Origin: Bacillota bacterium
Lineage (GTDB): Bacteria; Bacillota; Negativicutes; CTSoil-072
DNA: 64,000 bases
Assembly (NCBI GenBank): GCA_017889545.1
Contig: JAGFZV010000016.1
Coordinates: 9,124 to 73,123 of the forward strand
Reading direction: 5' to 3'
The position numbers were made by a program, and so were the translations under genes. Shown here piece by piece: positions 1 through 64,000 of this stretch. Numbering within the stretch: the first letter of the stretch is position 1; each line of letters begins with the position of its first letter. The notes under the pieces were generated by a model. That model did not search any database and was not told the origin of the DNA. It worked only from the letters and a program-made list of their open reading frames with translations.

Positions 1-104
1 TATCATGAAAACATATACCCAAATTTCTCAGTTCATCTCTGCCAACCAAAAACATATGGCAAAAAACACGCAAGTATGCGGGTTTCAATTCGGATCTTTT
101 AAAA

Positions 105-530
105 TTATTTTGAAGTTTCTTCCCATAATCGGAACAGGTCGGCAACATATTCCGCAACACACTGATCGTCTGCAGGAGCCAATCCACTCACGCCCACCGC
201 CCCTAGAATATTGCCGTCCGTATCCTTTAGTAATGTTCCGCCTGGCAAAGCTGTCAGCAAAGGATCACAAAAATTGCTAATCTCCAACTCTTCTTTACGC
301 AACCGGGCGAGAAAGGCCTCCGTCGACGATTCCATGCGGCTGGCAGTGTAAGCCTTGCTTATGGAAATCTGCACAGTCCTAATCGGCGCTTCTTCCATTC
401 TGGCAAATGCCTTCAGCAATCCATAAGGATCGCAGATAGCGATACTGATAGGTCGACCATATTCGTGTTGTGCTTTCTTACCAGCGCGTTCGAGCAGTAC
501 CTTGGCACAGTCAAGCGTTAAAAAACTCAT
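105..530 (-). CDS. GlcG/HbpS-like heme-binding protein (DUF336 family)
   Basis: 141-aa ORF with the GlcG pattern (AICDPYG..LKAFARMEEA...SISKAYTA...GNILGAVGVSGLAPADDQCVAEY) seen in E. coli GlcG and PduO C-terminal domains. Confidence 0.55.
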   Translation of the reverse strand: MSFLTLDCAKVLLERAGKKAQHEYGRPISIAICDPYGLLKAFARMEEAPIRTVQISISKAYTASRMESSTEAFLARLRKEELEISNFCDPLLTALPGGTLLKDTDGNILGAVGVSGLAPADDQCVAEYVADLFRLWEETSK

Positions 531-544
531 ATTTTCCTCCCCCT

Positions 545-1360
545 TTAGCTACCAGCAATAAATTCTTTCACTATTTTCGACACATCACTTTTTCTTTCTA
601 TAGGCAACATGTGTGTTTCATTCTCAAAAAGCCACAGTTTAGCCCTGGGTATCTTCTCTGCAGTGATTTTAAATTCATCAACCCCAAAAAACTGATCCCG
701 TGTCCCTCCTATTATGAGCGTTTTTGCCCGTATCTCACGTAAATAATTAATATTTTTATACACATCTTCAGAAAAAATTTCTGCCAAGCTGCATTGAATT
801 GCCGGACTAGGTTTTAGTTTTTTTAGGATATTCGCTTTATCTTTCCATATCATGAACTTTGCCAGCCAGTTGAATGAAGGCCGCCGAAATAAAAGGCGGT
901 ACTCTTTGATTAAATCATAAAAATGTTCATTATTTGCTAAATCCAGCATGTGATCGACTTTCATTTTGCCATTAACAGAAAATTGGCAAGCAGAAATCAA
1001 TAGCACTAGCCTCTCTGTCATTTCAGGATATCTGGCGGCAAACCTTATCGCCACGAATCCGCCAAAGGAAATACCAACTACTGCAGCCGCTCCCCCCATC
1101 TCCTTTACGATCTGTGCAAAATCATCCGCTATCTGATCTAAATTGTATTGCCTGACAGGAGATTCTTCGTAACCAAGTATATAATATGTATATCCTTCAG
1201 GAACGTATTCCTGGAAAACATCCAGATAATTCTTTAAACCGCTTTCGGCCAAACCCATTAAAAAAGCGCTTCCTCCATAAAAAAAAACGATATTTTGGGA
1301 ACCAGCGCCACTTTTGATATATGGGATTTTCCCCAAGAACAAGCCGGTTTCAAAAATCAT
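545..1360 (-). CDS. alpha/beta-fold hydrolase
   Basis: 271-aa ORF with a GxSxG nucleophile elbow (GISFGG) and alpha/beta hydrolase layout. RBS GGTGGAGGG lies upstream of the ATG. Confidence 0.55.
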   Translation of the reverse strand: MIFETGLFLGKIPYIKSGAGSQNIVFFYGGSAFLMGLAESGLKNYLDVFQEYVPEGYTYYILGYEESPVRQYNLDQIADDFAQIVKEMGGAAAVVGISFGGFVAIRFAARYPEMTERLVLLISACQFSVNGKMKVDHMLDLANNEHFYDLIKEYRLLFRRPSFNWLAKFMIWKDKANILKKLKPSPAIQCSLAEIFSEDVYKNINYLREIRAKTLIIGGTRDQFFGVDEFKITAEKIPRAKLWLFENETHMLPIERKSDVSKIVKEFIAGS

Positions 1361-1590
1361 TACTAACCCTCCACCGTGTATACCATAATGAGAGTTTACT
1401 GAATGATAACATTCTATTTAGTTTTTAATATAGTTTCTTAGAGCCGTTTTAGCTTGGAAATTCATTGAATAACTCTTTTTTCACACATTATAGATTCATT
1501 ATCAAGCTTCGCCATTCCTGCAAGGATTTTTGCAGCATCTCAATTTACCATAAAAAGGTTCTCCCATTTGTCTTTCATTTGTGTCCGCAC

Positions 1591-1627
1591 ATTTGTGATG
1601 GGCAAGAATTTCTTGCCCATCACAAAT
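1591..1627. promoter_or_regulatory. 37-bp perfect palindrome (17-bp arms, 3-nt centre) between nhaC stop and hydrolase start
   Basis: atttgtgatgggcaagaa-ttcttgcccatcacaaat read directly. No strong U-tract follows on either strand, so it could be a weak terminator for nhaC or a regulator operator. Confidence 0.35.
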
Positions 1628-1649
1628 TACAATGATATTTCCAAAATTG

Positions 1650-3092
1650 TTAACTAACACTAGCCTTTTGCTTTTCTTCAACATTAACTTCCTTCTTATT
1701 TCTAAAAGAAGTCCCATCCGTCCGCCAAATTGCAAACCCGGTATATCCATAAGCAATGGAAAACAATGGGATGATCCAATTCAGGATTGCGTATGGAGCA
1801 TATTCGTAGGCGCTCACGCCAAGAACGCCCAAAATATAAAACGCATGGACACTCCACGGGATGAGCGGACAACCGATCGTCCCGGCATCTTCACACGTCC
1901 GGGATAGAACGCGCAAGTTGATTCCCCGGTCTTTAAACGTCTGGGCAAATGCTCTGGCAGGAATAATTACCGCTACCATCTGGCTGCCGGTACCTAATAG
2001 GATGATATAACATGAAACGACAACAGACACAATCAGCCGTCCGGTATTATGAGCCCAGCGCAATGCCGCTTCGATCAACACTTCCAGCGCCCGCATCTTT
2101 TCCAATACACCACCAAAAGCTACGCCGGTTATGAGCAGGACGAGCGTTCCCATGATGCTGCTGATCCCGCCCCGGGACAGCAAGACGTCCACCTGCTTCA
2201 AGCCGGTCGTCGATTTATAACCAGCCATCATGGATCCAAGAATTTCTTTTAAAGCCGCGCCCTGCAGCAGCCAAGCCGCGATCGCTCCCGCCGCTACGCA
2301 AACCATCAGCAGCGGAATCGCCGGATACCGCCGGTAAGCCAATACCATCAGCAAAACCGGCGGAAGCAGCGTCAGCAAAGACGTGTTGAACTTGCCGCTG
2401 ATCGCCTGTAAAATCAAGGGTATATTGCCGCTTGCTGACGCCTCAGGCGTATTGGACATTCCCAAAAACAAGTAAATCAGCGCCGAGACAACCGCTGCCG
2501 GAATGGTCGTCCACATCATCGAGGCAATATGAGGAAACAGCGGCACTTCACAGACAGATGCCGTAATGTTTGTCGAATCCGAAACCGGCGACATTTTATC
2601 GCCAAAATAAGCTCCCGACACGATCGCACCCACTACCATCGGCAATGGATATCCGAGTGCCTGCCCCACTCCCAGCAGAGCAACCCCAACCGTTCCCATT
2701 GTCCCAAATGACGTCCCCGTTGCGGTAGATGCAACAACACACAACAAAAATGCCGTCATCAAAAACGTCGTTGGCGATATCAGCGTCAAACCCCAGTAAA
2801 CAATGGTGGGAATTGTTCCCGCTAATATCCACACACCGATCAACATGCCAACCGCAATCAAAATCAGAATGGCAACCATGACGCGGGAGATGGAATCGAT
2901 CATTCCTTTCTCAAGTTCTTCCCAGGAATAGCCCGATCCCGCCGCAAATAAGCAGGCAATGATCGTCGCAAGGACCAGCGGCAAGATGGCGCCGATCTTC
3001 AAAATAGCCGTCCCGTAGAGGATAATGCCAACCGGTATCAAAAAAGCCAATAACGCGACAAGGGTAGATGGTTTTCTTTCGACGTTGCTCAT
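1650..3092 (-). CDS. nhaC: Na+/H+ antiporter NhaC family membrane protein
   Basis: 480-aa highly hydrophobic multi-TM ORF matching the NhaC antiporter family. RBS GGGAGGAAAG precedes the ATG; the ATGA start overlaps the upstream gene stop. Confidence 0.6.
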   Translation of the reverse strand: MSNVERKPSTLVALLAFLIPVGIILYGTAILKIGAILPLVLATIIACLFAAGSGYSWEELEKGMIDSISRVMVAILILIAVGMLIGVWILAGTIPTIVYWGLTLISPTTFLMTAFLLCVVASTATGTSFGTMGTVGVALLGVGQALGYPLPMVVGAIVSGAYFGDKMSPVSDSTNITASVCEVPLFPHIASMMWTTIPAAVVSALIYLFLGMSNTPEASASGNIPLILQAISGKFNTSLLTLLPPVLLMVLAYRRYPAIPLLMVCVAAGAIAAWLLQGAALKEILGSMMAGYKSTTGLKQVDVLLSRGGISSIMGTLVLLITGVAFGGVLEKMRALEVLIEAALRWAHNTGRLIVSVVVSCYIILLGTGSQMVAVIIPARAFAQTFKDRGINLRVLSRTCEDAGTIGCPLIPWSVHAFYILGVLGVSAYEYAPYAILNWIIPLFSIAYGYTGFAIWRTDGTSFRNKKEVNVEEKQKASVS

Positions 3093-4540
3093 GAATCACT
3101 TTCCTCCCCTTCTCCTGCAGCAGCAACACATAACGCAGTATCGCCCTGAAATGGTATAACTCCCGGGACCGCAATTTCTCTTTTCCAACCCCCGGGTGAT
3201 GCTCCCGGCATGCGGAATGTTTTTACATCAAGCGGTTTCACAGGTGTTTCCAGCGGTTGACTAAGCTGAGGTATCCAGTCATACGGCACGCGATAGGCCC
3301 GATAAATCATATTAATCTTAAATTGTTTGCCCCAGTACGGACTGATATATTCCCATACAATTTCATGATCAGCCGTAACCTCAATGAGTCTCCCCCCGGA
3401 ACCTTCCGTAATCAATGTATTTCCATTCGGCAATCGCTGCGCTCCGCTGATAAACGGGCTATAAAAACGGCTGGCGTCAACCGGAACAATATAACCTGCT
3501 TCCGCCGGCGTATACTGCCAAACAATTTTTAGCGAAACGGGATCAAATTCGAGCACCCTGGAGTAGTCTCTGAGCGCATTCATCCTGCCGGTAGGAGAAC
3601 CAGGATTTGGCGCCCCGTAGCCGCCCCATCCGCCGTTATCAAAGACGATAATATTGCCTTCTCCCGGCAAACCGCGTGGAATCATATGAGCATGATGCTG
3701 TCCGATGATCCAGCCAAGCTTTTTCAATTCCTCGCTTGTATCGTATTCAGGCCCGACTTTCCAAACAATTTTGCCGGTTTTTTTGCTGATAATGGCGATA
3801 ATATTGGCTTCCCGTCCGTCCCAGATAATATTGTCGGGGTGAAACCGTTCGTCACCGGCATCATACCATTTATTCGGTCCAAGCACAGACATAGAGTTTA
3901 TATGCATCCAGTCACCCATCCCGCCGCCGGCGGAACGCATGTTAGGATCACGGAACAAAATGTTTTTGGCTGCTTCACTGAAGCCAAATTCATCAAAATG
4001 CTCGTTGCAATTCCATTCCCAAACAATATCTCCGTCCCAATTCACTTCGATGATGCTGTCATCCAGAAGCACTTTATCGCTGATTTTGGGATTCTTAACA
4101 TTCTTATGCACAAGTATCAACGTGTTGCCGCTGTCGACTTTCGGGTCCATCCCCGGCACATAGTAGCCTACCGGATTGCCTTCTCTTTGATAATCATGAT
4201 GCTGTCTTGCCATCCAGCGCGGTTTTTCGCCTGGATCTTCAATAAATTCGTGTTTGTCAAACTTCCACACGATATTTCCATCCCAGTCAATTTGAACTAA
4301 ATCGACTAAATCCTGCATTCCAAAGGCGTTGTTTCTTTCACCGCTTTGCCCCATGACATAACCGCCGGGCAAAATTTTGTTAGGAAAACCATGCAATCCT
4401 TTCCAGAGTTGAAGTTCTGTCCCGTTCATGTCCATTAACATAGCGCCGAGTTCCCTGGCAGGAAAGATCGTGTACCCGTTCCAACATTTCTGTGGATTGT
4501 AAACTGTAACTCCGGTTGGATAAACACTGGGGTAAGACAT
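3089..4540 (-). CDS. arylsulfotransferase (ASST)-like beta-propeller protein
   Basis: The ORF track gives 3089..4696. The start is reset to the internal ATG (MSYPSVYP...) preceded by AAAGGAGGAGAAAAATTT. The W/D-rich repeats (WDGNIVWKF, VNWDGDIVWEW, KIVWKVGPEY, EIVWEY) fit the ASST propeller family. Confidence 0.45.
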   Translation of the reverse strand: MSYPSVYPTGVTVYNPQKCWNGYTIFPARELGAMLMDMNGTELQLWKGLHGFPNKILPGGYVMGQSGERNNAFGMQDLVDLVQIDWDGNIVWKFDKHEFIEDPGEKPRWMARQHHDYQREGNPVGYYVPGMDPKVDSGNTLILVHKNVKNPKISDKVLLDDSIIEVNWDGDIVWEWNCNEHFDEFGFSEAAKNILFRDPNMRSAGGGMGDWMHINSMSVLGPNKWYDAGDERFHPDNIIWDGREANIIAIISKKTGKIVWKVGPEYDTSEELKKLGWIIGQHHAHMIPRGLPGEGNIIVFDNGGWGGYGAPNPGSPTGRMNALRDYSRVLEFDPVSLKIVWQYTPAEAGYIVPVDASRFYSPFISGAQRLPNGNTLITEGSGGRLIEVTADHEIVWEYISPYWGKQFKINMIYRAYRVPYDWIPQLSQPLETPVKPLDVKTFRMPGASPGGWKREIAVPGVIPFQGDTALCVAAAGEGEESDS

Positions 4541-4565
4541 AAATTTTTCTCCTCCTTTATAAAAT

Positions 4566-5672
4566 TTACTTGGCAACAAATTTTCCTTGCAGGTGCAAAA
4601 TTTTATCCAGTTTTTCCTCCGCAATATGATCGGCGACTCTGTATGTCGGAACATTTGTTTTCTGAGAAATTTCAAAAATGCGGCTGACTGTCTCATAAAT
4701 TAAGCTGGCATTTTTAAACGCACGATCTTTATTAAACCCTTCAAATTCATCGGCTACCGCAATCAGTCCGCCGGCATTGACCACATAATCCGGCGCATAG
4801 AAAATCCCTTTTTCATGCAGGATATCACCATAACATGGGTCCGCCAATTGATTATTCGCCGCTCCGCAAATTGCTTTGCATTGAAACTGCGAAATGGTTT
4901 CGCCATTAATAATTGCTCCCATGGCATTAGGAGAAAGAATGTCGCATTCTACGCCTAATATCTCGTCTGGCTGAACCATCTTAATTGCCGGATATGCTGC
5001 ACTGACAGCATGAACATTATCCTCAAAGATGTCAGTAGCAATCACCAAAGCCTTTTCGCTTAACAAATGTTTCACCAATTCCTGCCCCACTTTGCCAAGC
5101 CCCTGAACAGCAACCGTTAATCCTTCCAGAGAATCACTTCCAAATGCTTTTTTGGCTGTCGCTTTCATTCCTCTATATACCCCAAAAGCAGTAATGATGC
5201 CAGAGTTCCCGCTTCCGCCATACTCTTCCGGCAATCCATTCACAAAGTCGGTTTGCTTATGAGCCGAAACGAAATCCATACTTACGGTACCCACATCGGT
5301 TCCAGTCCAAAAACGTCCTTTCAAAGTTTCAACAAACGAGCCTAACGCTTGAAAAAGTTCATCGGATTTTTCGTCCTTCGGATCACCGATGATCACTGTT
5401 TTTCCGCCGCCGCACATGACATTGGAAATAGCACATTTATAGGTCATGCCGCGCGAAAGACGCAATGCATCAATGATAGCATCTTTTTCTGACCGGTAAT
5501 TCCACATCCGGCATCCGCCCAGCGCCGGTCCCAGGGTAGTGTCATGGATCCCAATAATTGCCTTTAATCCTGTCGCTTTGTCATAATTAAAAATCAGTTG
5601 TTCATGTCCATGTTTTTCCATTTGTTCAAAAATACTGAATTCTTGTTCTCTGTTTGCAGTCAATTCTACCAT
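4566..5672 (-). CDS. Glu/Leu/Phe/Val dehydrogenase family enzyme (leucine/phenylalanine dehydrogenase-like)
   Basis: N-terminal block ...KAIIGIHDTTLGPALGGCRMW and the catalytic Lys motif CGGGKTVIIGDP match this family. The start is set at the internal ATG (MVELTAN...) with RBS AGAGAGGA. Confidence 0.7.
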   Translation of the reverse strand: MVELTANREQEFSIFEQMEKHGHEQLIFNYDKATGLKAIIGIHDTTLGPALGGCRMWNYRSEKDAIIDALRLSRGMTYKCAISNVMCGGGKTVIIGDPKDEKSDELFQALGSFVETLKGRFWTGTDVGTVSMDFVSAHKQTDFVNGLPEEYGGSGNSGIITAFGVYRGMKATAKKAFGSDSLEGLTVAVQGLGKVGQELVKHLLSEKALVIATDIFEDNVHAVSAAYPAIKMVQPDEILGVECDILSPNAMGAIINGETISQFQCKAICGAANNQLADPCYGDILHEKGIFYAPDYVVNAGGLIAVADEFEGFNKDRAFKNASLIYETVSRIFEISQKTNVPTYRVADHIAEEKLDKILHLQGKFVAK

Positions 5673-5932
5673 TCCTCTCTTTTCAAAAGATCCGTGCAGA
5701 TAACTCAAACCAAACCCACTCTTGTCAGTCAACCCGGTTCCATTCATGGTTTCACCTTGTCCTATTTTCATCATAGTCCAACTTTTCACATAAATCTGTT
5801 GTCAACTTTACTTTTTATAAAATATTACAACGTGTTAAAGCCTGATCATTCGCATAAATAATCTCACTTATGGCGAAAAGCATTAATGACTTTATAGTCT
5901 ATTCAGAATATAATATATTTACTTAGGTAATA

Positions 5933-6643
5933 ATGGAGAAGGGAGTGCTTGGGCTGAATAAACAAAATACCGATTTACTGGCTTCACCTTGGATCCGCAT
6001 CAACCCCAACATAGACTGGGATCATATCTTAGCAACCAGCAATGTCCGTGTGTGTAAAAAAGGCGATGTGATTATTAATGCCGGCGACTCAATTGAATCT
6101 CTATATTTTCTAAAAACAGGACGAATAAAAACAATTGCAATCAGTTCTGCCGGAAACCAAAAAATCATCTGGTATATCGATCATGACTGTTTTTTTGGCG
6201 AAACTCCTTTTTTCAACCACAAAACATGCGATTATATTTTTGTTGCAGACACGGAATGCGAAATTTATCTTTTCCCGCGCGAAATCGTCCAAAAAGAGAT
6301 CATTCCTAATCATTCCGATATCACCTTATCCATTATTGAAACATTAGCCCGTAAAGTACATATATTATCGACCCAAGTGGAAGATTTTACGTTTAGCAAG
6401 GCGATCATTCGTATTGCCAAAGTGATCTACTTTTTTTATGAAGGATATGCGCTTACTGAAAAGAAAGTACCTCTGAAAATACCCCTGACTCAGGAAATCA
6501 TAGCAGAAATGGTCGGCATACATCGAGTAACGGTAAATCAAGTTCTTAAACAATTTAAAAGTCAGCAAATTTTAGAAGAGCATTCGCATTTAATCATCAT
6601 CAAAAATTTAGAAAAACTAAAAGAAATTATTTATTCGAGTTAA
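5933..6643 (+). CDS. Crp/Fnr family transcriptional regulator
   Basis: A 236-aa cNMP-binding beta-barrel followed by a C-terminal HTH (EIIAEMVGIHRVTVNQVLK). Confidence 0.6.
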   Translation: MEKGVLGLNKQNTDLLASPWIRINPNIDWDHILATSNVRVCKKGDVIINAGDSIESLYFLKTGRIKTIAISSAGNQKIIWYIDHDCFFGETPFFNHKTCDYIFVADTECEIYLFPREIVQKEIIPNHSDITLSIIETLARKVHILSTQVEDFTFSKAIIRIAKVIYFFYEGYALTEKKVPLKIPLTQEIIAEMVGIHRVTVNQVLKQFKSQQILEEHSHLIIIKNLEKLKEIIYSS

Positions 6644-6731
6644 ACATCCAAATATGTTGTAAAATAACCCCATTTTTAATCGTACCACTATATAATATGC
6701 CTTTGTGGCCTTCAGATAAAAACGCATAAAC

Positions 6732-6775
6732 AAAGAAACCGTTAAGGCTGGTCTTCCAGCTTTAACGGTTTCTTT
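6732..6775. terminator. bidirectional Rho-independent terminator between convergent crp (+) and gntR (-)
   Basis: Perfect 13-bp stem aagaaaccgttaa/ttaacggtttctt flanked by A- and T-runs. Confidence 0.55.
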
Positions 6776-6888
6776 TACGCCATGATTCAGAGAACCTTGC
6801 CGAAGTCTATGAACAACTTCCATCAAATAGTATTTTAAGAAATCCTTTACAAAAAATTGCTCATTCCTGTATTTAACACTTGTTGAAG

Positions 6889-7578
6889 TTAAAAAAAGGT
6901 CCGAACAAATTGCATATGTTCCGCCATTGCATCGCGAGCTTGCTTAGCGTTCCCAGTAGTAATACTTTCATAAATCAGTATATGCTGTTTTAATAAAACT
7001 TTAGAGTTTTCAGGGTTAGCAATAATTAAACGATGCATAGTGCCAATGTAAGATCTGACAACCTCATGAATAGAAGAATATAAATAATACAGCAACTTAT
7101 TGTGACTTGCCATGACAATTAAAGTGTGAAAATCTTTATCAATCTCTGCCAATTTAGACTCTTCCTGCGAATTTATCAATTGTTCTATGTATTCCTTCAA
7201 AGTTGCTTTTTCTTCCGGACTAATCCTTTCCGCAGCCAAACCGGCACACTGAATTTCCAGGATAGATCTCACTTCACTCAATTCAGTTAGATTGTCTTCT
7301 AGCGCATAAATCAGAGAAAGAGGTTCAAACAATTTTTCTTGAGGAAAAGAATCTGCAACAAAAGTGCCGCGGCCATGAGAACTAACAAGAAGGCCCATCA
7401 TTTCCAATGAACGCAATGCCTCTCGCACTGCAGAACGGCTTACCCCTAATCGGCTGGCTAGTTCTCGTTCTGATGGCAATTTATCTCCTTTGCGCAATTT
7501 CTTATGATAGACCATCTGCTTGATTTGATCGGTCACCAATTTATATATTTTAGATGTCACAATTTGCTGAAATTCCAT
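6889..7578 (-). CDS. GntR family (FadR/FCD subfamily) transcriptional regulator
   Basis: N-terminal GntR wHTH (LPSERELASRLGVSRSAVREALRSLEMMGLL) plus an FCD-type C-terminal domain. RBS AAAGGAG. It sits next to larA and the lactate operon, consistent with a LutR/LldR-like role. Confidence 0.7.
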   Translation of the reverse strand: MEFQQIVTSKIYKLVTDQIKQMVYHKKLRKGDKLPSERELASRLGVSRSAVREALRSLEMMGLLVSSHGRGTFVADSFPQEKLFEPLSLIYALEDNLTELSEVRSILEIQCAGLAAERISPEEKATLKEYIEQLINSQEESKLAEIDKDFHTLIVMASHNKLLYYLYSSIHEVVRSYIGTMHRLIIANPENSKVLLKQHILIYESITTGNAKQARDAMAEHMQFVRTFF

Positions 7579-7612
7579 ATTGTGGTCTCCTTTTCACCAA
7601 GCAGGTGATGCG

Positions 7613-7656
7613 CATTGCCCAATAGCCTGTCAAATCTTGACTATGCTATTGGGCAA
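7613..7656. promoter_or_regulatory. 13-bp inverted repeat (attgcccaatagc ... gctattgggcaat) with an internal gtcaaatcttgac palindrome, between gntR start and larA stop
   Basis: Read directly. No U-tract follows on the minus strand, so it is more likely an operator (GntR autoregulation) than a terminator. Confidence 0.3.
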
Positions 7657-7852
7657 TACTGGTAGATTATTGTATATGATCAATTCGTTACGCTTCGGTC
7701 TGATTCCTGTTGGAACTACAATATAACTATTGAATTGCTTCAGGGTATTTCACCAAAAGTAATTCTAGGAACAACCAAAATCCTGCGACAGAGTTGTTAA
7801 CCAAATACCCCAAGATACTTTTATAACGGTTTACTTTATTATTTTGCCGCAT

Positions 7853-9130
7853 TTACTCTTTCACAATAACAGATACGCCGTCAGGAATAACTGTTATCTT
7901 AGCTTCTTTCCCTACTAGCTCTTCCGCCATAATCATGGCTTCCTCAAGAGAGCTGGCAGCACGCATATGCATACTTTCGATCAGGCGATGATCACATTGA
8001 TCGGTAACAATGATGATTTTGTGCCTGATCTGTATACGAGCCAAAATTTGGGCTTCCCACTGATCTGCAATTGTTGAGAAGGCATCAATAGCCATAATCT
8101 TGTCCAATATTTCTTGTGGACTGCTTGCTTTTGCAAACCAATTATAAAAAGCGTCACCACCATGTCCATCGTTACAGGCAGAACAAATAATAATAACTCC
8201 GCCTTTTTTGCATGTTGCTTCTGCCGCTGACATGCCTTTTACGCTTTGGTAGATATTTTGATCCAACGGATATCCACCGTTCGAAGTAATGACAATATCG
8301 GCTGGCTTCGCATCTACCGCAGCCAATCTGCCAACAAAAATACAGCCTTCTTCATGTGCCTTTTCAAAGTCGCCGGCAAACGCTTTTATTACTTTTTTAT
8401 CCGCATCAATGACAACATTTACGATAAAGGCCAATTTAGCCTGACGGGCAGCGCTGATCATATCGCGGTGAAGCGGATTGCCTTCTAAAATACCCGTTCT
8501 GGCATTTTCTGAGGCAATAAAATTAGAACAGTGATTTGCCAGAACAGTAACTTGGCTTACAACTCCTGGCAAAACGCTTTTGCGTCCACCGGAAAATCCA
8601 GCGAAAAAGTGAGGTTCAATAAAGCCTTCAGAAACTAAAAGATCTGCCTCAGCTGCTACTTTATTCAGCAAAATATCTCCGCCAGATGGCAATTTCCCGA
8701 TATTGACCATATCCTCTTGTTTGCGTGAATCATGTATTACGATATTTTCCTCATTAACAATTTTTTCGCCGAACTTATTCAACAGCTCTTCTTGTGTGCT
8801 AGCCCGATGAAACCCAGTGGCAATCAACAGCGTAATACTGGCGTCAGGATTATCTGACCTGATTTCCTCTAATATCAGCGGCATAACAATTCTACTTGGT
8901 ACAGGCCTTGTGTGGTCACTGCTGATAATGACAATATTTTTTTTGTCCTTGGCTAAATCTCTCAGCCTGGCAGAATCAATTGGATGCTTCAATGCGCTCT
9001 GCACTAAATCTGTCTCACTGGCTTCCGGAGTATAATCATTCGCTTTGGAAGTCAATATTCCTAACAAACGCTCATCCGGCAGTTCGAAATCCATCGTTCG
9101 CTTGGCGTAGGGTATTTTTACAATTGCCAC
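7853..9130 (-). CDS. larA: nickel-pincer-nucleotide-dependent lactate racemase LarA (DUF2088)
   Basis: 425-aa ORF carrying the LarA-family SDHTRP motif and conserved His/Lys region. GTG start with RBS GGAGGG. It is the last gene of the lactate-utilisation operon. Confidence 0.75.
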   Translation of the reverse strand: MAIVKIPYAKRTMDFELPDERLLGILTSKANDYTPEASETDLVQSALKHPIDSARLRDLAKDKKNIVIISSDHTRPVPSRIVMPLILEEIRSDNPDASITLLIATGFHRASTQEELLNKFGEKIVNEENIVIHDSRKQEDMVNIGKLPSGGDILLNKVAAEADLLVSEGFIEPHFFAGFSGGRKSVLPGVVSQVTVLANHCSNFIASENARTGILEGNPLHRDMISAARQAKLAFIVNVVIDADKKVIKAFAGDFEKAHEEGCIFVGRLAAVDAKPADIVITSNGGYPLDQNIYQSVKGMSAAEATCKKGGVIIICSACNDGHGGDAFYNWFAKASSPQEILDKIMAIDAFSTIADQWEAQILARIQIRHKIIIVTDQCDHRLIESMHMRAASSLEEAMIMAEELVGKEAKITVIPDGVSVIVKE

Positions 9131-9230
9131 TTATCATTCCCTCCATACACAAAATTATTACATCATTTTTTTAAAAGCAATATTGAAATTATTCTTTGTA
9201 AAAAGAAATGGACTGAATTTTTTACTGTAT

Positions 9231-10550
9231 TTATGAAACTTTACTCTTTTTCACAGTAGTTTCAGCGCCGACCTGATAAGATTTGTCCAGCAATTGGATG
9301 ACATGGACAACGTCTTGGGGCAGCTTATAACGTTCGAGACCGTCAATAATATGCATCCGGCACATGCCGCAACTTGTGGCGACAATATCCGCCTTTGTGT
9401 CCGCAATGTTTTCGATCTTGCGATTATTAATTTTTAAAGCTACATCGTAATGCGCCACGCTGAACGATCCACCCGCGCCGCAACAACGGTCGGCGTCTTT
9501 CATTTCAACAAATTTGAGTCCGGGAATAGATTGTAAAATTTCGCGAGGCTGTGAAGTCACTTTGATTCCCCTGGCCATATGGCAGGGATCATGCATGGTT
9601 ACTGTAATATTCACTTCGCCCAGCTTGGATTGATCAAACTTCACAACGTCAACCAAAAATTCGCTGATTTCGTAGGTTTTCTTTGCAATGGCTTCCGCCC
9701 GTTCTTTCATTTCCGGATCATCATGGAACATTTCCGGGTATTCTTTTTTGAAAGCCATTGTGCAGGAGCCGCAACTGGCGACGATGTAATCCAACTTGTA
9801 ACGCTCAAAGGTTTCAATATTGTGTTTGGCAAATACTTTCGCCAATTCAATATCGCCGGATGTGAAAACCGGAATACCGCAGCAGTGCTGCATGGGCGGC
9901 ATCACCACTTCCACATTGTTCTTTTTCAACACATTGATGACGGCTTTGCCAACATCCGTATAAATATAATTGATTGTGCAGCCGGTGAAGAAGCCAACCC
10001 GCATTTTGGGGTTATCGACTTTGATCACTTCGGGATACTGACTGCGCAGCGGCGTGGCGGCAAAAGGCGCCAAAACCCGGCGTCGATCCAGACCAGGCAT
10101 GGGGAAACGTAGGAGTCTCGCCATTGGCCGCGGTAATTTTTTAAAGCTTAATGGTCCGAACAAGCCGGCCATGCGAAGAGAAAAATCAAACAGCCGCCGA
10201 TTTTTCAATAACTTAAACACCATATTTTTGACTGGATGCAAACCACGCGAACTTACAGCGGCTTGACGGGCGCGGATAATCAGTTCGTCCGCTTTGACTC
10301 CGCACGGACATTTGGCAGTGCAGGCCTTGCAAGATACGCACATCGACATCCGTTTGTCGAAACCGGCGGTGATCTCGCTGTTGCCGTTGAGTACAGCTTC
10401 CATTAACGAAAGTTTACCGCGGGCGACAGCAGATTCTGTCTTCAGTTCTTTATAAATCGGGCAGACCTCCATACAGTTGCCGCATTTCATGCAATTGGAA
10501 ATGGCGTCGTTGATATCCCTCAGAAGTTCTTTATCTTTGATCATTATCAA
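9231..10550 (-). CDS. (Fe-S)-binding CCG-domain oxidoreductase subunit (GlcF/LutA-like) of lactate/glycolate dehydrogenase
   Basis: Two N-terminal 4Fe-4S ferredoxin motifs (CMKCGNCMEVCP; CVSCKACTAKCP) and two C-terminal cysteine-rich CCG domains. The start overlaps the upstream glcD-like stop. Confidence 0.65.
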   Translation of the reverse strand: MIMIKDKELLRDINDAISNCMKCGNCMEVCPIYKELKTESAVARGKLSLMEAVLNGNSEITAGFDKRMSMCVSCKACTAKCPCGVKADELIIRARQAAVSSRGLHPVKNMVFKLLKNRRLFDFSLRMAGLFGPLSFKKLPRPMARLLRFPMPGLDRRRVLAPFAATPLRSQYPEVIKVDNPKMRVGFFTGCTINYIYTDVGKAVINVLKKNNVEVVMPPMQHCCGIPVFTSGDIELAKVFAKHNIETFERYKLDYIVASCGSCTMAFKKEYPEMFHDDPEMKERAEAIAKKTYEISEFLVDVVKFDQSKLGEVNITVTMHDPCHMARGIKVTSQPREILQSIPGLKFVEMKDADRCCGAGGSFSVAHYDVALKINNRKIENIADTKADIVATSCGMCRMHIIDGLERYKLPQDVVHVIQLLDKSYQVGAETTVKKSKVS

Positions 10551-11905
10551 CCCTCCTTGACGCGATTGACGGGATTTAAAATGTTGTTAGGATCTAAAGA
10601 AAATTTAATCGCTTGTTTGGCGTACGTTTCCGGCTGTCCTGACCGATCCTCTTGGAACCGGCTGCAAAAAATTCCGCCTAATTCAAGAGCAGCGGCTGAT
10701 ATCTCCTTCATTGCATTCGAGGCATGAGAAATCAAGCTTTTATCGGATGCATTAAAAAGAATTGTCGGATGCAGTACGCCATCACCAATGTGGCCAAAGG
10801 CAGCAATTGTAAGCTTGTTTTTCGAAGCAATCGAGGTAATTTTGTCGACCATATCTGCCGCCTTGCTTCGGGGGATGATCGCATCGGTCATCCACATAAT
10901 GTCATTCGATTTGGCGAGCGACGTGATGGCTGCTCTACGGGCATTCCAAAATGCATCTTGTTCTATTTCGGTTTCGGCTACCGTAACCTGTTGTACATTG
11001 TGGGCTTGCAAAATGGCGCTTATTTTTGCCATATCATTTTCGACAACCTTTGTAATCCCGTCAATTTCGATGATCAGCGCCGCTTTGATATCAGGCGGCA
11101 AGCTGGACGGAGCTTTGCTGCCCAAAGCTTGAATTGTCACGGAATCCATAAATTCGAGGGTCGCAGGTACTATTTTATCGTCAAGGATAGCTTTGACCGC
11201 TTTACCGGCATCGACAAAGTTTTTAAAGCCTGCCAGCAGGCATTTTTGGGTTTCTGGGGCCGGCATCAATTTTACAATCACTTTGGTAATAATGCCTAAC
11301 GTTCCTTGGGATCCGGTCATTAGTTTCGTTAGGTCATATCCGGCTACGTCCTTTACATTTTTGCCGCCGGTTTTTAATATTTTTCCGTCAGCTAAGACAA
11401 CTTCCAATCCCATAATGTAATGTTTGGTACTCCCATACTTCAGACTCCGTATATTCGTTGCGTTTTGTGCCACCATGCCGCCGATTGTAGCGGTAAAAAT
11501 AGTTCCCGGATCAGGGGGAAATATCAGACCGAATTTTTTTACTTCCTTGTTCAAGTCGGCGACAAAAATGCCTGGTTCTACAGTTGCCGCCAGGTTTGCC
11601 GTATCAATTTCCAGAAGAGAATTCATTCGCCTGAGAAGCAAGATAATTCCACCTTCAACAGGAGTTATGGCATTGTATAAGTTAGATCCATAGCCTCGAG
11701 GATATACCGGGATTTTTTCTGCATTGGCCAATGCCAGAACCCGGGACACTTCCGCAGTATCGGCTGGCTCTATGATTGCATCCGGAAGTCTTGAAAAACC
11801 CGGATCCTTATCATATGCATATTCCAGCAACGTGTCGTTAGCAGTAAGCACATGATTCGCTCCGACAATTCGGGAGAAAGCATCAATGAGGTCTTGTCGC
11901 ATCAT
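10547..11905 (-). CDS. FAD-linked oxidase (GlcD/D-lactate dehydrogenase family), copy 2
   Basis: 452-aa FAD-binding PCMH domain plus C-terminal FAD-oxidase domain (GHIGDGVLHP). RBS AAAGGAG. Confidence 0.7.
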   Translation of the reverse strand: MMRQDLIDAFSRIVGANHVLTANDTLLEYAYDKDPGFSRLPDAIIEPADTAEVSRVLALANAEKIPVYPRGYGSNLYNAITPVEGGIILLLRRMNSLLEIDTANLAATVEPGIFVADLNKEVKKFGLIFPPDPGTIFTATIGGMVAQNATNIRSLKYGSTKHYIMGLEVVLADGKILKTGGKNVKDVAGYDLTKLMTGSQGTLGIITKVIVKLMPAPETQKCLLAGFKNFVDAGKAVKAILDDKIVPATLEFMDSVTIQALGSKAPSSLPPDIKAALIIEIDGITKVVENDMAKISAILQAHNVQQVTVAETEIEQDAFWNARRAAITSLAKSNDIMWMTDAIIPRSKAADMVDKITSIASKNKLTIAAFGHIGDGVLHPTILFNASDKSLISHASNAMKEISAAALELGGIFCSRFQEDRSGQPETYAKQAIKFSLDPNNILNPVNRVKEG

Positions 11906-11949
11906 TACAAGCTCCTTTACAAAAAATAGTTATATCACCAAATCCAACT

Positions 11950-13335
11950 TCAAGGTACCTGCATTTCACCAAGCATTTTTCCTGGATTTAAAATGTTGTT
12001 CGGGTCTATTGCTTGTTTAATCGATCGCATTACACTCATACCCGCTTCACCAAACTGATTGGGCATATATTTTAACTTACCTAGCCCAATGCCATGCTCA
12101 CCGGAAAGTGTTCCTCCCAACGCCAAGGCAGTCATGAAAATTTCTTCCATCGCCTGGTAAACACGTTTCATCTCTTCTTTATCACGAAGATCGGTAACAA
12201 TTGTGGGATGTAAATTTCCATCTCCGGCATGGCCGAACGTACCGATCTGCACATTGTATTTTTGGGCAATATCAATAACGGCCCGCAACATATCCGGAAC
12301 CTTGCTTCTCGGAACAGTCGCATCTTCGCAAAATGTTGACGGCCGCAACTTAGCTAATGAAGGAAGTGCCGCCCGGCGTGCCGCCCACACCTGATCCCGT
12401 TCCTGCGAACTTTTCGCAACCTTTACTTCACCATGATTTTCACGCAATACCTTCTCCATCTTCAAAGCATCTTGTTCAACCGTATCATAATCGCCGTCAA
12501 CCTCGGCAAGAATAATTGCTTCCGCCTCTACCGGAAGACCTAATTTCACAAAACTTTCCACCGTACGAATCGTATAGTTATCCATTATTTCCAGCGTAGC
12601 AGGAATAATATTATGACTGATAATATCAGCAATCGCCTTGCCAGCATCATTCAAATCGCCAAAAACCGCCATCATACTCTTACGGTGGGCCGGTGCCGGC
12701 ATAAGGCGTACGACAATTTTGGTAATAATGCCCAACGTTCCTTCAGATCCGGTTAACAACATGACCATATCATAGCCCGGAGCATGGGCTGTCCGGCCGC
12801 CGAATTCCACAATTTGACCATCCGCTAGAACCGCCTGCAAGCCAATCACATAATGTTTGGTTACGCCATACTTCAATCCCCTCAGACCGCCTGAATTTTC
12901 CGCAACCGTTCCGCCAATCGACGCGGTTGCCACGGTTCCCGGATCAGGTGGGTATATCAATCCGAATTTTTCTACAGCCACATTTAATTCCTGAACAATC
13001 ACCGCCGGTTCTACAACGGCAATCCGGTCAATCGGATCGATCTCGACGATTTTATTCATTCGAATTGTAAACAGCACAATCCCACCCGACATCGGGACTG
13101 CACCTGCACTGAGATTGGTCCCTGATCCGCGGGTATACACCGGAATTTTTTCTCGATTGGCTAATTTTACTATTTGCGATATTTCCTCTGCATTCGCAGG
13201 TTGTACAATGGCGTCCGGCAAATTAAAGAACCCCGGGGTAGCATCATAACCAAAGCAGATTAAATCTTCTTTTTCAGTCTGGACCCATTCATTGCCGACA
13301 ATAGCCTCTAATTCTTTGATCAACTGCTCTTTCAT
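11950..13335 (-). CDS. FAD-linked oxidase (GlcD/D-lactate dehydrogenase family), copy 1
   Basis: 461-aa paralog of the adjacent gene (GHAGDGNLHP) and first gene after the promoter palindrome. Confidence 0.7.
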   Translation of the reverse strand: MKEQLIKELEAIVGNEWVQTEKEDLICFGYDATPGFFNLPDAIVQPANAEEISQIVKLANREKIPVYTRGSGTNLSAGAVPMSGGIVLFTIRMNKIVEIDPIDRIAVVEPAVIVQELNVAVEKFGLIYPPDPGTVATASIGGTVAENSGGLRGLKYGVTKHYVIGLQAVLADGQIVEFGGRTAHAPGYDMVMLLTGSEGTLGIITKIVVRLMPAPAHRKSMMAVFGDLNDAGKAIADIISHNIIPATLEIMDNYTIRTVESFVKLGLPVEAEAIILAEVDGDYDTVEQDALKMEKVLRENHGEVKVAKSSQERDQVWAARRAALPSLAKLRPSTFCEDATVPRSKVPDMLRAVIDIAQKYNVQIGTFGHAGDGNLHPTIVTDLRDKEEMKRVYQAMEEIFMTALALGGTLSGEHGIGLGKLKYMPNQFGEAGMSVMRSIKQAIDPNNILNPGKMLGEMQVP

Positions 13336-13400
13336 CGATCATTCCCCATCTTTCAATTTAATTAACTACCCGGTTTCTTCATGCAAAACAAGTTTGCGTC

Positions 13401-13420
13401 ACCACTATGATCATAGTGGT
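13401..13420. promoter_or_regulatory. perfect 20-bp palindrome ACCACTATGATCATAGTGGT in the glcD-operon promoter (candidate GntR/LutR-type operator)
   Basis: Read directly. A second partial copy aaccactatgatca lies at 13464-13477, and a ttgactatcgtcaa palindrome at 13442-13455. Confidence 0.4.
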
Positions 13421-13579
13421 TAATTGTATCTTGCGAAGTATTTGACTATCGTCAAGATCATTTAACCACTATGATCAATTTGTTTTTGGCTGATTTTATG
13501 CAATTAGATTAAATTATCGTTACTATTTGTGGTAAAATCGTCCTCTAAATATTTTCTCCATACCCTTTCAAAAATTTCA

Positions 13580-15241
13580 TTATGGAAGCATCCAGCCGAG
13601 AACGTAGGCTTGCAAATAAGTCAATACCCCCATAAAGATAACCATCGCAATGCTGTGCGGCAACGCAAACCGGAAGATGGTTGACTCCTGCCCAACCAAA
13701 CCGGTAGCAGCGCACGCAACGGAGATACTTTGCGGCGAAATCATTTTACCGCAAACACCGCCGGACGAGTTGGCCGCCACAGTAAGTGTCGGGTCAATAC
13801 CAAGCTGCTCCGCAGCTGTTTTTTGCATCGAACCAAACAAAGCGTTGGATGAAGTATCTGACCCTGTCAAGAAAACCCCCATCCAGCCCAACAGTGGCGA
13901 GAAGAAGGGGAATAATGCCCCAGTGGCAGTAAAAGCAAGACCCAGCGTAGAGCTCATGCCCGAATAGTTCATGATGTAAGCCAAACCAAGGATCATCGCG
14001 ATCGTGGCAATCGGGAACATCAGTTGCTTGATCGTTCGGAAAAAGCAAGTGAACGCTCTCCCAAAACTATAATTTGGCATAATAAAAATGGAAAGCAGAC
14101 CCGATAAAAAGATCGCTGTACCGGCTGCAGACAAGAAATTGATCGCATAACCGGCCGCATATGGAGTATTTTTAATCACAACAGGAGCCGTTTTAATCAC
14201 GAGGTTATGCAATCCAGGCCAGACCAAAGGAGTCAATCCAAGGGCTTTCTCCCAGCCAACCAGTGTGTTTTTAAAACCAAGGAATTTATCATCCGCCCAT
14301 AAGAATACGAGGACGGCCAGAATCAAGTACGGTGCCCATGCACGCAAAATCTCTCCCATTGAATAGTCACTTTTGGTTATGCCCACAGACGGTTTTTCAT
14401 CCGGAAAATGCCACACCTGGCTCGGCTTCCAGAATTTAAGAAAAACCAGCAAACCAACCATAGTAACAAAAGCTGACGTAATATCCGGCAAATACACGCT
14501 AATGTAGTTGGAAGTATAAAATTGCGTAGCGGCAAAGCAAACACCGGCAACAATAACCGCCGGCAAGACTTCCATTGACCGTTTCCAGCCGCACATTAAA
14601 ACAACCAGCCACAAAGGTACGATAACCGAAAGAAACGGCAGTTGACGGCCAACAACCTTGCTGATCGCCATTGGATCAATACCGGTAACCTGCCCGGCCA
14701 CTACGACCGGAATGCCGATAGCGCCAAAGGCGACCGGCGCCGTATTGGCGATCAGGCAAATACCGGCGGCATAGACCGGGTTAAAGCCAAGACCCACCAG
14801 CATAGCGGCAGTAATTGCCACAGGCGTGCCAAAACCGGCGGTGCCTTCAATGAATGAACCAAAGGCGAACGCGATGAACAACGCTTGCAGCCTCCGGTCA
14901 TCGGTAATCGCCGCCAACGAATTCTTAATAATCTCAAATTCGCCGGATTCGACGGTCATATTATAAACCCAAATCGCGGTGACGACGATCCAGACGATCG
15001 GGAATATGCCTACCATTGCACCATTTAACGTGGCACTAATTGCAAGTCCGACAGGCATTTTAAAAACAAATATTGCAATCAAAATAGCGGATAAAACCCC
15101 GAAAAACGCCGCATTGTGTCCTTTGGACCGTTTAATGCCCAGCATATACAATAAGATAAATAATGGGATCGCTGCAACTAAAGCGGATAAACCGATACTT
15201 CCTAACGGAGCATAGTTCTGAAGCCACATGAATGAATACAC
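13580..15241 (-). CDS. lctP: L-lactate permease (LctP family)
   Basis: 553-aa polytopic membrane protein with an LctP-family N-terminus (MWLQNYAPLGSIGLSALVAAIPL...). Confidence 0.75.
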   Translation of the reverse strand: MYSFMWLQNYAPLGSIGLSALVAAIPLFILLYMLGIKRSKGHNAAFFGVLSAILIAIFVFKMPVGLAISATLNGAMVGIFPIVWIVVTAIWVYNMTVESGEFEIIKNSLAAITDDRRLQALFIAFAFGSFIEGTAGFGTPVAITAAMLVGLGFNPVYAAGICLIANTAPVAFGAIGIPVVVAGQVTGIDPMAISKVVGRQLPFLSVIVPLWLVVLMCGWKRSMEVLPAVIVAGVCFAATQFYTSNYISVYLPDITSAFVTMVGLLVFLKFWKPSQVWHFPDEKPSVGITKSDYSMGEILRAWAPYLILAVLVFLWADDKFLGFKNTLVGWEKALGLTPLVWPGLHNLVIKTAPVVIKNTPYAAGYAINFLSAAGTAIFLSGLLSIFIMPNYSFGRAFTCFFRTIKQLMFPIATIAMILGLAYIMNYSGMSSTLGLAFTATGALFPFFSPLLGWMGVFLTGSDTSSNALFGSMQKTAAEQLGIDPTLTVAANSSGGVCGKMISPQSISVACAATGLVGQESTIFRFALPHSIAMVIFMGVLTYLQAYVLGWMLP

Positions 15242-15790
15242 CTCTCTCTTCTAATCGAATAACAAAGCATAACCATCTTTCGACTCTTTGCCCTTTCACC
15301 TCCCTTTCATTTTTTTTGCTCGCCCAAAAATGTTCGTCTACAAACCTCCTCCAACATTACAAGATCCGGGCTGTGACAAGCTTTGTCGACTGCAAAAGCT
15401 ATAGGTTGGACTTATATCTGCCACAAAAAATATCTTTTCTGATGAATAAGAAATAATAACGATAGATCCTAATTGAGAAGCTGTTTAGAACCAAATCATA
15501 TTAGTCCAAGTCATACCTGCCTTGCTGTTTGCAGTTACAGGGAACTGTGATGACATCTCATTTCCATTCGCCTTTGAATGATTGGCGCATGATATTGTTG
15601 GCGTCAGCTGCTTCTTCTTAAACGGCAAATCATAGTCGCGATACTTTCTAAGACTTAGCAAACTTCATAAGATCTTCCGTTTTTTAGACTGATTGATTCC
15701 AACATTGCTTGTCCCAATGTTGTGGTTGTTTGGCAAAGCCGATCCGTTCTCGTCCTTCCATCTATTTCATGCAATAAAAACCAGTCACCC

Positions 15791-15805
15791 AGTGGTCCTA
15801 CCACT
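15791..15805. promoter_or_regulatory. AGTGGTcctACCACT inverted repeat matching the GntR/FadR-type TGGTnnnACCA operator consensus
   Basis: Read directly inside the 880-bp non-coding stretch upstream of lctP. It shares the ACCACT/AGTGGT half-site with the 13401 palindrome. Confidence 0.3.
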
Positions 15806-16124
15806 ATTCCAATTATTATTGTAAATTATTTTAACTGAAAAAACAATGTATTTAGACAAGTTAAAATATTAACATGATTTTGCTTTTTGTCCGATCAGCG
15901 AGACACATTACGTTCAAGCACTACTGACTTCATCAATAAAATTGTTATACCATAATTCGGTAAATTTGCTTAGTCTTTTCAAAAAGAAAGATCTAAAACT
16001 TTATAAATTATGTTTTTTGTGGTATCCTTATCCATGTTCCGCTTCCTTATGTTAGAGGTTATGGATAGAGTTCCCTGCCCCATCTCTATTGGCACAGCAT
16101 AAATTTATGAGGAGAGTTGATAAT

Positions 16125-16826
16125 ATGGAGTTAACGAACGAGCAGAGAACTGCATTGAAAGGAAAGGGCTATATCACCATGAAGGACGGCCTTCATTTTT
16201 CCTGCCGGGTTGTAATCTCAGCCGGAAAAATAAGTGCGTTACAAGCCCAAAAAATAACAGAAATCTGTCAATCCTATGGAAAAGGATATTTCACTATAAC
16301 CCATCGCTCCAATGTACAGATCCCATGGGTGCAGTATGAAGACTTGGACAATGTGGCTAAGTCGCTTGAAGAGGCCGGCTTATCGATTGGCGGAACCGGG
16401 CCGAGAGTACGACCGGCTCATAACTGCAAAGGCCCTGCATGTCGGTTCCATTTGTATGATACGGAAGCTGCTGCGCAACAAATGAATGAACGATTTTACA
16501 AGGGTTATTACGACGTTAAACTTCCCAGCAAGTTTAGAATACAACTAAGCGGATGCCCAAACAATTGCGCTAAGACTCAGTTAGGCTGCGTAAGTCTGCA
16601 AGGCAGAAGACCTAATCAAGTAGCTGTTTTAATCGGCGGAATGTCGGGAAGAAACACTATCGTTGGCAAAGAAATAGCCGGCCTTTACTCCATTCCTGAA
16701 GCCATGGATATGATAGAAACCGCTTTGCAATTTTATAAAGAAAACGGTCTTCCAGGTGAACGCTTTGCCAAAATGGTGGATCGAGTAGGGTTCGAAAATG
16801 TCGAGAAAGCTTTGTTAGGCAACTGA
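16125..16826 (+). CDS. nitrite/sulfite reductase ferredoxin-like half-domain protein (siroheme/4Fe-4S type)
   Basis: The track ORF starts at a TTG at 16089. The ATG at 16125 is preferred because of the GAGGAGAG RBS. Cys motifs CKGPACRF and CPNNC match the NiR/SiR siroheme-[4Fe-4S] coupling signature. Confidence 0.5.
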   Translation: MELTNEQRTALKGKGYITMKDGLHFSCRVVISAGKISALQAQKITEICQSYGKGYFTITHRSNVQIPWVQYEDLDNVAKSLEEAGLSIGGTGPRVRPAHNCKGPACRFHLYDTEAAAQQMNERFYKGYYDVKLPSKFRIQLSGCPNNCAKTQLGCVSLQGRRPNQVAVLIGGMSGRNTIVGKEIAGLYSIPEAMDMIETALQFYKENGLPGERFAKMVDRVGFENVEKALLGN

Positions 16827-16854
16827 AAAATTTTTGTTTTAGACAACGCAAAAG

Positions 16855-16908
16855 AAAACATTGGAAGCGCACTGATCCTTGTCAGTGCGCTTCCAATGTT
16901 TTCTTTTT
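16855..16908. terminator. bidirectional Rho-independent terminator (19-bp perfect stem, loop tccttg, T-tract)
   Basis: aacattggaagcgcactga-tccttg-tcagtgcgcttccaatgtt followed by ttctttttat, between convergent genes. Confidence 0.65.
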
Positions 16909-16949
16909 ATAAACGAATCCATAATTCCCTGTTTTATTTATGTTGCAAA

Positions 16950-17768
16950 CTACTCAATCCAAGTTACCTTTAACGGATTTCTGTCGACTAACCGTTTGAA
17001 TGTATATTGGGGATAACCCAGCATCATTGTTCCGGCCACAGTAAATCCCTCCGGTATTTGCATTAATTCTAAAAGTGGTTTATATTGTGAACCTGCAACC
17101 ATTTCTACAAAACCAGCCCAGCAAGTTCCAAGTCCCATTGCTGTTGCATACAATTCTACATACTCCAGTGAAAAACGCGCATTGTCATGTGCCATTTCAA
17201 AACCTTGCGGCGCAATGGCCGCGATCAGACAAGGAGCGTCACGCAAAATAACATCCACGTTTTGTTTACGATAAGCTTCTGCCAATCCAGCAAACGGCCT
17301 TACCCATTCAACCTTATCCGCAAGTTGCTTTTCCAACCAAATTATTGTTGCTTCCGTTATTTTTTTAAGCTTTTCAGCATTTTCAATTACAACATAGGAT
17401 AAGCCCTGCGAATTACAGCCCGAAGGTGCAAATCTAGCAATGTCGAGCAATTTTGCGACCGTTTCTTTGGCTATTTTATCTTTTTTATATTTCCGTATGG
17501 AACGTCGTGACCGCAAAAATACGGCTGCCGTATCTGCATCAATTATTGGATATTTATCTAATGCCACTTGGTTATTAAGTGGTGCTTTCACATGATCCAA
17601 CGCCGCTGTCGGGCAAACTGCCGTACAGTGTCCACAAGCAATACAAGCTGATGCATAAAGCATTTGCGGTCCTTCCGGTCTCATGCCGATAATACCGCTG
17701 GGGCATACCTCAGAACAAATCCCACATTTTATACAAAGATTATGATCAATTTTTAATAGTTCCACCAA
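16950..17768 (-). CDS. 2x[4Fe-4S] ferredoxin-nitroreductase family fusion protein
   Basis: An N-terminal CIKCGICSEVCP / CIACGHCTAVCP pair is followed by a nitroreductase-fold domain. TTG start with RBS AGGGGGG. Confidence 0.6.
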   Translation of the reverse strand: MVELLKIDHNLCIKCGICSEVCPSGIIGMRPEGPQMLYASACIACGHCTAVCPTAALDHVKAPLNNQVALDKYPIIDADTAAVFLRSRRSIRKYKKDKIAKETVAKLLDIARFAPSGCNSQGLSYVVIENAEKLKKITEATIIWLEKQLADKVEWVRPFAGLAEAYRKQNVDVILRDAPCLIAAIAPQGFEMAHDNARFSLEYVELYATAMGLGTCWAGFVEMVAGSQYKPLLELMQIPEGFTVAGTMMLGYPQYTFKRLVDRNPLKVTWIE

Positions 17769-18067
17769 ATCGCCCCCCTAAATTATCATTTACTAGCAAT
17801 GAAATGAGATAGCTTGCCTCGCAAACAGATTTAAGCAAACGCTCACTCTCCCGGGTGAGCGTTTGTTCTTTTTCAACGGGTGATGGGTTTTCGGCATGCT
17901 TTCCTTGGCAACCCAGATAATCTCCAGCCGGCATTAGGTGGTGAGCCCTCCTCTTACTGTTGCTGCATCTCTACTTTATCCCGTTGTTAGATCTTAAATA
18001 CATTTTTGATAACAGAATTCCTTTTCCCAAAAAACATAATGACTCTTTCTTCACCAATGGCTGTTCT

Positions 18068-19330
18068 TCATTTAAAAGAAAACTTTATCTTGAACTCAGT
18101 CCCTACCCCTATAGTGCTTTTAACACTTATCTTGCCACCGTGCTTATTGACTATCCATTCTCCAATAGCCAAACCCAAGCCGTAGCTTGCGTCATTACCG
18201 GACCGAGCCTTGTCGGCACGGTAGAAACGCTGAAAAATCAAGGGAAGGTCGCTTTCGGCTATGCCGATACCAGTGTCCTTTACGATCAAATCCACGGAAG
18301 CGTCCTTTTTGGTACAAGTTACCGTAATGCTTCCACCGGCCGGAGTGTATTTAACCGCATTGTCGAGCAAAATAACCGACAACTGATAAAGCCTTTCGCG
18401 GTCCCCGGTCATGGCGATAGCCCCCTCAATATTGGTATGAATGCTGATATTCTTGTATGCCGCAAGAGCTTGAAACTGTTGTGTAACATCGACAAGTATA
18501 GTATCAAGCATAACAGGACCCAAATTCAGCTCTAACTCATCGGAATCCGCCCTGGCCAGCGTCAGCAAGGATGAAACCAATTTGCCCATCCGCGTGGACT
18601 GATTGATAATGGCCGCAATTCGCTCACTTTCTTTTTCGATGGAATTGCCGGGATTTTGCAGAAGCAATTCCGCATTAGATCTAATAACCGCGAGGGGCGT
18701 TCTCAATTCATGGGATGCGTCGGCAACAAATTGCCGCTGTTTTTCCCACGCGGCCCTGATGGTCAATAACAGCTTCCGTGTCATGTAATAGGTGAGCAAT
18801 GCGAACAGAACGGCGCCAGCTATGCCGCCTGGCACATTGAGCAGTAGAAAGGTGTCAAGAATATCCACTTCCGATGAAATATTAGCCAGCGCCACCAACT
18901 CTTTGGCAACATAGCTCTCCGTCCCTTCCCATAAAACCGGGTATTGATTTTCGGGGAAGGAAAGCCGAAAAATCCGGTAGGAACTGCCATGAACCTTTGC
19001 CGTGTGGCCGCCGGGCGACGGAGGTTCGTCAAGCAGGGTCTTAATATCTTCAGGGGGAATTCTCCCCGACGGATGAAGATCGATATACCGGTCATTTTCG
19101 TCGCGAATATATACCACCGGCAAGATGCCCATAGGCAATCGCATGGAATGAAACTCCGGCCCCTGATGGGCGCGGTAAAAGCCATTTATTTCGAATTGCA
19201 TATCAGCATCGATTTTTTCATATATCCGGTATTCAAAATACGAGTGGGAAACAACGTTATAGAGGATAAACAAACAGAATATGGCTATGGCATTTAATGT
19301 GGACAGTTTAAGCTGGACATTTTGGAACAA
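18068..19330 (-). CDS. sensor histidine kinase (periplasmic sensor, HisKA + HATPase_c)
   Basis: Two TM segments flank a ~150-aa extracytoplasmic domain. H-box ASHELRTPLAVIRSNAELL and G1/G2 boxes (DTGIGI, GLGLAI) are present. Confidence 0.7.
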   Translation of the reverse strand: MFQNVQLKLSTLNAIAIFCLFILYNVVSHSYFEYRIYEKIDADMQFEINGFYRAHQGPEFHSMRLPMGILPVVYIRDENDRYIDLHPSGRIPPEDIKTLLDEPPSPGGHTAKVHGSSYRIFRLSFPENQYPVLWEGTESYVAKELVALANISSEVDILDTFLLLNVPGGIAGAVLFALLTYYMTRKLLLTIRAAWEKQRQFVADASHELRTPLAVIRSNAELLLQNPGNSIEKESERIAAIINQSTRMGKLVSSLLTLARADSDELELNLGPVMLDTILVDVTQQFQALAAYKNISIHTNIEGAIAMTGDRERLYQLSVILLDNAVKYTPAGGSITVTCTKKDASVDLIVKDTGIGIAESDLPLIFQRFYRADKARSGNDASYGLGLAIGEWIVNKHGGKISVKSTIGVGTEFKIKFSFK

Positions 19331-19391
19331 GGACAGTCTGGTCAGTCACATTTCTCTCATCCCACCTTTGACGAATATTTGGCATCGGCTG

Positions 19392-20078
19392 TTATTCCCT
19401 GCCGCTATGGCCTTTTAGCATATAACCAACATTGCGGATGGTCCGGATGATGAAATCGTTCCTTGCTGCAACAAGCTTCTTGCGCAAATGGTGAATGTAC
19501 ACATCCACAATGCCATAACTGCTTTCCGTTTCGAAACCCCAAAGACGGTCGAAAATTTGTTCACGGGTCAAAATGCGTTCACGATTTATTATAAAGAATT
19601 CGAGCAAGTCGAATTCTTTTGTTGTCAGACTCAATGCAAGAGATTTATAAAACCCTTCTTTTTGTTCCAGATCCAAAACCAGTTCTTTGTAGGCAATGGA
19701 AGAATGATTGGGACCATAGCCCTTCCGTCGCAGCAAGGCCCGTGATCTCGCCGTCAATTCAGCCAGTGAAAAAGGTTTTACGAGATAGTCATCCGCCCCC
19801 GTGTTCAGGCCGAGGACGCGGTTTTCCACACTGTCCTTGGCAGTAACGAGCAAAATGGGAATTTGATTGCCCTGATGGCGCAGACGTCTGATTACTTCCA
19901 GTCCATCCACTTCCGGCAGCAGAATATCCAATACCAGCAAGTCATAAATTCCTTTTTGGACCTCGAAAATACAATGATCCCCCTGCCCGGTTTCATCGAC
20001 GGTATATCCTTCCTTCCGCAAGGCATCAGCAATTGATTTTCTGAGCATTTCATCATCTTCGGTAACAAGAACCTTCAT
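19392..20078 (-). CDS. OmpR-family response regulator
   Basis: REC domain (VLVTEDDE...DLLVLDILLP) plus a winged-helix trans_reg_C. RBS AAAGGAG. Confidence 0.75.
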   Translation of the reverse strand: MKVLVTEDDEMLRKSIADALRKEGYTVDETGQGDHCIFEVQKGIYDLLVLDILLPEVDGLEVIRRLRHQGNQIPILLVTAKDSVENRVLGLNTGADDYLVKPFSLAELTARSRALLRRKGYGPNHSSIAYKELVLDLEQKEGFYKSLALSLTTKEFDLLEFFIINRERILTREQIFDRLWGFETESSYGIVDVYIHHLRKKLVAARNDFIIRTIRNVGYMLKGHSGRE

Positions 20079-20225
20079 TTATCAAGCTCCTTTCACCTGA
20101 TTGCTGCAGCCAATAAAATGCCATGCCCTTACACTTCATCGTGTTTTGGAAGATGGCTCACGGCCCGTTCCGTTGGTATTTTGGCCTGATAGCAAGAAAC
20201 TACTAAAAATATTATTAATGACTGT

Positions 20226-20334
20226 ATTATATCACGGTCTTTTTTTATTTTGCGAAAATTTTGGCATATTGAACTTGATTTTAAGAAATTTTTAAGAATA
20301 TTATCCAATAATTATATTATATCATTGTCTTTTC
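20226..20334. promoter_or_regulatory. two copies of the 19-bp direct repeat TATTATATCAnnGTCTTTT (20226-20244 and 20316-20334) in the divergent RR / napG-dms promoter region
   Basis: Read directly. OmpR-family regulators bind direct repeats, so these are candidate binding sites. Confidence 0.35.
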
Positions 20335-20359
20335 TATTCGAATCAGAAAATGTTAAATT

Positions 20360-20986
20360 ATGGCAAAACGGAGGCAAACCCAAACTATGCGTGATGGCTT
20401 TTTGATGACCAGGCGGGGATTTTTGCGAACAGCGGGTCTGACAATCATGATGACCTCCGCCGGAGGCGCCTTAAGTTTCCTTGAACTACATAAACAGTTT
20501 TTACGCCCTCCCGGCGCATTGCCCGAACAAGACTTTCTTGCCCGTTGCCTCAAGTGCCAGAAATGCCTTGCCGTATGTCCCACAAGCGTGATTATGCCGC
20601 TTTCTTTGTCTGAAAGTATCCGTGGGTTAGGCACTCCCGCACTGAATTATAAAAACGGTTTCTGCAACCTCTGTCTCAAGTGTATTGAAGTTTGTCCTAC
20701 CGGAGCCCTCAAGTCCCTACGGCCGGAACAAGTCAGCATCGGTGTGGCCCGGATCGATCCGGCCAATTGCGTTGCGTGGAATTGGATGGGCTGCACCGTA
20801 TGTGCCGCCCAATGTCCGCTTAACGCCATTTCCCTTGACGATGGCAAGCGCCCGGTAGTTGACGCCGAAAAGTGCAACGGCTGCGGCATATGTGAAATGT
20901 CCTGCCCCAGTACGTCCCTTCGCGCATACAACAAGCAGTCTCAGGGAAAAGGCGTCGTAGTGACGCCGCTAAAAAGCGGGGTATAG
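20360..20986 (+). CDS. Tat-exported NapG-like ferredoxin (4x 4Fe-4S)
   Basis: Twin-arginine motif TRRGFLRTAGL and four CxxCxxCxxxCP motifs. An alternative start lies at the ATG at 20387. Confidence 0.6.
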   Translation: MAKRRQTQTMRDGFLMTRRGFLRTAGLTIMMTSAGGALSFLELHKQFLRPPGALPEQDFLARCLKCQKCLAVCPTSVIMPLSLSESIRGLGTPALNYKNGFCNLCLKCIEVCPTGALKSLRPEQVSIGVARIDPANCVAWNWMGCTVCAAQCPLNAISLDDGKRPVVDAEKCNGCGICEMSCPSTSLRAYNKQSQGKGVVVTPLKSGV

Positions 20987-20989
20987 CCG

Positions 20990-21823
20990 ATGAAATTTAA
21001 ACCGAAAATCCAATGGCTGCGTCAATTAATCATTTTATCGCTATTGGGTGTGGTTGTTTATGGAGCTTCGTCGAAGGAAGCATGGGGAACTATTTGTGAT
21101 ATTTGCCCCATCGGACTGTTGGGCGTCTCCGTGGCAGGCAAGGTGCTGTTACCCCAGGCAATGGTGCTGATTGGCCTTGAAGTAGCAGCAGTTGTCGTCT
21201 TGGGGAAGTTTTTTTGCTCCTGGGTTTGTCCTACCGCCCTATTTCTCCGCAATAACAAACCGCAAGTAACCACAGAGCAACAGGCAAGCACGGCAAAAAC
21301 GTCTCTTTCCTCTAACGTCGGAATACTGGGGGCTGCCCTTCTTTCCACTTTACTTGTCGGCTTTCCAATTTTTTGCCTCATCTGTCCCATCGGTTTGGTT
21401 TTTGTATTTATCTTTGCCGTATATAAACTGTTTTCTATTTACCAACCCGGCTGGGAATTGATTGTCGTCCCGGTGGTACTGACGCTGGAATTGCTGTTCT
21501 TCAAATCTTGGTGCCGCTCTTATTGTGCGGTGGGAGCCTTTATGAGCATCATCAGCCGCTTGTTCAGATTTGGCCCGAGCCCCATGATCCAGGGCAAAAC
21601 TTGTTTGGCGGATCAAGGGTGCCGGGTATGCAAGACCAATTGTCCCGAACAGCTTGATCTGCACAAAGACAGTTCATCAGCAACTGCCGATTGCACTCTT
21701 TGTCTTGAATGTTATGAGAAATGCCCCACAAAGGCCGTTAGAATAGGCCTGGGCAAGTCGCCAAAAACACACTTATGTAACACTTCAATAAACGATAATT
21801 CAAGGAGGTCAAGCAATGAATAA
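20990..21823 (+). CDS. NapH-like membrane polyferredoxin (quinol dehydrogenase membrane subunit)
   Basis: TM-embedded CxxxCP motifs (CSWVCPTALF, CLICPIGLVF, CRSYCAVGAF) and two C-terminal 4Fe-4S motifs (CRVCKTNCP, CTLCLECYEKCP). Confidence 0.6.
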   Translation: MKFKPKIQWLRQLIILSLLGVVVYGASSKEAWGTICDICPIGLLGVSVAGKVLLPQAMVLIGLEVAAVVVLGKFFCSWVCPTALFLRNNKPQVTTEQQASTAKTSLSSNVGILGAALLSTLLVGFPIFCLICPIGLVFVFIFAVYKLFSIYQPGWELIVVPVVLTLELLFFKSWCRSYCAVGAFMSIISRLFRFGPSPMIQGKTCLADQGCRVCKTNCPEQLDLHKDSSSATADCTLCLECYEKCPTKAVRIGLGKSPKTHLCNTSINDNSRRSSNE

Positions 21824-24386
21824 TCTCAACCTGACAAGACGGCAGTTTCTGAAAGTCGCAGCCGTCGCCGGCTCAGCTGCATCTCTGTTTCCCCTAGGGA
21901 ATGAAGTCCTCAAGGGATTGGCGACCGCCGCGCCCGCGCAACCATCGGACATGAAAGTCATTCAGAGCGCTTGCCGCCAGTGCTACGGCCGCTGCACAAT
22001 CAATGGCTTTGTCAAAGATGGACGCGTGCTCAAAGTCGAAGGTAAACCAGGGACTTTTTCGGAGGGAACGGTGTGCAGCCGTGCTTTCAGCATCCCGCAG
22101 ATCATGCACAGTCCCCTGCGCATTAAATATCCCATGAAGCGCGTGGGGGCTCGCGGCGAAGGCAAGTGGCAGCGAATCACCTGGGAGGAAGCCTGGGACA
22201 TTATCATCCCCAAAATGAAAGAAGTTCAGGAGAAATACGGCGGGCATACAATCGTCTTCAATAATGGCACAGGCCGGGACCAATTGATTCTGATGACCAT
22301 GCAGAAATGCTTCTACGAAATGGGCAGCACCGGGGGCTTCGGTGTCGGCAATGTATGCAAGATCGCCAACGACGACGTGCAGCGGCGCATTGTCGGCAAT
22401 CCCTGCCAGTTCACCGGGTGGGATGGCCCCAAGACAAAAACCATCCTGATGATGGGACGGGCCCTCTACTCGTGGGGTTATTACGATTGGCTCACTATAA
22501 AACGGGCCCAAGAACGAGGCGCCAAACTGATCGTGGTAGACCCTCGTTACACGGTGGCGGCATCCAAAGCGGATCTGTGGCTTCCTGTCCGCCAGGGCAG
22601 CGATTTGGCGCTCATCCTGACCTTCATCAACATGCTGATCACAGAAAACAGATATGATAAGACTTTTGTCGCCCAGTGGACCAACGCTCCCTTCCTAGTC
22701 AAGGAAGACGGCTTTTTGCTCCGGCAAAGCGATCTGGTCCCCGGTGGAAGCACCGACCAATTCATTGTGTGGGATGAGACATCCAATAGTATACAGCACT
22801 GGGACGCCAAGGCGATGGCCTGGAGTTCCTCGGATGCACAGCCAGCCCTATTGGGTACCCATGCCGTTCCTAGCGGCAAACAGTACAGGACCGCCTTTCA
22901 GGCCTTGGCTGACAGCGTCAAAATGTGGACTCCGGAAAAGGCCGCCGAGGTCACCTGGGTCCCGGCGGAGAAAATTCGGGAAGCCGCCAGGCTTTACATC
23001 GATAACAGCCCGGGCGCCTGCTTCATGCGCGGCCAAAAAATTGAATTCAGCAACCACAGCAGCAGCAAGAGCCATGCCATCGCCATCATGATGGCCCTTG
23101 CGGGCAATCTGGACGCAGAGGGAGGAAACCTGGTCCGTCCTGACACGCCCCATTCGGTAAGCGCCGTGTTTCAAGCATTGCCTCCCCATGGCAAAATCCG
23201 CAAGGAAACTATTGCCAATATTAAAAAATACAGCCTGTGTCCGGGTCAGGCCAAAATTTCCGGTGAGATCGGCGGCTTTGCCGCCGCCACTACCCGCGCC
23301 CTTATCACCGAGAAACCTTTCCTGCCGAGGGTGTACTGGGGTCAGACCACCGAGCCCATGGCTGGCTCTCTTGACAGTCGGCAAGTCTGCGAAGCCCTCA
23401 AAAAATTCGAATTGACCGTGAATGTGGATCTGTTTATGACGCCCACCGGCGAACTGTCGGACATTATTCTGCCTGCCGCTCATCCAAACGAGGTCGACCG
23501 TATCGAATACCCTCAGTCCGGTCACAGTTGGCCGGCGGCCAATACCTGCTCCATCCGTCAACCCTTCGTTCCCCCGCCTGGTGAGTGTCGGGACGATGTG
23601 GATATCATATTTGACCTTGCCAAGCGCATGAATGTGGATATGGGCTGGAAGGACAAATATCACTGGTTTGAGTTTGCTTTGGCTCCCTCCAAAATAACGT
23701 TTGAAGAATTACGAAAAAAAGGTCATCTCACCAGGCCGGTGACTTACCGCCGCTACCAGACCGGAAAGCTCCGCCGTGATAATAAACCGGGCTTTCAGAC
23801 TTCTTCAGGCAAAGTTAACCTGTATTCGGAAGATCTAAAAAAAGACGGTTGGGGACCGCTGCCCGCCTATATCGAAGAGCCCTTCTCCCCTCTGAGCAAT
23901 CCGGAGATGCTTAAGGATTATCCGTATATCTTCTTTACCGGCGGCCGATCCCATGCCTACTTCCACAGCGAATACCGCATGTCTCCCTTCATGCGTGAGA
24001 TTCATCCCTTCCCTACTGTCGAAATCAATCCGAAAACAGCGGAAAAGCATGGCATCAATGATGGCGACTGGGTCTATATCGAGACCCAGCATGGAAGATG
24101 CAAGCAAAGAGCGTGCCTGACCACAGCCATCGCCCCCCACAGCATTCACTGCGACCACGACTGGTGGTTCCCGGAGAAACCCGTAACCGATGACTTGCAC
24201 GGCATTTTTGAGTGCAACCCGAACGCTATTGTCTCTAACGACCGTGTGCACGACCCGGCAGTGGGAACGTCTAATTACGGCGGTCTGTGCAAAATTTACA
24301 AAGCTGAGGACGGACCGCCTAATGGCATTTATATGACAGCCCAACAACTTGAAGCGTTTATGCCCAAAGCGCCGGGGAGGGAGTAA
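21816..24386 (+). CDS. dmsA: Tat-exported molybdopterin oxidoreductase catalytic subunit, DmsA family (anaerobic S-/N-oxide reductase)
   Basis: Tat signal (RRQFLKVAAVAGSAASL), N-terminal Cx2Cx3C...C FeS motif, and a block IKYPMKRVGARGEGKWQRITWEEAWDII that from memory is almost identical to E. coli DmsA. 856 aa with RBS AAGGAGG. Confidence 0.75.
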   Translation: MNNLNLTRRQFLKVAAVAGSAASLFPLGNEVLKGLATAAPAQPSDMKVIQSACRQCYGRCTINGFVKDGRVLKVEGKPGTFSEGTVCSRAFSIPQIMHSPLRIKYPMKRVGARGEGKWQRITWEEAWDIIIPKMKEVQEKYGGHTIVFNNGTGRDQLILMTMQKCFYEMGSTGGFGVGNVCKIANDDVQRRIVGNPCQFTGWDGPKTKTILMMGRALYSWGYYDWLTIKRAQERGAKLIVVDPRYTVAASKADLWLPVRQGSDLALILTFINMLITENRYDKTFVAQWTNAPFLVKEDGFLLRQSDLVPGGSTDQFIVWDETSNSIQHWDAKAMAWSSSDAQPALLGTHAVPSGKQYRTAFQALADSVKMWTPEKAAEVTWVPAEKIREAARLYIDNSPGACFMRGQKIEFSNHSSSKSHAIAIMMALAGNLDAEGGNLVRPDTPHSVSAVFQALPPHGKIRKETIANIKKYSLCPGQAKISGEIGGFAAATTRALITEKPFLPRVYWGQTTEPMAGSLDSRQVCEALKKFELTVNVDLFMTPTGELSDIILPAAHPNEVDRIEYPQSGHSWPAANTCSIRQPFVPPPGECRDDVDIIFDLAKRMNVDMGWKDKYHWFEFALAPSKITFEELRKKGHLTRPVTYRRYQTGKLRRDNKPGFQTSSGKVNLYSEDLKKDGWGPLPAYIEEPFSPLSNPEMLKDYPYIFFTGGRSHAYFHSEYRMSPFMREIHPFPTVEINPKTAEKHGINDGDWVYIETQHGRCKQRACLTTAIAPHSIHCDHDWWFPEKPVTDDLHGIFECNPNAIVSNDRVHDPAVGTSNYGGLCKIYKAEDGPPNGIYMTAQQLEAFMPKAPGRE

Positions 24387-24388
24387 TC

Positions 24389-24955
24389 ATGACCAGAAAA
24401 ATTATGATCGTGGATCTAGACAGATGTATCGGCTGTCATTCCTGTGCAGTTGCCTGCAAACAGGAAAATGGCATCAGCTTGGGAGTGTTTTACAACAAAG
24501 TGCGGACGGTTGGTCCCTTCGGCAATTACCCCGACCTTGAGCTATATTATCTGCCTGTTATATGCCAGCACTGCAATAAACCAGAATGCGTCAATGTATG
24601 CCCCACGGCCGCTTCGTACAAACGGCAAGACGGCATTGTGCTCGTCGACCATAATAAATGCATTGGCTGCCAGTATTGCATCATGGCCTGCCCGTACGGT
24701 GTCCGTACTTATGACAAGGCCAAGGGCGTCATCGAGAAGTGCACTCTGTGCGCCCATCGCGTGGAGGTAAACGAAGTTCCCGCCTGTGTGTCCATCTGCC
24801 CGGGCAAGGCGCGAATCTTCGGCGACCTTGACGATCCCAATTCAGAAGTTTCCAAAGCTGTGCGGGAGGCCGGTTCTTTCCTGCATCGCTTCGCCGATGT
24901 GGGCAATGAACCCGGTGTCGGCTATATTCTAAAAAGCCGGAAATGGAGGAGTTAA
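24389..24955 (+). CDS. dmsB: four-cluster 4Fe-4S electron-transfer subunit (DmsB-like)
   Basis: 188 aa with four Cys clusters (CIGCHSCAVACK, CQHCNKPECVNVCP, CIGCQYCIMACP, CTLCAHR...CVSICP). Confidence 0.75.
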   Translation: MTRKIMIVDLDRCIGCHSCAVACKQENGISLGVFYNKVRTVGPFGNYPDLELYYLPVICQHCNKPECVNVCPTAASYKRQDGIVLVDHNKCIGCQYCIMACPYGVRTYDKAKGVIEKCTLCAHRVEVNEVPACVSICPGKARIFGDLDDPNSEVSKAVREAGSFLHRFADVGNEPGVGYILKSRKWRS

Positions 24956-24956
24956 T

Positions 24957-25874
24957 ATGGAAATACAATGGACGCTTCTCATTTTTAGTCTATTTGTCAG
25001 TCTGGGTATGGGGTCTTTCGCGATTGTGGCCATCACAGAGTTGCGGGGAATCATGCCTGGCATCCGCCTGCCTGGAGCGATTACCAGTCTAGCAGCCCTC
25101 GGCATTGGCAGTGCTGCCAGTTATTTTCATTTGGGTCATCCAGAAAAGATCTTTCATATTCTCGGCAACATCCGCTCCGGCATAGCCCAGGAACTTATCG
25201 TCACCTCCATCGCCAGCGCGGTGATTTTCGTCTATACCGTTTTGCTATGGAAAGATTCCGCGCCTGATGTCCGCAGAAAGCTGGCATTGGTCGGCCTGAT
25301 CCTCTCACCAGTCGTTCCCTTTGCCACAGGTCGGATATATGTGCTAGCCGCACGACCAGCCTGGGATACCTGGCTGCTACCGCTGATGTATGTGGCATCG
25401 GCCGCCGTCCTGGGAGCATTCACCATGTACCTTTGGATAATGCTGCGTGAACCTGACCAGAAGACGCTGGCTACTGTGAACAAAGCGGCGCTGTTGGGGC
25501 AGGTGGCTTTTACCGTAACAATTGCAGCATATTTAATATATGTGGCTATGGCACCCCACCCCCACTCCAGCCGTTCGGTGGCCCGCCTGCTAACCGGCGA
25601 CCTAGCTTTGCTGTTCTGGGGCGCCGTGGTACTTATCGGCCAACTTGGGCCACTGTTTTTGACCTGGCGAAACATGCAGGGGCCACCGACATCTTTACAG
25701 GCCGGTGTTCCAGTCAGCCCCGCATCAGGAGGAATCAGCGGGGCAGTTGCTGCTACAGCTGAAAACCGACTTATTCTGGCGATTATGGGCTTGCTCTGTG
25801 CGTTGGTCGGTTCGACGGCCATCCGGATGATTGTCTATCTTATCGGCAGCAGCGTACAGTCATACATCTATTAA
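24957..25874 (+). CDS. dmsC: membrane anchor subunit (DmsC family)
   Basis: 305 aa and about 8 TM segments. The FHLGHPEKIF motif matches the E. coli DmsC LHLGSPMRAF region. RBS GGAGGAG. Confidence 0.65.
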   Translation: MEIQWTLLIFSLFVSLGMGSFAIVAITELRGIMPGIRLPGAITSLAALGIGSAASYFHLGHPEKIFHILGNIRSGIAQELIVTSIASAVIFVYTVLLWKDSAPDVRRKLALVGLILSPVVPFATGRIYVLAARPAWDTWLLPLMYVASAAVLGAFTMYLWIMLREPDQKTLATVNKAALLGQVAFTVTIAAYLIYVAMAPHPHSSRSVARLLTGDLALLFWGAVVLIGQLGPLFLTWRNMQGPPTSLQAGVPVSPASGGISGAVAATAENRLILAIMGLLCALVGSTAIRMIVYLIGSSVQSYIY

Positions 25875-25960
25875 AGCTGAGCCCAATCCTTTACCTCGCC
25901 ACTGCAGTTTGTCACAGGCAGACGCAGGCAGGCAGTCTACATGCAGAAAGGTGTTTTAAA

Positions 25961-26635
25961 ATGAACGAACTTAATACCCTCGAACTTGAACAGCTATTTT
26001 CCTTCCGGGGTGCCATATACCAGTTGCTTTCCCGGTTCTATCGCCGGGAAATGGATCAAGAACTTCTGAACCAACTACACCAACTGGAATTTGAAGCGGA
26101 TATCACTTTACCGGAAATTCTGGAAGGTAATCGATTGTTGAAGATCTTCTTGGCACAGATGGGAGAAAATGCGCTGACCGATCTTGCGGTAGACTACGCA
26201 AAGATTTTCCTCGGAGCAGGTCCAACATGCGGGGAAGGAGCATATCCCTATGAATCCGTATATACCAGCCCCGACCGCCTGCTGATGCAAAACGCCAGAG
26301 ACCAGGCTGTCGCCATCTACAGAAGCGAGGATATCCGACTTGAAGACAGCTTCAACGAACCGGAGGATCATATTGCCATTGAATTGACATTCATGGCTTA
26401 TCTATGCCAGAAGACTTCGGAGGCAATCCGTCGCAACGATGAAGCTGCCGCCAATAGCTGCCTGCTGAAACAGCGACAATTTCTTCAAGATCATCTGCTA
26501 TCTTGGGTACCCAATTTTTGCGCCGATGTTCAGCGCATTGCTGCAACCGACTTTTATAAAGCGATTGCTATGATTACGTATGGTTTTCTTATCATGGATC
26601 GGGATATGACTTTAGGCAAGCATAGCACAACTTGA
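25961..26635 (+). CDS. TorD/DmsD-family redox enzyme maturation chaperone
   Basis: 224 aa with an EPEDHIAIELTFMAYL motif typical of the TorD family, located directly after dmsC. Confidence 0.65.
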   Translation: MNELNTLELEQLFSFRGAIYQLLSRFYRREMDQELLNQLHQLEFEADITLPEILEGNRLLKIFLAQMGENALTDLAVDYAKIFLGAGPTCGEGAYPYESVYTSPDRLLMQNARDQAVAIYRSEDIRLEDSFNEPEDHIAIELTFMAYLCQKTSEAIRRNDEAAANSCLLKQRQFLQDHLLSWVPNFCADVQRIAATDFYKAIAMITYGFLIMDRDMTLGKHSTT

Positions 26636-26698
26636 GCCCAAGGCCTTATAACGACTACATTGGCAGGTTTTAAAACAAAAAAATCGTTGATATAAAGC

Positions 26699-26737
26699 AA
26701 AATAGCTTGCCACTAATCTGGCAAGCTATTTTGCACC
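26699..26737 (+). terminator. Rho-independent terminator of the dms operon
   Basis: aaatagcttgcca-ctaatc-tggcaagctattt followed by a T-run. Confidence 0.6.
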
Positions 26738-26739
26738 GT

Positions 26740-27035
26740 AAGACGTGTATATAGGGACGTTCCTTGGGGTCGGGATATAGCGGGATTGTTTTTTGTCACT
26801 TTTTTGCCATAATTCCACGAGATATTCCCGTCACCCGTTCGATTTCAAGGATAGAAACTCTTGTCGCCTTCGAAACTCACAGCGTTTTGTCCCGCTCCAC
26901 TTAGATCAAAGTCATTCTCGACTAAAGTTTGATGAACATTGGTCCAGTTGCCCAAATAGGCTTTAAAAAGGCTTTTACTAATCCTTTTCGAATTTCCGAC
27001 GCAATCATCTCCTTAGCTCCTCCTAGTTGGACCTG
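26740..27035 (-). pseudogene. decayed ORF remnant (strong SD + ATG, then frameshifts/stops) at the left edge of the AT-rich island
   Basis: On the minus strand, AGGAGGAGCTAAGGAG-ATG opens a reading frame MIASEIRKGLVKAFLKPIWATGPMFIKL*. Coding-like sequence continues in shifted frames (…LVENDFDLSGAGQNAVSFEGDKSFYP*, …ILEIERVTGISRGIMAKK*). Confidence 0.25.
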
Positions 27036-28160
27036 CTAAAAATCCATAATTTCCGGTTTATAGTCGTCAGGCAATTCTTCTTCCTGTAAAAATTTGAAAT
27101 TGTCATCATTCAGTATAGGGATAAAGATTTCGTATGGAATCATAGAGAACTCACAAGCATAATTACTTGCGCCGAACAACATTCCTGCTTTGCTGCTCAG
27201 ATTTAAACCTCTTGCAAACTTTGTGTAGTTTGAACAATCATGAACAGCTAAATCCCAGTTTTCCTCGTCAGCTATTTTCATGAACTGCAAAGTTAACTCC
27301 CTGCTCCAAATTGGAGAAATATAGCCATGTCGGGAGATATACATATTTTCCCCATAATAATTACCTATGTTATTCTCGTTCAAATGGAGTTCCGCACAGT
27401 TGATGAAATCGAGCTTTGTTTCGAATATTGCCTGCTTTTTCTTGAAAAATGCTTCGAAAAACTCAGGAGTCATCGGAGTTTCGATACCGACACTGTGAAT
27501 ATATTTTTTCGCTAAGCCAATATTTTCAATTACTTTGTCTGAACACGCAGAGGCGCCTAGGTTGAAACGGATCTCATCAAGACCGGCTTCTCCTAATGCT
27601 TTCAATGTCTCTTCTGTAGCCAAAGTGCCATTCGTGTATAAATGTTGATGAATTTGAGCATCACTAAATTTCTTTATAACCGAATAATATTTTTCAATTT
27701 CCATGAAAGGTTCTAAATAAACATAGGAAATCCCCGTAGGTTTTGGGTAAACGGAAAGAAGCAGTTCAATATCCTTCTCGTAAAATTTCGTGCCGCCAAT
27801 TTCCCACAACCCTTCTCCAACTGGATGAATATCTTCCAGCTCGCCATAATTATAACAGAACTTACACTCTAAATTACATTTGTTCGTTTTCCTGATTGCA
27901 CTCAACCCAGTGCCTAACAGACAAGATCGACATCCTTGGGGGAATTTGCTTTCATTGCCTACAAAAAAAGTTCTATTTTCCAAAGTTTTTAAATTTCTAA
28001 TTTCCGACATCAACAGTTCATTTCTATGATCAATTGCTGCCTCAATTTGCGCAAAGGTAGAGTAAATGATTTCTTCATGTTTTACACTAATTTCTTCTTC
28101 CTCCGACAATTGTGCAAAAAAATCAAACCATATCAACGCATCATTCTTTGAAATTTTCAT
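27036..28160 (-). CDS. radical SAM enzyme (QueE/NrdG/PflA-like CxxxCxxC activase-type core, with a distinctive N-terminal extension)
   Basis: 374 aa with the canonical cluster motif KCNLECKFCYN. Upstream is CRSC plus a ~90-aa N-terminal region. No SPASM domain. Very AT-rich codon usage. Confidence 0.55.
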   Translation of the reverse strand: MKISKNDALIWFDFFAQLSEEEEISVKHEEIIYSTFAQIEAAIDHRNELLMSEIRNLKTLENRTFFVGNESKFPQGCRSCLLGTGLSAIRKTNKCNLECKFCYNYGELEDIHPVGEGLWEIGGTKFYEKDIELLLSVYPKPTGISYVYLEPFMEIEKYYSVIKKFSDAQIHQHLYTNGTLATEETLKALGEAGLDEIRFNLGASACSDKVIENIGLAKKYIHSVGIETPMTPEFFEAFFKKKQAIFETKLDFINCAELHLNENNIGNYYGENMYISRHGYISPIWSRELTLQFMKIADEENWDLAVHDCSNYTKFARGLNLSSKAGMLFGASNYACEFSMIPYEIFIPILNDDNFKFLQEEELPDDYKPEIMDF

Positions 28161-28200
28161 AACGCATCCGCCTATCTATTTCATTTTAAACTTCACATTC

Positions 28201-28353
28201 TTACCAATTGTGAACGTTCTCTTGATTCCGTCTCCACGCTTCTTGACACAGCTCGAACCGAATCAAACTTGTACCCTCAATGATATATTCGTATCGTTCA
28301 TCCACTGCAACTGAACCTGAATTGAAGCAACATGCTTTACTTCCTTTCATCAT
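28201..28353 (-). CDS. hypothetical 50-aa small ORF between ATP-grasp and radical SAM genes (possible precursor/substrate peptide)
   Basis: The ATG directly abuts the ATP-grasp TAG stop (translational coupling). Product: MMKGSKACCFNSGSVAVDERYEYIIEGTSLIRFELCQEAWRRNQENVHNW. It is below the 60-aa track cutoff and was found by manual translation. Confidence 0.2.
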   Translation of the reverse strand: MMKGSKACCFNSGSVAVDERYEYIIEGTSLIRFELCQEAWRRNQENVHNW

Positions 28354-29571
28354 CTACTTTACTGTCAATTTAAAACTAGCGAAGGCATCGAATAATTTCT
28401 CTTTAAGACGCTCATAATCCGTATCTTCAATAATAATATATCCTGTTCGTACGGATGAACTACTCTGCGTCATCAAGCGATCGCCAGGCTTATTTAAAAA
28501 CGTGATCTCTTTGATGCCGTCCAAATGAGAAAAATCTTTTTCAGTAGAGATATCGACTAATTGACCCGCCTTAGACGGAAATGCAAGATACCCGGTAAAA
28601 ACGGGTCGATCATTCACGGCCTCCGCGTCATAGTGATTTATCGCTACGTCAATAAAAGCTTTATTAATATTAAGTCCCCGAGTGTTTTTTATACAAGCTC
28701 CAATACATGGCGATCCCCCGATTCTGGCTGCAATCTCGCCAAGATAAATTTTTCCCTCCCGCGTGACAAAAACCTCCATATGACAAACGGCATTTTTTAT
28801 GTCATAACAGCAAATAAGGTGCTCATTGAAATGCTTAATCTCCCGAATTATCTCATCGCTGTCGCAATACGCCGGAAATGCGATTGACCCTTTAGGCTTG
28901 CCATTCCTCACTGTATCCAAATTATTAAACAAGTTCTTTCCGACTGAAGCAAACATCACCTTTCCATTCAAAACAACTGAATCACAATGATATTCTTCTC
29001 CGTCGATAAAATTTTCGACAATAAACTCCCTATGCCGAACCAACATCTTGATTACTCTAAAGAAAAAAAAATCCTTAAAGGTATTTACTCTGTAAGTGCA
29101 TCTAGTGCCAAATCCACTCACCGGCTTTATAATGATCGGATATCTGTTTTCTTTTATGAATGCACACACATCAACCAGACTCTTTGCCAGTTTGCATTTT
29201 GCCGTAGCAATACCGTGCTTGAGAGCTGTCTGTTTCATAATATATTTATTGCGAACCTGAAGCGTTTCGGTATAATTCATACCGGGTATATTAAATTTCC
29301 CCCGTAAATATCCGGCTAACTCCACCACCGCTTCATACGTTCCATAAACGGCCCGCACCTGCTTAGTTTCAAGGATGCCGGCAAAGGCCTTTTCCACTTC
29401 ATCTCTACGCTGTATGTCAGACACAATCAGAATTCTGTCGTAATGACGATGCAGCACAGTAATATCGATCTTTCGCTTCCGATCCACAATAACTACTTTA
29501 TAATAGTCGTTGTACCCGGCAAGAAATTGATGAATATATGGAAAATCCAACAAAAAAACCAAAGCGTTCAT
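28354..29571 (-). CDS. ATP-grasp domain ligase (carboxylate-amine/L-amino-acid-ligase-like)
   Basis: 405 aa with ATP-grasp signatures (PIIIKPVSGFGTRCTYRV; EYHCDSVVLNGK; HMEVFVTREGKIYLGEIAARIGG). Confidence 0.6.
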   Translation of the reverse strand: MNALVFLLDFPYIHQFLAGYNDYYKVVIVDRKRKIDITVLHRHYDRILIVSDIQRRDEVEKAFAGILETKQVRAVYGTYEAVVELAGYLRGKFNIPGMNYTETLQVRNKYIMKQTALKHGIATAKCKLAKSLVDVCAFIKENRYPIIIKPVSGFGTRCTYRVNTFKDFFFFRVIKMLVRHREFIVENFIDGEEYHCDSVVLNGKVMFASVGKNLFNNLDTVRNGKPKGSIAFPAYCDSDEIIREIKHFNEHLICCYDIKNAVCHMEVFVTREGKIYLGEIAARIGGSPCIGACIKNTRGLNINKAFIDVAINHYDAEAVNDRPVFTGYLAFPSKAGQLVDISTEKDFSHLDGIKEITFLNKPGDRLMTQSSSSVRTGYIIIEDTDYERLKEKLFDAFASFKLTVK

Positions 29572-29593
29572 GCATCGCTACCACCTCTACAAG

Positions 29594-29746
29594 TTATGCA
29601 CCTGTCGAAAAACCCGATTTGACATCTAAGTGAAAACGACTATATGCTTCATACAACTTGTTTAGCAATCGATTACGATCGGCATCTTCGATAATAATAT
29701 AGCCTGTTCGAATGGTCGTATTTTTACGACGGCCCAAAAACTTCAT
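29594..29746 (-). pseudogene. truncated C-terminal fragment of a second ATP-grasp ligase paralog
   Basis: A manually translated 50-codon ORF MKFLGRRKNTTIRTGYIIIEDADRNRLLNKLYEAYSRFHLDVKSGFSTGA aligns with the C-terminus of the adjacent ATP-grasp protein (…VRTGYIIIEDTDYERLKEKLFDAFASFKLTVK). DNA-level similarity is also visible (tcttcgataataatatagcctgttcg vs tcttcaataataatatatcctgttcg). Confidence 0.5.
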
Positions 29747-29825
29747 TCGGTTGAAAATATGGTCTTAAGAATACATAAAAACAAGACCGCAACCCTCTTT
29801 TTATAAGGTTTACGGTTTCTCGCCG

Positions 29826-30305
29826 TTACCAATGATACGGTTCACCCCGGTTGATCTTAAACGCCCGATAGATCTGCTCGACCAAAAAAAAGCGAACCAT
29901 TTGATGGGTAAAAGTCATCTTGGAGAAAGATAGCCGTTCCTTTGCTGCGGCAATCAGCGCCGGCGAAAGGCCAAACGCTCCGCCAATGACAAACGTGACA
30001 TCACTTTGTCCGTCAACGCCCAAACCGGCCAGTTTTCCGGCGAATTCTTCCGATGATACTTGGCGTCCGGCAACGTCCAGCACAATCAAATGACTGGCGC
30101 TCCTAACCTGTTTCAGCAGTCGTTCGCCTTCCCGTTCCAGCGCCTTGGCCTTATCGGCAGCCGAAGGAGCATTCGGCATCCGTTCTTCGTCAATTTCGAT
30201 TATTTCCAGACGGCAATATGGCCCCAGACGTTTGCGGAACTCATCAATGCCGGCAGTAAGATATTTTTCTTTGATTTTTCCCACAGCAATAATTGTAATA
30301 TGCAT
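29826..30305 (-). CDS. rlmH: 23S rRNA (pseudouridine1915-N3)-methyltransferase RlmH
   Basis: The start is reset to MHITIIAVGKIKEKYL (track ORF 30407). This is a SPOUT-fold RlmH of 159 aa. Confidence 0.75.
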   Translation of the reverse strand: MHITIIAVGKIKEKYLTAGIDEFRKRLGPYCRLEIIEIDEERMPNAPSAADKAKALEREGERLLKQVRSASHLIVLDVAGRQVSSEEFAGKLAGLGVDGQSDVTFVIGGAFGLSPALIAAAKERLSFSKMTFTHQMVRFFLVEQIYRAFKINRGEPYHW

Positions 30306-30306
30306 C

Positions 30307-31419
30307 TTACTGCTGCACCGGCATTTCTTCCAGAAGCACAGAAACTGTCCGATTTCTGCCGTTCCGCACAAATTCCACTTCCACTCGGCTGCCAATCGCC
30401 TGCGCATCCAATACCGCCCGTAATTCAGCCACGCTATTGGTCTCAGTCCCGGCTACTTTCAGGATAATGTCTCCGGTTCGCAGACCGGATTTTCCGGCCG
30501 GACCTGCATCATCCACCCGGGCCACATAAATGCCCTTGTCAATATCCCACTCATATCCATAGCTTGCAGCTAAATTCTTATCCAGTACTCCGACGCCCAA
30601 AAAAGCCCTGGCAACATGTCCTTTTTCAATAATCGCCTGCAAAATCGGCCGTGCGGTATTGATCGGAATGGAAAAACCAATCCCTTCTACTCCTGCAACC
30701 GCAATTTTAGCGCTGTTGATTCCGATTACCATGCCGTCGGCATTGGCCAGCGCGCCGCCGGAATTACCGGGGTTAATCGCCGCATCAGTCTGAAGCAGTT
30801 TGAATTTTCGTTCGCCGATTTCCAGCGACCGGTTCAACGCGCTGATCACGCCGGTCGTAACGCTGCCGCGAAACTCCAATCCCAGCGGATTACCGATCGC
30901 TATGGCCGGTTCACCAACCAGCAACGCATCCGAATCACCGAATACCGCGGCAGGCAACCCAGCAGCTTCCACTTTGACAACCGCCAAATCAGTCGCAGAA
31001 TCGACCCCCAGCACTTTTCCCGGCAAAGTTCGCCCGTCAGCCAAAGAAACCGTCAATTCCTGCGCTCCGTCCACTACATGAAAATTCGTGGCGATATATC
31101 CGTTGGAATCAAAGATCACACCCGAACCAACTCCTTGTTCCACAAGAACTCGCCGACTAAACAGATCACGAGTGTATGCTTTGTTGGCAATTCCCACCAC
31201 ACTGGGGCCTACGGCCTGTGCGGCCCGAACGATTGCCGTATTGCGAACGCCGGAAATTTCAGCCTGCGCAAGAGGCGGCTGCAGCAAATTGGGAAGAGAC
31301 GCAGCGCTTTGCGGGACAGGCTTGGCAATAAACCGATCCCCATATCCCAATACCAGTCCTCCGCCGACCAATGCGCCAAAAACAGCAATTAAAAAATAAG
31401 ATGCAACTTTTTTATACAC
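30307..31419 (-). CDS. htrA: HtrA/DegP-family trypsin-like serine protease with PDZ domain
   Basis: N-terminal TM segment, catalytic triad context (ATNFHVV; D; GNSGGAL) and a C-terminal PDZ domain. GTG start with RBS GGAGGAAG. Confidence 0.75.
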   Translation of the reverse strand: MYKKVASYFLIAVFGALVGGGLVLGYGDRFIAKPVPQSAASLPNLLQPPLAQAEISGVRNTAIVRAAQAVGPSVVGIANKAYTRDLFSRRVLVEQGVGSGVIFDSNGYIATNFHVVDGAQELTVSLADGRTLPGKVLGVDSATDLAVVKVEAAGLPAAVFGDSDALLVGEPAIAIGNPLGLEFRGSVTTGVISALNRSLEIGERKFKLLQTDAAINPGNSGGALANADGMVIGINSAKIAVAGVEGIGFSIPINTARPILQAIIEKGHVARAFLGVGVLDKNLAASYGYEWDIDKGIYVARVDDAGPAGKSGLRTGDIILKVAGTETNSVAELRAVLDAQAIGSRVEVEFVRNGRNRTVSVLLEEMPVQQ

Positions 31420-31477
31420 CTGACTTCCTCCTTGCGCTCCCGGTTATCTGAAAAATCCAATAAAGCCTACTTTACTT

Positions 31478-32254
31478 TCATTCTTTCCAGCTCACAATGG
31501 CATCAGGCAAAGTAACATGCAAGGTAATATCCGCACCGATTTCAAGGCCCTGATCCCTCAGAATTTGGGCAACAGTGTTTTCCGCAAGTTCCCGCCGGTT
31601 GTTCTCTTTGCTGATATGTGCCAAAAAAACCTGGCAATGTTCCCCCAATTCCAAATTTGCCAACGTCCGTCCGGCTTCCACATTCGAAAGGTGGCCCCGA
31701 TTGCTCAAGATTCGGCGCTTCAAATGCCAAGGATAGGTTCCGTTCCGCAGCATGTCGAGGTCATGATTGGTTTCCAAAACCATCCCGTCACTGCCCGTCA
31801 GCGCCTTTTTCACACCATCCGTAACAAAACCCAAATCAGTAGCCAAGCTATATTTTCGGTCTTTCTCATAAAAAGTGTACCCGACAGGATCGGCGGCATC
31901 ATGAGAAGTATTGAAAGACTCCACCTTTACCGCTCCAAAATCCATTGACTGATAGAAATTCCGGCAGCACTCCGGCGCGAATTGCCGGCACGATGACATT
32001 TTCCGCCAGGTTTCCGGGCGGGCATAAATCGGCAGTCGATATTTTTTGACCAAGGTCGGCAATCCGCTGATATGATCGCTATGTTCATGGGTGATCAAGA
32101 TTCCATCCAAATCTTCCACGGCTGTGCCCACCTCTGCCAGCGCATTCTTGATGCGGCGAGCGCTGATGCCGGCATCCACCAAAATATTGGTATCATCAAA
32201 CTTAAATAAAGTAGCGTTTCCGCTACTGCCGCTGGCCAATACATGTATTTGCAT
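31478..32254 (-). CDS. yycJ: MBL-fold metallo-hydrolase (YycJ/WalJ-like)
   Basis: HxHxDH motif (THEHSDHISG). The yycJ-htrA-rlmH order matches the Bacillus wal locus tail. Confidence 0.65.
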   Translation of the reverse strand: MQIHVLASGSSGNATLFKFDDTNILVDAGISARRIKNALAEVGTAVEDLDGILITHEHSDHISGLPTLVKKYRLPIYARPETWRKMSSCRQFAPECCRNFYQSMDFGAVKVESFNTSHDAADPVGYTFYEKDRKYSLATDLGFVTDGVKKALTGSDGMVLETNHDLDMLRNGTYPWHLKRRILSNRGHLSNVEAGRTLANLELGEHCQVFLAHISKENNRRELAENTVAQILRDQGLEIGADITLHVTLPDAIVSWKE

Positions 32255-32359
32255 AATTGCTCCTTACAATGGGAACCACTATCTTCCCCACAGTTCATCT
32301 TTGTATAGAAGTTTCGCTTTATTTGCTCGATCTCCTGCTTGTTGCTGCAGTCTACAGCA

Positions 32360-33703
32360 TCACAGTTGCAGCAGTTTTTCGTTAACCGCATTTTGCACTG
32401 CCGACGGCAAGGAGGCAAGCAAAACAGCAGTAATTTCCCTCAGCCGTTCTTGCGTCTTTGCTTCAAACCGCAGCGTAAACAACGGTTCCGTAACGGAAGA
32501 GCGGATCATTCCCCACCCATCGGCAAATTCAACGCGAACACCGTCAATTCGGTTCACGCTATACTGTGCAAGAGCCTGGGCCGCTGCATCCAATATTTCC
32601 TCTTTATCCGGCCCGAGGTAAGGAACGCGAATATCCGGCGTAATCAAGTAACGGGGGATATTCGCAATCAGCGAGGAAAGCGAACCATGACGGTCAATGA
32701 ATTCGCATATCTTTAAGCCGGCAAACATTCCATCGTCATACCCCAATTCCCGAAAGAAGAAATGACCGCTGATTTCACCGGCAAAAAGAGCCTTTTCCCG
32801 TAAAAACGCCGCCTTGCTGAAGGTATGTCCCGCCCTTGCCATCACAGGAGTCCCACCGGCTTTAATAATTTCTTCCGGGACGACCATCGAACATTTTGCA
32901 TCATAAATAATGGTTCCCTTAGTCTGCTCCAAATAAGAGCGGGCGAGAAGAACCAGGATATCGTCATTATTGACCGGTTGGCCGTTTTCATCCACTACCC
33001 CTACCCGGTCACCGTCACCGTCAAAGCCGATCCCCAAATCAGCACCGCAGGCTCGCACCTGTTCGCCAAGCACCAGCAAGTTTTCCGCTAAAGCCGGATT
33101 GGGCGGCCGATGTGGGAACCGGCCATCCGACTGGCAGTGAAGCTCTACAACATCGTATCCTAATCGCCTGTATAAATCCGGCGCAATGTTTGATGTTGCT
33201 CCATTTCCAGCATCCAAAACTACGCGCAAACGGCCCTTTGCCGCCTGAGCCGCAGTAGCCGCTAAATATTGTTCAATCACCGGCAGCGTCTGGACACTGC
33301 CAGCACCGACAGTACCGGCATCGGCTTCGACCAAAGCAGCGATCTCGGCAATTTCCGCTTCACTGACCGGTTCTTGCCCGAAGACAAATTTGAAGCCGTT
33401 GTATTCCGCCGGATTATGCGAAGCGGTCACCATCACGCCGCCGTCCGACTGAGTCGCTTTGATTGCATAATAAAAAACCGGCGTAGCGACTGTGCCGATA
33501 TCAATCACTTTGCAGCCTGATTCAGCCAAACCGGCTACTATACTCTGCTGCAAACGCGGAGTTGACAAGCGGATATCGCCGCCGACAACGACTTGACGGC
33601 CGGCCAGCTTGACGCCAAGCGCGCGGGCGATCTTGCGGACCATCGTAGTTGGCAATTCAGTTTCTGCTTTGCCGCGTATGTCACAGGCATGAAAAATTGT
33701 CAT
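32360..33703 (-). CDS. alpha-D-phosphohexomutase family enzyme (phosphomannomutase/phosphoglucomutase; possible phosphopentomutase role)
   Basis: Active-site phosphoserine loop TASHNPAEYNGFK and metal-binding DGDGDR motif. It sits immediately downstream of deoC. Confidence 0.65.
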   Translation of the reverse strand: MTIFHACDIRGKAETELPTTMVRKIARALGVKLAGRQVVVGGDIRLSTPRLQQSIVAGLAESGCKVIDIGTVATPVFYYAIKATQSDGGVMVTASHNPAEYNGFKFVFGQEPVSEAEIAEIAALVEADAGTVGAGSVQTLPVIEQYLAATAAQAAKGRLRVVLDAGNGATSNIAPDLYRRLGYDVVELHCQSDGRFPHRPPNPALAENLLVLGEQVRACGADLGIGFDGDGDRVGVVDENGQPVNNDDILVLLARSYLEQTKGTIIYDAKCSMVVPEEIIKAGGTPVMARAGHTFSKAAFLREKALFAGEISGHFFFRELGYDDGMFAGLKICEFIDRHGSLSSLIANIPRYLITPDIRVPYLGPDKEEILDAAAQALAQYSVNRIDGVRVEFADGWGMIRSSVTEPLFTLRFEAKTQERLREITAVLLASLPSAVQNAVNEKLLQL

Positions 33704-33734
33704 GGGAACCCTCTTTTCATTTATTCGTTGTCAC

Positions 33735-34376
33735 CTATTCTCCGACAAGCAATGGCCCAGAACTGGTTCCAATCCGGTCCGCGCCGGCCGCAATCATTTT
33801 TTCCGCCTGTTCGCGGGTGCGGATTCCGCCCGCAGCCTTGATCTTTATTTTATCGCCTACTATTTCTTTCATCAGCCGGACATCCTCTTGTGCAGCGCCG
33901 CCTGAAGCGAAACCGGTAGATGTTTTTACAAACTGCGCGCCCCCATCCATGACTGCCTGACAGGCTTGTCTTTTTTCCCCGGTAGTCAGCAGCGCCGTTT
34001 CAATAATCACTTTCACCACTGCTCCGTCTGCCGCATCAACGACCTGCTTAATTTCATCAACCACAACTTCCCATCGTCCAGATTTGGCCGCGCCGATATT
34101 CATCACCAAATCCACTTCCTTTGCTTTGCGCAAAACAGCTTCCTTGGTTTCCAATACTTTTACTTCCGGCAAATTCGCTCCCAATGGGAACCCAATCACT
34201 GTGCAGACATTCACCTTGCTGTCCGCCAAAAGATGTGCAGCCAGATCCACATAACAAGGGTTCACACATACTGCGGCAAAGCCATATTCTTCCGCTTCCT
34301 TGCATAGTCGGATAATATCCTCCACGATCGCATCCGCTTTTAAACAGGTGTGATCGATATATTTTGCCAATTCCAT
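33735..34376 (-). CDS. deoC: deoxyribose-phosphate aldolase
   Basis: 213-aa class I aldolase TIM barrel with the conserved Lys context (FVKTSTGF) and the DeoC N-terminal pattern IDHTxLK. Confidence 0.75.
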   Translation of the reverse strand: MELAKYIDHTCLKADAIVEDIIRLCKEAEEYGFAAVCVNPCYVDLAAHLLADSKVNVCTVIGFPLGANLPEVKVLETKEAVLRKAKEVDLVMNIGAAKSGRWEVVVDEIKQVVDAADGAVVKVIIETALLTTGEKRQACQAVMDGGAQFVKTSTGFASGGAAQEDVRLMKEIVGDKIKIKAAGGIRTREQAEKMIAAGADRIGTSSGPLLVGE

Positions 34377-34409
34377 TTGTTCTTTCCCCTTTCACCAGGT
34401 ACAACCCGG

Positions 34410-35270
34410 TTACCCTAATGATAAAACAGCCAGTCCGATGACCATTGAGCCCGCCGCCGCCATGCGCGACTTCAAATTTCCTTCCGACAGCAGCTTTGCT
34501 CCAAGTACCGTACCTACCAATATACTGATTTCCCGCGCTGGGGCAATATAACTGACCGGGCTGAATACTAAAGCAGTAAGAACCAATATATACGCCAAAG
34601 GACATAGAATTCCTACTCCGAAAGCAAGCTTTTTGTTCGTTTTCCATTGCTCATAGACTTTGCTCCGGTTTTGAACAGCATAGGGCGTTAACAATAAGGT
34701 TCGCCCCAAATTCGCCGACCAGTCCAGCAGCAGCGGCGGTACCAGATACAAACTCACCGCCATTTTATCCCAGACTGTATAGGATGCAATCACTATGCCG
34801 CACAAGATGGCAAATAAGGCCGGTTTGCGCGCGTCAGCTTTTTTTAACAATAAAGGATTCCCTGTCAAAAAGAATACCCCGGCAAGGATCATCAGCCCTC
34901 CAGTGATTGTCACAAGCGTCGGTTTCTCGCCCAGAAAAAGCACAGCGGTTATCATCGCCAGCAACGGTCCGGTACTGCGGGCAAGAGGATAAATGAGCGA
35001 GAGATCGCCAATCCTATACCCTCTATCCAGCAAATAAAAGTATGCACAATGCAAAACTGCCGTACCAGCCATAAAAATAAGTTGGTTCAGTCCGATAACC
35101 GGCTGTTGGTACAGCAAGATCCCTATCGCCAGAGGAAAATACACTACGGTTGAAATTGCTCCGAACAACCACCCAAAAGCAGTCCCGCCACACGCTTTTT
35201 TGGCCAGATAGTTCCAAGTAGCATGCGCAAATGCCGCAGATAACACCAGAAGCAATGCAAAATCAGACAT
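34410..35270 (-). CDS. EamA/DMT-family transporter
   Basis: 286 aa with ten predicted TM helices and two EamA repeats. Confidence 0.6.
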   Translation of the reverse strand: MSDFALLLVLSAAFAHATWNYLAKKACGGTAFGWLFGAISTVVYFPLAIGILLYQQPVIGLNQLIFMAGTAVLHCAYFYLLDRGYRIGDLSLIYPLARSTGPLLAMITAVLFLGEKPTLVTITGGLMILAGVFFLTGNPLLLKKADARKPALFAILCGIVIASYTVWDKMAVSLYLVPPLLLDWSANLGRTLLLTPYAVQNRSKVYEQWKTNKKLAFGVGILCPLAYILVLTALVFSPVSYIAPAREISILVGTVLGAKLLSEGNLKSRMAAAGSMVIGLAVLSLG

Positions 35271-35437
35271 ATGGATATCCTTTCAACAACCATTACTATG
35301 TTCTTGCTTCAAGACGATATCGTCTTCATTAATAGACTATAAGACCTCGCCCTCTAATGTCAAGAATAAACAGCAAAAAAAGACTTGTTTCAGATGAATT
35401 CAAAACTCCACCTGAAGCAAGTCTCTCTTTAGGATGA

Positions 35438-37165
35438 TCAGATATCGAACCCGCCGCCGCGGTTGCTGCCGATAGCAAGCTTACGGTATAACCGTACTAC
35501 CGGCGTAGCTTCCTTGACCGGCAACTGTTTCACAGCCTTGCGTTGCGCGAACACTTTTGCCACTTCTTCTGCCGAAGCAGGTTGTCCCTTAATCCCCACA
35601 ATATCAAGTTTACGGGCGGCAACATCCATCTTGATGAGATCACCGTCTTCAATATACGCAATCGGCCCGCCATCAGCGGCTTCCGGACTGATGTGTCCTA
35701 CTGCCGGACCCCGGGTAGCGCCCGAGAAGCGGCCATCGGTAAACAATGCCACGCTTTTCGACAATTCGTGCATATTCCATAACGCTTCCGTAGTGCGCAG
35801 CATTTCCGGCATTCCCGACCCCCGTGGTCCTTCAAAACGGATAAATACGGCGCTATGGGGTTTAATTCCGCCGCTCAACAATTCGGCAACCGCCTCTTCT
35901 TCAGAATCGAACACTCTGGCGGAACCGGTAAAATTATTGATCGCTTCGTCAACGCCCGATAATTTGATCACCGCGCCTTCCGGAGCCAAATTCCCGCTTA
36001 ATATTTTGAGATTGCCCTGAGGCTTGGTTGGCTTTTGGCGAGTGGTGATGATATCCGAAGCGGCCAGCTTGTAGTTTGTCAGGTAGCTGTTCACTTCCCG
36101 GAACCAGCCGGTTGCCTCTAGTTTCTCCAGGTTTTCGCCAAGGGTTTTTCCCGTCACCGTCATAACATCCAAATGCAAAAGGTCTTTCAATTGCCGCATG
36201 ATACCCGGGATACCGCCGGCATACCAGAAGATGTCGGTCGGCCATTCTCCTCCGGTTTTCAGACTGACCAGCACAGGAATTTCCCGATTAATCTGATCAA
36301 AATCTTTCGGCGTTATTTCAATTCCTATTTCTCGGGCAATAGCCGGCAAATGCAACAAAGCATTCGTCGAACCGCCAATGGCTGCATGAACCATCATCGC
36401 GTTGAGAAAATTCTTTTTCGTTATAAACTGACGCGGCTTCAAACCATTTTTAACATTTTCAATCACCTGCCGTCCGGCCGCCCGGGCATAGCGGGTAATA
36501 TGCGCAGTATAAGCGGGAGCCAAAGCGTTTCCGGGCAAGGACAAGCCCAGCGCTTCCGATACGGATTGCATGGTGCTGGCTGTACCAATGAACTGGCAGG
36601 CGCCGGCGCTGGGGCAGCAATTCATGGAATAATACATCAACTCATTGTCGCTGATTTCCCCCTTGGCATATTTATCACCGGCTCCATACAGGATCTCGGA
36701 AGACATAAAGCCCGGGCCGCTCAGCATCGAACCGCCGCAAACATGAACAGACGGCAGGTCGATCCGCAGCATGGTCATGAGCTGCGCAGGAACCGATTTG
36801 TCGCAGGACGCCATAAAAACCGCGCCGTCAAATGGCGAGGCCAATGCATGGATTTCATACATGTAGGACATAATCTCCCGGCTGACCAGCGAATAGTTCA
36901 TCCCGTCATGAGCCATAGCGATCCCATCACAAATATCGGTCACAGAATATAAAGCCGGTTTTCCCTGCGACTCATACACAGACAATTTCGCTTCCTCAGC
37001 CAGTTTGCCTAAATGAACACTGCCTGGGTGGCTATCTCCGTGCGCGGTGTCAATCAAAATCTGACACTTTCCAAGGTCTGCTTCATCCCATTGTGTTCCG
37101 GCCCGCAAACCATCCCCCTGGTAATTCACCTTCCGTAAGGATTGACTATGGCAATTACAACTCAT
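35438..37165 (-). CDS. IlvD/EDD-family dehydratase (acid-sugar dehydratase)
   Basis: The start is reset to MSCNCHS (RBS GAGGAGG). It has the conserved SCDKSVPA Fe-S ligand loop and IlvD-like N-terminal blocks (GIAMAHDGMNYSLVSREI). Confidence 0.7.
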   Translation of the reverse strand: MSCNCHSQSLRKVNYQGDGLRAGTQWDEADLGKCQILIDTAHGDSHPGSVHLGKLAEEAKLSVYESQGKPALYSVTDICDGIAMAHDGMNYSLVSREIMSYMYEIHALASPFDGAVFMASCDKSVPAQLMTMLRIDLPSVHVCGGSMLSGPGFMSSEILYGAGDKYAKGEISDNELMYYSMNCCPSAGACQFIGTASTMQSVSEALGLSLPGNALAPAYTAHITRYARAAGRQVIENVKNGLKPRQFITKKNFLNAMMVHAAIGGSTNALLHLPAIAREIGIEITPKDFDQINREIPVLVSLKTGGEWPTDIFWYAGGIPGIMRQLKDLLHLDVMTVTGKTLGENLEKLEATGWFREVNSYLTNYKLAASDIITTRQKPTKPQGNLKILSGNLAPEGAVIKLSGVDEAINNFTGSARVFDSEEEAVAELLSGGIKPHSAVFIRFEGPRGSGMPEMLRTTEALWNMHELSKSVALFTDGRFSGATRGPAVGHISPEAADGGPIAYIEDGDLIKMDVAARKLDIVGIKGQPASAEEVAKVFAQRKAVKQLPVKEATPVVRLYRKLAIGSNRGGGFDI

Positions 37166-37187
37166 GCAGAATACCTCCTCATAAATT

Positions 37188-38459
37188 TTATCGGATGATA
37201 GGCAACATATCCGGTGCATGGGTAAGCACGGTTACTTTCGCTGTTTTCCCCTGGTTTTCAAAGGCCGCATTCAATGCGTCCTGCACAGTGGCAAACGGAC
37301 GGAAGCCGAGTTTTTGAGCCTCTTCGGGAGCAATGCCGTCAGAAACAATATAGACCGTTTCCCGTTCCTTGACTTGGGCCCAAGCGATCGCCAAGGCGGC
37401 CGCAACTTCGTCCCCAACTTGTTTCTTCGTTACCATTTGTCGCAATTCTTCGGCTGAATAACCGGTAATATCCACGATATCGGAATGAGTCACAGCAACG
37501 CCTTCATAGCAAGGGGTTGCAAGAATAATTGTCCCGCCGGCTTTTACGGCCAGGTCCGACGGATACAGCGTCTTGTGCGCCTGCCAAAATTCAAGATCGC
37601 AAGGGTGGGAACTGGAGATAACAATATCGGCTTCTTCCGGGATCTCGACAGCATATACTTCTTTCGACGAGACAACGCCCGCTTGAAATGCTTCCTCCAA
37701 ATCACCGAAGAAAGCGCCTACCACTTCTCCGTGGCGATTTAAAACCGTATTAAAGATCGTATGCATGCCAATCTGACCGGCGATCCTGTTCAGTTCTTTA
37801 CGAACCGGATTATCTTCTATTCCCAGATAGGAACGCGGCGCCCGCACACTGAGCAAATGAGTTTCGGCTGTAGTGTGTTCGCCGGAAATACCCGGCTGAA
37901 CAATCTTGGCTCCGCCGGCAAAGCCGGGAATGTGGTGAGGAACAATGCTGCCGATGCCGATCTTAAAATCTGCTTCGTATGCTTCGCGATTAACCCAGAT
38001 ACTTGTCCCGTTTGGCGTATTGCCAAGGTCAATCAACGCTTCCGGATTTTTGAAGTCGTGATTTTTGATTTGAACCCGTTTTACTACGTCTTCGCCAAAC
38101 TTAACGGCAATTTCTTCCTCCGTCATAAAGCGGTGAGTGCCAAGCGCGATGATGATCGTGATCTGTTCGTCGGCAATTCCAGCGGCATTCATTTCATCAA
38201 GAAGAACAGGAATGATTTTTTCCGTTGGCGTTAAACGCGTATTATCATCCGCTACAATCACCACTTTTTGCGCGCCGGCTGCCAGCTCGCGCAAGGTTTT
38301 TGTGCCGATCGGCTGGTTTAACGCACGAACGACTTCCTGTTTGACATCAGACACCGGCTTCACATCTTTGGGTGAATAAGCGCCAATCAGATTTTCTTTC
38401 GGAACAGCGACTTTTATCGTTTTTTGTCCGTAGGGCAATGATAAAATGATCTCTTCCAT
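37188..38459 (-). CDS. LarA-family (DUF2088) nickel-pincer-nucleotide-dependent 2-hydroxyacid racemase/epimerase homolog
   Basis: The start is reset to MEEIILSLPYGQ (RBS GGAAGGAAG). It is a paralog of larA at 7853, and the ADDNTRLTP motif aligns to the LarA SDHTRP motif. It lies inside an acid-sugar operon rather than a lactate operon. Confidence 0.65.
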   Translation of the reverse strand: MEEIILSLPYGQKTIKVAVPKENLIGAYSPKDVKPVSDVKQEVVRALNQPIGTKTLRELAAGAQKVVIVADDNTRLTPTEKIIPVLLDEMNAAGIADEQITIIIALGTHRFMTEEEIAVKFGEDVVKRVQIKNHDFKNPEALIDLGNTPNGTSIWVNREAYEADFKIGIGSIVPHHIPGFAGGAKIVQPGISGEHTTAETHLLSVRAPRSYLGIEDNPVRKELNRIAGQIGMHTIFNTVLNRHGEVVGAFFGDLEEAFQAGVVSSKEVYAVEIPEEADIVISSSHPCDLEFWQAHKTLYPSDLAVKAGGTIILATPCYEGVAVTHSDIVDITGYSAEELRQMVTKKQVGDEVAAALAIAWAQVKERETVYIVSDGIAPEEAQKLGFRPFATVQDALNAAFENQGKTAKVTVLTHAPDMLPIIR

Positions 38460-38538
38460 GAAACAATCTTCCTTCCACATCGATATTTTCATCTGCACTG
38501 GTAACCCACAAACTTCACATCTTCTTCCGGTAATCGGT

Positions 38539-39543
38539 TTATTCACCCGCCCCTTCCGCCATGCGGGCGGCAAACTCAATCGCAGCGATCATGCTGCTGC
38601 TGTCGGCAATGCCTTTGCCGGCAATATCAAAAGCGGTTCCGTGATCGACGGAAGTGCGGATAAAGGGAAGACCAACCGTAATATTGACCCCATTATCAAA
38701 CCCAAGCAGTTTAATCGGAATGTGTCCCTGATCATGATACATGACGACAACAATATCAAATTCCTTGCGGCAAACAGCGCGAAAAAATACGGTGTCAGGC
38801 GGAATAGGACCACTCGCGTCAATACCGCTGTTCCGGGCATCCTCTACAGCCGGAGTGATTTCGTCTATTTCTTCCCGGCCAAACAAACCGTGCTCTCCGG
38901 CATGCGCATTGAAACCGGCTACAGCAATTCTAGGCTGTTTTAAACCAAGCAGCCGCAGCGTCCGATCAGCCAAACGAATGATTCTGAGGACGCGATCCCG
39001 CTTGATAAGGCCTGCAGCGTCGCGCATAGAAACATGGGTCGTGACATGAATGACTTTCAAAGTATCGCCTGCAAGCATCATGGCATAGTCTTTCGTGTTG
39101 CTGAGTTCGGCGAGTATCTCCGTGTGTCCGGGAAAATTATGCCCCCCCATATGAAGCGCTTCTTTGTTGAGAGGAGCGGTGACAATACCGGCTACCTCGT
39201 GGTTCATAGCCTGCTTTATGGCAGCCTCCAAATAGATATAAGCCGCATGTCCGGCCAGTGCGTCGACCTTTCCAAACGGCAAATCTTCAGGAATATTAGC
39301 AAAATCAAGTACATCAATCTTGCCAAACTGATACGTTCCTTCCCGTGCATCAGAAAGACTCCGCACTTCAATTGAACTCTGCAAAATAGCCGCAGCAAGG
39401 CGGATACGGCCCGCATCACCAAAAACTAACGGACGGCAGATACGGTAAACCTTTTCGTCCAAAAGCGCCTTAACGATAATTTCAGCTCCGCATCCGGCGG
39501 CATCCCCCATGGTAATCGCCAAAATTGGCCGTTGTTCCACCAT
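38539..39543 (-). CDS. pdxA2: PdxA family NAD-dependent 4-phospho-hydroxy-acid dehydrogenase (PdxA2-like, decarboxylating)
   Basis: The start is reset to MVEQRPILAITMGDAAGCGAEI (RBS GGAGGAG). The PdxA fold shows HTEIL and HVSMRDAAG blocks. Confidence 0.7.
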   Translation of the reverse strand: MVEQRPILAITMGDAAGCGAEIIVKALLDEKVYRICRPLVFGDAGRIRLAAAILQSSIEVRSLSDAREGTYQFGKIDVLDFANIPEDLPFGKVDALAGHAAYIYLEAAIKQAMNHEVAGIVTAPLNKEALHMGGHNFPGHTEILAELSNTKDYAMMLAGDTLKVIHVTTHVSMRDAAGLIKRDRVLRIIRLADRTLRLLGLKQPRIAVAGFNAHAGEHGLFGREEIDEITPAVEDARNSGIDASGPIPPDTVFFRAVCRKEFDIVVVMYHDQGHIPIKLLGFDNGVNITVGLPFIRTSVDHGTAFDIAGKGIADSSSMIAAIEFAARMAEGAGE

Positions 39544-39544
39544 C

Positions 39545-40828
39545 TCATCTCCTCCGAATCCGTTTGACAATTTTGAGCAAAACGTCAGGACTGCCAAACG
39601 CGCCCGCCTTTGTAATCACTTTTAACACAATTCCTTCCGTGGTCCTCATCTCACCCAACGGAATTCCCGGCGCCAATTCTTCAATCACTTGGATACCGGA
39701 TACGCCAAGATCCCGGCAAACCGCAGCGGCAGTATCACCACCGGTAAGAACCACGCAGGCAACTTCCTGTTGAAGAAGAATAGACGCGCCAATGCGGCCA
39801 AGGATGCCGGCCACAGCCTCACCAACCTCAACCGATGACATTCCCAGCTTGGATCCTGTGTTTTGCGTCTCCTGTACTGCATCGCTTTGATAACCGGACG
39901 CAAGAACAATATTTTTCCCATTTTCCATATAGCCGATCGCCGTTTGAATATATGGCTGAATACAGTCGTTTTGATTAGAAAAACAGTCTGCCGCCCGAAC
40001 TTCAATCAGTTCAAACCCGCCATCCAGGAGCAAAGCAATTTGTCTGTGCGTCACCAAACTGACGCTGCCGGCAACAACCAATATCGGCTTAAAATTCTGC
40101 ACCTCAGCCTGGAGATTCAACAATTGCGGCAAACAGTCAGCCAAACCTGCTGAACCGGACCAGAGAACCCGGCTGGATATGAGCGTTGCAGCCCGTGCTG
40201 CCATCTGGAATTGTTCATCCAGCCATGCATCGCAGCTGATGATCCGGCAACCTTCTGCTAAATACTGCTGAATTGCTTTTACAATAGCTTCTTCTCCTTG
40301 GCAAATTTCATCAATCCCGATATGGCCTACTTTTAATCCAGATTGTTGTCGCAATAATTTCGGCAGGACCGTTTCACATACCGGGCATTTTGGATCATGA
40401 GCGATTTCTGTCGCTGCCAGAGGAAGGCCATGCAAAAGGTGGTTCCCGCCGATCGTTGTCCGCCCATTTTTAGGAAAAGCCGGCATCACAAACGCAAAGT
40501 CATGGAGGCCTAAGTCAAGAATTGCTTTTAATTCCACACCTACGTTTCCGCGCAAGGTAGAGTCTATTTTCTTGTAACAATGAAAAAAGCCCGCATCATA
40601 AGCTTGTTTTACCGCTGCTTGCACTTTCCGGTAAGCTTCTTGTGCAGGGATGGCCCGGCTGCCTGTGTCGATAACAATCGCGGTCGCGCCGGATGAGGTT
40701 TGAAATTCCGCGCCTTCTAAAATAACCCATGTCTGCAATCCATGGCGCGCAAATTGCACCCCGGTATCATTCGCGCCAGTCAAATCATCTGCAATGACAA
40801 CGATGGATTGAGTTATTTCCTTCAACAT
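39545..40828 (-). CDS. four-carbon acid-sugar kinase (DUF1537/DUF4392; OtnK/DtnK family)
   Basis: The start is reset to MLKEITQSIVVIADDLTGANDTG (RBS AAGAGG). The N-terminal ADDLTGA nucleotide motif is characteristic of the YgbK/OtnK family. Confidence 0.65.
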   Translation of the reverse strand: MLKEITQSIVVIADDLTGANDTGVQFARHGLQTWVILEGAEFQTSSGATAIVIDTGSRAIPAQEAYRKVQAAVKQAYDAGFFHCYKKIDSTLRGNVGVELKAILDLGLHDFAFVMPAFPKNGRTTIGGNHLLHGLPLAATEIAHDPKCPVCETVLPKLLRQQSGLKVGHIGIDEICQGEEAIVKAIQQYLAEGCRIISCDAWLDEQFQMAARAATLISSRVLWSGSAGLADCLPQLLNLQAEVQNFKPILVVAGSVSLVTHRQIALLLDGGFELIEVRAADCFSNQNDCIQPYIQTAIGYMENGKNIVLASGYQSDAVQETQNTGSKLGMSSVEVGEAVAGILGRIGASILLQQEVACVVLTGGDTAAAVCRDLGVSGIQVIEELAPGIPLGEMRTTEGIVLKVITKAGAFGSPDVLLKIVKRIRRR

Positions 40829-40899
40829 GTATACCTCTTTTCCCATAAAAAGTATTCCGCTGAGTTTGACTGAAAAGAAGGACTCTATTTTAATTTTCT

Positions 40900-40918
40900 C
40901 ATTTGCCCTAAGCAAATG
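40900..40918. promoter_or_regulatory. palindrome CATTTGC-cctaa-GCAAATG about 75 bp upstream of the otnK-like operon
   Basis: Read directly; a candidate operator for the acid-sugar operon. Confidence 0.3.
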
Positions 40919-41046
40919 CAACATTCTTTTTATTATTTACATGCTAACGCGCCGCATCGTCCGGCATTATCGAATGCAGTTCCTAATTCAAAAAACACTT
41001 TTCCTCCTGACCTTAACCAATTCATCGGACAAAGTGAATACTGCGA

Positions 41047-41475
41047 TTAGTTGCTGCTTATCTTCCCTTGACAATCCGGACAAACACCATAGAAATAGAA
41101 CTGTTGCCCGGTCACCTGATAAGAAGTGGTTTGCGACACAGTATGGACAAAACCGGAGACATCAACCCCATCCATATCGTCGACGCGGCCGCAGGACATG
41201 CAGCGGATATGAGGATGATCGTCCGTATTGGCATCATACCGGAAACAATCTTCCCCGGCATTCAATACCTGTACGAGACCAATTTCCCGCAAGATGTCGA
41301 TCGTTTTGTATACAGTAGCCAAACTCATCGTTGGGTAAAGGGTTTGCAAATCATTAAAAATCATTTCCGCGCTCGGATGCGACTTGGTAGCCGCCAACAC
41401 ACTGTATATAGCCAATCGTTGTGGGGTTACTTTGAAGCCCTTGTCCCGCAGCATATTCGTAACAGACGCTTCCAT
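41047..41475 (-). CDS. Fur-family metalloregulator (Fur/PerR/Zur type)
   Basis: The start is reset to MEASVTNMLRDKG. It has a DNA-binding helix (VTPQRLAIYSVL), a HPHIRCMSCGRVDD motif and the C-terminal CPDC pair typical of the family. Confidence 0.65.
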   Translation of the reverse strand: MEASVTNMLRDKGFKVTPQRLAIYSVLAATKSHPSAEMIFNDLQTLYPTMSLATVYKTIDILREIGLVQVLNAGEDCFRYDANTDDHPHIRCMSCGRVDDMDGVDVSGFVHTVSQTTSYQVTGQQFYFYGVCPDCQGKISSN

Positions 41476-41491
41476 TTTACCAACACCTACT

Positions 41492-41518
41492 TTATAAATA
41501 ATAACTGTTATAAATAAT
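41492..41518. promoter_or_regulatory. tandem TTATAAATAAT repeats overlapping the Fur-family gene promoter (candidate Fur/PerR box)
   Basis: Two identical 11-mers lie 16 bp apart immediately upstream of the preferred start. They are AT-rich like PerR/Fur boxes. Confidence 0.25.
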
Positions 41519-41706
41519 GATTCTCGCATAATATCTATAGCTTATACAATTTTACCTCACTTTCCCCGTTTTCGCAATACTTCCCGGCTTTAAATATACA
41601 ATATCCGCAATCGACCTTCAAAAAAATCCCCGCCAGAAAGGATCGCTGCTGCCTACACAGAATATACTAGGTACAGATCACTTCCCATTCATTATCCAAA
41701 TAGGAG

Positions 41707-42555
41707 TTGACGCCTTTGTTCTTGCCAAAAGGATACGGCGAGGTCATTACCGCAATGCTCATCTGGGGCAGTGTCGGAGTTTTTGTGCGGATCGCCGATC
41801 AACCCGCTGCAACGATTGTTTTCGTTCGCGTATTTACTGCTTTTTTGGTGCTTGCCCTTTTCGCCTTGCTGCGAAAGCAACCTTTCTCACTCGCCGGCTA
41901 TGGGCCTCTTGCTGTGCTCAGCGGCATATTCATCGCAGCCAATTGGTTGTTTTTTTTCAAATCGATTCAGACAACTACCATTGGCAACGCAGTATTAACG
42001 TATTACATGGCACCCGTTCTGGCAATGCTTTGGGCTCGCCTCTTCCTCAAAGAACGCTTGGAGCGCCGAATTTTCCAAGCACTCCCGTTAGCTGGAGCAG
42101 GAATATTTCTTATGACTTCGGAATACAATTTTTCCTTATCCAGCAATGATTTTATCGGCATTCTGTTTGGCCTCGCCGGCGCGTTCTTTTATTCCTTTGT
42201 TGTTGTCATGGCCAAATACATGTCCGGTATAACACCCCGCAATCTGGTTATGGTTCAAATGGGAATATCTTCTTTGTTTTTTCTTCCTTTTGTGATCCTG
42301 AATCCACCAACTCTTACGCTGCTATCGACAAGCGCTATGCTAACGATGGGCGTCGTTCACTCGGCATTGGCCCTGAGTATTTATTTTTCAAGCTTGCAAA
42401 AAATTAAAATTCAGCATGCCAGTATTTTATCCTATATTGATCCAGTGAGCGCTTTGTTGTATGCGTATCTTATTTTTAATGAAACACCGGGATTGTATAC
42501 ACTTTTGGGCGGCGCCTGCATTTTGCTGGCCAGTTGGCTTGTAATTCGCCGCTAA
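41707..42555 (+). CDS. EamA/DMT-family transporter
   Basis: 282 aa with 10 TM segments. The start codon is uncertain (TTG at 41707 or a downstream start). Confidence 0.55.
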   Translation: MTPLFLPKGYGEVITAMLIWGSVGVFVRIADQPAATIVFVRVFTAFLVLALFALLRKQPFSLAGYGPLAVLSGIFIAANWLFFFKSIQTTTIGNAVLTYYMAPVLAMLWARLFLKERLERRIFQALPLAGAGIFLMTSEYNFSLSSNDFIGILFGLAGAFFYSFVVVMAKYMSGITPRNLVMVQMGISSLFFLPFVILNPPTLTLLSTSAMLTMGVVHSALALSIYFSSLQKIKIQHASILSYIDPVSALLYAYLIFNETPGLYTLLGGACILLASWLVIRR

Positions 42556-42620
42556 GCGAAAATGAATAGCAGGGTTTGTGTTATAATACGAATTGAACAA
42601 TGCAAAAGGTTGGTGAATGT

Positions 42621-44798
42621 ATGCAAATTTCTTCTATTCCCGGTTTGATCGCCGGCGAACTTCATGTGAAAACTTCTCAGGTAGAAGCCGTTATCCAATT
42701 ACTGGACCAGGAAAACACGGTTCCGTTTATTGCCCGCTACCGCAAAGAAGCTACCGGTGAGTTGGATGAAGAACAGATACGGACGATTATGGAACGTTTG
42801 CAATACTTGCGAAATCTTGCCAAACGTCAGCAAGAAATTTTATCGAGCATCGAAGAGCAAGGCAAGTTGACGCCGGAGCTGGCTTCCGCCATTCAACAGG
42901 CAGTGAAACTGCAGGAACTTGAGGATCTATACCTTCCTTTCCGGCCCAAACGGCGCACGCGTGCCCAAATCGCCCGGGAAAAAGGACTGGAACCATTGGC
43001 CGAAATCATCCTGGCGCAAAAATTAACTGACGCTGATCCTGTAAAGGTTAGCGCGCCATTTGTTTCTGAAGAAAAAGGGGTCGCTTCCGAACAAGATGCT
43101 CTCGCCGGCGCTCTGGATATTATCGCTGAAAACATCAGTGAACAGGCGGATATCCGTGCTTTATTGCGCCGACAGCTTTGGCAAAATGCACAAATTGCCA
43201 CTGAATTGGCAGTGAGTGAAACGGAAGGCAGAGAATACATTACCTACAAAGAATACCATGAACCGGTTAACCGGATCCCATCTCACCGCATCCTGGCCAT
43301 CAACCGGGGAGAAAAAAAAGATGTGCTCAAGGTGCACATTCAAACGCCTCATGAAACAAATATTGCCCACATCGCACGAAAAATCATTACCGTTCCATCC
43401 TCTTTTACCGAACTCTTGCAAGAATGCATTGCCGATGGTTATAAACGACTGCTATTGCCTGCATTGGAAAGAGAGATCCGATCCTTATTGACCGAAAATG
43501 CCGAAAAACAAGCCATCCGGGTTTTCGGCCTCAATCTGCGCCAGCTCCTGCTGCTGCCTCCTTTGACCAATCATACGGTAATGGGTCTCGATCCCGGTCT
43601 GCGCACGGGATGCAAAATGGCAGTAGTGAATGCAACCGGCGCCGTTTTGGAAACCGCTACTTTGTATTTGACCGCCAGCGATGCCCAACGGGAAAAAGCG
43701 GAAAAAGCAATCTTGCAAGCGATTCGCGATCACGCCGTCAGCCTGATTTCCATCGGCAATGGCACGGGCTCTTATGAAACGGAAGAGGTGATCGCCCGAT
43801 TGATCCACGATCATGATTTGCCCGTCCATTATCTCATTACCAATGAGGCCGGCGCTTCCGTATATTCGGCGTCTAAATTGGCGAAAGACGAACTTCCCGA
43901 TCTCGATGTTACCCTGCGCGGTGCCGTATCCATAGCCCGCCGGGTTCAGGATCCTTTATCGGAATTGGTGAAGATCGACCCAAAATCAGTCGGCGTCGGA
44001 CAATATCAGCACGACGTCAACCAAAAGGAACTTGCCGCAACACTTGATACCGTAGTCGAATCCTGTGTAAACCATGTAGGCGTCGATCTGAATACCGCCT
44101 CGCCGGCATTGCTCACTCACGTAGCTGGCATCAACTCCACAGTGGCCAAAAACATTGTCGGGTACCGTGACACCAACGGCAGCTTTAAAAGCCGGCGGGA
44201 ATTATTGAAAGTAGCCCGCCTTGGACAAGCGGCATTCACCCAATGTGCCGGTTTTCTTCGCCTGAGGGATCAAAAAAACCCCCTCGATAATACCCCTGTT
44301 CACCCCGAGTCCTATGCATTGGCGGAAAAAATTCTTGCACAACTTCATTTTTCCCTCACAGACCTTCGTGACCGGGACCGTCTGAAAGCGCTGCAGCTTG
44401 CAGTCCAAGCTGTTGACCCGGCCAAACTGGCTGAGGCGCTTGAAGCCGGCGAACCGACCGTTCGCGATATATTGGCGGCTCTTGTTAAGCCAGGTCGCGA
44501 TCCCCGTGAAGATATGCCCGTGCCGCTAACCCGTAAAAACATTGTAAAGTTGACTGATCTGTCACCTGGTGCCATCATGCGGGGCACAGTTCACAATGTC
44601 ATTGATTTTGGCGTGTTTGTAGACATCGGTATCAAAACAAACGGACTCATTCACCGCTCTGAACTGAGCTATAAACCGTTCCGCCATCCGCTCGACGTCG
44701 TGTCCGTCGGAGACATCATCGACTGCATGATCTTGCATGTTGATGAAGAACGCGGGCGGATTGGATTGAGCTTGAAACAAGCGCAAAAAAAACCGTAG
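42621..44798 (+). CDS. tex: transcription accessory protein Tex (S1 RNA-binding, YqgF, HhH domains)
   Basis: The start is reset to MQISSIPGL. The Tex N-terminal signature VPFIARYRKEATGELDEEQIR is present, with YqgF/HhH in the middle and a C-terminal S1 domain (GAIMRGTVHNVIDFGVFVDIG). Confidence 0.8.
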   Translation: MQISSIPGLIAGELHVKTSQVEAVIQLLDQENTVPFIARYRKEATGELDEEQIRTIMERLQYLRNLAKRQQEILSSIEEQGKLTPELASAIQQAVKLQELEDLYLPFRPKRRTRAQIAREKGLEPLAEIILAQKLTDADPVKVSAPFVSEEKGVASEQDALAGALDIIAENISEQADIRALLRRQLWQNAQIATELAVSETEGREYITYKEYHEPVNRIPSHRILAINRGEKKDVLKVHIQTPHETNIAHIARKIITVPSSFTELLQECIADGYKRLLLPALEREIRSLLTENAEKQAIRVFGLNLRQLLLLPPLTNHTVMGLDPGLRTGCKMAVVNATGAVLETATLYLTASDAQREKAEKAILQAIRDHAVSLISIGNGTGSYETEEVIARLIHDHDLPVHYLITNEAGASVYSASKLAKDELPDLDVTLRGAVSIARRVQDPLSELVKIDPKSVGVGQYQHDVNQKELAATLDTVVESCVNHVGVDLNTASPALLTHVAGINSTVAKNIVGYRDTNGSFKSRRELLKVARLGQAAFTQCAGFLRLRDQKNPLDNTPVHPESYALAEKILAQLHFSLTDLRDRDRLKALQLAVQAVDPAKLAEALEAGEPTVRDILAALVKPGRDPREDMPVPLTRKNIVKLTDLSPGAIMRGTVHNVIDFGVFVDIGIKTNGLIHRSELSYKPFRHPLDVVSVGDIIDCMILHVDEERGRIGLSLKQAQKKP

Positions 44799-44802
44799 AG
44801 AA

Positions 44803-44834
44803 TAGTGAAAACCCGGCCCTTGGCCGGGTTTTCA
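44803..44834. terminator. bidirectional Rho-independent terminator between tex (+) and the cyclodeaminase gene (-)
   Basis: GTGAAAACCCGGCC-CTT-GGCCGGGTTTTCAC perfect hairpin. Confidence 0.65.
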
Positions 44835-44847
44835 CTATTCATCTCTT

Positions 44848-45492
44848 TTAGCCTTTCATTACTGTAAATGGCGGCTCAGCATACATAACCTTATAGATCG
44901 TTTCGGCTTGCGCATCAGCAACAGCAATAATCTCCCGCAATCGCTTTTCCATTGAAGCCGCCACGGCAGGATCCTTTAACCCCGGCAAATTAATGGCGGT
45001 ATTCAGCAAAGCGCTTCGCACCGCCGCATGGCTGGACAAAGCGGAGACCAGCAAATCACTGGCTGCATGCGGATTAATTTTTCCCATCAGCGTTCCGGCA
45101 ATCTGCAGCATCTGCAGGCATAAACCGGCTACTTCCAGCGGCACTTCCGATGCCTTTATCGTAGCTTCTTGGATAGCCCGACTGCGAAATTTTTTTTCTT
45201 CCTCTGTCGACTTAGGAAGGGCAAACGTTGCCATAAGTTCATTAAAGGCGGTTGCATCGGCGTCAATCATCTCTTCTACTTTTTTGTGCAGCACTGCTAA
45301 TTCCTTTTGTTTCTGCACTAAGAAATCTGCCTGGTCCGCAAAATCCGAACGGCCAACGGTCAAATTTAACACCATCTCCAACAAACTGACTCCCAACAAT
45401 CCTGATACAGCAGCGGCACTTCCACCGCCCGGAGCCGGTTCACGGGAAGCCAACCGGACAGCAAATTCTTGAATACTGGTCGTTGCTAACAA
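44848..45492 (-). CDS. formiminotetrahydrofolate cyclodeaminase-like protein (FtcD C-terminal domain family)
   Basis: 214-aa all-helical protein with the family motif PAPGGGSAAAVSGLLGVSLLEMV. Confidence 0.65.
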   Translation of the reverse strand: MLATTSIQEFAVRLASREPAPGGGSAAAVSGLLGVSLLEMVLNLTVGRSDFADQADFLVQKQKELAVLHKKVEEMIDADATAFNELMATFALPKSTEEEKKFRSRAIQEATIKASEVPLEVAGLCLQMLQIAGTLMGKINPHAASDLLVSALSSHAAVRSALLNTAINLPGLKDPAVAASMEKRLREIIAVADAQAETIYKVMYAEPPFTVMKG

Positions 45493-45519
45493 AGCAATCC
45501 CTCCATTACTATTAAAAAA

Positions 45520-47148
45520 TCATTCCACACTGATGATCCATTGGTAATTAGGCTGTCCTCCATAATAAAGTTCAACGCCCAGGTCCGGAAACCTGTCGAT
45601 GAGAAATGCCGACATTGTTTTTGCTTCATCGGCGCTAACTTGTTGCCCGTAATACAAACTGATAATCTCGCTGTCAGCCTCAATCAATTGTCGGATCGTT
45701 TCAACCAACACGGTTCCCAATTCCTGCCCTGTCGCTGCAAGCTGATTTTCACAAAAACCGATAAATGCGCCGGCAGCAATGGTATGGCCGTCTAAAACGC
45801 TGTCACGAACAGCATTCGTTACACTGCCGGAACGCACTTGCAGCAAGCGCTGCTGCATGGAAGTCAAGTTCTCCGGCAAACTGTGCCCGGCGTTGAAGCC
45901 CAATAATGCGGCAAAACCTTGCGGTATCGTCAGCGTAGGAAGAACGGCTACTTTGTCGCCCAGTATTTTTTTTGCCTGTGCCGCAGCCAAAACAATATTT
46001 TTATTGTTAGGTAAAATAATATACTGTTTTGCATTTCCGGTTTGTACGGCAGTTACAAATTCTTCCACCGGTGGGTTCATTGTCTGCCCCCCGGAAATCA
46101 CTACCTCAGCACCTAGTTTTACCATCATATCGGTAATTCCTTTGCCGGCAGCAACACTAATCACCGCTAGACCGGCTTTTCGAGGAGAAGGTTGATGCAA
46201 TGTACGATGCTGATCCTGCATATTATCCACTTTAATGTCATGCAAACTGCCCCACTGAATAGCCGCACCCAGTACAGCGCCTGGATTCGCAGTATGAATA
46301 TGAACCTTCAGCAGCGCGTTATCCGCCGCTAATACGATGGATTCCCCTAGCGGGAGCAATTTTTTCTGCGCTGCCTTGGCACTCACTCTGCACCGTTTGA
46401 CGATAAATTCCGTACAATACGGATGAACTTGCTCCGTCATTCCTTCATTCAAGCCAAATGCTTCCGGCTGGACCATTTCAAACTGCGGCCTGACATCCAT
46501 GATTTCAGTTTCTATCTCGTTTTCTTCCAGTCCTTTCAGACAGCCTTGAAAAAAAACGATTAACCCTTGGCCGCCTGCATCAACCACGCCGGCTTCTTTC
46601 AAAACCGGTAATAATTCTGGCGTCCGGGCCAATTCCACTTGACCGGTTTGGATCGATGCCGATAAGATTTCTTTGAACGAGGACCCGTCTCGGACTGCCA
46701 TATAGGCCCCTTTGGCGATCCCTTTTGCTACTGTTAAGATCGTTCCCTCCATGGGTTTTGCCACAGCCCGGTATGCGTATAAAACTCCATATCGGAACGC
46801 CTTAGCCAATTCTGCTGTCGTGGCCTCTTTTTTTCCAGCTAACCCGCGGGCAATCCCCCGGAAAAGTTGCGATAATATGACTCCGGAGTTTCCTCTTGCT
46901 CCCATAATGGCACTGTCTGCCGCCCGTTTACTCAAAGTGCCAATACTGGTTTCTGGAGCGCAGGAGACCTCTTTCGACACTGCATCGAGCGTCAATAACA
47001 TATTTGTGCCGGTGTCTCCGTCAGGAACAGGAAAGACATTCAAACTGTTAATATATTCATATTCCTGCAGAAAAGACTGATAGGCCCCGGCAATCATCCG
47101 GCGATAGTCTTCGCCGGTTATCCGTTCTTTATCCTCTGGCAAAATCAC
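45520..47148 (-). CDS. fakA: DAK2-domain protein, fatty acid kinase subunit FakA (YloV-like)
   Basis: NVFPVPDGDTGTNM motif near the N-terminus plus a C-terminal DegV-like domain. The start is set approximately (GTG/TTG with RBS AAGGAG; track ORF 47193). Confidence 0.65.
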   Translation of the reverse strand: MILPEDKERITGEDYRRMIAGAYQSFLQEYEYINSLNVFPVPDGDTGTNMLLTLDAVSKEVSCAPETSIGTLSKRAADSAIMGARGNSGVILSQLFRGIARGLAGKKEATTAELAKAFRYGVLYAYRAVAKPMEGTILTVAKGIAKGAYMAVRDGSSFKEILSASIQTGQVELARTPELLPVLKEAGVVDAGGQGLIVFFQGCLKGLEENEIETEIMDVRPQFEMVQPEAFGLNEGMTEQVHPYCTEFIVKRCRVSAKAAQKKLLPLGESIVLAADNALLKVHIHTANPGAVLGAAIQWGSLHDIKVDNMQDQHRTLHQPSPRKAGLAVISVAAGKGITDMMVKLGAEVVISGGQTMNPPVEEFVTAVQTGNAKQYIILPNNKNIVLAAAQAKKILGDKVAVLPTLTIPQGFAALLGFNAGHSLPENLTSMQQRLLQVRSGSVTNAVRDSVLDGHTIAAGAFIGFCENQLAATGQELGTVLVETIRQLIEADSEIISLYYGQQVSADEAKTMSAFLIDRFPDLGVELYYGGQPNYQWIISVE

Positions 47149-47155
47149 ACGCTCC

Positions 47156-48004
47156 TTATGCAGACACAATTCTTTGCTGAAACACAAATCCAATCAATCC
47201 CGGCCCCAGATGAGTTGCCAAAACTGTCCCTCCATCGGTAACCGATAAGCTAAGTCCCGGACAGCATTCCGCTATTCTAGCACACAATTGCTGCGCTTCT
47301 TCCAATGCTTCAATCTGAACCACGCCGACATATTCCAGATCATCGTATTTTTTCAGTTCTTCCAGCAAGCGAGTGATCGCTCGCGCCCGGGTTCTTATCT
47401 TATCCAGCACCGCCACCCGTCCATCTACAAGCTGTAAAATAGGGCGAATTTGCAGTATTCCGCCGAAAAGTGCAGCTGCTCCGCCGATACGCCCGCCACG
47501 ATGCAGGTACTCTAAAGATCCAGGAACAAACATTGTACACGTTGCTTTCGCCAACAGGTGCAAATAATCGGCAATCTCGGCAGCCGGAACCTGATCAGCG
47601 GCTAAACGCAAAGCAGTTTGCGCCATTTTGACCATCCCGATTGCAGTTGTCCCCGAATCAATCACGAATACATTTTTTCCAAGCATTCGGGCGGCAATTT
47701 CAGCGCTTTGCACCGTCCCGCTCAAACCTCCGCTCATTGTGATCACAATGATGTCGGCGCCATTGGCAGATAACGGCTCCATCACGGCCATAAAATCGCC
47801 AGGCGACGGTTGGGAAGTTCTCACTTGAAAATTACTGTCTTTCATCTGTTGAAACAATTGCTCATTCGTTAATTCTCCATCCAACCATACTTGACTGCCA
47901 CGAATTACTTTTAATGGCACTACATGCAAGTTAGCGTATTCTTTTAACATTTGCTGCGGAACATTCGCTGTACTGTCAAGAATTATGTGGATTGTTTTTG
48001 CCAT
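47156..48004 (-). CDS. DegV-family fatty-acid-binding protein (FakB-like)
   Basis: The start is reset to MAKTIHIILDSTANVP, the classic DegV N-terminus. 282 aa. Confidence 0.7.
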   Translation of the reverse strand: MAKTIHIILDSTANVPQQMLKEYANLHVVPLKVIRGSQVWLDGELTNEQLFQQMKDSNFQVRTSQPSPGDFMAVMEPLSANGADIIVITMSGGLSGTVQSAEIAARMLGKNVFVIDSGTTAIGMVKMAQTALRLAADQVPAAEIADYLHLLAKATCTMFVPGSLEYLHRGGRIGGAAALFGGILQIRPILQLVDGRVAVLDKIRTRARAITRLLEELKKYDDLEYVGVVQIEALEEAQQLCARIAECCPGLSLSVTDGGTVLATHLGPGLIGFVFQQRIVSA

Positions 48005-48189
48005 AATCAAGCCCCTTTGTAAATCCTTACCTCTCTTTATTTTATCAGATTTATTCTCGGAGTACATACAAAAACCTGATCCAGCCGTAAGAACTCGCAA
48101 GGCTGCCAAATCGTTGCCAGCAACAAAAAAGGAGTTTAAGGTTTAAAATCGAAGTAATTACTATTCAAATGAGTATGCAGGAGTAATAT

Positions 48190-50343
48190 ATGGGAAAAAA
48201 TCTATTATTTGCGCTGGATATCGGCACCCGAAATGTTGTCGGCCTGGTTGGCAAACGCATCGGCGATTCGATCGATATCCTGGCTGTACACCGGCAAGAG
48301 CATAATACCCGTTCGATGCTGGATGGGCAAATCCATGATGTCCCTGAAGTAGCAAAAGTGATTGCCGCTGTAAAAAATCATCTTGAGGCTTCCGTTGGGC
48401 CGTTGCGGAGAGTATCTGTTGCTGCCGCCGGCCGTGCTTTGTTTACTATTCATACAAGGGCGGAAATAGAGACTTCACTCAGCAAAACGCTGACTTCGGA
48501 CGAGGAAAGAACGCTTGAACTTGCCGCCATTCAAGCTGCACAGAAACAATTGGCCGCAACGAAATCAATTGCAGATCCTGGCAGCTATTATTGCGTTGGC
48601 TACAGTGTTGTGAGTTTCTCGTTGGATCAAACGCCTTTAAAAACTCTGGAGGGACAGCGGGGTAAACTAGCGGCAATCGAGTTAATCGCTACCTTTTTGC
48701 CCCGGCAGGTCATTGATTCACTGCAGTCCGCTCTTGAATCAATCGACTTGGAAATGTCTACGCTGACCCTCGAGCCTATTGCCGCAATCAGTGTCCTGAT
48801 CCCCCCTTCCATGCGCCATCTGAACCTGACACTTGTCGATATTGGCGCGGGAACATCCGACGTTGCCGTCACACGCACGGGGTCGGTTGTGGGTTACGGA
48901 ATGGTGCCTTGTGCCGGTGACGAGATAACCGAAGCGATTTCTTCGAAATTTCTTTTAGACTTTAACGTTGCAGAAACAGTGAAACGTCGCCTCGGCAGCA
49001 GTAAGTCACGGAAAATCCCGTGCACTGACGTTCTGGGTATAAAGCACAAGCTTACCCCAAAAGAAATCATTGACGTCATTTCACCCGATGTAAAAGAATT
49101 GGCTCAGACGATTGCGGACCAAATTCTGGTTCTGAACATTACGCCGCCGCAAGCGGTCTTACTCGTTGGCGGTGGAGCAATGACGCCCTTGCTGCCCGAA
49201 TTTCTTGCCGAAGCATTGAAACTTCCGGCTTCGCGAGTAGGAATCCGAAGGCCCGATAAAAGTGCGGGAATGGTGAAAATTCCTGATGAGTTGTGCGCAC
49301 CGGACGCCGTAACGCCACTCGGCATTTTAAAACTGGCCGATAGCCGCGCTCTGACGTTTGTCAACGTGACTGTCAATAATCAATTACTGCGGCTTTTCAA
49401 CCTTGGCGGCCTCACCATCGGCGATGCCCTGCTGACAGCCGGCATCGATGTACGCAGTCTGCATGGCCGGCCCGGTTTAGGAATTACGGTAAGCATCAAT
49501 GGGCAAACGGCCTTTATTCCCGGCGGCAATCCCGAACCTGGCAGTATCCATAAAAACGGGATCACGGCAAAGATTTCCGATCTCCTGCAAGAACAGGATG
49601 TCATCGAAGTCACCAAAGGCGCCAATGGAATAACTCCTCAGCCCCCTTTACATACTGTTGCGAAAATCCCTTCTTCCTATAACATTACAGTAAACGCTCA
49701 GGACTATGTAATCCAGCCTAAAATCACAATTAACGGCGCACCCGCCTCAACGGATACCCCGTTAACAGATCGGGATCGAATTATCATATACCTCCCAACA
49801 ACCCTTGAAGACGTCATCCAATCGCTTGGTTTTTCGCCGGCGCCAACCCGCTTTTCCTATACAGTCAATGGCCAGCCCCGATTATACAGCGTAGCGCCTC
49901 ATTTCACCGTCAACAATTTACCTGCTGAGTTATCGACTGTTCTTCATAATCACGATACAATCAACATTATTGCGCCTTCGTTTCCGACAATTTCTTCCTT
50001 ACTGGGATTGAATGAAACCGGCAATGAATTTATTACCATCGTATTCAACAATTCCGAGATCCAAATACCCGCATTTCGCTATACCATCCTGTTAAATAAA
50101 CAACCCGCCAAGTTAACTGATACAGCCGTGAACGAAGCTTATATCGACTATGTATGTCATGATCAATCCCATCCTACAATTGGCGAGGTTCTGCTGGCAG
50201 TTGATTTTGATCCCCGAAAACTATCCAGCAGGACGCAAGTAACGATTTTACACAACAACCAGCCGGCTGAATTTACCACCTTAATTCATAACGGCGACCA
50301 AATCCAACTACTCCTTTCAAAGGAAACTGCAGTCAAAGAATGA
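48190..50343 (+). CDS. FtsA-like actin-fold ATPase fused to about five tandem ThiS/MoaD-like beta-grasp repeats
   Basis: The N-terminal ~400 aa has FtsA/actin-fold motifs (LDIGTRNVVGLVG; LVDIGAGTSDVAV; LVGGGAMTPLL). The C-terminal ~310 aa contains repeating modules of the form (I/V)T(V/I)N(G/N)Q...P(A)...GD.I..(I/L), for example TVSINGQTAF...DVIEV, KITINGAPAS...DRIIIY and TILHNNQPAEF...GDQIQL. Confidence 0.5.
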   Translation: MGKNLLFALDIGTRNVVGLVGKRIGDSIDILAVHRQEHNTRSMLDGQIHDVPEVAKVIAAVKNHLEASVGPLRRVSVAAAGRALFTIHTRAEIETSLSKTLTSDEERTLELAAIQAAQKQLAATKSIADPGSYYCVGYSVVSFSLDQTPLKTLEGQRGKLAAIELIATFLPRQVIDSLQSALESIDLEMSTLTLEPIAAISVLIPPSMRHLNLTLVDIGAGTSDVAVTRTGSVVGYGMVPCAGDEITEAISSKFLLDFNVAETVKRRLGSSKSRKIPCTDVLGIKHKLTPKEIIDVISPDVKELAQTIADQILVLNITPPQAVLLVGGGAMTPLLPEFLAEALKLPASRVGIRRPDKSAGMVKIPDELCAPDAVTPLGILKLADSRALTFVNVTVNNQLLRLFNLGGLTIGDALLTAGIDVRSLHGRPGLGITVSINGQTAFIPGGNPEPGSIHKNGITAKISDLLQEQDVIEVTKGANGITPQPPLHTVAKIPSSYNITVNAQDYVIQPKITINGAPASTDTPLTDRDRIIIYLPTTLEDVIQSLGFSPAPTRFSYTVNGQPRLYSVAPHFTVNNLPAELSTVLHNHDTINIIAPSFPTISSLLGLNETGNEFITIVFNNSEIQIPAFRYTILLNKQPAKLTDTAVNEAYIDYVCHDQSHPTIGEVLLAVDFDPRKLSSRTQVTILHNNQPAEFTTLIHNGDQIQLLLSKETAVKE

Positions 50344-50356
50344 GAGAACCGCATCC

Positions 50357-50404
50357 AAAAATAGAGACCGGAGAGCATCGATGTGCTGTCCGGTCTCTAT
50401 TTTG
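50357..50404. terminator. bidirectional terminator between the ftsA-like gene (+) and crp (-)
   Basis: 12-bp stem atagagaccgga/tccggtctctat with flanking A- and T-runs. Confidence 0.55.
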
Positions 50405-50442
50405 GATATTGCAATGACAACGGCAATCCAGTTCAGCCAAAG

Positions 50443-51141
50443 TTATGAAATCAGTGCTTTTAAATCCTCAAGGTCAAGAATCGTGATCTGGTGACCATCT
50501 ATTTCAATAATACCATCTTTTTTCAAAGCACTGAGCGTGCGGGTTACTGTTTCCCTAGTCGTTCCTACCAAGGCCGCCAAATCCTGACGCGAAAAATCCA
50601 AACTCAAAGCAGCACTGCCTTTAGAATGTTCCACCCCTTGTTGCTGAAGCAATTTTAAAAGCACCGCCGCAGTACGGGTTTTTACATCGCTTAATGCCAA
50701 ATCCTTAATTTTCCCCTGAGCAAACAGCAACCGGCGGCTAAGTTCCCGTATCAAATGCAATGCCAATAAATTATTTTGCATCACCAATTTTTCCAGTTCA
50801 GCATTGCGAATCACGCCAACCCGGGAATCCTCGACAGCAATCGCCGTGGCTGGATAAGCAGCATTATTAAATAATAACACTTCAGCAAATAAATCTCCCG
50901 AGCCCAAAATATTAATAATATGTTCGCGGCCATCGTCACTTGTTTTTACGATTTTTACTTTTCCTGTCTGTACGTAGTAGAAACCGTCGCCAGGATCCCC
51001 TTCAAGAAAAATCGTCGTTCCCTTACGATAGAGACGTTCCGCCGTTTTTGCATGAATTTGTTCCAGCTGCACGTCAGTAAGTTCTGCAAAAATCGGGATA
51101 TTGCGTAAATACTGGATTTCATGATGATCCGTTTTCGCCAT
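50443..51141 (-). CDS. Crp/Fnr family transcriptional regulator
   Basis: 232-aa cNMP-binding domain plus HTH (RQDLAALVGTTRETVTRTLSAL), immediately upstream of the heme operon. Confidence 0.6.
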   Translation of the reverse strand: MAKTDHHEIQYLRNIPIFAELTDVQLEQIHAKTAERLYRKGTTIFLEGDPGDGFYYVQTGKVKIVKTSDDGREHIINILGSGDLFAEVLLFNNAAYPATAIAVEDSRVGVIRNAELEKLVMQNNLLALHLIRELSRRLLFAQGKIKDLALSDVKTRTAAVLLKLLQQQGVEHSKGSAALSLDFSRQDLAALVGTTRETVTRTLSALKKDGIIEIDGHQITILDLEDLKALIS

Positions 51142-51203
51142 TGATCACGTTCTCCTTCTCGCTGCAGTCAAATGCTTCATTGCTTATAGCATAAAAGGCA
51201 GCT

Positions 51204-52508
51204 TCACGCTTGTCGCGCCAGTTTTTGAAAGGCGATACTGCTGGCAGCAATTGTTGCCTCGATGTCTGCATCCGTATGCGCAATCGACATAAACCCGGCT
51301 TCAAATTGTGAAGGAGCCAAGTAAATACCCTGTTCCAGCATAGAGTGAAAATACCGGTTGAAAGCGCCCACATCCGAACACTTGGCGGTTTCGTAATCAA
51401 CCACCTCTTGATCGGAAAAGAATGTACAGAACATCGTCCCAATATGATGAAACTGCAAATGAAATCCGTACTTTTCCGCCTCATTCCGGATGCCATTGCA
51501 CATCCGCTGGGTCAGAACTGTCATCCGCGTATACAGGTCCGGATCATCTTCCAGAATTTTCAATGTAGTAATCCCTGCTACCATCGCCAGCGGGTTGCCG
51601 CTTAACGTACCCGCCTGATAGACCGGACCTGCCGGCGAAATCAGTTCCATGATTTCCCTGCGGCCGCCATAAGCGCCAACCGGCAAACCACCGCCAATCA
51701 CCTTGCCCAAGCAGGTCAAATCCGGTTTAATTCCGTAAACCGACTGTGCACCACCAAACGCAACTCGGAAACCCGACATCACCTCATCAAAAATCAGCAG
51801 AGCGCCATGGGCAGCAGTAATTTTGCGCACTTGGGCCAAGTAACCCTGTTTTGGCAAAACCAATCCCATGTTTCCTGGAACGGGTTCAATAATGACTGCG
51901 GCAATATCCTCGCCTTGCCGGGCAAAAACTTCCGCCAAGGTTTCCGCGTCATTATAAGGGACCGTAATTGTTCCGGCAGCAACATTGCCAGGCACGCCAG
52001 GGCTATCCGGCGTTCCCAGCGTCAAGGCGCCGGATCCGGCCTTGACCAGTAAACTGTCATGGTGGCCATGGTAACAGCCGGCAAATTTAATAATCTTATT
52101 TCTTCCGGTATAGGCCCGCGCCAAGCGAAGAACGCTCATTGTCGCTTCCGTACCGGAGTTAACCATTCTGACCATTTCCATAGAGGGGACAATCTGCGTA
52201 ATTTTCTTTGCCAACTCTGTTTCCAGCAATGTCGGCGCTCCATAGCTCGTTCCCCGGGTAGCCGCCTGCTGCAGCGCCTGGATGACGTCGGGGTGGGCAT
52301 GACCTAAAATCATCGGCCCCCAAGAGCCAACATAATCGATGTATGTATTGCCATCAATGTCTGTTAATCGACTGCCTGAACCGCTGGCAATGAACGGCGG
52401 CGTCCCGCCTACGCCTCGAAAAGACCGAACGGGACTGTTAACCCCACCGGGAATATATTGTTTTGCTTCGGCAAACGCCGCTGCCGACTTCTCCAAATGA
52501 ATACTCAT
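51204..52508 (-). CDS. hemL: glutamate-1-semialdehyde 2,1-aminomutase
   Basis: 434-aa PLP aminotransferase class III with the HemL N-terminus ([23 protein letters not shown]). Confidence 0.85.
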
Positions 52509-52532
52509 ATTTTGCCTCCTCTTGTCAAATTG

Positions 52533-53510
52533 TCAAGATTCTTGCAACCAACGGGCAGCATCCAAGGCATGATACGTAATGATCATCTCGGCGCCCGCAC
52601 GTTTCATTCCCAGCAGTGTCTCCAGAACAATTTGCCGCTCATCCACCCATCCATTCGCCGCTGCCGCTTTCACCATAGCATATTCGCCACTTACGTTATA
52701 AACAGCAACCGGAAGATCAAAGCTGTCTCGAACCTGCCGCACAACATCCAAATAAGCCAACGCCGGTTTTACCATGATAATGTCGGCGCCCTCTTCAATA
52801 TCCAACGCCACTTCCCGCAGCGCTTCCCGGACATTGGCCGGATCCATCTGATACGTCTTTCGATCGCCAAATTGAGGCGCAGAGTCAGCGGCTTCCCGGA
52901 AAGGTCCATAGTAAGCCGATGCATATTTGGCTGCATACGACATAATCGCAACTTGTTCATAGCCCCGACTGTCAAGGGCCTCCCGGATCGCACGAACCCG
53001 CCCATCCATCATATCGGATGGAGCGACCATATCCGCACCGGCTTCGGCATGACTCAATGCAACCCGCCCCAGCAAACTTAATGTGAGATCATTGTCAACA
53101 TTCTGCCCGCGAAGCAACCCGCAATGGCCATGGCTGGTATATTGACACAGACAAACATCGGTTATTACAGTCAACTCCGGAATTTCCTTCTTAATGAGGC
53201 GAACCGCCTTCTGCACAGGGCTGGCCGGATCCCAGGCACTGGACCCCTGATCATCTTTGTATTCCGGCAAACCAAAAACCAATACAGCCGGAATGCCAAG
53301 TCCATAAGCTTCCCGTGCCACTTCCAAAGCCATGTCAACCGATAAATGACAAGAGCCCGGCAAAGAAGGAATTTCGCACTGCACATTTTCTCCCGGTACA
53401 ACAAACAATGGATAAATAAGATCCGCTGCATTGAGCTCGGTCTCCCTTACCATATTCCTGATCGTCGGAGACCTCCTTAGCCGTCTCGGTCGAATAAATG
53501 GTCTGCTCAT
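52533..53510 (-). CDS. hemB: porphobilinogen synthase (delta-aminolevulinate dehydratase)
   Basis: 325-aa HemB signature ([18 protein letters not shown]...; active-site Lys region). Confidence 0.85.
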
Positions 53511-55036
53511 TTTTCCGCCTCCCCTGCAACCAGCAATACAATTGCATCAACTAATCCTTGTATTGTATATTCACTGGCGATACAATCCGTCGCAATTCCG
53601 TGTTCCTGACAAGTTAACGCAGTGATCGGCCCAATGCAGGCCGTTTTCGCATGCGAAATTAATTCTGTCCCCCGTTCTCCCAGTATACTGAGTAAATTGG
53701 TGACAGTTGAGGAACTGGTAAAAGTAATGAAATCAATCGCGCCAGACGCCAGTTCTTTCACCAAATAACCGCCATCCGCATCGCCGATTTCGGTACGGTA
53801 GGCTTCCACTACATCCACGACGGCGCCAATTTCCGCCAACTGCTTGGGCAGCACATCACGGGCCACTGCCGCGCGTGCAATGAGCACCTTCGCGCCAGGC
53901 TGCAACCTGTCTTGCAAGGCGGCAACAATGCCTTCAGCCCGGAATTCCAAGGGAACAACGTCTGCTTTGATCCCGTTCTCACGCAAACGCTCTGCGGTCT
54001 GCGAGCCAATCGCTGCAATCTGGATACCGGCTAAGGCCCGGCTGTCAAGGCCGGCCGCCCATAACCGCCGATAAAAATAATCCACACCATTCGCACTGGT
54101 AAAAATCAGCCATTGATAGCTAAATAAATTGTCAATCGCTGCATCAAGAGCGGCGAAGCTTTCCGGCGGAACAATTTTAATTGCCGGCGCCTCAAAACAT
54201 TCCGCACCGAGAGCTTCCAATTTATCCGTCAGCAGGCTCGCCTGCTCCCGGGCACGGGTAACCAATATTCTTTTACCGAATAACGGACGCTTGTCAAACC
54301 AAGCCAACTGTTCCCGCAGGTTCACTACATCACCGACAATAAAAATAGCCGGCGGCTTGATTCCCTGCCGGGCTACCTCTTGTGCTGCCCGTCCTATCGT
54401 AGTAACCAACGTTTGCTGCTCCGGCTTCGTACCCCAGCGAATAACCGCTGCAGGCGTAGTTTCCGGCCGCCCATTGGCAATTAAACTAGCCGTAATATGC
54501 GGCAAATTTTCAACGCCCATTAAAAACACCAGGGTATCGACACTGGTCGCAAGTTTATCCCACCGAATGGAAGACTCGGATTTATCGGGATCCTCGTGGC
54601 CTGTGATCACTGCAAAAGAAGCTGCAACTCCCCGATGCGTAACCGGAATACCCGCATAAGCCGGAACGGAAATCGCAGAGGTGATACCGGGCACAATCTC
54701 AAAAAGTATTCCCGCTTCCTTTAGTTTTATCGCTTCTTCACCGCCGCGCCCAAACACAAAGGGATCGCCGCCTTTCAGGCGAACGACCGTTTTTCCCGCA
54801 AGTGCTTTATCGACAAGCAATTGATTGATGTCTTCCTGTCGCATCGTATGATCGCTGGAAGCCTTGCCTACATAGACCAATTCCGCGTCAGAACGCGCAT
54901 CACGCAATAAACGGCTGTCTGCCAAACGATCGTAAACAATCGTATCCGCTTCGCGGATACAGTCTACAGCCTTCAAACTGATCAGCCGGTAATCTCCCGG
55001 CCCGGCTCCCACTAAATATACTTTACCGTTCTTCAC
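53507..55036 (-). CDS. bifunctional uroporphyrinogen-III C-methyltransferase / uroporphyrinogen-III synthase (CobA-HemD fusion)
   Basis: N-terminal SUMT motif ([18 protein letters not shown]) and a C-terminal HemD domain. 509 aa. Confidence 0.8.
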
Positions 55037-55991
55037 TATGATTGCCTCCTGTCACAGTAAAATCCTCAAGCGCTGCTAATATCTCCCGGCCCCCGGCCGC
55101 CAGCATTCGCTTCGCCAACTCATCACCAAGCGCCTCACCGTCTGCAGCATCCCCACATACTTGATCCTTAATCATCGTTTGCCCGTCAACAGAAGCAATC
55201 AATGCCGATAAACTCAACCGCTGCCCGGAAATTTCCCCATATACTCCGACCGGAACTTGGCAGCCCCCCTCTATCACACGCAAAAAAGCCCGCTCGGCAA
55301 ATACTGCTGCACGGGTTTCCTGATCATTCAAAAAAGACAGCAATTCCAAGACTTCAACATCATCTTGCCGGGCTTCAATCGCCAAAGCTCCCTGCCCAAC
55401 AGCCGGCAAACAAATAGAATGCGGCAACACCTGGGAAATCTCCTGTTCCCAGTCCAAACGTTTTAATCCCGCAACAGCAAGAATAATAGCGTCCAGTTCC
55501 TGTGTTCTCACCTTATTCAGCCTGGTATCCAGGTTTCCCCGCAAATCGCTGATCAGCAAATCCGGACGATAGTGTAACAACTGTGCACGACGACGCAAAC
55601 TAGAAGTTCCAACCCGGGCGCCACGCGGTAATTCATCCAGCGTTGAAAAACGGGGGCTGATCAAAGCATCTCCCGGATCCGCGCGTCGCGTAACAGCTGC
55701 AAGGGTCAATCCCGGCGGCAATTCCGTCGGCATATCTTTCAAGCTATGAACAGCCAGATCGATCTCGCCCTGCAGCATGGCAGTCTCCAGCTCTTTGGTG
55801 AATAATCCTTTTCCGCCAATTTTTGCCAGAGGCACATCCAAGATGCGATCGCCGGTCGTGACGATCCGGACAATGGTCACTTCAACGGATGGATAGCGCG
55901 TCCGTATTGACTCAGCAATATGGTTCGCCTGCCACAGCGCCAGCTTACTTCCGCGCGTACCGATAACAAGATTTTTTTTCAATGGTGACAT
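55023..55991 (-). CDS. hemC: hydroxymethylbilane synthase (porphobilinogen deaminase)
   Basis: VIGTRGSKLALWQANHI N-terminal signature. Its start appears to overlap the hemA 3' end. Confidence 0.85.
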   Translation of the reverse strand: MSPLKKNLVIGTRGSKLALWQANHIAESIRTRYPSVEVTIVRIVTTGDRILDVPLAKIGGKGLFTKELETAMLQGEIDLAVHSLKDMPTELPPGLTLAAVTRRADPGDALISPRFSTLDELPRGARVGTSSLRRRAQLLHYRPDLLISDLRGNLDTRLNKVRTQELDAIILAVAGLKRLDWEQEISQVLPHSICLPAVGQGALAIEARQDDVEVLELLSFLNDQETRAAVFAERAFLRVIEGGCQVPVGVYGEISGQRLSLSALIASVDGQTMIKDQVCGDAADGEALGDELAKRMLAAGGREILAALEDFTVTGGNHSEER

Positions 55992-57261
55992 CCTCTCCTA
56001 AATCATCCAGATGAAACAAACTGCGTAAAGCTTCCTGGTAATACTGTTCCTTATCGGTTCCAGCCACTTCATTCATTCTGATCATCGGTTCGCGTAATAA
56101 TTTGCGAACTAACATTTTTGACATATTTTCCAATACTTTTCGTTCCTCAGCGGTACAATCCGGCAATTTAGCCAATGCCCTTTTCATTTCCCGCTGCCGT
56201 ATCCGCTCCGCCTTATCTTTTAACAAGGCAAGCGTCGGTTGAAACGACAAATAGCGAAACTTGGCAACCAGTTCAGCCAGTTCTTCTTCCACAATGCCAT
56301 CAGCAATCAGAGCTTCTTTTTCCCGGCCGCGCAAATTGGATTCAACCACAGCTTCCAAATCGTCAATATTATGCAAACTGACGCCGGCAATCGCTGCCAC
56401 CTCCGGTTCGACGTCCCGCGGCACGGCAATATCGATAAAAATAATCGGACGTCCCTTGCGTTTCGGCATAATGTGCGCCACTTCTCTGGATCGGACAATA
56501 TAGTGCGGCGCTCCAGTCGAAGTAATCACGATATCGGCGTCCACTGCCGCCTTCATAAAACGATCAAACGGTACCGCAACGCCCTTAAAATTCTCCGCCA
56601 ATCGAACAGCCCGGTCATAATTCCGATTGGAAACGAAGACCGTTTTTACTCCATTGGCAACAAGATGGCGAGCCGTCAATTCACCCATTTCGCCGGCGCC
56701 AAGGATCAACACATTCGATTGAGATAAATCGCCAAACGTTTTTTTCGCCAGTTCCACCGCAGCATAGCTGACCGACACGGCACTGTACGCAATGCGGGTT
56801 TCCGTCCGTACTTTTTTCCCTACCGCAATCGCCCGGTTAAATAAAGTATTTAATACCGTTCTGGTTGTCCCTGCATCGCGGCCGATTGCATAGGCGTCCT
56901 TCACTTGGCTCAATATCTGGCCCTCGCCAATCACAAGTGAATCCAGTCCGGATGCGACCCGGAACAAATGACGGATACAGGCTTCTTCCACATAATAAAA
57001 AAAATACTCTCCGACTTGCGGATCGCTGGCCGCCATTTTTTTAAAATAAGTGCACAGCACAGGGTAAGCCTCTTGAACATCCGTAACTACAGCATACAAT
57101 TCAGTGCGGTTACAGGTAGATAAAATGACGCACTCGTCAATCATATCCTGTTCCCGCATGTGATGCAGAGCCACCCGAATCTGCTCTTCAGAAAATGAAA
57201 ATTGTTCCCGAACTTCTACGGGTGCAGTTTTATGGTTTAATCCCAATACAATCAATTGCAT
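55945..57261 (-). CDS. hemA: glutamyl-tRNA reductase
   Basis: The start is reset to MQLIVLGLNHKTAPVEVRE. The active-site Cys context (LSTCNRTELY) and an NADP Rossmann motif (LILGAGEMG) are present. Confidence 0.85.
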   Translation of the reverse strand: MQLIVLGLNHKTAPVEVREQFSFSEEQIRVALHHMREQDMIDECVILSTCNRTELYAVVTDVQEAYPVLCTYFKKMAASDPQVGEYFFYYVEEACIRHLFRVASGLDSLVIGEGQILSQVKDAYAIGRDAGTTRTVLNTLFNRAIAVGKKVRTETRIAYSAVSVSYAAVELAKKTFGDLSQSNVLILGAGEMGELTARHLVANGVKTVFVSNRNYDRAVRLAENFKGVAVPFDRFMKAAVDADIVITSTGAPHYIVRSREVAHIMPKRKGRPIIFIDIAVPRDVEPEVAAIAGVSLHNIDDLEAVVESNLRGREKEALIADGIVEEELAELVAKFRYLSFQPTLALLKDKAERIRQREMKRALAKLPDCTAEERKVLENMSKMLVRKLLREPMIRMNEVAGTDKEQYYQEALRSLFHLDDLGEDVTIEKKSCYRYARK

Positions 57262-57877
57262 CGTTAATCTTTGCCTCCGCCTCTTGCATTCTGCCCTGCC
57301 GCAGCAGAGCCAATATTTCACTATCCAATGTTTCCCGCCAAAAACAAACCCTCTCATCGGCGGAATGGATACGATTTTTCACTTTTTGCCGCGCCTTTGC
57401 GATCAATTCCAAGTACTGGCCATACTCCGGGCCATATTCTGCCGCTAATTTCTCCCGCAAACGCCGGGATAACGCGGGACTATGACCGCCTGTCGAGACC
57501 GTCAACAAAAGGTCGCCCCGGGCCACTTGCGCCGGCACCAAAAAATCGCCCTTCTCAGGCGCATCAACCACATTCACTAAAATACGTTGTGCCTGAGCTT
57601 CTTCGCTTACAAGACGATTAATTTCCGAACGATCAGCAGCACAGATAACCAATAAATGGCCTGTTGTATCTCCCGTTTGATACGGCCTGTCGACATGAAT
57701 AATTTGTCTGTCAGCAGCCAACTTTGCAAGTCCATCCGTCAAGCGCGGACTGATGACCGTTACAACAGCCCCGGCAAGCAGCAAAGACCGTACTTTGCGC
57801 TCTGCCACTGCGCCGCCGCCAATAACCAGGCAAGGCTTCCCTTCAATCAGCAGGTTCACCGGATAACAGTTCACCAT
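57230..57877 (-). CDS. sirC: precorrin-2 dehydrogenase / sirohydrochlorin ferrochelatase (SirC/Met8-like)
   Basis: 215 aa with the N-terminal NAD motif (LVIGGGAVAERK). It is the first gene of the heme operon. Confidence 0.7.
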   Translation of the reverse strand: MVNCYPVNLLIEGKPCLVIGGGAVAERKVRSLLLAGAVVTVISPRLTDGLAKLAADRQIIHVDRPYQTGDTTGHLLVICAADRSEINRLVSEEAQAQRILVNVVDAPEKGDFLVPAQVARGDLLLTVSTGGHSPALSRRLREKLAAEYGPEYGQYLELIAKARQKVKNRIHSADERVCFWRETLDSEILALLRQGRMQEAEAKINDAIDCIGIKP

Positions 57878-57988
57878 GGATCACCCACTTCAGTAAAATT
57901 CTAAAATCACATCGATTTCTATACTATGCACCAATATTATAGCACATTCTGCCACGTCGTTTCACTAAGACATTCAGGGAAAACACTG

Positions 57989-58018
57989 CAAAAAAAAAGT
58001 GCCCCCACGACGGGGGCC
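57989..58018 (-). terminator. Rho-independent terminator after the LCP gene (minus strand)
   Basis: GCCCCC-acgac-GGGGGC hairpin followed on the minus strand by a 9-nt U-run. Confidence 0.6.
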
Positions 58019-58095
58019 AAAGCGAGGGTGTACTAATTACGTACGTGAAAATTATAACACCTGTAATCATTATTATGCAATATTTTTTTGTTTTT

Positions 58096-59475
58096 TTATT
58101 TTTCGACAAAGTCGCTTCCCAAAATAATCGTTACCGGGATGGCACGGCTATCGTCTTTTGTAATCTGCAAAACGTAGTTGAACGGCAACGCCGTAAGCTT
58201 GTTTACTACTGCATTATTCATCGTATGGGATATGACCAGCGTATTTTTTTGCCGCGTAGAGCTTCCGCTTATGCCGGTTACTTCAAAACCGCGGCTTCGT
58301 GCCATCGCGGCCGCACGGTCCCCTGCATCAGGAGAACCGCTGGCATTTACAATTTCAAGCCGCACTTTACCATCATTGGCCGGCGCTGATAAAGACGTGG
58401 AAGGCGATGTCGTTTGTCCGGCAGTCTTTGGCTTTTCAATTATTTTCGATTTGTCTGCCGGAGTTTCAGGGAGCATCGGCTTCAAGGTCTTCGGCAGTTC
58501 GGTCACTTTCATTTCGGGCGGTATCGAGGCGGTGTATTCATTCGACATCCGCTGTGTTTCCGTTTCATAGCGATTATTGACCGGTAAGTTTTCCGTCTGT
58601 GCGACATGAGCGCGCAAAGCGGCAATATCCGGCAGCCAATAACTGATTTCCCCAATAAAAGCCGGTTTACCCGGAACCATATATGTTTTTAGCCCTTGCT
58701 TATATGCATCATGAAGCAAATTCGCCAACTGGATCATCTTGCTGGTAGGCATATCCGTTTTCACAGCGCCGCTGACCTCACGGATAATAGATGGTACACG
58801 AGGAATCACGCTTGGACTCATTACTTCGGCAAACATTGCTTTAATAAACTTTTGCTGCCGATTAATACGGCCGATATCGCCTTCTTCATCACGATACCGA
58901 ACGTATTGGATGGCAGTTTTGCCATCCATTCTCTGCTCGCCAGGCTTCAAGTTGATGACTAAATCATCGTAAGGATCTGTGTAATACATCCGTTTTTCCA
59001 CATTGATCGTGACACCGCCAACGGCGTCAATCATTTTGTAAAAGCCGTTGAAATTAACCGCAATATAGTAGTCCATCGGAATTCCCATCAATGATTCCAC
59101 CGCTTGGCGGGCCAATTTTTGCCCCCCTAATGCATACGCATGATTGATTTTATCCCAGCCGTGTCCGGGAATTTTCATTCGCGTATCCCGCGGCACGGAT
59201 AAAAGGGAAACCTCCCTGGTTTTTGGGTCAATCGTAAAAACCATCATTGTATCCGACCGTCCTGTATCATCAGAACGCTCATCAACACCCAGAACCAATA
59301 CGTTCAGTTTGCCATTTCCCCCCATCAGCGCGCTGCCCAGATTGCCGCCGAAAAACCACCAATAGGAAGCTGCCGCGACAGCAAAAAACAGGAATAGCAA
59401 CCCGATGATCACAACAATGCGCTTCTTCCGGTTCCTTTTTTGTTCCGTCAAACGTCTTTCTAATCTTGATGCCAT
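58096..59475 (-). CDS. LytR-CpsA-Psr (LCP) family cell-envelope phosphotransferase with a C-terminal LytR_C domain
   Basis: The start is reset to MASRLERRL. A TM anchor is followed by the LCP core (VLVLGVDERSDDTGRSDTMMVFTI...LSVPRDT). Confidence 0.7.
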   Translation of the reverse strand: MASRLERRLTEQKRNRKKRIVVIIGLLFLFFAVAAASYWWFFGGNLGSALMGGNGKLNVLVLGVDERSDDTGRSDTMMVFTIDPKTREVSLLSVPRDTRMKIPGHGWDKINHAYALGGQKLARQAVESLMGIPMDYYIAVNFNGFYKMIDAVGGVTINVEKRMYYTDPYDDLVINLKPGEQRMDGKTAIQYVRYRDEEGDIGRINRQQKFIKAMFAEVMSPSVIPRVPSIIREVSGAVKTDMPTSKMIQLANLLHDAYKQGLKTYMVPGKPAFIGEISYWLPDIAALRAHVAQTENLPVNNRYETETQRMSNEYTASIPPEMKVTELPKTLKPMLPETPADKSKIIEKPKTAGQTTSPSTSLSAPANDGKVRLEIVNASGSPDAGDRAAAMARSRGFEVTGISGSSTRQKNTLVISHTMNNAVVNKLTALPFNYVLQITKDDSRAIPVTIILGSDFVEK

Positions 59476-59585
59476 AAAGCGCATTCCTTCTCTCTGCTTG
59501 TTCTTGTAAAATATCAGAAAACACGCCTCCAAATCGCAGGAGGCGTGTTTACGTGTACCAAAATGAATAACACAGTTCAAGCCAA

Positions 59586-59825
59586 CTAGTCGATCGTGTA
59601 GCCCGCATCCTCTACTGCAGATTTGATGTCTTGCAGTGAAGTCTTAGCAGGATCAAAATCCACTTGCAAACTGTTTGCCGCCAAATCAACTTCAGCCGTC
59701 AGCACTCCAGGCAATCCTCTAACTGCCTTTTCCACTGCGTTTTTACAATGCCCGCAAGTCATCCCTGCTACCATAAGCTTAACATGCGTCATTTCAGGTC
59801 CATGACAACCACAATTTTTGCACAT
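59586..59825 (-). CDS. small heavy-metal-associated (HMA, CopZ-like) protein with an N-terminal CxxCGCHG extension
   Basis: 79 aa with the MTCGHC metal-binding loop in a ferredoxin-like fold, preceded by MCKNCGCHG. RBS AAGGAG. Confidence 0.65.
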   Translation of the reverse strand: MCKNCGCHGPEMTHVKLMVAGMTCGHCKNAVEKAVRGLPGVLTAEVDLAANSLQVDFDPAKTSLQDIKSAVEDAGYTID

Positions 59826-60126
59826 ATTCCTTCACTCCTTGTCCAATATGAAATTTGCCAAGATGATAGTGTCCCGCCGATATGCATTCCGTTACGGTAT
59901 AGCCGGCGGCCTTCACTGCCGCTTCTATCTCTTCCATCGGTGTTTTTGCCGGATCGAAGTCAACTTGCAGCCGCCTTGCCACTAAATCCACTTCAGCCAT
60001 CATCACGCCCGGCAGACATCTTACCGCTTTTTCCACCATCTTTTTACAATCGTTATTTTTCATATCCGGCACTATAATAGTTGCTTTTTCCACCTTGCCC
60101 CCATGACAGCCACAACTTTTGCACAT
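59794..60126 (-). CDS. HMA-like paralog with a degenerate metal-binding loop and the same CxxCGCHG N-terminal motif
   Basis: The start is reset to MCKSCGCHGGK (RBS GGGAGCGAAGG). The HMA-fold sequence is conserved (…MAEVDLVARRLQVDFDPAKT…AAVKAAGYTV), but the MxCxxC loop is replaced by DMKNNDC. The 3' end overlaps the downstream gene start. Confidence 0.5.
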   Translation of the reverse strand: MCKSCGCHGGKVEKATIIVPDMKNNDCKKMVEKAVRCLPGVMMAEVDLVARRLQVDFDPAKTPMEEIEAAVKAAGYTVTECISAGHYHLGKFHIGQGVKEYVQKLWLSWT

Positions 60127-60463
60127 ACACCTTCGCTCCCTATCCGGTATAATCAGTTTCATGCTATGACAGCATCGAAATTGTATGAAACTACTTTTCC
60201 ATTATTATTCGCCCCGAAAAAACAAAAACCTGCCAAGATTGAACAATAGACAATATTTACCCCACTAAAAAGTCTTACGGACAAAAATGGGTAAGGTCGA
60301 TAATTGTCAGAATGTTAACATAAGCATAGGTTAATTAACCCTATCTTTGTTATGGGGTTCTAGTCGCTGATTTTGCCCTTTTCCCGCTACGCTTTATTCG
60401 TATGAACATGATATAATGCAGGTAATAACAAATTACATACTTTCCTGAAGGGAGCGTGTTCTC

Positions 60464-60739
60464 ATGAATTCCAGCATTCCAGCCAAACCAATGCCCCCAC
60501 TTGATGGTTTCGCAGTTCAAAAGTTGGAAGACGCACTCAGCAAATCCCCTAGGAATGCTATCTTACTAAAAATCGGCAATGTTCTTTATCAACTATCGCG
60601 GGAAGGAAACTGGTTCAAATTCTCCTTGTTAACCAAAAAAAGAACCATCAAACGGGCTACCTTGTTTCAAACGCTGACGGAAGTATACAACCAGGCAATG
60701 CATGGTCAAAACTGGCAGATTGCCGGTTGTACGGCATAA
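60464..60739 (+). CDS. hypothetical small protein (91 aa)
   Basis: Good RBS GAAGGGAG 8 nt upstream of the ATG. No recognisable domain. Confidence 0.35.
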   Translation: MNSSIPAKPMPPLDGFAVQKLEDALSKSPRNAILLKIGNVLYQLSREGNWFKFSLLTKKRTIKRATLFQTLTEVYNQAMHGQNWQIAGCTA

Positions 60740-60862
60740 AAATCACTTCTTTCAGGTGGAATTGCCTGTGCAAAGGGGAAAGAAACTTTTCATAAAAACG
60801 AAGCGGGTTCAGGAAACTGGATCCGTTTCATTTTTTTAATCTAATCTTTCGCCCGGAAATGA

Positions 60863-61498
60863 CTAGCATATTTTTCGATAAACATTTAAAAAGTTGCGGA
60901 CAACCTGCGCCGTAAGCCCCCAGATGACATACGGTCCATAAGAATAAAAAAACACTTGATAAGTTTTACGCCGTTTCCATTCTGCTGAATATCCTTGCGG
61001 CAGCAGATCAAACGGAAAATTCGCCATGGGGCGGGTCGCCAATTCCATTTGCGCAGTTAAGGGTTCAGCCTTCAGCAAAAATTGCAGCGGCACCGAAAAA
61101 ACTTCGGCGACCTCGCTATGGTTCGGCTTAATAGAAGTATCCTTTTGTATCAGTGCGACAAAAGGATACAAGGTGACGCCGATCGGACTCACGATATAAT
61201 CAAGAGGTCCTACGACTTGAATTTCATTTACTGCAATTCCCAATTCCTCGCTAGTTTCCCGCACGGCAGCTGCTTGCGGACTGACATCGCCAGACTCAAT
61301 ACGGCCACCAGGCAAGCAAATTTCTCCCGGTTGCCAATTCAGCCGCTGTGAGCGTACCTCAAATAAAATCGACAGCTCGCCATCACGCTGAACTAACGGC
61401 AAAGTCACTGCTGAACCCCAATCATCCACTTCGCTGCTAACGACAGGCAGATGAGCTGACAACAATGCGGAAAGCCGTTGGCAGCATTCTTTATCCAT
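60863..61498 (-). CDS. Nudix hydrolase (CoA pyrophosphatase NudL-like)
   Basis: Nudix box LPGGRIESGDVSPQAAAVRETSEELGI. The start is set to MDKECCQRL (RBS GGAGACGG). Confidence 0.6.
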   Translation of the reverse strand: MDKECCQRLSALLSAHLPVVSSEVDDWGSAVTLPLVQRDGELSILFEVRSQRLNWQPGEICLPGGRIESGDVSPQAAAVRETSEELGIAVNEIQVVGPLDYIVSPIGVTLYPFVALIQKDTSIKPNHSEVAEVFSVPLQFLLKAEPLTAQMELATRPMANFPFDLLPQGYSAEWKRRKTYQVFFYSYGPYVIWGLTAQVVRNFLNVYRKIC

Positions 61499-61530
61499 TA
61501 TACAAACCGTCTCCATTCTTTAATTCCAAG

Positions 61531-62556
61531 TTATTCTTGCCCTGCTAATTCGACCTTTCCCTGTAAACCGGGAGTAACGACAAGCCTGCCATCTTTCGTG
61601 ACAACAATAGCCTCTGTCCCGGGAAACTGTTTTAACAATTCGAAGCCTCGTTCAATACCAAGAACAAAAACAGCCGTTCCCAAAATATCCCCATCGCCAG
61701 AACTGCTGTTAATCGTCGTAACACTAATGATCTCACGCGGCTGCATTCCTGTACGCGGATCCAGAATATGGGAATAACGAACCTGATCTTTCATAAAATA
61801 GCGCTGATAATCGCCGGAAGTTTCCATTGTGTCCCAATCGGTCAGTGATAGTTTGGCAATGACTTTATCCGAGTTGCGAGGATCTTGAACCCCGATCCGC
61901 CACGGCTTTTTATCCGGCCGTTGGCCGATCACCCGGACATCCCCGCCGGCATTAACCAACGCGGATGTGATGCCTTTGTTCTTTAAAATTTCAATCGCTT
62001 TATCCGTTGAATATCCTTTTGCAATACCGCCCAAATCGAGAAGCATGCCCTTCTGTGCAAGATAAATCGTCTGATCCGTCGAATCAACTTCAATTTGATG
62101 ATAATTAACCAGTGGCAGAACCTGTTGAATCTCGTCACGGGAAGGAATAAACTCACTCTTGTGCCCAATCCCCCATAAGGAGGTCAGTGGCCCAATACTG
62201 AGATCAAACACACCGTCTAACCGGTCTGACAATTCGTTAGACCGAGAAATCATGGCAATCAGATCAGGATCCGCCTTCACTTTCTCTTTTCCGGCCTGCT
62301 GATTGATTTTGGAAACCTGGCTATCCGGCGAGAAATGATCCGTGATGTCATGAAGCCTTTTAAACTCAGCAAACGCTGCTTTCACCGCCGACTCTGCGTT
62401 TGGCCCATAAGCAGTAATTTCGATCACTGTATCCATCAAAAACTGCGTCTCTTTATAAGGTTTAAGTTCCGACACCGAATTGAAAGAACAGCCAAGACAA
62501 ACCAGCGCAATCCCCAGAAGCACACCAAAAGCTTTCCATCTTTGCTTAAATCGCAT
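61531..62556 (-). CDS. apbE: FAD:protein FMN transferase ApbE (lipoprotein)
   Basis: Lipobox LGIALVCLGCS. ApbE blocks are present (FLMDTVIEITAYG; LDLGGIAKGYSTD). Confidence 0.75.
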   Translation of the reverse strand: MRFKQRWKAFGVLLGIALVCLGCSFNSVSELKPYKETQFLMDTVIEITAYGPNAESAVKAAFAEFKRLHDITDHFSPDSQVSKINQQAGKEKVKADPDLIAMISRSNELSDRLDGVFDLSIGPLTSLWGIGHKSEFIPSRDEIQQVLPLVNYHQIEVDSTDQTIYLAQKGMLLDLGGIAKGYSTDKAIEILKNKGITSALVNAGGDVRVIGQRPDKKPWRIGVQDPRNSDKVIAKLSLTDWDTMETSGDYQRYFMKDQVRYSHILDPRTGMQPREIISVTTINSSSGDGDILGTAVFVLGIERGFELLKQFPGTEAIVVTKDGRLVVTPGLQGKVELAGQE

Positions 62557-62869
62557 TCCTAGTCCCTTTCCCAGATATATTTTAATTTGAAGATCTGTAG
62601 TAACGGCTGCAAGACTTCTTAAGAATTAAGCCTCACTATATATTGTACTGTAAAAACGCTTATATGAAAAGAAAAAGACGGACCTTCACGGCAGGGGAAA
62701 TGCATGCTCAAGGCAACGCATAACCACCGCTAACAGGTCTGTCTTTTTCATTACGAACTATGCCTTCATTATAGCGCATCAAAGATCACGTGTCTACAGA
62801 ATTTTGTATACATTATTACAAGTTTTAAAATAAACGTCTATTTAGCCGAAAATATTTTCCCAAAACAAA

Positions 62870-62897
62870 AAGGTCATGCCGCCAGCATGACCTTTTT
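62870..62897. terminator. Rho-independent terminator downstream of tRNA-Arg (hairpin flanked by an A-run and a T-run)
   Basis: aaaacaaaa-AGGTCATGC-cgcca-GCATGACCT-ttttt. Confidence 0.5.
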
Positions 62898-63063
62898 GCG
62901 GGAAAAAAGAACTTCGATCTATGTCATCGAATACATAGTTTCCGTTCCGAGGTTCTTTTTTCCCTATCCCCCAACCACATCACCATAATCAAATATATCG
63001 TAAAAACCCAAATTTGTCAATCAATTTAGACAATCGTCCAACATGGATTTTCTTTAAATAATA

Positions 63064-63140
63064 TGGTGACCCCGGAGGGATTCGAACCCCCGACCCTCTG
63101 GTTCGAAGCCAGATGCTCTATCCAGCTGAGCTACGGAGTC
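63064..63140 (-). tRNA. tRNA-Arg (anticodon UCG), CCA-encoded
   Basis: A manual cloverleaf fold of the reverse complement gives a 7-bp acceptor stem, D-stem GCTC/GAGC, and anticodon stem TCTGG/CCAGA. The anticodon loop is CTTCGAA (U33, anticodon TCG, A37). The T-loop is TTCGAAT, the discriminator is A73, and there is a 3' CCA. Confidence 0.65.
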
Positions 63141-63212
63141 ACTATTTTCATTGTTATATTCTTGAAAAAAGCTTAGAATCCTTCTGCCTAGTAAAAAAGT
63201 GATTTTGCAGAC

Positions 63213-64000
63213 TCAATCTTTAAGTACATCGATCATATTTTGCACAGCAAGATAATCCATCTGCCGCAAAATCTCGGAAGTATAAGAAGCAATGTGCGCG
63301 GTAGCAACCAGATTATCGAATTTTTCATTTAATAAAGGATCGTTTACAGCGGGCTCTACAGGATGCACATCAATGCCGGCGCCGGCTATCTGTTTTGTCA
63401 GCAAAGCGTTTCTTAATCCCGCCCCATCGATCAGACCTGCACGGGCTGCATTAATCAAAAAAGCGCTTGACTTCATCATTGCAAATTGGTCCGGCCCGAT
63501 CAAACCACGTGTTTGATCGTTTAAGCTGCAATGAAGAGTTACAAAATCACTGTTTCGTAATAATGTTTCAAAATCACAAACCTCAATGTTTTCCTGAGTG
63601 AGATATTTTTCGTCCGCATAAGGATCAAAAGCAATTACTTTCATGTCAAATCCTTTGGCGCGTTTCGCTACCGCCTTGCCAATACGTCCTAATCCGACAA
63701 TGCCCAGCGTTTTTCCCCATACGTTAGAAGCGACCGGCCGGAACCAGCGGTTAGAGCGCAACGCACGGTCCACTTCGGCAATCCTTCTGGCAACGGAAAT
63801 CATCAAACCGAACGTCAAGTCCGCTACTGCTTCATGGTCTTGACACCGGTCCGTGGTTCTTACCGCAACACCATAATCGGTTGCTGCACGCAAGTCAATA
63901 TTGTCGGTTCCCACTCCATGTCTGGATACAACTTTCAAATCCGGGCATTGTTCAAATACTTGGCGCGTCATTTCATCCGAGCCGGAATAAACAAGGATCC
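63213..64000 (-). CDS. D-isomer-specific 2-hydroxyacid dehydrogenase (partial; N-terminus beyond window end)
   Basis: NAD-binding GxGxxG (GIVGLGRIGKAVAKRA) and the catalytic His/Glu/Arg region (ATAHIASYT) of the 2-Hacid_dh family. The ORF runs off the window edge. Confidence 0.65.
   Translation of the reverse strand, partial: ILVYSGSDEMTRQVFEQCPDLKVVSRHGVGTDNIDLRAATDYGVAVRTTDRCQDHEAVADLTFGLMISVARRIAEVDRALRSNRWFRPVASNVWGKTLGIVGLGRIGKAVAKRAKGFDMKVIAFDPYADEKYLTQENIEVCDFETLLRNSDFVTLHCSLNDQTRGLIGPDQFAMMKSSAFLINAARAGLIDGAGLRNALLTKQIAGAGIDVHPVEPAVNDPLLNEKFDNLVATAHIASYTSEILRQMDYLAVQNMIDVLKD

Follow-up and report, generated by a model that had tools for sequence, protein, structure and literature searches.

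Gene Content and Operon Layout

Six genes follow one another on the minus strand of the 64-kb stretch of DNA analysed here (the window), in the order lctP, glcD1, glcD2, an Fe-S subunit gene (FeS), larA and gntR, and an earlier sequence-only reading of the same DNA had placed, ordered and oriented all six correctly (Table 1). The probable lctP start agrees with the NCBI protein MBP2641146 (549 aa), and the likely FeS start, an ATG at 10544 giving 437 aa, agrees with MBP2641143. The glcD2 stop and the FeS start either overlap or lie 2 nt apart, and FeS and larA are separated by 100 nt here and by 14 nt in the related metagenomic contig L012. The full six-gene arrangement is found in L012 and in a further related metagenomic contig, L006, and a partial LctP-GlcD1-GlcD2-FeS core is present on the short contig L093; as the arrangement recurs in related contigs, chance juxtaposition of the six genes is excluded. 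The cluster, with its lactate permease, nickel lactate racemase, FAD/iron-sulfur D-lactate dehydrogenase and GntR regulator, is a real and for the most part ordinary operon for lactate utilisation, and it belongs to an uncultured bacterium of the Negativicutes (Bacillota); the claimed role in lactate utilisation is supported. The GntR/FCD gene sits just beyond the edge of the interval 7853-15241.

Table 1. Coordinates of genes and candidate elements in the window.
Feature	Position	Strand	Remarks
Candidate operator ATAGTGGTAGGACCACT, TGGTnnnACCA type	15791..15807	.	Directly after -10-like TACAAT, upstream of lctP
lctP, lactate permease	13580..15241	-	549 aa from the probable ATG start at 15229
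Three further TAGTGGT half-sites	13401..13477	.	lctP-glcD1 gap
glcD1, putative FAD-dependent D-2-hydroxyacid (D-lactate) dehydrogenase, catalytic subunit	11950..13335	-	FAD_binding_4 + FAD-oxidase_C
glcD2, full-length paralog of GlcD from which the catalytic Glu-His dyad is missing	10547..11905	-	FAD_binding_4 + FAD-oxidase_C
FeS, Fe-S subunit with 2x[4Fe-4S] ferredoxin-like domain and two CCG domains	9231..10550	-	Pfam CCG x2 + Fer4_8
larA, nickel-pincer-nucleotide (NPN)-dependent lactate racemase	7853..9130	-	NF033504
13-bp perfect inverted repeat with inner 5-bp stem	7614..7657	-	21 nt before the gntR ribosome-binding site
gntR, GntR/FCD regulator (FadR-subfamily, LldR-like)	6889..7578	-	Pfam GntR + FCD
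Intrinsic-terminator-like hairpin	6724..6780	-	Downstream of gntR; U-rich tract CUUUGUUUAU next
Second LarA homolog, outside the operon	37188..38579	-	Lar_N 218 bits

Permease, Regulator and Racemase

LctP matches the Pfam family Lactate_perm (PF02652) with 583 bits and TIGR00795 with 590 bits against a cutoff of 341; its scores with the E. coli models LldP (624 bits) and GlcA (616 bits) are nearly equal, and both are below cutoff. The GntR/FCD regulator, a gene found at the same downstream position in most LctP-GlcD-FeS loci, has LldR as its best NCBIfam match (153 bits against a cutoff of 311), followed by NanR, GlcC and PdhR. As the permease scores almost equally with LldP and GlcA and the regulator is also GlcC/NanR/PdhR-like, the substrate range could extend to glycolate or other D-2-hydroxyacids.

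LarA exceeds the equivalog cutoff of NCBIfam NF033504 (661.7 bits against 460) and gives ungapped alignments with the PDB entries 2yjg (583 bits) and 5huq (517 bits). It aligns gap-free to L. plantarum LarA and retains all active-site residues, namely D72, R75, H108, H174, K184, H200, Q295 and K298; the roles of H108, H174, K184 and H200 are taken from PMC12611868. By these measures LarA is a bona fide lactate racemase, which bears out its original annotation. A second LarA homolog does exist farther along the window, as had been claimed. It is 31% identical to LarA; among the NCBIfam models it scores highest with LarAH6 malate racemase (356 bits, cutoff 500), and with the lactate racemase model it reaches 299 bits (cutoff 460). 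Falling below every NCBIfam cutoff, it was rejected as a lactate racemase. Its neighbours encode a DtnK-like kinase, a PdxA-family dehydrogenase and an IlvD-family dehydratase (an acid-sugar cluster). The part of the claim that stands is the organism's need for the NPN cofactor, because NPN-binding and catalytic residues are retained in this homolog (equivalents of H108, H174, K184 and H200). No larB, larC or larE was found in the window or in the ~5 kb past its right end.

Candidate Regulatory Elements

The palindrome has a single exact match in the window, the candidate operator upstream of lctP, whose core, ATAGTGGTAGGACCA, is kept at the same place in L006 and L012; the 8-mer ATAGTGGT has 6 occurrences against 0.96 expected. 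The 244-nt gap between lctP and glcD1 holds a perfect 20-bp palindrome (13401-13420) that overlaps a -10-like TATGAT, as well as a 19-nt inverted repeat (13408-13426 and 13459-13477) that as RNA would fold with -38.6 kcal/mol (z = -7.5) and whose arms L012 retains and L006 retains in part. A weak sigma-70-like match is also present in this gap (TTCGCA-16-TATGAT, 9/12); since promoter-like sites are no more frequent in the region than chance predicts (24 against 22.7 expected), a promoter between lctP and glcD1 is only plausible. The terminator scan is likewise at chance level. The inverted repeat upstream of gntR folds with -31 kcal/mol (z = -5.8), is kept in L006 with one compensatory change in the inner stem and is absent in L012, and the hairpin downstream of gntR folds with -31.4 kcal/mol (z = -6.5).

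The GlcD Paralogs and the Fe-S Subunit

The closest solved relatives of GlcD1 are the FAD D-lactate dehydrogenases 9qgz/9qit, A. woodii LctD and mouse LDHD, the best PDB matches being 9qgz (324 bits) and LctD (7qh2_C, 314 bits), and the equivalents of LctD R328, H377, H384 and E422-H423 (GEHG) are all retained. With these as its nearest relatives, racemisation feeding a D-specific FAD dehydrogenase, as had been proposed, would be the natural reading. GlcD1 falls within a clade of LctP-linked GlcD1 genes (100% support) that is separate from GlcD2. Some related genomes (L020, L026, L027 and L060) have GlcD1-type genes with no Fe-S gene beside them, so GlcD1 may not need the GlcD2-FeS module.

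GlcD2 is 46% identical to GlcD1, and the two had been taken together as GlcD-like FAD oxidases; however, all members of the GlcD2 clade carry a 9-aa deletion of GEHGIGLGK, which takes out the equivalents of E422/H423, the Glu-His dyad that provides a metal ligand and the catalytic base. As this dyad is missing, the sequence implies that GlcD2 is unable to act as another oxidase of the ordinary type. A GEHG-like motif and an essential His are known from DVU3027 (PMC4481167). Further changes in GlcD2 convert ENSGG to QNA(T/S)(N/S) and GDGNLH to GDG(V/I/A)LH, and G153/G154 of the flavin-contact loop are replaced. Residues that never change in catalytic GlcDs, N374 of GDGNLH among them, vary freely in GlcD2; the equivalents of R328, H377, H384 and D346 are retained. 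The AF2 model of GlcD2 (pLDDT 83) superposes on D-lactate dehydrogenase structures with TM scores of 0.87-0.89. FAD binding by GlcD2 is uncertain, since both loops in contact with the flavin or pyrophosphate (residues 73-79 and 149-160) have changed and are modelled with pLDDT <50.

GlcD2 is also the fast-evolving member of the operon: against L006 its dN is 0.197, approximately 6-fold the 0.027-0.035 of LctP, GlcD1 and FeS, and its dN/dS is 0.20 against their 0.03-0.04. Measured against L012 the pattern is unchanged, the dN/dS of GlcD2 ranging over 0.13-0.20. Divergence is mostly located in the cap (substrate) domain, with the FAD domain 75-90% conserved. The ORF is intact in at least nine lineages (447-452 aa, no frameshift or stop, down to 58% identity), and 184 alignment columns are invariant (n=9 members). 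This dyad-less, fast-evolving paralog is the one unusual feature of the operon.

Phylogenetically, GlcD2 (100% support) is nested in a clade of FeS-adjacent Negativicutes GlcD proteins (94%), with the His-to-Tyr form P0026 as its sister, and by this placement it is a descendant of such an FeS-adjacent GlcD. GlcD2-FeS pairs also stand alone behind lgt (L001/L002, L003, L011, L091/92 and L097/98) with the catalytic GlcD1 encoded elsewhere, and in Thermosinus the syntenic place at lgt is taken by an intact GlcD-FeS pair. In the binned MAG CAYUNV01, L012 is the complete operon, L011 a pair at the lgt locus and L060 a GlcD1 on its own, which makes two GlcD1, two GlcD2 and two FeS genes. The MAG of the window probably has a second locus too, L097 being placed in it by accession-number proximity and a shared assembly rather than by a bin file; the products under MBP2639566/573 are LctP (97% identity), GlcD2b (65%) and FeS (95%).

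FeS carries two CxxCxxCxxxC motifs (C20/23/26/30 and C71/74/77/81) and CCG domains at 223 and 356, is 92-97% conserved among relatives and has a dN/dS of 0.03. Its best NCBIfam matches are all below cutoff: the C-terminal half of LdhH (342 bits), TfrB (242), GlpC (211) and GlcF (163). No TM helices are predicted in GlcD1, GlcD2 or FeS, and the same scan predicts none in E. coli GlcD, GlcE or GlcF.

Proposed Mechanism

Drawing on gene identities, dyad loss, rate asymmetry, phylogeny, synteny and motif conservation, we favour with moderate confidence a lactate-catabolic operon in which GlcD1 performs catalysis and GlcD2-FeS forms an electron module. D/L-lactate would be imported by LctP and interconverted by the NPN-dependent LarA, and D-lactate would be oxidized to pyruvate by GlcD1 using a metal and FAD, with its intact His/His/Glu metal site and catalytic His. 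Electrons would exit via the GlcD2-FeS module, in which GlcD2 most likely pairs with GlcD1, taking the place that the other protomer has in a normal GlcD homodimer, and docks FeS, and would pass through two [4Fe-4S] and CCG-domain clusters to an acceptor, probably the menaquinone pool. Two promoters, one upstream of lctP and the other upstream of glcD1, are probably repressed by the GntR/FCD protein via operators of the TGGTnnnACCA type, and lactate is the likely inducer. On this reading the operon itself was put together from three pieces: LctP-GlcD1 as one module, a second copy of the GlcD2-FeS module found elsewhere behind lgt, and larA.

Alternative Explanations

It is possible, though doubtful, that GlcD1 is a self-sufficient D-lactate dehydrogenase, as solo enzymes of the GlcD type are, and GlcD2-FeS a separate two-subunit oxidoreductase that merely shares the operon, with a remodelled active site, another substrate or a metal-independent reaction. 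GlcD1 orthologs with LctP and GntR and no Fe-S gene in L020, L026 and L027, the GlcD2-FeS pairs alone behind lgt, purifying selection on GlcD2 and its retained R328, H377, H384 and D346 equivalents would all fit this; however, the catalytic base and metal ligand are deleted in every GlcD2 member, and a freely varying N374 in a protein whose cap domain evolves fastest is the opposite of a re-specialised active site. In four lineages a GlcD2-FeS copy has also been recruited to the position immediately behind glcD1, and the GlcD1, GlcD2 and FeS numbers match in CAYUNV01. That glcD2 is instead a decaying, functionless duplicate, a nascent pseudogene between glcD1 and FeS, is improbable: the lost dyad, the elevated dN and the low-confidence flavin loops would be expected, but not the intact ORF in all clade members, a dN/dS clearly <1, the invariant columns, the conserved tight junction with FeS or the retention of two glcD2 copies per genome. 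In L. plantarum LarA is established as a provider of D-lactate for the cell wall. A similar anabolic role here, in place of dehydrogenase supply, is scarcely credible, given that larA follows closely on the dehydrogenase genes and shares a unit with a lactate permease and an LldR-like regulator, and given the catabolic lactate clusters with LarA already documented (PMC5910564, PMC6372793).

A true GlcDEF operon for glycolate utilisation is very improbable, even though glcD is the top NCBIfam name for both GlcD1 and GlcD2, the permease and regulator have GlcA and GlcC matches, the D-D'-F gene order is GlcDEF-like, and E. coli GlcDEF also accepts D-lactate. The GlcD (514 bits against 568), GlcE (101 against 284), GlcF (163 against 333), GlcA and GlcC scores are all below cutoff, FeS shares 24% identity with E. 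coli GlcF, and GlcD2, which is not a GlcE family member, matches GlcE over only 160 aa of the FAD domain. In addition, glcB and glcG are absent, LarA is a lactate racemase equivalog, and the relatives lie in lactate clusters. The resemblance to GlcDEF that had been suggested thus holds for the three-gene architecture but not for the subunit sequences.

Comparison with Known Lactate Dehydrogenases

By sequence relationship, the dehydrogenase belongs to the two-subunit GlcD + CCG "Dld-II/LutDF" lactate dehydrogenases common in anaerobes, and the relatives of the operon are two-subunit LctP-GlcD-FeS-GntR loci. The lactate cluster of Sporomusa comprises POR, a LarAH10 racemase, GlcD, FeS, pta and ack, and Desulfosporosinus has a lactate-induced lutP-lutDF-lutR. 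LarA beside GlcD/GlpC genes is likewise known, with a racemase feeding a D-specific enzyme having been proposed both for clusters of the A. woodii type and for GlcD-GlpC-LarA clusters (PMC5910564, PMC6372793).

GlcD-GlcE pairing and fusions are already known, and the pairing of a catalytic with an EH-less subunit has precedent, since E. coli GlcE is without the same region that GlcD2 has lost. Among the 148 nearest 50%-cluster representatives checked, 99 are at least 650 aa long, and 93 of these have a single GEHG-like motif, at approximately residues 390-445 among those listed; the motif lies within the first GlcD unit in all 20 sequences read, and both long representatives run against NCBIfam are GlcD-GlcE fusions. 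By analogy, we take GlcD2 to be a non-catalytic partner that is similar to GlcE but has an origin of its own.

Organization and conservation of the operon

The six minus-strand genes follow the order proposed in the sequence-only reading, as borne out by ORF and domain calls: lctP, glcD1, glcD2, the gene of an Fe-S subunit (FeS), larA and gntR. The intergenic spacing is 244 nt between lctP and glcD1, 44 nt between glcD1 and glcD2, and 274 nt between larA and gntR; glcD2 and FeS either overlap or are separated by a 2-nt gap, and the 100 nt between FeS and larA compare with 14 nt in L012, a related locus that also has the six-gene layout. A strong terminator-like hairpin lies 3′ of gntR. In another relative, L006, both the six-gene layout and the flanking genes are as in the window, and the more distant L093 holds the LctP-GlcD1-GlcD2-FeS core. 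In L012 (closest GTDB MAG), lctP at 6571-8223 is broken into two ORFs of 292 and 246 aa, the sign of a frameshift pseudogene or of an assembly error.

Features of the window by position, strand and character
Feature	Position	Strand	Remarks
Arylsulfotransferase-family protein beside Glu/Leu/Phe/Val-dehydrogenase-family protein	3089-5789		pair kept in relatives L006 and L096
GntR/FCD regulator gene (gntR)	6889-7578	-	
Inverted repeat	7614-7657		perfect 13 bp plus inner 5-bp stem, 21 nt 5′ of the gntR ribosome-binding site
larA	7853-9130	-	
FeS subunit	9231-10550	-	two CxxCxxCxxxC motifs and two CCG domains; probable true start 10544
glcD2	10547-11905	-	452 aa
glcD1	11950-13335	-	
lctP	13580-15241	-	ATG at 15229 is the probable true start
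lctP leader	15230-15790		~550 nt, from candidate promoter/operator to lctP start; ~85% conserved with L006
Candidate operator ATAGTGGTAGGACCACT			TGGTnnnACCA-type palindrome at 15791-15807, ~550 nt upstream of lctP, directly after -10-like TACAAT
Putative respiratory-reductase island	15900-29827		~13.9 kb, against 1.66 kb in otherwise collinear L006
Acid-sugar-type cluster	35438-40924	one strand	IlvD/Edd-family dehydratase, LarA homolog, PdxA-family dehydrogenase, DtnK-like four-carbon acid-sugar kinase
Second LarA homolog	37188-38579		
Tetrapyrrole/siroheme cluster	51204-57877		ordinary; hemL-like aminotransferase, hemB, cobA-hemD fusion, hemC, hemA, precorrin-2 dehydrogenase
tRNA-Arg(TCG)	63064-63140		

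The deposited proteins of the operon region are MBP2641141-46, from a MAG recorded as 'Firmicutes/Bacillota bacterium', and the closest species-representative genome among those searched is listed as 'uncultured Negativicutes bacterium'. In the public annotation the larA product is a 'putative D-mannonate dehydrogenase', the FeS subunit is 'lutA 4', and GlcD1 and GlcD2 are each a 'putative FAD-linked oxidoreductase'. With such names, metabolic reconstructions of MAGs like this one will overlook that both lactate enantiomers can be used by way of the racemase, and will count one dehydrogenase too many.

DNA identity between the window and L006 is 84.5%, climbing to 92-94% from gntR onward. Synonymous divergence is 0.76-1.06 for lctP, glcD1, glcD2 and FeS versus 0.18 for larA and 0.10 for gntR, a drop that suggests a recombination boundary close to the FeS-larA junction. 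Upstream of lctP, the segment that is far longer than in L006 encodes a small NIR_SIR protein, a nitroreductase-ferredoxin fusion, a histidine kinase/response regulator pair, a DMSO-reductase-family molybdoenzyme with Fer4_11 and NrfD/DmsC subunits, a TorD-like chaperone, a radical SAM protein and an ATP-grasp ligase, and has the appearance of an island, inserted or lost, immediately next to the operon. On the other side of the operon, the best NCBIfam match of the dehydrogenase paired with the arylsulfotransferase-family protein is the tryptophan dehydrogenase ScyB (367 bits, cutoff 600).

Class of the dehydrogenase

The nearest solved structures to GlcD1 are FAD D-lactate dehydrogenases, namely 9qgz/9qit, LctD of A. 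woodii and mouse LDHD. GlcD1 retains the equivalents of LctD His377, His384, Glu422 (metal), His423 (base) and Arg328 (carboxylate), roles that were assigned in the LctD structure paper. Together with the presence of LarA, these nearest relatives point to D-lactate as the probable substrate of GlcD1.

Glycolate oxidase GlcDEF, which the operon had been thought to resemble, is rejected on the basis of curated cutoffs and direct comparison with E. coli GlcD, GlcE and GlcF. Both GlcD1 and GlcD2 fall below the GlcD cutoffs of TIGR00387 (514 and 388 bits, cutoff 567.9) and PRK11230 (405 and 267, cutoff 897), GlcD2 reaches 101 bits against the GlcE model PRK11282 (cutoff 284), and FeS reaches 163 bits against the GlcF model PRK11274 (cutoff 333). 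FeS has the domain layout of E. coli GlcF, at 24% identity, and its best NCBIfam scores are to the C-terminal half of LdhH, followed by TfrB and GlpC. The identity of GlcD2 to E. coli GlcE is 32% across 160 aa only, loss of the Glu-His (EH) region being the only shared feature. LutABC/LldEFG is rejected as well, as LutB/LldF and LutC/LldG have no match in the operon; FeS aligns to TIGR00273 through its ferredoxin-like part only (37.6 bits, cutoff 444.8). An electron-confurcating enzyme with EtfAB, as in A. woodii LctBCD, was likewise discarded, since none of the window ORFs scanned has an Etf domain.

The Dld-II/LutDF hallmarks are present: GEHG and the essential His in GlcD1, a 4Fe-4S dicluster and CCG domains in FeS, and a linked lctP. 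The Dld-II-type layout is seen in more than 60 related loci, and LctP-GlcD(GEHG)-FeS-GntR predominates in a set of 80 loci taken from species-representative genomes. The operon departs from the two-subunit form in that the neighbor of FeS is GlcD2, which lacks the EH dyad, with catalytic GlcD1 one gene further upstream. Judged by sequence, the dehydrogenase groups with Dld-II/LutDF and not with GlcDEF.

GlcD2: loss of the active site and rapid evolution

The second GlcD had been read as an oxidase like the first, which does not hold, as GlcD2 lacks the Glu-His dyad through a clade-wide deletion. The clade comprises nine 90%-identity clusters, metagenomic only, with identities of 58-99%. Every member carries a 9-residue deletion that takes out GEHGIGLGK, the equivalents of Glu422-His423; E. 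coli GlcE lacks the same region. In all members, ENSGG is also replaced by QNA(T/S)(N/S), with loss of Gly153, which in LctD contacts the flavin by a hydrogen bond from its backbone, and GDGNLH is replaced by GDG(V/I/A)LH.

GlcD2 also diverges much faster than its neighbors. Between the window and L006 its protein identity is 70%, compared to 94% for LctP, 94% for GlcD1 and 95% for FeS; dN is 0.197 versus 0.035, 0.031 and 0.027, and dN/dS is 0.20 versus 0.03, 0.04 and 0.03, respectively. The same asymmetry is seen against L012 (GlcD2 67%, GlcD1 90%, FeS 92%) and against L097, a probable second locus of the same genome that itself has no GlcD1 (GlcD2 65%, LctP 97%, FeS 95%). An exact look-up of the window GlcD2 on contigs gave no match, and the GlcD2 comparisons rest on relatives. 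By 40-residue block, identity is 50-68% in the cap (substrate) domain and 75-90% in the FAD domain, so that the divergence lies mainly in the cap.

The gene is intact in every clade member and under purifying selection. The AF2 model of GlcD2 (pLDDT 83) keeps the whole D-lactate dehydrogenase fold (TM 0.87-0.89), with the flavin and pyrophosphate loops as its low-confidence parts, and thus speaks to fold and not to FAD binding. With an intact gene, purifying selection and a predicted fold, GlcD2 is evidently still functional though devoid of the catalytic dyad.

Origin of GlcD2 and of the operon

In a bootstrapped NJ tree of GlcD proteins, the GlcD2 clade (100% support) falls within a clade of FeS-adjacent Negativicutes GlcDs (94%; Thermosinus, Sporomusa, Anaeroselena, Pelosinus), and its sister P0026 carries GEYGRG (His to Tyr) with no deletion. 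GlcD1 belongs to a separate clade with 100% support, the other members of which occur in polyprenyl synthase-GntR-LctP-GlcD1-TatC loci or solo at that site, none of them beside an Fe-S gene. Solo GlcD2-FeS pairs are found directly 3′ of lgt (L001/2, L003, L011, L091/2, L097/8), a position that corresponds by synteny to that of an intact GlcD-FeS pair in Thermosinus. The binned MAG CAYUNV01 holds the full operon, the lgt-locus pair and a solo GlcD1, which gives two of each component. L097/L098 (ENA ERZ27260953 k141_3222020; JGI 3300033406; proteins MBP2639566 and MBP2639573) probably come from the same MAG as the window, as indicated by these accessions next to MBP2641141-46; they encode another lactate permease (97%) and, behind lgt, another GlcD2-FeS pair (65%, 95%), beside an Ech/Mbh-type membrane hydrogenase cluster. 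From phylogeny and synteny, the operon looks like an LctP-GlcD1 module fused with a copy of GlcD2-FeS, plus larA.

Pairing of a catalytic with a non-catalytic GlcD is not restricted to this clade. Among the 148 nearest 50%-cluster representatives to the GlcD2 profile (P0152-P0299), 99, or about two thirds, are at least 650 aa long (650-990 aa), and 93 of these 99 contain exactly one GEHG-like motif, located in the first (N-terminal) GlcD unit in all 20 long proteins read. Both long proteins run against NCBIfam are GlcD-GlcE fusions, and about seven single-domain relatives also lack the Glu-His dyad. The EH-less GlcE and the GlcD-GlcE fusions indicate that catalytic/non-catalytic GlcD pairing is a general design, of which GlcD2 is, by analogy, apparently a separate and recent derivation. 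A broad family of degenerate FeS-adjacent GlcDs, queried with P0113 (GERGGG), was considered and rejected, as P0113 is a singleton and GEHG is intact in its nearest relative (82%); catalytic-His losses beyond the GlcD2/P0026 clade (P0113, P0077) are isolated single sequences.

It is quite possible, if short of probable, that GlcD2 is an independently evolved pseudoenzyme and that a two-subunit (GlcD)2-FeS lactate dehydrogenase of Negativicutes has been caught in transition to GlcD1-GlcD2-FeS, replaying the origin of GlcE. The dyad would have been lost stepwise, by His to Tyr as in P0026 and then by the 9-aa deletion, and separately encoded GlcD1 would have assumed catalysis. GlcD2-FeS would be a reusable electron-output module, with two copies per genome, one of which would have joined lctP-glcD1 and larA as a single operon. 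The main rival to the mechanism proposed below, that GlcD1 works alone and GlcD2-FeS does something else, is considered unlikely; each half does occur without the other, GlcD1 solo and GlcD2-FeS behind lgt, and the full operon is shared by the window, L006 and L012.

LarA and the nickel-pincer cofactor

LarA passes the NCBIfam lactate-racemase equivalog NF033504 (661.7 bits, cutoff 460), the next-best family being the LarAH6 malate racemase at 391 bits versus a cutoff of 500. It scores 583 bits against 2YJG of T. thermosaccharolyticum and 517 bits against 5HUQ of Lactiplantibacillus plantarum, both alignments being ungapped, the latter over residues 4-424. H108, H174, K184, H200, D72, R75, Q295 and K298 are all kept in the alignment to 5HUQ; Lys184 is the tether of the nickel-pincer cofactor (NPN) and His200 completes nickel coordination. 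His108 and His174 form the catalytic histidine pair (PMC12611868). The lactate racemase identity of LarA, which the sequence-only reading had staked on these active-site residues, stands with their conservation.

No larB, larC or larE was found by Pfam and NCBIfam among ORFs of at least 150 aa in the 64-kb window and ~5 kb past its right end. In contrast to the 2YJG and 5HUQ enzymes, the setting of larA is catabolic, within a dehydrogenase operon and not a larABCDE maturation operon. The second LarA homolog shares 31% identity with LarA, the cofactor and catalytic residues being conserved; it scores under the cutoff for every NCBIfam LarA subfamily, lies in an acid-sugar-type cluster and is probably an acid-sugar or hydroxyacid epimerase rather than a second lactate racemase. 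In Sporomusa, a LarAH10-subfamily racemase (666 bits, cutoff 540) adjoins GlcD-FeS, POR, pta and ack.

Regulation and non-coding elements

The regulator has GntR (72 bits) and FCD (92 bits) domains, and its best NCBIfam match is LldR at 153 bits (equivalog cutoff 311). The candidate operator palindrome upstream of lctP is conserved in L006 and L012. The lctP-glcD1 gap has three further TAGTGGT half-sites at 13401-13477, one within a perfect 20-bp palindrome over a -10-like TATGAT, and the half-site 8-mer occurs 6 times in the window versus 0.96 expected. This pattern fits a putative LldR-like repressor that may act at two promoters.

In a consensus scan for promoters and terminators the counts did not depart from chance, and the gntR terminator escaped detection; that hairpin was found by eye and confirmed by folding. 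No small ORF in the lctP leader is convincing, and Rfam matched nothing there; over the whole window it returned only a tRNA. The inverted repeat before gntR folds at -31 kcal/mol (z = -5.8) with no U-tract after it; L006 keeps the repeat, its inner stem altered by a compensatory change, and L012 lacks it.

Proposed mechanism and significance

Lactate would be imported by LctP, its enantiomers equilibrated by LarA, and D-lactate oxidised by GlcD1. The catalytically dead GlcD2 would occupy the second-protomer position in what is usually a GlcD dimer and dock FeS, which would hand electrons to an acceptor, likely menaquinone; among the other genes of the window are those of a DMSO-reductase-family enzyme with an NrfD/DmsC anchor. 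Such a role is also predicted for GlcE in GlcDEF.

The operon itself adds little, as clusters of a permease, an FAD/Fe-S D-lactate dehydrogenase and GntR are known, as are two-subunit Dld-II enzymes and GlcDEF. LarA adjoining GlcD/GlpC genes and additional GlcD copies next to GlcD-GlpC pairs have already been described (PMC5910564), as have COG0277 and COG0247 in the contexts of LarA homologs (PMC7583248). The papers searched and read contain no description of an EH-less, fast-evolving, full-length GlcD2 clade, of a stand-alone GlcD2-FeS module, or of the operon's fusion history. GlcD2 offers a datable instance in which a flavoprotein goes from catalyst to non-catalytic partner, sister taxa still having intact ancestors at that genomic position, and could be used to test the origin of GlcDEF-type heteromers and the role of the EH-less subunit, which in E. 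coli GlcE is predicted only.

Comparison with known systems

DVU3027-DVU3028 of D. vulgaris (dld-IIA/B, luo operon) has been shown genetically to be a D-lactate dehydrogenase (Vita et al. 2015, PMC4481167). Like the window, Dld-II combines a GlcD-type flavoprotein carrying a GEHG-like motif with a separate 4Fe-4S/CCG subunit and an adjoining lactate permease; the likeness is one of Pfam architecture (PF01565, PF02913, PF13183, PF02754), not of direct sequence comparison. Dld-II differs in having two subunits only, without a degenerate second flavoprotein and without LarA, and D. vulgaris has a separate L-lactate dehydrogenase (LldGH) in place of a racemase (PMC4481167). In Desulfosporosinus, lutP-lutDF-lutR is transcribed upon induction by lactate, and LarA and LarEBC are found in the genome (Hausmann et al. 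2019, PMC6372793). This locus and many LctP-GlcD-FeS-GntR loci of Bacillota share the order of the window, with permease, GlcD, Fe-S subunit and co-directional GntR; lutDF-type loci are 57-60% (GlcD) and 46-48% (FeS) identical to the window proteins, but have no GlcD2, and LarA lies outside the operon.

E. coli GlcDEF is alike in its three genes, in which a catalytic GlcD is joined by an EH-less FAD-domain GlcE and a 2x[4Fe-4S]+2xCCG GlcF, and no TM helix is found in GlcD1, GlcD2 or FeS of the window or in E. coli GlcD, GlcE or GlcF. However, E. coli GlcE has 350 aa and its cap domain is truncated, GlcD2 by contrast is full length and phylogenetically a recent branch of Negativicutes GlcD, and the window has neither glcB nor glcG. 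The lctABCDEF cluster of A. woodii shares GntR (LctA), a GlcD-type LctD, a permease (LctE) and a LarA-type racemase (LctF) with the window (PMC9232219, PMC5910564), and LctD matches GlcD1 at 314 bits with the same catalytic residues; electrons pass through bifurcating EtfAB to NAD+ in A. woodii, whereas the window has a CCG Fe-S subunit in place of Etf. Lastly, the GlcD-GlcE fusions (~900 aa), abundant in metagenomes, combine one GEHG unit with one EH-less GlcD-like unit; their second half is GlcE-type, whereas GlcD2, a polypeptide on its own, resembles the catalytic halves more closely.

Follow-up and report, generated by a model that had tools for sequence, protein, structure and literature searches.

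Organization of the operon and its regulatory region

The window analysed here (the whole stretch of DNA, 64 kb long) contains six plus-strand genes that form one operon, as had been predicted, and the coordinates of the open reading frames were exactly reproduced. The first two genes code for G (20360..20986), a Tat-exported ferredoxin that resembles NapG and the DadhG protein of the E. lenta dopamine dehydroxylase (Dadh), as judged from its motifs, the NapG NCBIfam models and DadhG homology, and for H (20990..21823), a NapH/DadhH-like integral membrane polyferredoxin recognized through hhalign, NCBIfam, DadhH homology and cysteine conservation. They are followed by A (21816..24386), a Tat-exported bis-MGD catalytic subunit of 856 aa assigned from its domains, scores, tree, metal ligand and fold; B (24389..24955), a four-cluster Fe-S electron-transfer subunit of 188 aa (Pfam Fer4_11, 16 Cys); C (24957..25874), a haem-free NrfD/DmsC-type membrane subunit of 305 aa (Pfam DmsC/NrfD and hydropathy); and D (25961..26635), a maturation chaperone of the TorD/DmsD family with 224 aa, homologous to DadhF (Pfam Nitrate_red_del). 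The 2-4 bp spacers or overlaps originally described are mostly correct for the first four junctions (G-H, +3 nt; H-A, an 8-nt overlap; A-B, +2 nt; B-C, +1 nt), but not for C and D, which are 86 nt apart.

Downstream of D, a hairpin with a perfect 16-bp stem (26697..26734, with no strand assigned), found through a terminator scan and in the sequence itself, separates the operon from a convergent radical-SAM gene and is a probable terminator. A T-run lies 3′ of this hairpin on the minus strand only; termination on the plus strand is presumed.

A divergent OmpR/histidine kinase pair had also been proposed, and Pfam confirms it on the minus strand: an OmpR/PhoB-family response regulator of 228 aa (19392..20078; Response_reg and Trans_reg_C) and a sensor histidine kinase of 420 aa (18068..19330; HisKA and HATPase_c). 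According to hydropathy, the kinase has two predicted transmembrane helices (residues 9-27 and 157-175) around an extracytoplasmic domain of ~130 aa. Compared with their orthologs at locus L089, the kinase is 77% identical (dN/dS 0.18) and the regulator 86% identical (dN/dS 0.11), and a related regulator/kinase pair adjoins the Raoultibacter operon (L003). Measured against a Sporomusaceae ortholog operon, the dN/dS values of all eight genes (0.06-0.19) indicate purifying selection.

The direct repeats that had been noticed in the shared promoter are indeed present in the 281-nt intergenic region, where a repeat search delimited them to 20187..20333 on the plus strand (families D1 and D2). They consist of a direct repeat of ~57 nt (20187-20243 and 20276-20333), 76-81% identical and with a spacing of 89-90 nt, within which there is a TTTTAAGAAAT/TTTTAAGAATA tandem with an 11-bp period (20279-20300). 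This tandem and a TGTATTATATCA core are kept in the intergenic region of one ortholog (L089), and we infer that the TTTTAAGAAAT/TTTTAAGAATA tandem is a candidate binding site for the response regulator.

The NapGH-like pair

G carries a TRRGFLR Tat motif, 16 cysteines arranged in four 4Fe-4S motifs and an LRPPGA motif that aligns with that of E. coli NapG. Its true start may be at 20387, as there is a GGAGG at 20370, the public gene call is 199 aa long and the alignment with the ortholog opens at residue 8. As all the motifs are present, while the scores with the NapG models (TIGR00397/NF007012) are below the cut-offs (97 bits vs 269, and 86 vs 179), G is a relative of the NapG family and not an equivalog. 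It is closer to DadhG (36% identity, 117 bits) than to E. coli NapG (32%, 80 bits).

The relationship of H to NapH is distant but secure (hhalign probability 99.6%, E 1.3e-23, 242 columns and 21% identity with E. coli NapH). NapH was defined by its curated score, four transmembrane helices, a pair of CX3CP motifs and a 2x[4Fe-4S] domain at the C-terminus. Of these, H shows the C-terminal domain and both CX3C(P) motifs, the second of which reads CX3CA, and its scores with the NapH models (TIGR02163/NF007013, NapH/MauN) are 59 bits (cut-off 213) and 57 bits (cut-off 234); with DadhH, it reaches 136 bits and 35% identity. Additionally, H contains conserved cysteines that NapH lacks, with those at positions 39, 129 and 132 being invariant and specific to the family and that at position 36 being found in close relatives. 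In the predicted topology, cysteines 39, 129 and 132 (together with 36) are on the outer face, while the two CX3C(P) motifs are at the cytoplasmic face, along with two cytoplasmic 4Fe-4S clusters; both placements would suit an Fe-S wire of the kind considered below. The structure model of H is poor (pLDDT 63). The original proposal that NapG-like and NapH-like genes are joined to an A-B-C molybdoenzyme and a TorD-like chaperone is correct, and no NapA-like gene was found beside G and H in the window.

The catalytic subunit

Besides its molybdopterin domains, A carries the motif for the FS0 cluster and a Tat motif (TRRQFLK), and it had been identified as DmsA because of a block of very strong identity to the E. 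coli protein. This block is real (24 of 30 positions, at residues 100-129 of A) but corresponds to a family-wide motif, and overall identity to E. coli DmsA is 25-27%. A scores 248.8 bits with the dmsA_ynfE model (TIGR02166; cut-off 777.7) and 171 bits with the DmsA-specific model (NF011566; cut-off 1600), and its top NCBIfam match, PhsA, gives 307.9 bits, less than half of the cut-off of 694. Inspection of the active site, which had been suggested as a check, places Cys181 in the column of the metal ligand, where DmsA, YnfE, YnfF and TorA have serine. Cys181 is invariant in 24 relatives and is aligned with Cys141 of acetylene hydratase (AH) and with the cysteine of the catechol dehydroxylases (Cdh). 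By contrast, the catalytic Asp13 of AH is replaced in A by an invariant tyrosine, Tyr57, beside the second FS0 cysteine.

Comparisons with characterised enzymes point in the same direction. With phmmer, A gives 332 bits with Cldh, 325 with Cadh, 303 with Dodh, 287 with Dadh and 277 with AH, whereas a PsrA-like enzyme gives 196 (137-196 for the Psr-like references) and DmsA 182. The closest PDB entry by sequence is AH (E 3.8e-81) and so is the closest fold (2e7z, E 1.4e-51, with a target-normalised TM-score of 0.85), while DMSO reductases rank 20 or lower. A phylogeny had been proposed as a check on A; in a distance-based neighbor-joining tree with 100 bootstraps and few outgroups, A falls in a clade with AH and Cdh (98% bootstrap), and Psr and Dms/Tor are outside. 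Within that tree, the subclade of A has 100% bootstrap and is sister to the Dadh/Cadh/Hcdh group at 33%, and A is 28-31% identical to any characterised dehydroxylase. Public names for proteins of this subclade are generic (“anaerobic dehydrogenase” and “NapH”). It may be observed that the AH/Cdh clade includes a non-redox hydratase, which counts against the dehydroxylase interpretation given below.

With the sub-cut-off scores, Cys181, AH as the nearest structure and the 98% clade, the identification of A as DmsA is not supported, its position in a different clade being an outcome that had been named beforehand as refuting it; judging from its sequence, A is a member of the acetylene-hydratase/catechol-dehydroxylase branch of molybdenum enzymes. 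More specific identities were also rejected: a DmsA/YnfE/YnfF S-/N-oxide (or selenate) reductase fails on score, on the serine ligand and on branching; PsrA or PhsA, on the PhsA score and on the position of the Psr-like references outside the 98% clade; and AH itself, on the presence of Tyr57 for Asp13, of a Tat signal and of partner subunits.

Partner subunits and correspondence to the Dadh cluster

The partners had been named DmsB, DmsC and DmsD, but they pass only the generic Pfam families Fer4_11, DmsC and Nitrate_red_del; the DmsB, DmsD and TorD scores are below the cut-offs and the Dadh counterparts are closer. B, with 16 cysteines and no signal peptide, scores 148.5 bits with the DmsB model (cut-off 214.1), has TtrB/DsrO/ArrB as its top NCBIfam match and is closer to DadhB (45% identity, 187 bits) than to E. 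coli DmsB (38%, 119 bits). C matches Pfam DmsC (47.5 bits) and NrfD (39.8 bits), has at least seven hydrophobic segments by hydropathy and gives 95-110 bits with DadhC vs 42 with E. coli DmsC. D matches Pfam Nitrate_red_del (121 bits), scores 50.4 with the DmsD model (cut-off 162) and 116.9 with TorD (cut-off 132), and is 40% identical to DadhF (171 bits) vs 23% to E. coli DmsD (32 bits).

G, H, B, C and D score higher with DadhG, H, B, C and F, respectively (Dadh locus L093), than with their E. coli Nap or Dms counterparts, and all six proteins correspond one-to-one to DadhA, B, C, F, G and H. In the E. lenta catechol dehydroxylase clusters, the published layout is ABC plus TorD-like, NapG-like and NapH-like genes (PMC11887054), which we confirmed directly on the Dadh locus, and DadhG and DadhH were described in 2025 as NapG/NapH-like (Dong et al. 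2025, PMC11887054). Given this description and the six-protein match, the NapGH and ABC set is the normal architecture of the enzyme class, and what had been called an unusual hybrid architecture is the published one. The operon is a compact variant of this known system, belonging to a distinct subclade, and not a new DMSO-reductase hybrid.

When tested in a heterologous host, dadhB and dadhD-H were indispensable and dadhC was dispensable (PMC11887054), and AlphaFold3 places the clusters of G and H in line with B in Dadh (PMC11887054). DadhC is dispensable for catalysis, yet C is under purifying selection here, which would suit a separate role of C in the Fe-S wire proposal considered below. 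Searches of the 64-kb window and of seven loci from its subclade gave no homolog of DadhD (which has a helicase domain), DadhE or DadhI; Dadh needs both DadhD and DadhE for its activity, and their absence counts against a dehydroxylase function of the operon. The LuxR-type regulator DadR is also absent from the 64-kb window and from these seven loci, and the regulator in the window is the OmpR/histidine kinase pair.

The association of these genes is conserved. G and H accompany A in seven of seven loci (L002, L003, L005, L012, L053, L089 and L091), counting fetched loci on other contigs with the anchor present and an A at least 43% identical, and leaving out L001, a second copy of the contig. 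Among 46 metagenome loci that are 6 kb or longer and contain an H homolog, 45 have G beside it. Of the 46, 29 were considered informative, as they have a catalytic gene within 8 kb, and its best reference is A or Dadh/Cadh/Hcdh in every case (29/29), with no Psr-like enzyme beside the H homolog. The co-occurrence survey suggested with the original prediction confirms the adjacency, with a partner from the Cdh/AH clade.

Proposed function and alternative explanations

We consider that the operon probably codes for a membrane-bound, periplasm-facing Mo (or W) bis-MGD reductase complex of the catechol-dehydroxylase type, and not for a DMSO reductase. From the comparative analysis, it would most likely respire by reductively dehydroxylating an organic acceptor, which is probably phenolic. 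Diagnostic residues for catechol dehydroxylation have not been published, so the sequence does not reveal the substrate class. Catechol dehydroxylation is known to sustain respiratory growth and homologs have been found in environmental anaerobes (Maini Rekdal 2020, PMC7028382).

In the proposed model, D would bind the Tat leader of A and aid cofactor insertion, after which the Tat system would export A with B as a passenger and A-B would dock on C. G, exported through its own Tat signal, would sit on the membrane protein H, and the pair would act as a dedicated electron input, fed by menaquinol or from the cytoplasmic side via the two 4Fe-4S clusters of H. Electrons would then pass from the four clusters of G to the four clusters of B, to FS0 and to the Cys-ligated metal centre of A. 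The organic acceptor would be reduced at this centre, with a phenolic or catechol-type hydroxyl most likely leaving as water, and the process would serve as a respiratory electron sink. The histidine kinase and the OmpR-type regulator would turn the operon on in the presence of substrate, probably via the conserved 11-bp tandem repeat. We regard as rather doubtful a further proposal, in which the DadhGH-like pair would be more than a quinol dehydrogenase and would form a continuous Fe-S wire from cytoplasmic donors to the periplasmic enzyme, with C being responsible for quinone coupling or energy conservation instead of the supply of electrons.

Among the alternatives, the one that best survives is an enzyme of the same clade with another chemistry, for example an oxidative hydratase or hydroxylase that would deliver electrons to quinone via C and/or G-H, or a reductase that would act on another group or on an organic hydroxyl that is not phenolic. 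The solved structure nearest to A is that of a hydratase, the subclade is separate from every characterised dehydroxylase, and the dehydroxylation of non-catechol corticoids by a Mo enzyme is on record for Eggerthella and Gordonibacter. However, the replacement of Asp13 of AH by an invariant Tyr57 argues against a hydratase, Tat export and ten predicted accessory 4Fe-4S clusters (four in G, four in B and two in H) favour sustained electron flow over a non-redox reaction, and the characterised clusters with the same accessory set are all reductive dehydroxylases (PMC11887054), so we assign this alternative a minor, though appreciable, probability.

That the operon codes for a DmsABC-type reductase of S- or N-oxides (DMSO, TMAO or methionine sulfoxide) with an acquired NapGH as a second quinol-oxidising module is much less probable. 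The 24/30 block shared with DmsA and the generic DmsB-, DmsC- and DmsD-like character of B, C and D are compatible with it, as is the sulfoxide respiration of Eggerthellaceae by tungstate-sensitive molybdopterin reductases to which genes have not been assigned; by contrast, overall DmsA identity is 25%, the dmsA_ynfE and DmsA cut-offs are far from reached, the ligand is cysteine instead of serine, A is outside the Dms/Tor clade, and for each subunit the Dadh cluster offers a closer counterpart than E. coli Dms does. A reductase of the Psr/Phs/Ttr/Arr type, acting on an inorganic compound of sulfur, arsenic or selenium, towards which the top NCBIfam matches of A (PhsA) and B (TtrB/DsrO/ArrB), a cysteine ligand common to Psr, Phs and Arr and the NrfD-type anchor would point, is equally improbable, as the PhsA score is less than half of the 694-bit cut-off, Psr-like references give 137-196 bits vs 277-332 for AH and Cdh, Psr is kept out of the clade at 98% support, and the G/H/D set fits Dadh clusters, with the sampled H homologs never being beside a Psr-like enzyme.

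The catechol-dehydroxylase-type interpretation corrects a tempting mis-annotation of genes that public records call “anaerobic dehydrogenase” and “NapH”. It also implies that this type of respiratory system, with its NapGH-like input pair, reaches past gut Coriobacteriia and occurs in a probable member of the Sporomusaceae and in other environmental lineages. The E. lenta enzymes are harder to express because of their helicase-like and hypothetical accessory genes; the compact six-gene form, which lacks these, should be convenient for separating the contributions of G/H and C, for substrate searches in a large subclade found abundantly in gut metagenomes, and for testing phenolic respiration by dehydroxylation in environmental anaerobes.

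Comparison with known systems

AH of Pelobacter acetylenicus (2e7z), the nearest structure, shares with A the cysteine ligand and the CxxCx3C spacing of FS0, but it is a cytoplasmic, non-redox monomer with Asp13, while A has Tyr57 in that position, a signal for Tat export and five partners. The E. coli DmsABC/YnfEFGH systems with DmsD have in common with the operon the A-B-C logic, the Tat hitch-hiking of B, a haem-free anchor and a REMP chaperone; by contrast, Dms has a serine instead of a cysteine ligand, belongs to another clade and lacks NapGH-like partners.

G and H resemble NapGH of E. coli and Wolinella in the Tat signal, LRPPGA motif and four 4Fe-4S motifs of G, in the two CX3C(P) motifs and C-terminal 2x[4Fe-4S] domain of H, and in their predicted role of feeding electrons from the membrane to a reductase in the periplasm. 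However, the partner of NapGH is NapAB, whereas that of G and H is a Cdh-like enzyme with its own NrfD-type subunit. NapGH-like modules also adjoin PceA in Sulfurospirillum (PMC4585668).

The greatest likeness is to the membrane-bound Dadh, Hcdh and Cadh of E. lenta, which have a Tat-exported bis-MGD A with FS0 and a cysteine ligand, from the same superclade, together with a four-cluster B, a DmsC-like C, a TorD-like chaperone and NapG-like and NapH-like ferredoxins. In comparison with this Eggerthella type, A is shorter (856 vs 952-1193 aa) and forms a separate subclade with 28-31% identity, its FS0 spacing is CxxCx3C, as in AH, instead of the CxxCx4C of Dadh, and the regulator is an OmpR/histidine kinase pair instead of the LuxR-type DadR/DadS. 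Finally, all the genes of the window's system are in one co-directional operon, and its host is a probable member of the Sporomusaceae (Negativicutes) as opposed to the Coriobacteriia.

Organization of the operon

The six plus-strand genes of the operon were found as open reading frames exactly where the original prediction had placed them: G (NapG-like, 20360-20986), H (NapH-like, 20990-21823), A (catalytic subunit, 21816-24386), B (iron-sulfur subunit, 24389-24955), C (membrane anchor, 24957-25874) and D (TorD-like, 25961-26635). The observation was, therefore, largely correct, although the proposed spacing of 2-4 bp is only approximate. The first four junctions are indeed short or overlapping (3 nt between G and H, an 8-nt overlap of H and A, 2 nt between A and B, and 1 nt between B and C), but the spacing fails between C and D, which are separated by 86 nt, and D is preceded by a ribosome-binding site of its own. 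Additionally, the true start of G may be at 20387, as suggested by a GGAGG sequence at 20370, a public gene call of 199 aa and an ortholog alignment that begins at residue 8. A perfect 16-bp hairpin is found downstream of the operon (26697-26734); it is the only one used among the terminator-like sites of our scan, which were about twice as frequent as in shuffled sequence, while promoter-like sites in the scan showed no excess over the chance level. Scanning the window for Rfam families and tRNAs gave one tRNA-Arg and nothing else.

All six subunits score below the curated cut-offs of the specific NCBIfam models. G carries a Tat motif (TRRGFLR), an LRPPGA motif and 16 cysteines in four 4Fe-4S motifs, all of which align with E. 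coli NapG. H matches E. coli NapH (hhalign 99.6%, E 1.3e-23) and contains two CX3C(P) motifs and a C-terminal double 4Fe-4S domain. A has a Tat motif (TRRQFLK), an FS0 motif (CxxCx3C...C) and molybdopterin domains, B has 16 cysteines, C gives a DmsC/NrfD match and D belongs to the TorD/DmsD family.

Identity of the catalytic subunit

A is not DmsA, and the interpretation of the operon as DmsABC is wrong. The very strong identity to DmsA on which attention had been placed is real within one block (24 of 30 residues at A 100-129), but it falls to 25-27% over the whole of E. coli DmsA, and the motif of this block is also present in Cldh, a catechol dehydroxylase, and in acetylene hydratase. With reference sequences of PMC7028382 (source data) and E. 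coli K-12, and on a single phmmer scale, A scores highest with the catechol dehydroxylases Cldh (332 bits), Cadh (325), Dodh (303) and Dadh, the dopamine dehydroxylase of Eggerthella lenta (287), followed by acetylene hydratase (277), Hcdh (213), a PsrA-like protein (196), DmsA (182), YnfF (177), TorA (65) and NapA (60). Structure points in the same direction: acetylene hydratase is the closest solved structure by sequence (E 3.8e-81), and a fold search with an AlphaFold2 model of A (pLDDT 81) placed it first (PDB 2e7z, E 1.4e-51, target-normalised TM-score 0.85), with DMSO reductases at rank 20 or lower. Fold-level comparison was confined to A, the model of H being of low confidence (pLDDT 63).

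The metal-ligand column of A is occupied by Cys181, which is invariant in 24 relatives and aligns with Cys141 of acetylene hydratase and with a cysteine of Dadh, Cadh, Hcdh, Cldh, Dodh and Psr, whereas DmsA, YnfE, YnfF and TorA have a serine. In a tree built by neighbour joining from 791 columns with 100 bootstraps, A falls within a clade of acetylene hydratase and catechol dehydroxylases (98%), with the Psr and Dms/Tor groups outside. Placement of the catalytic subunit in a different clade is an outcome that the original prediction had itself named as a refutation. Scores, ligand residue, fold and tree consequently rule out DmsA, and the scores and tree also discard a Psr/Phs identity, which had been prompted by the top NCBIfam match. 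By contrast with acetylene hydratase, where the catalytic residue is Asp13, A has an invariant Tyr57 at that position; the position of Dadh Arg506 is His420 in A and is uninformative.

Within the clade, A forms its own subclade (100%), whose sister link to Dadh/Cadh/Hcdh is weak (33%). Its members are 28-31% identical to characterised dehydroxylases, come from Raoultibacter, Gordonibacter pamelaeae, Eggerthella sinensis, Adlercreutzia and Sporomusaceae and Chloroflexia MAGs, and all bear generic names in public sources. Corticoid 21-dehydroxylation (Elen_2451-2454) was considered as the function of the approximately 45%-identical Eggerthellaceae relatives and rejected, as that cluster has a different architecture (FdhD, ferredoxin, molybdopterin oxidoreductase and SPFH). 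The urolithin-forming dehydroxylases Eadh1-3, which are two-subunit enzymes of Gordonibacter type, are not relevant here.

Co-occurrence of G and H with the catalytic subunit

Among the loci retrieved via A, every one that has an anchor and an A of 43% identity or more also carries G and H. On other contigs, seven loci are of this kind: L002, L003 (Raoultibacter phocaeensis), L005 (Adlercreutzia shanghongiae), L012 and L053 (both Eggerthellaceae), L089 (Sporomusaceae) and L091. L001, a second copy of the window contig, was left out of this count. The gene order in these loci is either GH-ABCD or ABCD-GH. Neither G nor H was found in distant soluble loci resembling acetylene hydratase; because of its broad search patterns, a genome-collection scan with A returned chiefly such relatives, which were used solely as negative controls for this co-occurrence. 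A Chloroflexia MAG locus (L004, 10001-15800) encodes an A that is 59% identical to that of the window, with B and D and without C, G and H, and may represent a soluble or differently wired form of the same enzyme. A DadhI-like ferredoxin (122 bits) stands there in place of the three missing proteins.

A survey based on H retrieved 80 metagenome loci, 46 of them of at least 6 kb, and G adjoins H in 45 of these 46. A bis-MGD catalytic gene lies within 8 kb of the H homolog in 29, and its best reference is always window A or Dadh/Cadh/Hcdh (29/29) and never DmsA, NapA or Psr (0/29), a result that covers this H subfamily, from which the search patterns were drawn, and not all NapH proteins.

In the Sporomusaceae MAG GCA_031460455.1 (L089) the unit is entirely syntenic, with protein identities of 77-91%, and dN/dS values against the window are 0.06-0.19 across all eight genes, including G, H and C. 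The window itself probably derives from a member of the Sporomusaceae. The window and the R. phocaeensis locus share the order G-H-A-B-C-D and an adjoining, related response regulator/histidine kinase pair, and their A subunits cluster at 100% bootstrap across two phyla, which suggests that the whole regulated unit was passed by horizontal transfer.

Regulators and promoter repeats

As originally described, an OmpR-type regulator (19392-20078, minus strand) and a histidine kinase (18068-19330, minus strand) are divergent from the operon, and direct repeats are present in the shared promoter. Two transmembrane helices of the kinase enclose an outer domain of ~130 aa. A repeat of ~57 nt occupies 20187-20243 and 20276-20333, and a tandem of TTTTAAGAA with an 11-bp period (TTTTAAGAAAT/TTTTAAGAATA) lies at 20279-20300. 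The tandem is kept in the orthologous Sporomusaceae promoter, where the larger repeat is only half conserved. Its period would suit an OmpR/PhoB-type site, and the tandem is put forward as a candidate target of the divergent regulator.

Neighbouring genes

Directly beside the histidine kinase (16089-17768) are a small NIR_SIR-domain protein (plus strand) and a ferredoxin-nitroreductase fusion (minus strand), which are not kept beside the orthologous Sporomusaceae operon. The other neighbours noted are on the minus strand. A block at 7853-15241 encodes a LarA lactate racemase, a CCG/ferredoxin protein, two GlcD-like FAD oxidases and an L-lactate permease, and this lactate utilisation block could plausibly supply electrons to the proposed respiration. 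An arylsulfotransferase (ASST) family protein, a phenolic-compound enzyme, is encoded ~16 kb from the operon (3089-4696). Immediately downstream of the operon, 27036-29571 encodes a radical-SAM protein and an ATP-grasp/L-amino-acid-ligase-like protein, with 40-41% GC versus 52-54% in the operon. Finally, an ILVD/EDD-family dehydratase, a second LarA-like protein, a PdxA-family dehydrogenase and an SBD_N/NBD_C kinase-like protein (35438-40924) form a cluster that resembles a catabolic set for acid sugars or four-carbon acids.

Proposed mechanism

If the host belongs to the Negativicutes, it would possess a true periplasm. In our model, D would mature A, the Tat system would export A together with B, and G would be exported separately. 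H and G would then pass electrons from menaquinol or the cytoplasmic face to B and, from there, to A, which would reduce an organic acceptor, most likely by taking off a phenolic hydroxyl; the kinase would sense the extracellular acceptor. Sporomusa species O-demethylate methoxylated aromatics to catechols, which makes a phenolic acceptor ecologically plausible.

H also carries extra cysteines. Cys39, Cys129 and Cys132 (window H numbering), in CP and CxxCP motifs, are invariant in all DadhH-like proteins, with DadhH among them, while in E. coli NapH these positions are occupied by Asp, Glu and Asn; Cys36 is additionally present in close relatives. The H model is poor, but the topology published for the homologous NapH predicts these cysteines on the outer face, where they could hold an additional iron-sulfur cluster linking H to G.

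Comparison with the Dadh cluster of Eggerthella lenta

The joining of NapGH-like and anchored reductase modules had been regarded as an unusual hybrid architecture, but the same architecture has already been described for catechol dehydroxylases, whose activity is a respiratory process (PMC7028382). In E. lenta, DadhG and DadhH resemble NapG and NapH, AlphaFold3 places the clusters of G/H in line with B, and activity in a heterologous host requires dadhB and dadhD-H but not dadhC, which codes for the anchor (PMC11887054). The Dadh locus that we retrieved (L093), whose catalytic subunit shares 93% identity with Dadh, has exactly this published layout and holds one homolog per window protein, each of which beats its E. 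coli counterpart: DadhG (36%, 117 bits) versus NapG (32%, 80 bits) for G; DadhH (35%, 136 bits) versus NapH, without a blastp match at E<=1e-3, for H; DadhB (45%, 187 bits) versus DmsB (38%, 119 bits) for B; DadhC (95-110 bits) versus DmsC (42 bits) for C; and DadhF (40%, 171 bits) versus DmsD (23%, 32 bits) for D.

The two systems differ in their accessory genes and regulation. No homologs of DadhD, DadhE or DadhI, or of the LuxR-type regulators DadR and DadS, were found within the 64-kb window, where regulation relies instead on the two-component pair, which also adjoins the Raoultibacter operon. Seven loci of the A subclade also lack DadhD, DadhE and DadR, and two of them have only weak DadhI-like or DadS-like matches (30 and 43 bits), while DadhD/E homologs are found in 13 metagenome loci of the Dadh/Cadh/Hcdh type. 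We place the window system with the catechol-dehydroxylase kind, as a new member that is both compact and environmental.

What the first reader, a model, noticed from the sequence alone, without database searches (positions are those of the whole stretch)
26740..29810. Low-GC 3-kb accessory island: radical SAM enzyme + ATP-grasp ligase + small ORF, bounded by decayed gene remnants
Base composition drops sharply (long A/T runs, AT-rich codons) exactly between the dms-operon terminator (26737) and rlmH (29826). The island encodes a radical SAM protein whose CNLECKFC cluster motif resembles small activase/QueE-type enzymes but carries a ~90-aa N-terminal extension with an extra CRSC pair. It also encodes an ATP-grasp ligase, transcribed co-directionally with a 50-codon ORF between them. 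Radical SAM plus ATP-grasp pairs are typical of peptide or small-molecule (for example modified amino acid or nucleoside) maturation clusters. Both island edges carry broken genes, indicating horizontal acquisition followed by erosion.
Basis: partly seen in the sequence, partly recalled or inferred. Interest (0 to 1): 0.7.

Follow-up and report, generated by a model that had tools for sequence, protein, structure and literature searches.

The report
Mosaic gene scrap beside rlmH
The low-GC stretch is real, but it is a patchwork in a strain-variable hot spot next to rlmH: a leftover ligase gene from a cell-surface sugar-decoration cluster sits beside a stand-alone radical SAM gene of unknown function that has spread unusually widely among anaerobic Firmicutes, and the two do not form a peptide-maturation cluster.

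Summary
GC falls to 0.36-0.41 between the dms terminator and rlmH. The ORFs, the CNLECKFC motif, the extra CRSC pair and broken genes at both edges are all present.

The interpretation as a radical SAM + ATP-grasp + small-peptide maturation cluster is not supported.
- The radical SAM gene (MJ0021/COG2108 type, uncharacterised) is a single-gene unit. It occurs in more than 550 species with no conserved neighbour.
- In six related Negativicutes genomes it also lies just downstream of rlmH.
- The ATP-grasp is a rare L-amino-acid-ligase-type enzyme. Its relatives sit in tandem with CapK-like and glycosyltransferase genes.
- Here the ATP-grasp is flanked by the last 42 codons of a paralogue. Beyond the radical SAM gene lie the first 19 codons of a TupA-type ATP-grasp gene.
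- The 50-codon ORF is junction DNA and is absent from the one sibling locus.
- A 99.4%-identical strain diverges 10 nt after the rlmH stop.

The surprise is the radical SAM gene itself. Proteins are 82-96% identical across two bacterial classes, and synonymous divergence is far below saturation while adjacent core genes are saturated. This points to recent wide spread, yet no mobile-element hallmark was found. Its function remains unknown.

The parts
29816..30305 (-). rlmH (159 codons, 30305..29826) plus 10 nt. This is the edge of the conserved core; a conspecific strain diverges at 29816/29815.
   Evidence: L089 matches window 33417..29816 at 99.4% and then carries unrelated DNA. SPOUT_MTase Pfam label and 159-aa gene call in L089.
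29724..29815 (.). 92-nt spacer unique to this genome, between the rlmH edge and the module shared with L081.
   Evidence: Not matched by L089 or L081.
29594..29746 (-). Remnant of a second, tandem LAL-type ATP-grasp gene: the last ~42 codons. Homology to L081 starts at 29723.
   Evidence: tblastn gives 76% identity to the equivalent remnant in L081, which carries an in-frame stop, and 50-60% to the C-termini of intact tandem paralogues in L084-L088.
28354..29571 (-). Intact L-amino-acid-ligase-type ATP-grasp gene (405 aa).
   Evidence: Pfam ATP-grasp_4 at 1.5e-13 and LAL_C2 at 31.9 bits against a cutoff of 29.4. Best PDB match is 4wd3, an L-amino acid ligase, at 6e-30. It keeps all 24 invariant columns of 20 homologues. 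Only 35 homologue clusters were found. dN/dS against L081 is 0.29.
28201..28353 (-). The 50-codon ORF. It is junction DNA and is not supported as a gene.
   Evidence: No family hit. Window 28345..28182 has no counterpart in L081, which has 345 nt of unrelated DNA with no + strand ORF of 25 aa or more. The last 14 nt of the ORF lie in the conserved radical SAM leader.
28161..28214 (-). Conserved 5' leader of the radical SAM gene, with inverted repeat TTCACA-N11-TGTGAA at 28214..28192.
   Evidence: Nucleotide homology to Sporomusa and related loci runs from the stop codon up to exactly 28214. Alignment of upstream regions. No Rfam match.
27036..28160 (-). Stand-alone radical SAM gene (374 aa) of the uncharacterised MJ0021/COG2108 type.
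26952..27008 (-). Stub of a TupA-type ATP-grasp gene: the first 19 codons. The ORF then runs into unrelated DNA and stops at 26922.
   Evidence: 19/19 residues identical to the start of the intact 299-aa PF14305 gene in L081. DNA homology ends at 26952.
26740..26951 (.). About 210 nt of unassigned DNA between the TupA stub and the terminator.
   Evidence: No match in any fetched locus except the same-strain contig L091.
26697..26734 (.). Perfect 16-bp hairpin. It is a terminator between the convergent dms operon and the island genes, with a T-rich tail on the minus strand.
   Evidence: (I4).

Best explanation
The low-GC stretch is a patchwork, not a pathway. It lies in a hot spot for gene gain and loss that begins 10 nt after the rlmH stop codon. 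Two unrelated things sit side by side.

(1) A stand-alone radical SAM gene of the uncharacterised MJ0021/COG2108 type.
- It has its own conserved leader.
- In related Negativicutes it is the usual right-hand neighbour of rlmH.
- It has spread as a single gene through anaerobic Firmicutes.
- Inferred chemistry: the C95/C99/C102 cluster cleaves SAM to a 5'-deoxyadenosyl radical. Three further invariant cysteines (C77, C80, C309) hold a second metal site, probably a three-Cys Fe-S cluster with an open iron.
- The substrate is unknown and is encoded elsewhere. A peptide or protein is the most likely substrate, because the nearest paralogues sit in RiPP-like clusters.

(2) A fragment of a cell-surface glycopolymer decoration cluster.
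- It comprises one intact L-amino-acid-ligase-type ATP-grasp gene, the last 42 codons of its tandem paralogue, and, beyond the radical SAM gene, the first 19 codons of a TupA-type ATP-grasp gene.
- Inferred chemistry: ATP-dependent formation of an acyl phosphate, then amide-bond formation with an amino acid or amine.
- The ligase is still intact but has lost its partners (glycosyltransferases, acetyltransferase, TupA) and evolves under relaxed constraint.

The 50-codon ORF is a by-product of the junction between the two pieces.

What is shown: the anatomy, distribution, strain variability and divergence statistics. What is inferred: both enzyme chemistries, the glycopolymer role and the lack of functional coupling.
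For: Strain variability:
- L089 is 99.4% identical up to window 29816 and unrelated thereafter.
- L091 is the same strain, 100% identical over window 15961-27075.

Sibling locus L081:
- It matches window 29723..28345 at 90% and 28181..26952 at 93%. There the module lies between a glycosyltransferase cluster plus GNAT and an intact TupA gene.
- None of those partner genes is in the window.
- Genes further downstream are colinear: NIR_SIR, Crp and GDH.

The ligase:
- More distant ligase relatives occur as tandem pairs with CapK_C-like and GT4 genes.
- dS to L081 is 0.22 for the ligase and 0.26 for the radical SAM gene, inside the background range of 0.15-0.55.
- dN/dS is 0.29 for the ligase against 0.084 for the radical SAM gene.

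Autonomy of the radical SAM gene:
- 80 loci from other species show no ATP-grasp or TupA and no conserved neighbour.
- There is no synteny even among four Sporomusa species.
- Between loci, homology ends at the stop codon and a median of 19 nt upstream.
- rlmH followed by the radical SAM gene is seen in L004, L005, L008, L024, L025 and L032, with different cargo in between.

Family features: invariant C77, C80, C95, C99, C102 and C309.

Paralogues at 33-54% identity to the fusion protein P0167 (36-44% to the window protein) sit with PqqD, an S8 peptidase, an ABC exporter, a SPASM radical SAM enzyme, and GT1 and GT25 genes.
Against: - The ligase-radical SAM adjacency is kept in both the window and L081, with similar dS. 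In L081 the radical SAM stop is only 13 nt from the TupA start. A lineage-specific functional link to ATP-grasp enzymes therefore cannot be excluded.
- The ligase is intact, so it may still be useful.
- What lies more than 8 kb upstream of the module in L081 is unknown, so the order of events (insertion versus deletion) is not resolved.
- There are no expression or biochemical data.
- The glycopolymer role rests on neighbours of homologues, not on an assay.
Confidence: 0.62

Rival explanations
1. One reading: the ATP-grasp ligase, the 50-codon ORF and the radical SAM enzyme form a small maturation cluster for a ribosomal peptide or small molecule. The ORF would be the precursor.
For: - The genes are co-directional, and no terminator-like site lies between the ligase gene and the start of the radical SAM gene.
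- The ORF start abuts the ligase stop.
- Distant radical SAM paralogues sit in RiPP-like clusters.
- The adjacency is retained in L081.
Against: - The ORF region is the only part of the module not shared with L081. L081 has no + strand ORF of 25 aa or more in its 374-nt gap.
- The ORF matches no family, and no Shine-Dalgarno-like sequence is visible upstream of its start (read).
- The radical SAM gene occurs without any ATP-grasp in 80 other species.
- The ligase relatives occur without any radical SAM gene.
- No RRE or SPASM domain was detected.
Confidence: 0.06
2. In this lineage the radical SAM enzyme has been recruited into the glycopolymer-decoration pathway. It would work with the flanking ATP-grasp enzymes (ligase and TupA), for example by modifying the amino acid or sugar that they attach.
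For: - In L081 the gene lies between the ligase and TupA, 13 nt from the TupA start.
- The ligase and the radical SAM gene show matching dS to L081, so they have been linked since the two genomes split.
Against: - The same gene, 85-92% identical in protein, stands alone next to rlmH in related genomes and in unrelated contexts in Sporomusa.
- It keeps part of its own leader in the window.
- In the window TupA is destroyed and the glycosyltransferases are absent, yet the radical SAM gene stays under strong purifying selection, with dN/dS 0.084.
Confidence: 0.12
3. The whole 3-kb segment is a degraded integrative island of the SCC type, inserted site-specifically at the 3' end of rlmH. This site is the staphylococcal orfX att site (from my own knowledge, not tested here).
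For: - The breakpoint against a conspecific strain lies 10 nt after the rlmH stop.
- In L024 a 4.2-kb insertion is bounded by a 99-nt direct repeat (95% identical) of the rlmH 3' end.
- Different cargo follows rlmH in L005, L008, L024 and L089.
Against: - No direct repeat of the rlmH end occurs at the far side of the island, and no significant flanking repeats were found.
- Pfam scans of the ten ORFs of at least 110 aa in window 105-15241 and the precomputed Pfam labels of the same-strain contig L091 for window 15961-27075 show no recombinase, integrase or transposase. Three ORFs of this size at 3686-6643 were not scanned.
- The L024 insert carries no recombinase either.
- The same module sits in a different left-hand context in L081.
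Confidence: 0.1

Closest known systems
L-amino acid ligases of the ATP-grasp superfamily (RizA, PDB 4wd3; BL00235, PDB 3vot; DdaF dapdiamide synthase)
   Same: ATP-grasp_4 plus LAL_C2 domain architecture and about 405 aa. phmmer gives 6e-30 to 4wd3 and 1e-13 to 3vot. The nucleotide- and Mg-binding positions are conserved across homologues: K149, E266, E279 and R283.
   Different: It is not an orthologue of any named ligase. The best NCBIfam model, DdaF, scores 65.8 bits against a cutoff of 840. Its homologues sit with CapK_C-like and glycosyltransferase genes rather than antibiotic clusters. The substrate is unknown.
TupA-type ATP-grasp amidoligases of teichuronopeptide and capsule clusters (Pfam PF14305)
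   Same: The intact neighbour in L081 carries PF14305 and lies at the end of a glycosyltransferase cluster. The window keeps its first 19 codons.
   Different: In the window the gene is destroyed and only a stub remains.
Small radical SAM enzymes with a partial TIM barrel: viperin, PFL activase, QueE
   Different: Sequence identity is only 11-16%. There is no family-level HMM match. The protein has an extra ~90-residue N-terminal helical part, three additional invariant cysteines (C77, C80, C309) and a C-terminal extension. No glycyl-radical enzyme, queuosine or nucleotide-kinase neighbours were found.
Uncharacterised protein MJ0021 / COG2108 ('related to pyruvate formate-lyase activating enzyme')
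   Same: UniRef and JGI give this name to near-identical proteins.
   Different: This is only a label. No paper in the searched library describes a function.
SCCmec-type islands at orfX/rlmH in staphylococci (from my own knowledge)
   Same: Variable DNA begins at the 3' end of rlmH. L024 shows a duplicated rlmH 3' end around an insert.
   Different: No ccr-type recombinase and no att repeats occur around the window segment.

Membership tests
Radical SAM superfamily | CX3CX2C motif for the SAM-binding [4Fe-4S] cluster | tested here: met
   C95-NLE-C99-KF-C102 is invariant in 20 family members.
Radical SAM superfamily | Pfam PF04055 above the gathering score, and a partial TIM-barrel fold | tested here: met
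QueE (7-carboxy-7-deazaguanine synthase) | Match to a QueE family model, or closest fold match to QueE | tested here: not met
QueE (7-carboxy-7-deazaguanine synthase) | Genomic association with queC/queD/queF | tested here: not met
   No conserved neighbour of any kind was found in 60 analysed loci.
Glycyl-radical enzyme activases (PFL-AE type) | Family-level model match and an adjacent glycyl-radical enzyme | tested here: not met
   The best activase model, HPDL_rSAM_activ, scores 17 bits against a cutoff of 420. No recurrent large neighbour was found.
Prokaryotic viperins (pVip) | Significant full-length match to pVip models | tested here: not met
   PADLOC pVip gives 2.7e-06 and 25 bits over residues 92-197 only, which is the cluster-binding core. 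NCBIfam viperin scores 19.8 bits against a cutoff of 180.
RiPP cluster (radical SAM maturase + ATP-grasp + precursor) | A precursor ORF conserved next to the enzymes | tested here: not met
   The 50-codon ORF is absent from sibling locus L081 and matches no family.
RiPP cluster (radical SAM maturase + ATP-grasp + precursor) | Co-occurrence of the two enzymes across genomes | tested here: not met
   The pair is found only in the window and L081-L083, one lineage. It is absent from 80 other radical SAM loci and from five ligase-homologue loci.
RiPP cluster (radical SAM maturase + ATP-grasp + precursor) | A peptide-recognition (RRE/PqqD) or SPASM domain in the maturase | tested here: not met
   No such Pfam or NCBIfam domain was found. 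Such domains or partners occur only with distant paralogues.
L-amino acid ligase (ATP-grasp) | ATP-grasp domain plus the LAL C-terminal domain 2 | tested here: met
   PF13535 at 51.1 bits against 27, and PF18603 at 31.9 bits against 29.4.
L-amino acid ligase (ATP-grasp) | Sequence relationship to solved L-amino acid ligases | tested here: met
   4wd3 at 6.1e-30 over residues 39-375, and 3vot at 1e-13.
L-amino acid ligase (ATP-grasp) | ATP-dependent ligation of two free L-amino acids | not testable with these tools
   This needs an enzyme assay. The neighbours of homologues suggest a glycan-linked carboxylate may be the acceptor instead.
SCC-type island at rlmH | Insertion at the 3' end of rlmH, bounded by direct repeats of that end | tested here: inconclusive
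   The breakpoint is 10 nt after the stop, but there is no repeat at the far side in the window. A 99-nt repeat of this kind exists in L024.
SCC-type island at rlmH | A cognate large serine recombinase (ccr) or other integrase | tested here: not met
   None was found among the ten ORFs of at least 110 aa scanned with Pfam in window 105-15241, nor among the precomputed Pfam labels of L091 for window 15961-27075. Three ORFs of this size at 3686-6643 were not scanned. The part of the window beyond 34 kb was not scanned.

The most novel reading that the evidence does not exclude
The radical SAM gene is a trait that has spread recently and widely, as a single gene, across at least two classes of anaerobic Firmicutes. 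It does so without plasmid, phage, transposon or repeat hallmarks. It lands repeatedly just downstream of RNA-methyltransferase genes (rlmH, RumA family) and marks hot spots of flanking gene turnover. Its product would be a two-cluster radical SAM enzyme that modifies a conserved cellular target, either a protein or peptide, or ribosomal or transfer RNA. That would make it both a new enzyme function and a new route of gene spread, for example homology-facilitated illegitimate recombination anchored on conserved genes.
Probability: 0.2. Interest if true: 0.7.

Novelty: new member of a known kind. Interest (0 to 1): 0.38.

Why it matters
As a biosynthetic lead the finding is weak: there is no peptide-maturation cluster here. 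Two things still matter.

First, it is a clean example of a hot spot for gene turnover anchored at the 3' end of rlmH outside staphylococci. The low-GC piece is partly the older resident (the radical SAM gene next to rlmH), and neighbouring higher-GC DNA (the dms operon) stands where a relative has other genes.

Second, it draws attention to an uncharacterised radical SAM family with thousands of near-identical members in Clostridia and Negativicutes. Their synonymous divergence shows recent spread, yet the vehicle of that spread and the enzyme's substrate are both unknown. Several hosts can be cultured (Sporomusa ovata, Clostridium tetani and its relatives), so the function is directly testable.

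Tried and rejected
- QueE, PFL-activase and viperin membership. Rejected on HMM scores and context.
- Known RNA elements upstream of the radical SAM gene. Rfam found nothing in the window at E<=1, nor in 8 loci at gathering threshold.
- Plasmid or phage carriage of the radical SAM gene. None found.
- Composite transposon around the gene in L064. No repeats; the flanking indels carry ABC ATPase, WYL regulator and alcohol dehydrogenase genes.
- Flanking att-like repeats in the window. Only chance-level short repeats.
- Conserved ABC-F neighbour. Only about 5 of 80 loci, not consistently placed.
- A conserved upstream small ORF ('...KKHSKKI*') in clostridial loci. It turned out to be a translation of the conserved 62-nt leader. 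A true RumA 3' end precedes the gene only in L012 and L014, and full RumA genes in L012, L031 and L051.
- Literature. COG2108, MJ0021 and the Sporomusa ovata accession gave nothing relevant. A search on radical SAM/YcaO fusions gave only general RiPP papers.
- The afdb50 fold library was unavailable.
- Exact-sequence look-up of the window radical SAM protein. Not on record.


Full report
**1. The observation**

All genes of the segment lie on the minus strand:
- a 50-codon ORF at 29746..29594;
- an ATP-grasp gene at 29571..28354 (405 aa);
- a second 50-codon ORF at 28353..28201;
- a radical SAM gene at 28160..27036 (374 aa).

GC in 400-nt windows is 0.35-0.43 across the segment. It is 0.48-0.57 in the dms operon and 0.50-0.54 in rlmH/htrA. 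GC3 is 0.37 and 0.41 for the two enzyme genes, against 0.49-0.64 for eight neighbouring genes. The dip is therefore real and sharp. Other parts of the left half of the window are equally low, for example 6-8 kb and 15-16 kb.

The CNLECKFC motif (C95/C99/C102) and the upstream CRSC pair (C77/C80) are present. Together with C309 they are invariant in an alignment of 20 family members down to 27% identity.

**2. The ATP-grasp gene and the broken genes**

Pfam finds ATP-grasp_4 and the L-amino-acid-ligase C-terminal domain 2, both above their cutoffs. The best solved relative is the L-amino acid ligase 4wd3, at 6e-30. No NCBIfam equivalog is approached: DdaF scores 65.8 bits against a cutoff of 840.

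The family is rare, with 35 clusters among 5.8 billion proteins. Homologues at 60-65% identity occur as tandem pairs followed by a CapK_C-like protein and a GT4 glycosyltransferase (L084-L088).

The closest relative is 87% identical in protein and 90% in DNA. It lies in L081-L083 at the end of a cluster of five glycosyltransferases, an epimerase, an EamA transporter and a GNAT. It is followed by the radical SAM gene and an intact TupA-type ATP-grasp gene (PF14305).

The window shares with L081 two blocks, 29723..28345 (90%) and 28181..26952 (93%).
- The left block begins with the last ~42 codons of a second ligase gene. L081 has the same remnant with the same left end, already carrying a stop codon. 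This truncation is therefore older than the split of the two genomes.
- The right block ends 19 codons into the TupA gene. The window has a stub, whereas L081 has the whole gene.

None of the glycosyltransferase, GNAT, EamA, PNPOx or Rrf2 genes of L081 is in the window. The window ligase keeps every invariant column of its family. Its dN/dS against L081 is 0.29, against 0.084 for the radical SAM gene, at the same dS of 0.22 and 0.26. Background genes shared by the two genomes have dS of 0.15 and 0.55.

I read this as an orphaned, still intact ligase under relaxed constraint. It was left over from a cluster that decorates a surface glycopolymer with amino acids. The role is inferred from neighbours only.

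**3. The 50-codon ORF between the enzymes**

The only part of the module not shared with L081 is window 28345..28182, which is most of this ORF. L081 has 345 nt of unrelated DNA there, with no + strand ORF of 25 aa or more. The last 14 nt of the ORF belong to the conserved leader of the radical SAM gene. It has no family match. It is not supported as a gene.

**4. The radical SAM gene is an autonomous unit**

It has 3196 homologue clusters, 86-96% identical among the 120 listed. In the species-representative genome collection, 556 pattern-matched stretches were confirmed as relatives. The 80 loci kept, one per species, are 82-92% identical. They include Sporomusa, Pelosinus, Megamonas, Clostridium tetani and C. 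botulinum, Tissierella, Caldicoprobacter and a Christensenellaceae genome. Sources name it only 'radical SAM protein', 'MJ0021' or 'PFL-activase-like uncharacterised protein'.

In 60 analysed loci no neighbour family recurs. No locus outside the window/L081 lineage has a ligase or TupA neighbour. Four Sporomusa species carry the gene in four unrelated contexts. Over 2415 locus pairs, nucleotide homology ends at the stop codon (median -1 nt) and a median of 19 nt upstream of the start.

The gene sits directly downstream of MBL-htrA-rlmH in L004, L005, L008, L024, L025 and L032, as it does in the window.
- In L004 and L025 the gap is only 110-140 nt.
- In L005 the gap holds a repeat protein.
- In L008 it holds an AraC-like gene and a Y1 transposase.
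- In L024 it holds a 4.2-kb insert bounded by a 99-nt direct repeat of the rlmH 3' end, and then a Big_3 protein.

In this clade, rlmH and the radical SAM gene therefore act as bookends of a variable slot. In the window the slot holds the ligase remnant and the ligase.

**5. Strain-level evidence**

L089 and L090 are 99.3-99.4% identical to the window over MBL-htrA-rlmH. L089 diverges at window 29816, 10 nt after the rlmH stop. It continues with a Y1 transposase flanked by inverted repeats and an NhaA-like gene that occurs nowhere in the window. L091 is the same strain as the window (100% over 11.1 kb) and ends inside the radical SAM 3' end.

Genes downstream of the module are colinear with L081 (NIR_SIR, Crp, GDH). 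The dms operon and its regulators stand where L081 has TupA-PNPOx-Rrf2. A lactate-utilisation cluster stands where L081 has one GNAT gene. The low-GC module is thus not simply a foreign body between native genes. The whole region left of rlmH is a mosaic.

No recombinase or transposase was seen among the ten ORFs of at least 110 aa scanned with Pfam in window 105-15241, nor among the precomputed Pfam labels of L091 for window 15961-27075. Three ORFs of that size at 3686-6643 were not scanned. No meaningful repeats flank the segment.

**6. Why the radical SAM protein is so conserved**

dN/dS is ordinary, at 0.07-0.09. What is unusual is low synonymous divergence.
- pS is 0.34-0.41 against Sporomusa, L004, L005 and L008.
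- pS is 0.47-0.53 against Clostridium, Tissierella and Anaerosolibacter.
- Randomising synonymous codons with each gene's own usage gives 0.85-0.91.
- The adjacent MBL, htrA and rlmH genes of the same genome pairs give 0.71-0.92, which is saturated.

In L004 the neighbouring genes have GC3 of 0.84-0.93 and the radical SAM gene 0.41. In L024, L025 and L041 its GC3 has risen to 0.65-0.67, so AT-richness is not intrinsic to the gene.

A neighbour-joining tree groups most Negativicutes sequences together, with the window nested among Sporomusa. It places a Pelosinus group inside Clostridium.

The simplest reading is relatively recent spread by transfer, including replacement at the same site. Yet the gene is absent from the viral and plasmid collections and shows no element boundaries. 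This remains unexplained.

**7. What the radical SAM enzyme may do**

Some of those relatives are fused to YcaO, TPR or nucleotidyltransferase domains. The fusion proteins lie in RiPP-like clusters with GT1 and GT25 glycosyltransferases, PqqD, an S8 peptidase, an ABC exporter, a SPASM radical SAM enzyme and small ORFs. This makes a peptide or protein substrate the best guess for the family.

The recurrent position after rlmH, and in L012, L031 and L051 after a RumA-family methyltransferase gene, is a weak lead towards RNA. The three extra invariant cysteines suggest a second, three-Cys metal cluster. All of this is inference.

**8. Verdict**

The accessory and eroded nature of the segment is largely confirmed. 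The proposed functional cluster is not supported.

The segment itself is ordinary: a mosaic remnant in a hot spot. The radical SAM family embedded in it deserves attention in its own right.

Noticed in passing
L024:2662-2760 and L024:6862-6960: A 99-nt direct repeat (95% identical) of the 3' end of rlmH, ending at the stop codon, brackets a 4.2-kb insert. The insert encodes a MetA-pathway/FadL-like channel and a phosphoesterase, with no recombinase. The radical SAM gene follows 1 kb further on.
   Followed up: partly
L089:3600-4480: In a conspecific strain (99.4% identical), a Y1 transposase/RAYT gene follows rlmH directly. It is flanked by inverted GGGGACAGGGAT / ATCCCTGTCCCC, and an NhaA-like gene follows that is absent from the window.
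   Followed up: partly
window 28192-28214; L001, L002, L005, L006, L009 about 7890-8000: Sporomusa-type loci share a promoter-like TTGAAA-N17-TATAAT and a leader of about 85 nt with inverted repeat TTCACA-N11/12-TGTGAA before the radical SAM start. The window keeps only the last 54 nt. No Rfam family matches.
   Followed up: partly
L010, L011, L012, L014, L015, L026, L030, L037, L050, L062: 62 nt before the radical SAM start: Clostridial-type loci share a 62-nt leader (AAAAAGCATAACAAGAAGATTTGAATTGAGTCTTCAGGAGGA...). A hairpin GAAGA-N11-TCTTC abuts an SD-like AGGAGG, and about 10 loci share the same left end at -62.
   Followed up: partly
L012:6558-7916, L031:6501-7889, L051:39-815: A full RumA/TrmA-family RNA (uracil-5) methyltransferase gene lies 70-115 nt upstream of the radical SAM gene on the same strand, in three loci from different branches of the tree. 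Together with the rlmH cases, this suggests a preference for sites after RNA-methyltransferase genes.
   Followed up: partly
L061 and L064: The two loci are 97-99% identical over more than 8 kb although labelled Clostridium amylolyticum and an Aminipila MAG. This indicates mis-binning or very recent transfer. They differ by ~2-kb indels placed at -389 and +20 of the radical SAM gene, so its immediate flanks are indel hot spots there too.
   Followed up: partly
L092:7001-9850, L094:7001-9373, L095:7001-8680: Distant paralogues are long fusion proteins (radical SAM-YcaO; radical SAM with a PaaA-like N domain). They sit in clusters with GT1 and GT25 glycosyltransferases, PqqD, an S8 peptidase, an ABC exporter, a SPASM radical SAM enzyme and small ORFs. 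This may be an undescribed glycosylated RiPP class.
   Followed up: partly
window 6889-15241: A lactate-utilisation cluster (GntR/FCD regulator, LarA lactate racemase, CCG/Fer4 protein, two FAD-linked oxidases, lactate permease) lies between Crp and the NIR_SIR gene. The relative L081 has only one GNAT gene there.
   Followed up: no
window 17000-26635: The DMSO-reductase-family operon (DmsA/B/C-like plus chaperone), two Fer4 proteins and a two-component system stand where L081 has TupA-PNPOx-Rrf2. This higher-GC block, not the low-GC module, may be the more recent arrival. Its gain would account for the truncated TupA gene.
   Followed up: partly
window 27075 (end of contig L091): A same-strain metagenome contig breaks inside the 3' end of the radical SAM gene. 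This is as expected if many community members share near-identical copies and tangle the assembly.
   Followed up: no
L045, L056, L071, L040 in the tree: The Pelosinus group of radical SAM sequences nests inside the Clostridium clade, next to 'Candidatus Clostridium eludens', away from the other Negativicutes. This is a likely inter-class transfer.
   Followed up: no
window 29826-30407: The longest rlmH ORF (193 codons) overlaps htrA by about 100 nt. The 159-codon form starting at 30305 matches the gene call in L089 and the relatives.
   Followed up: yes
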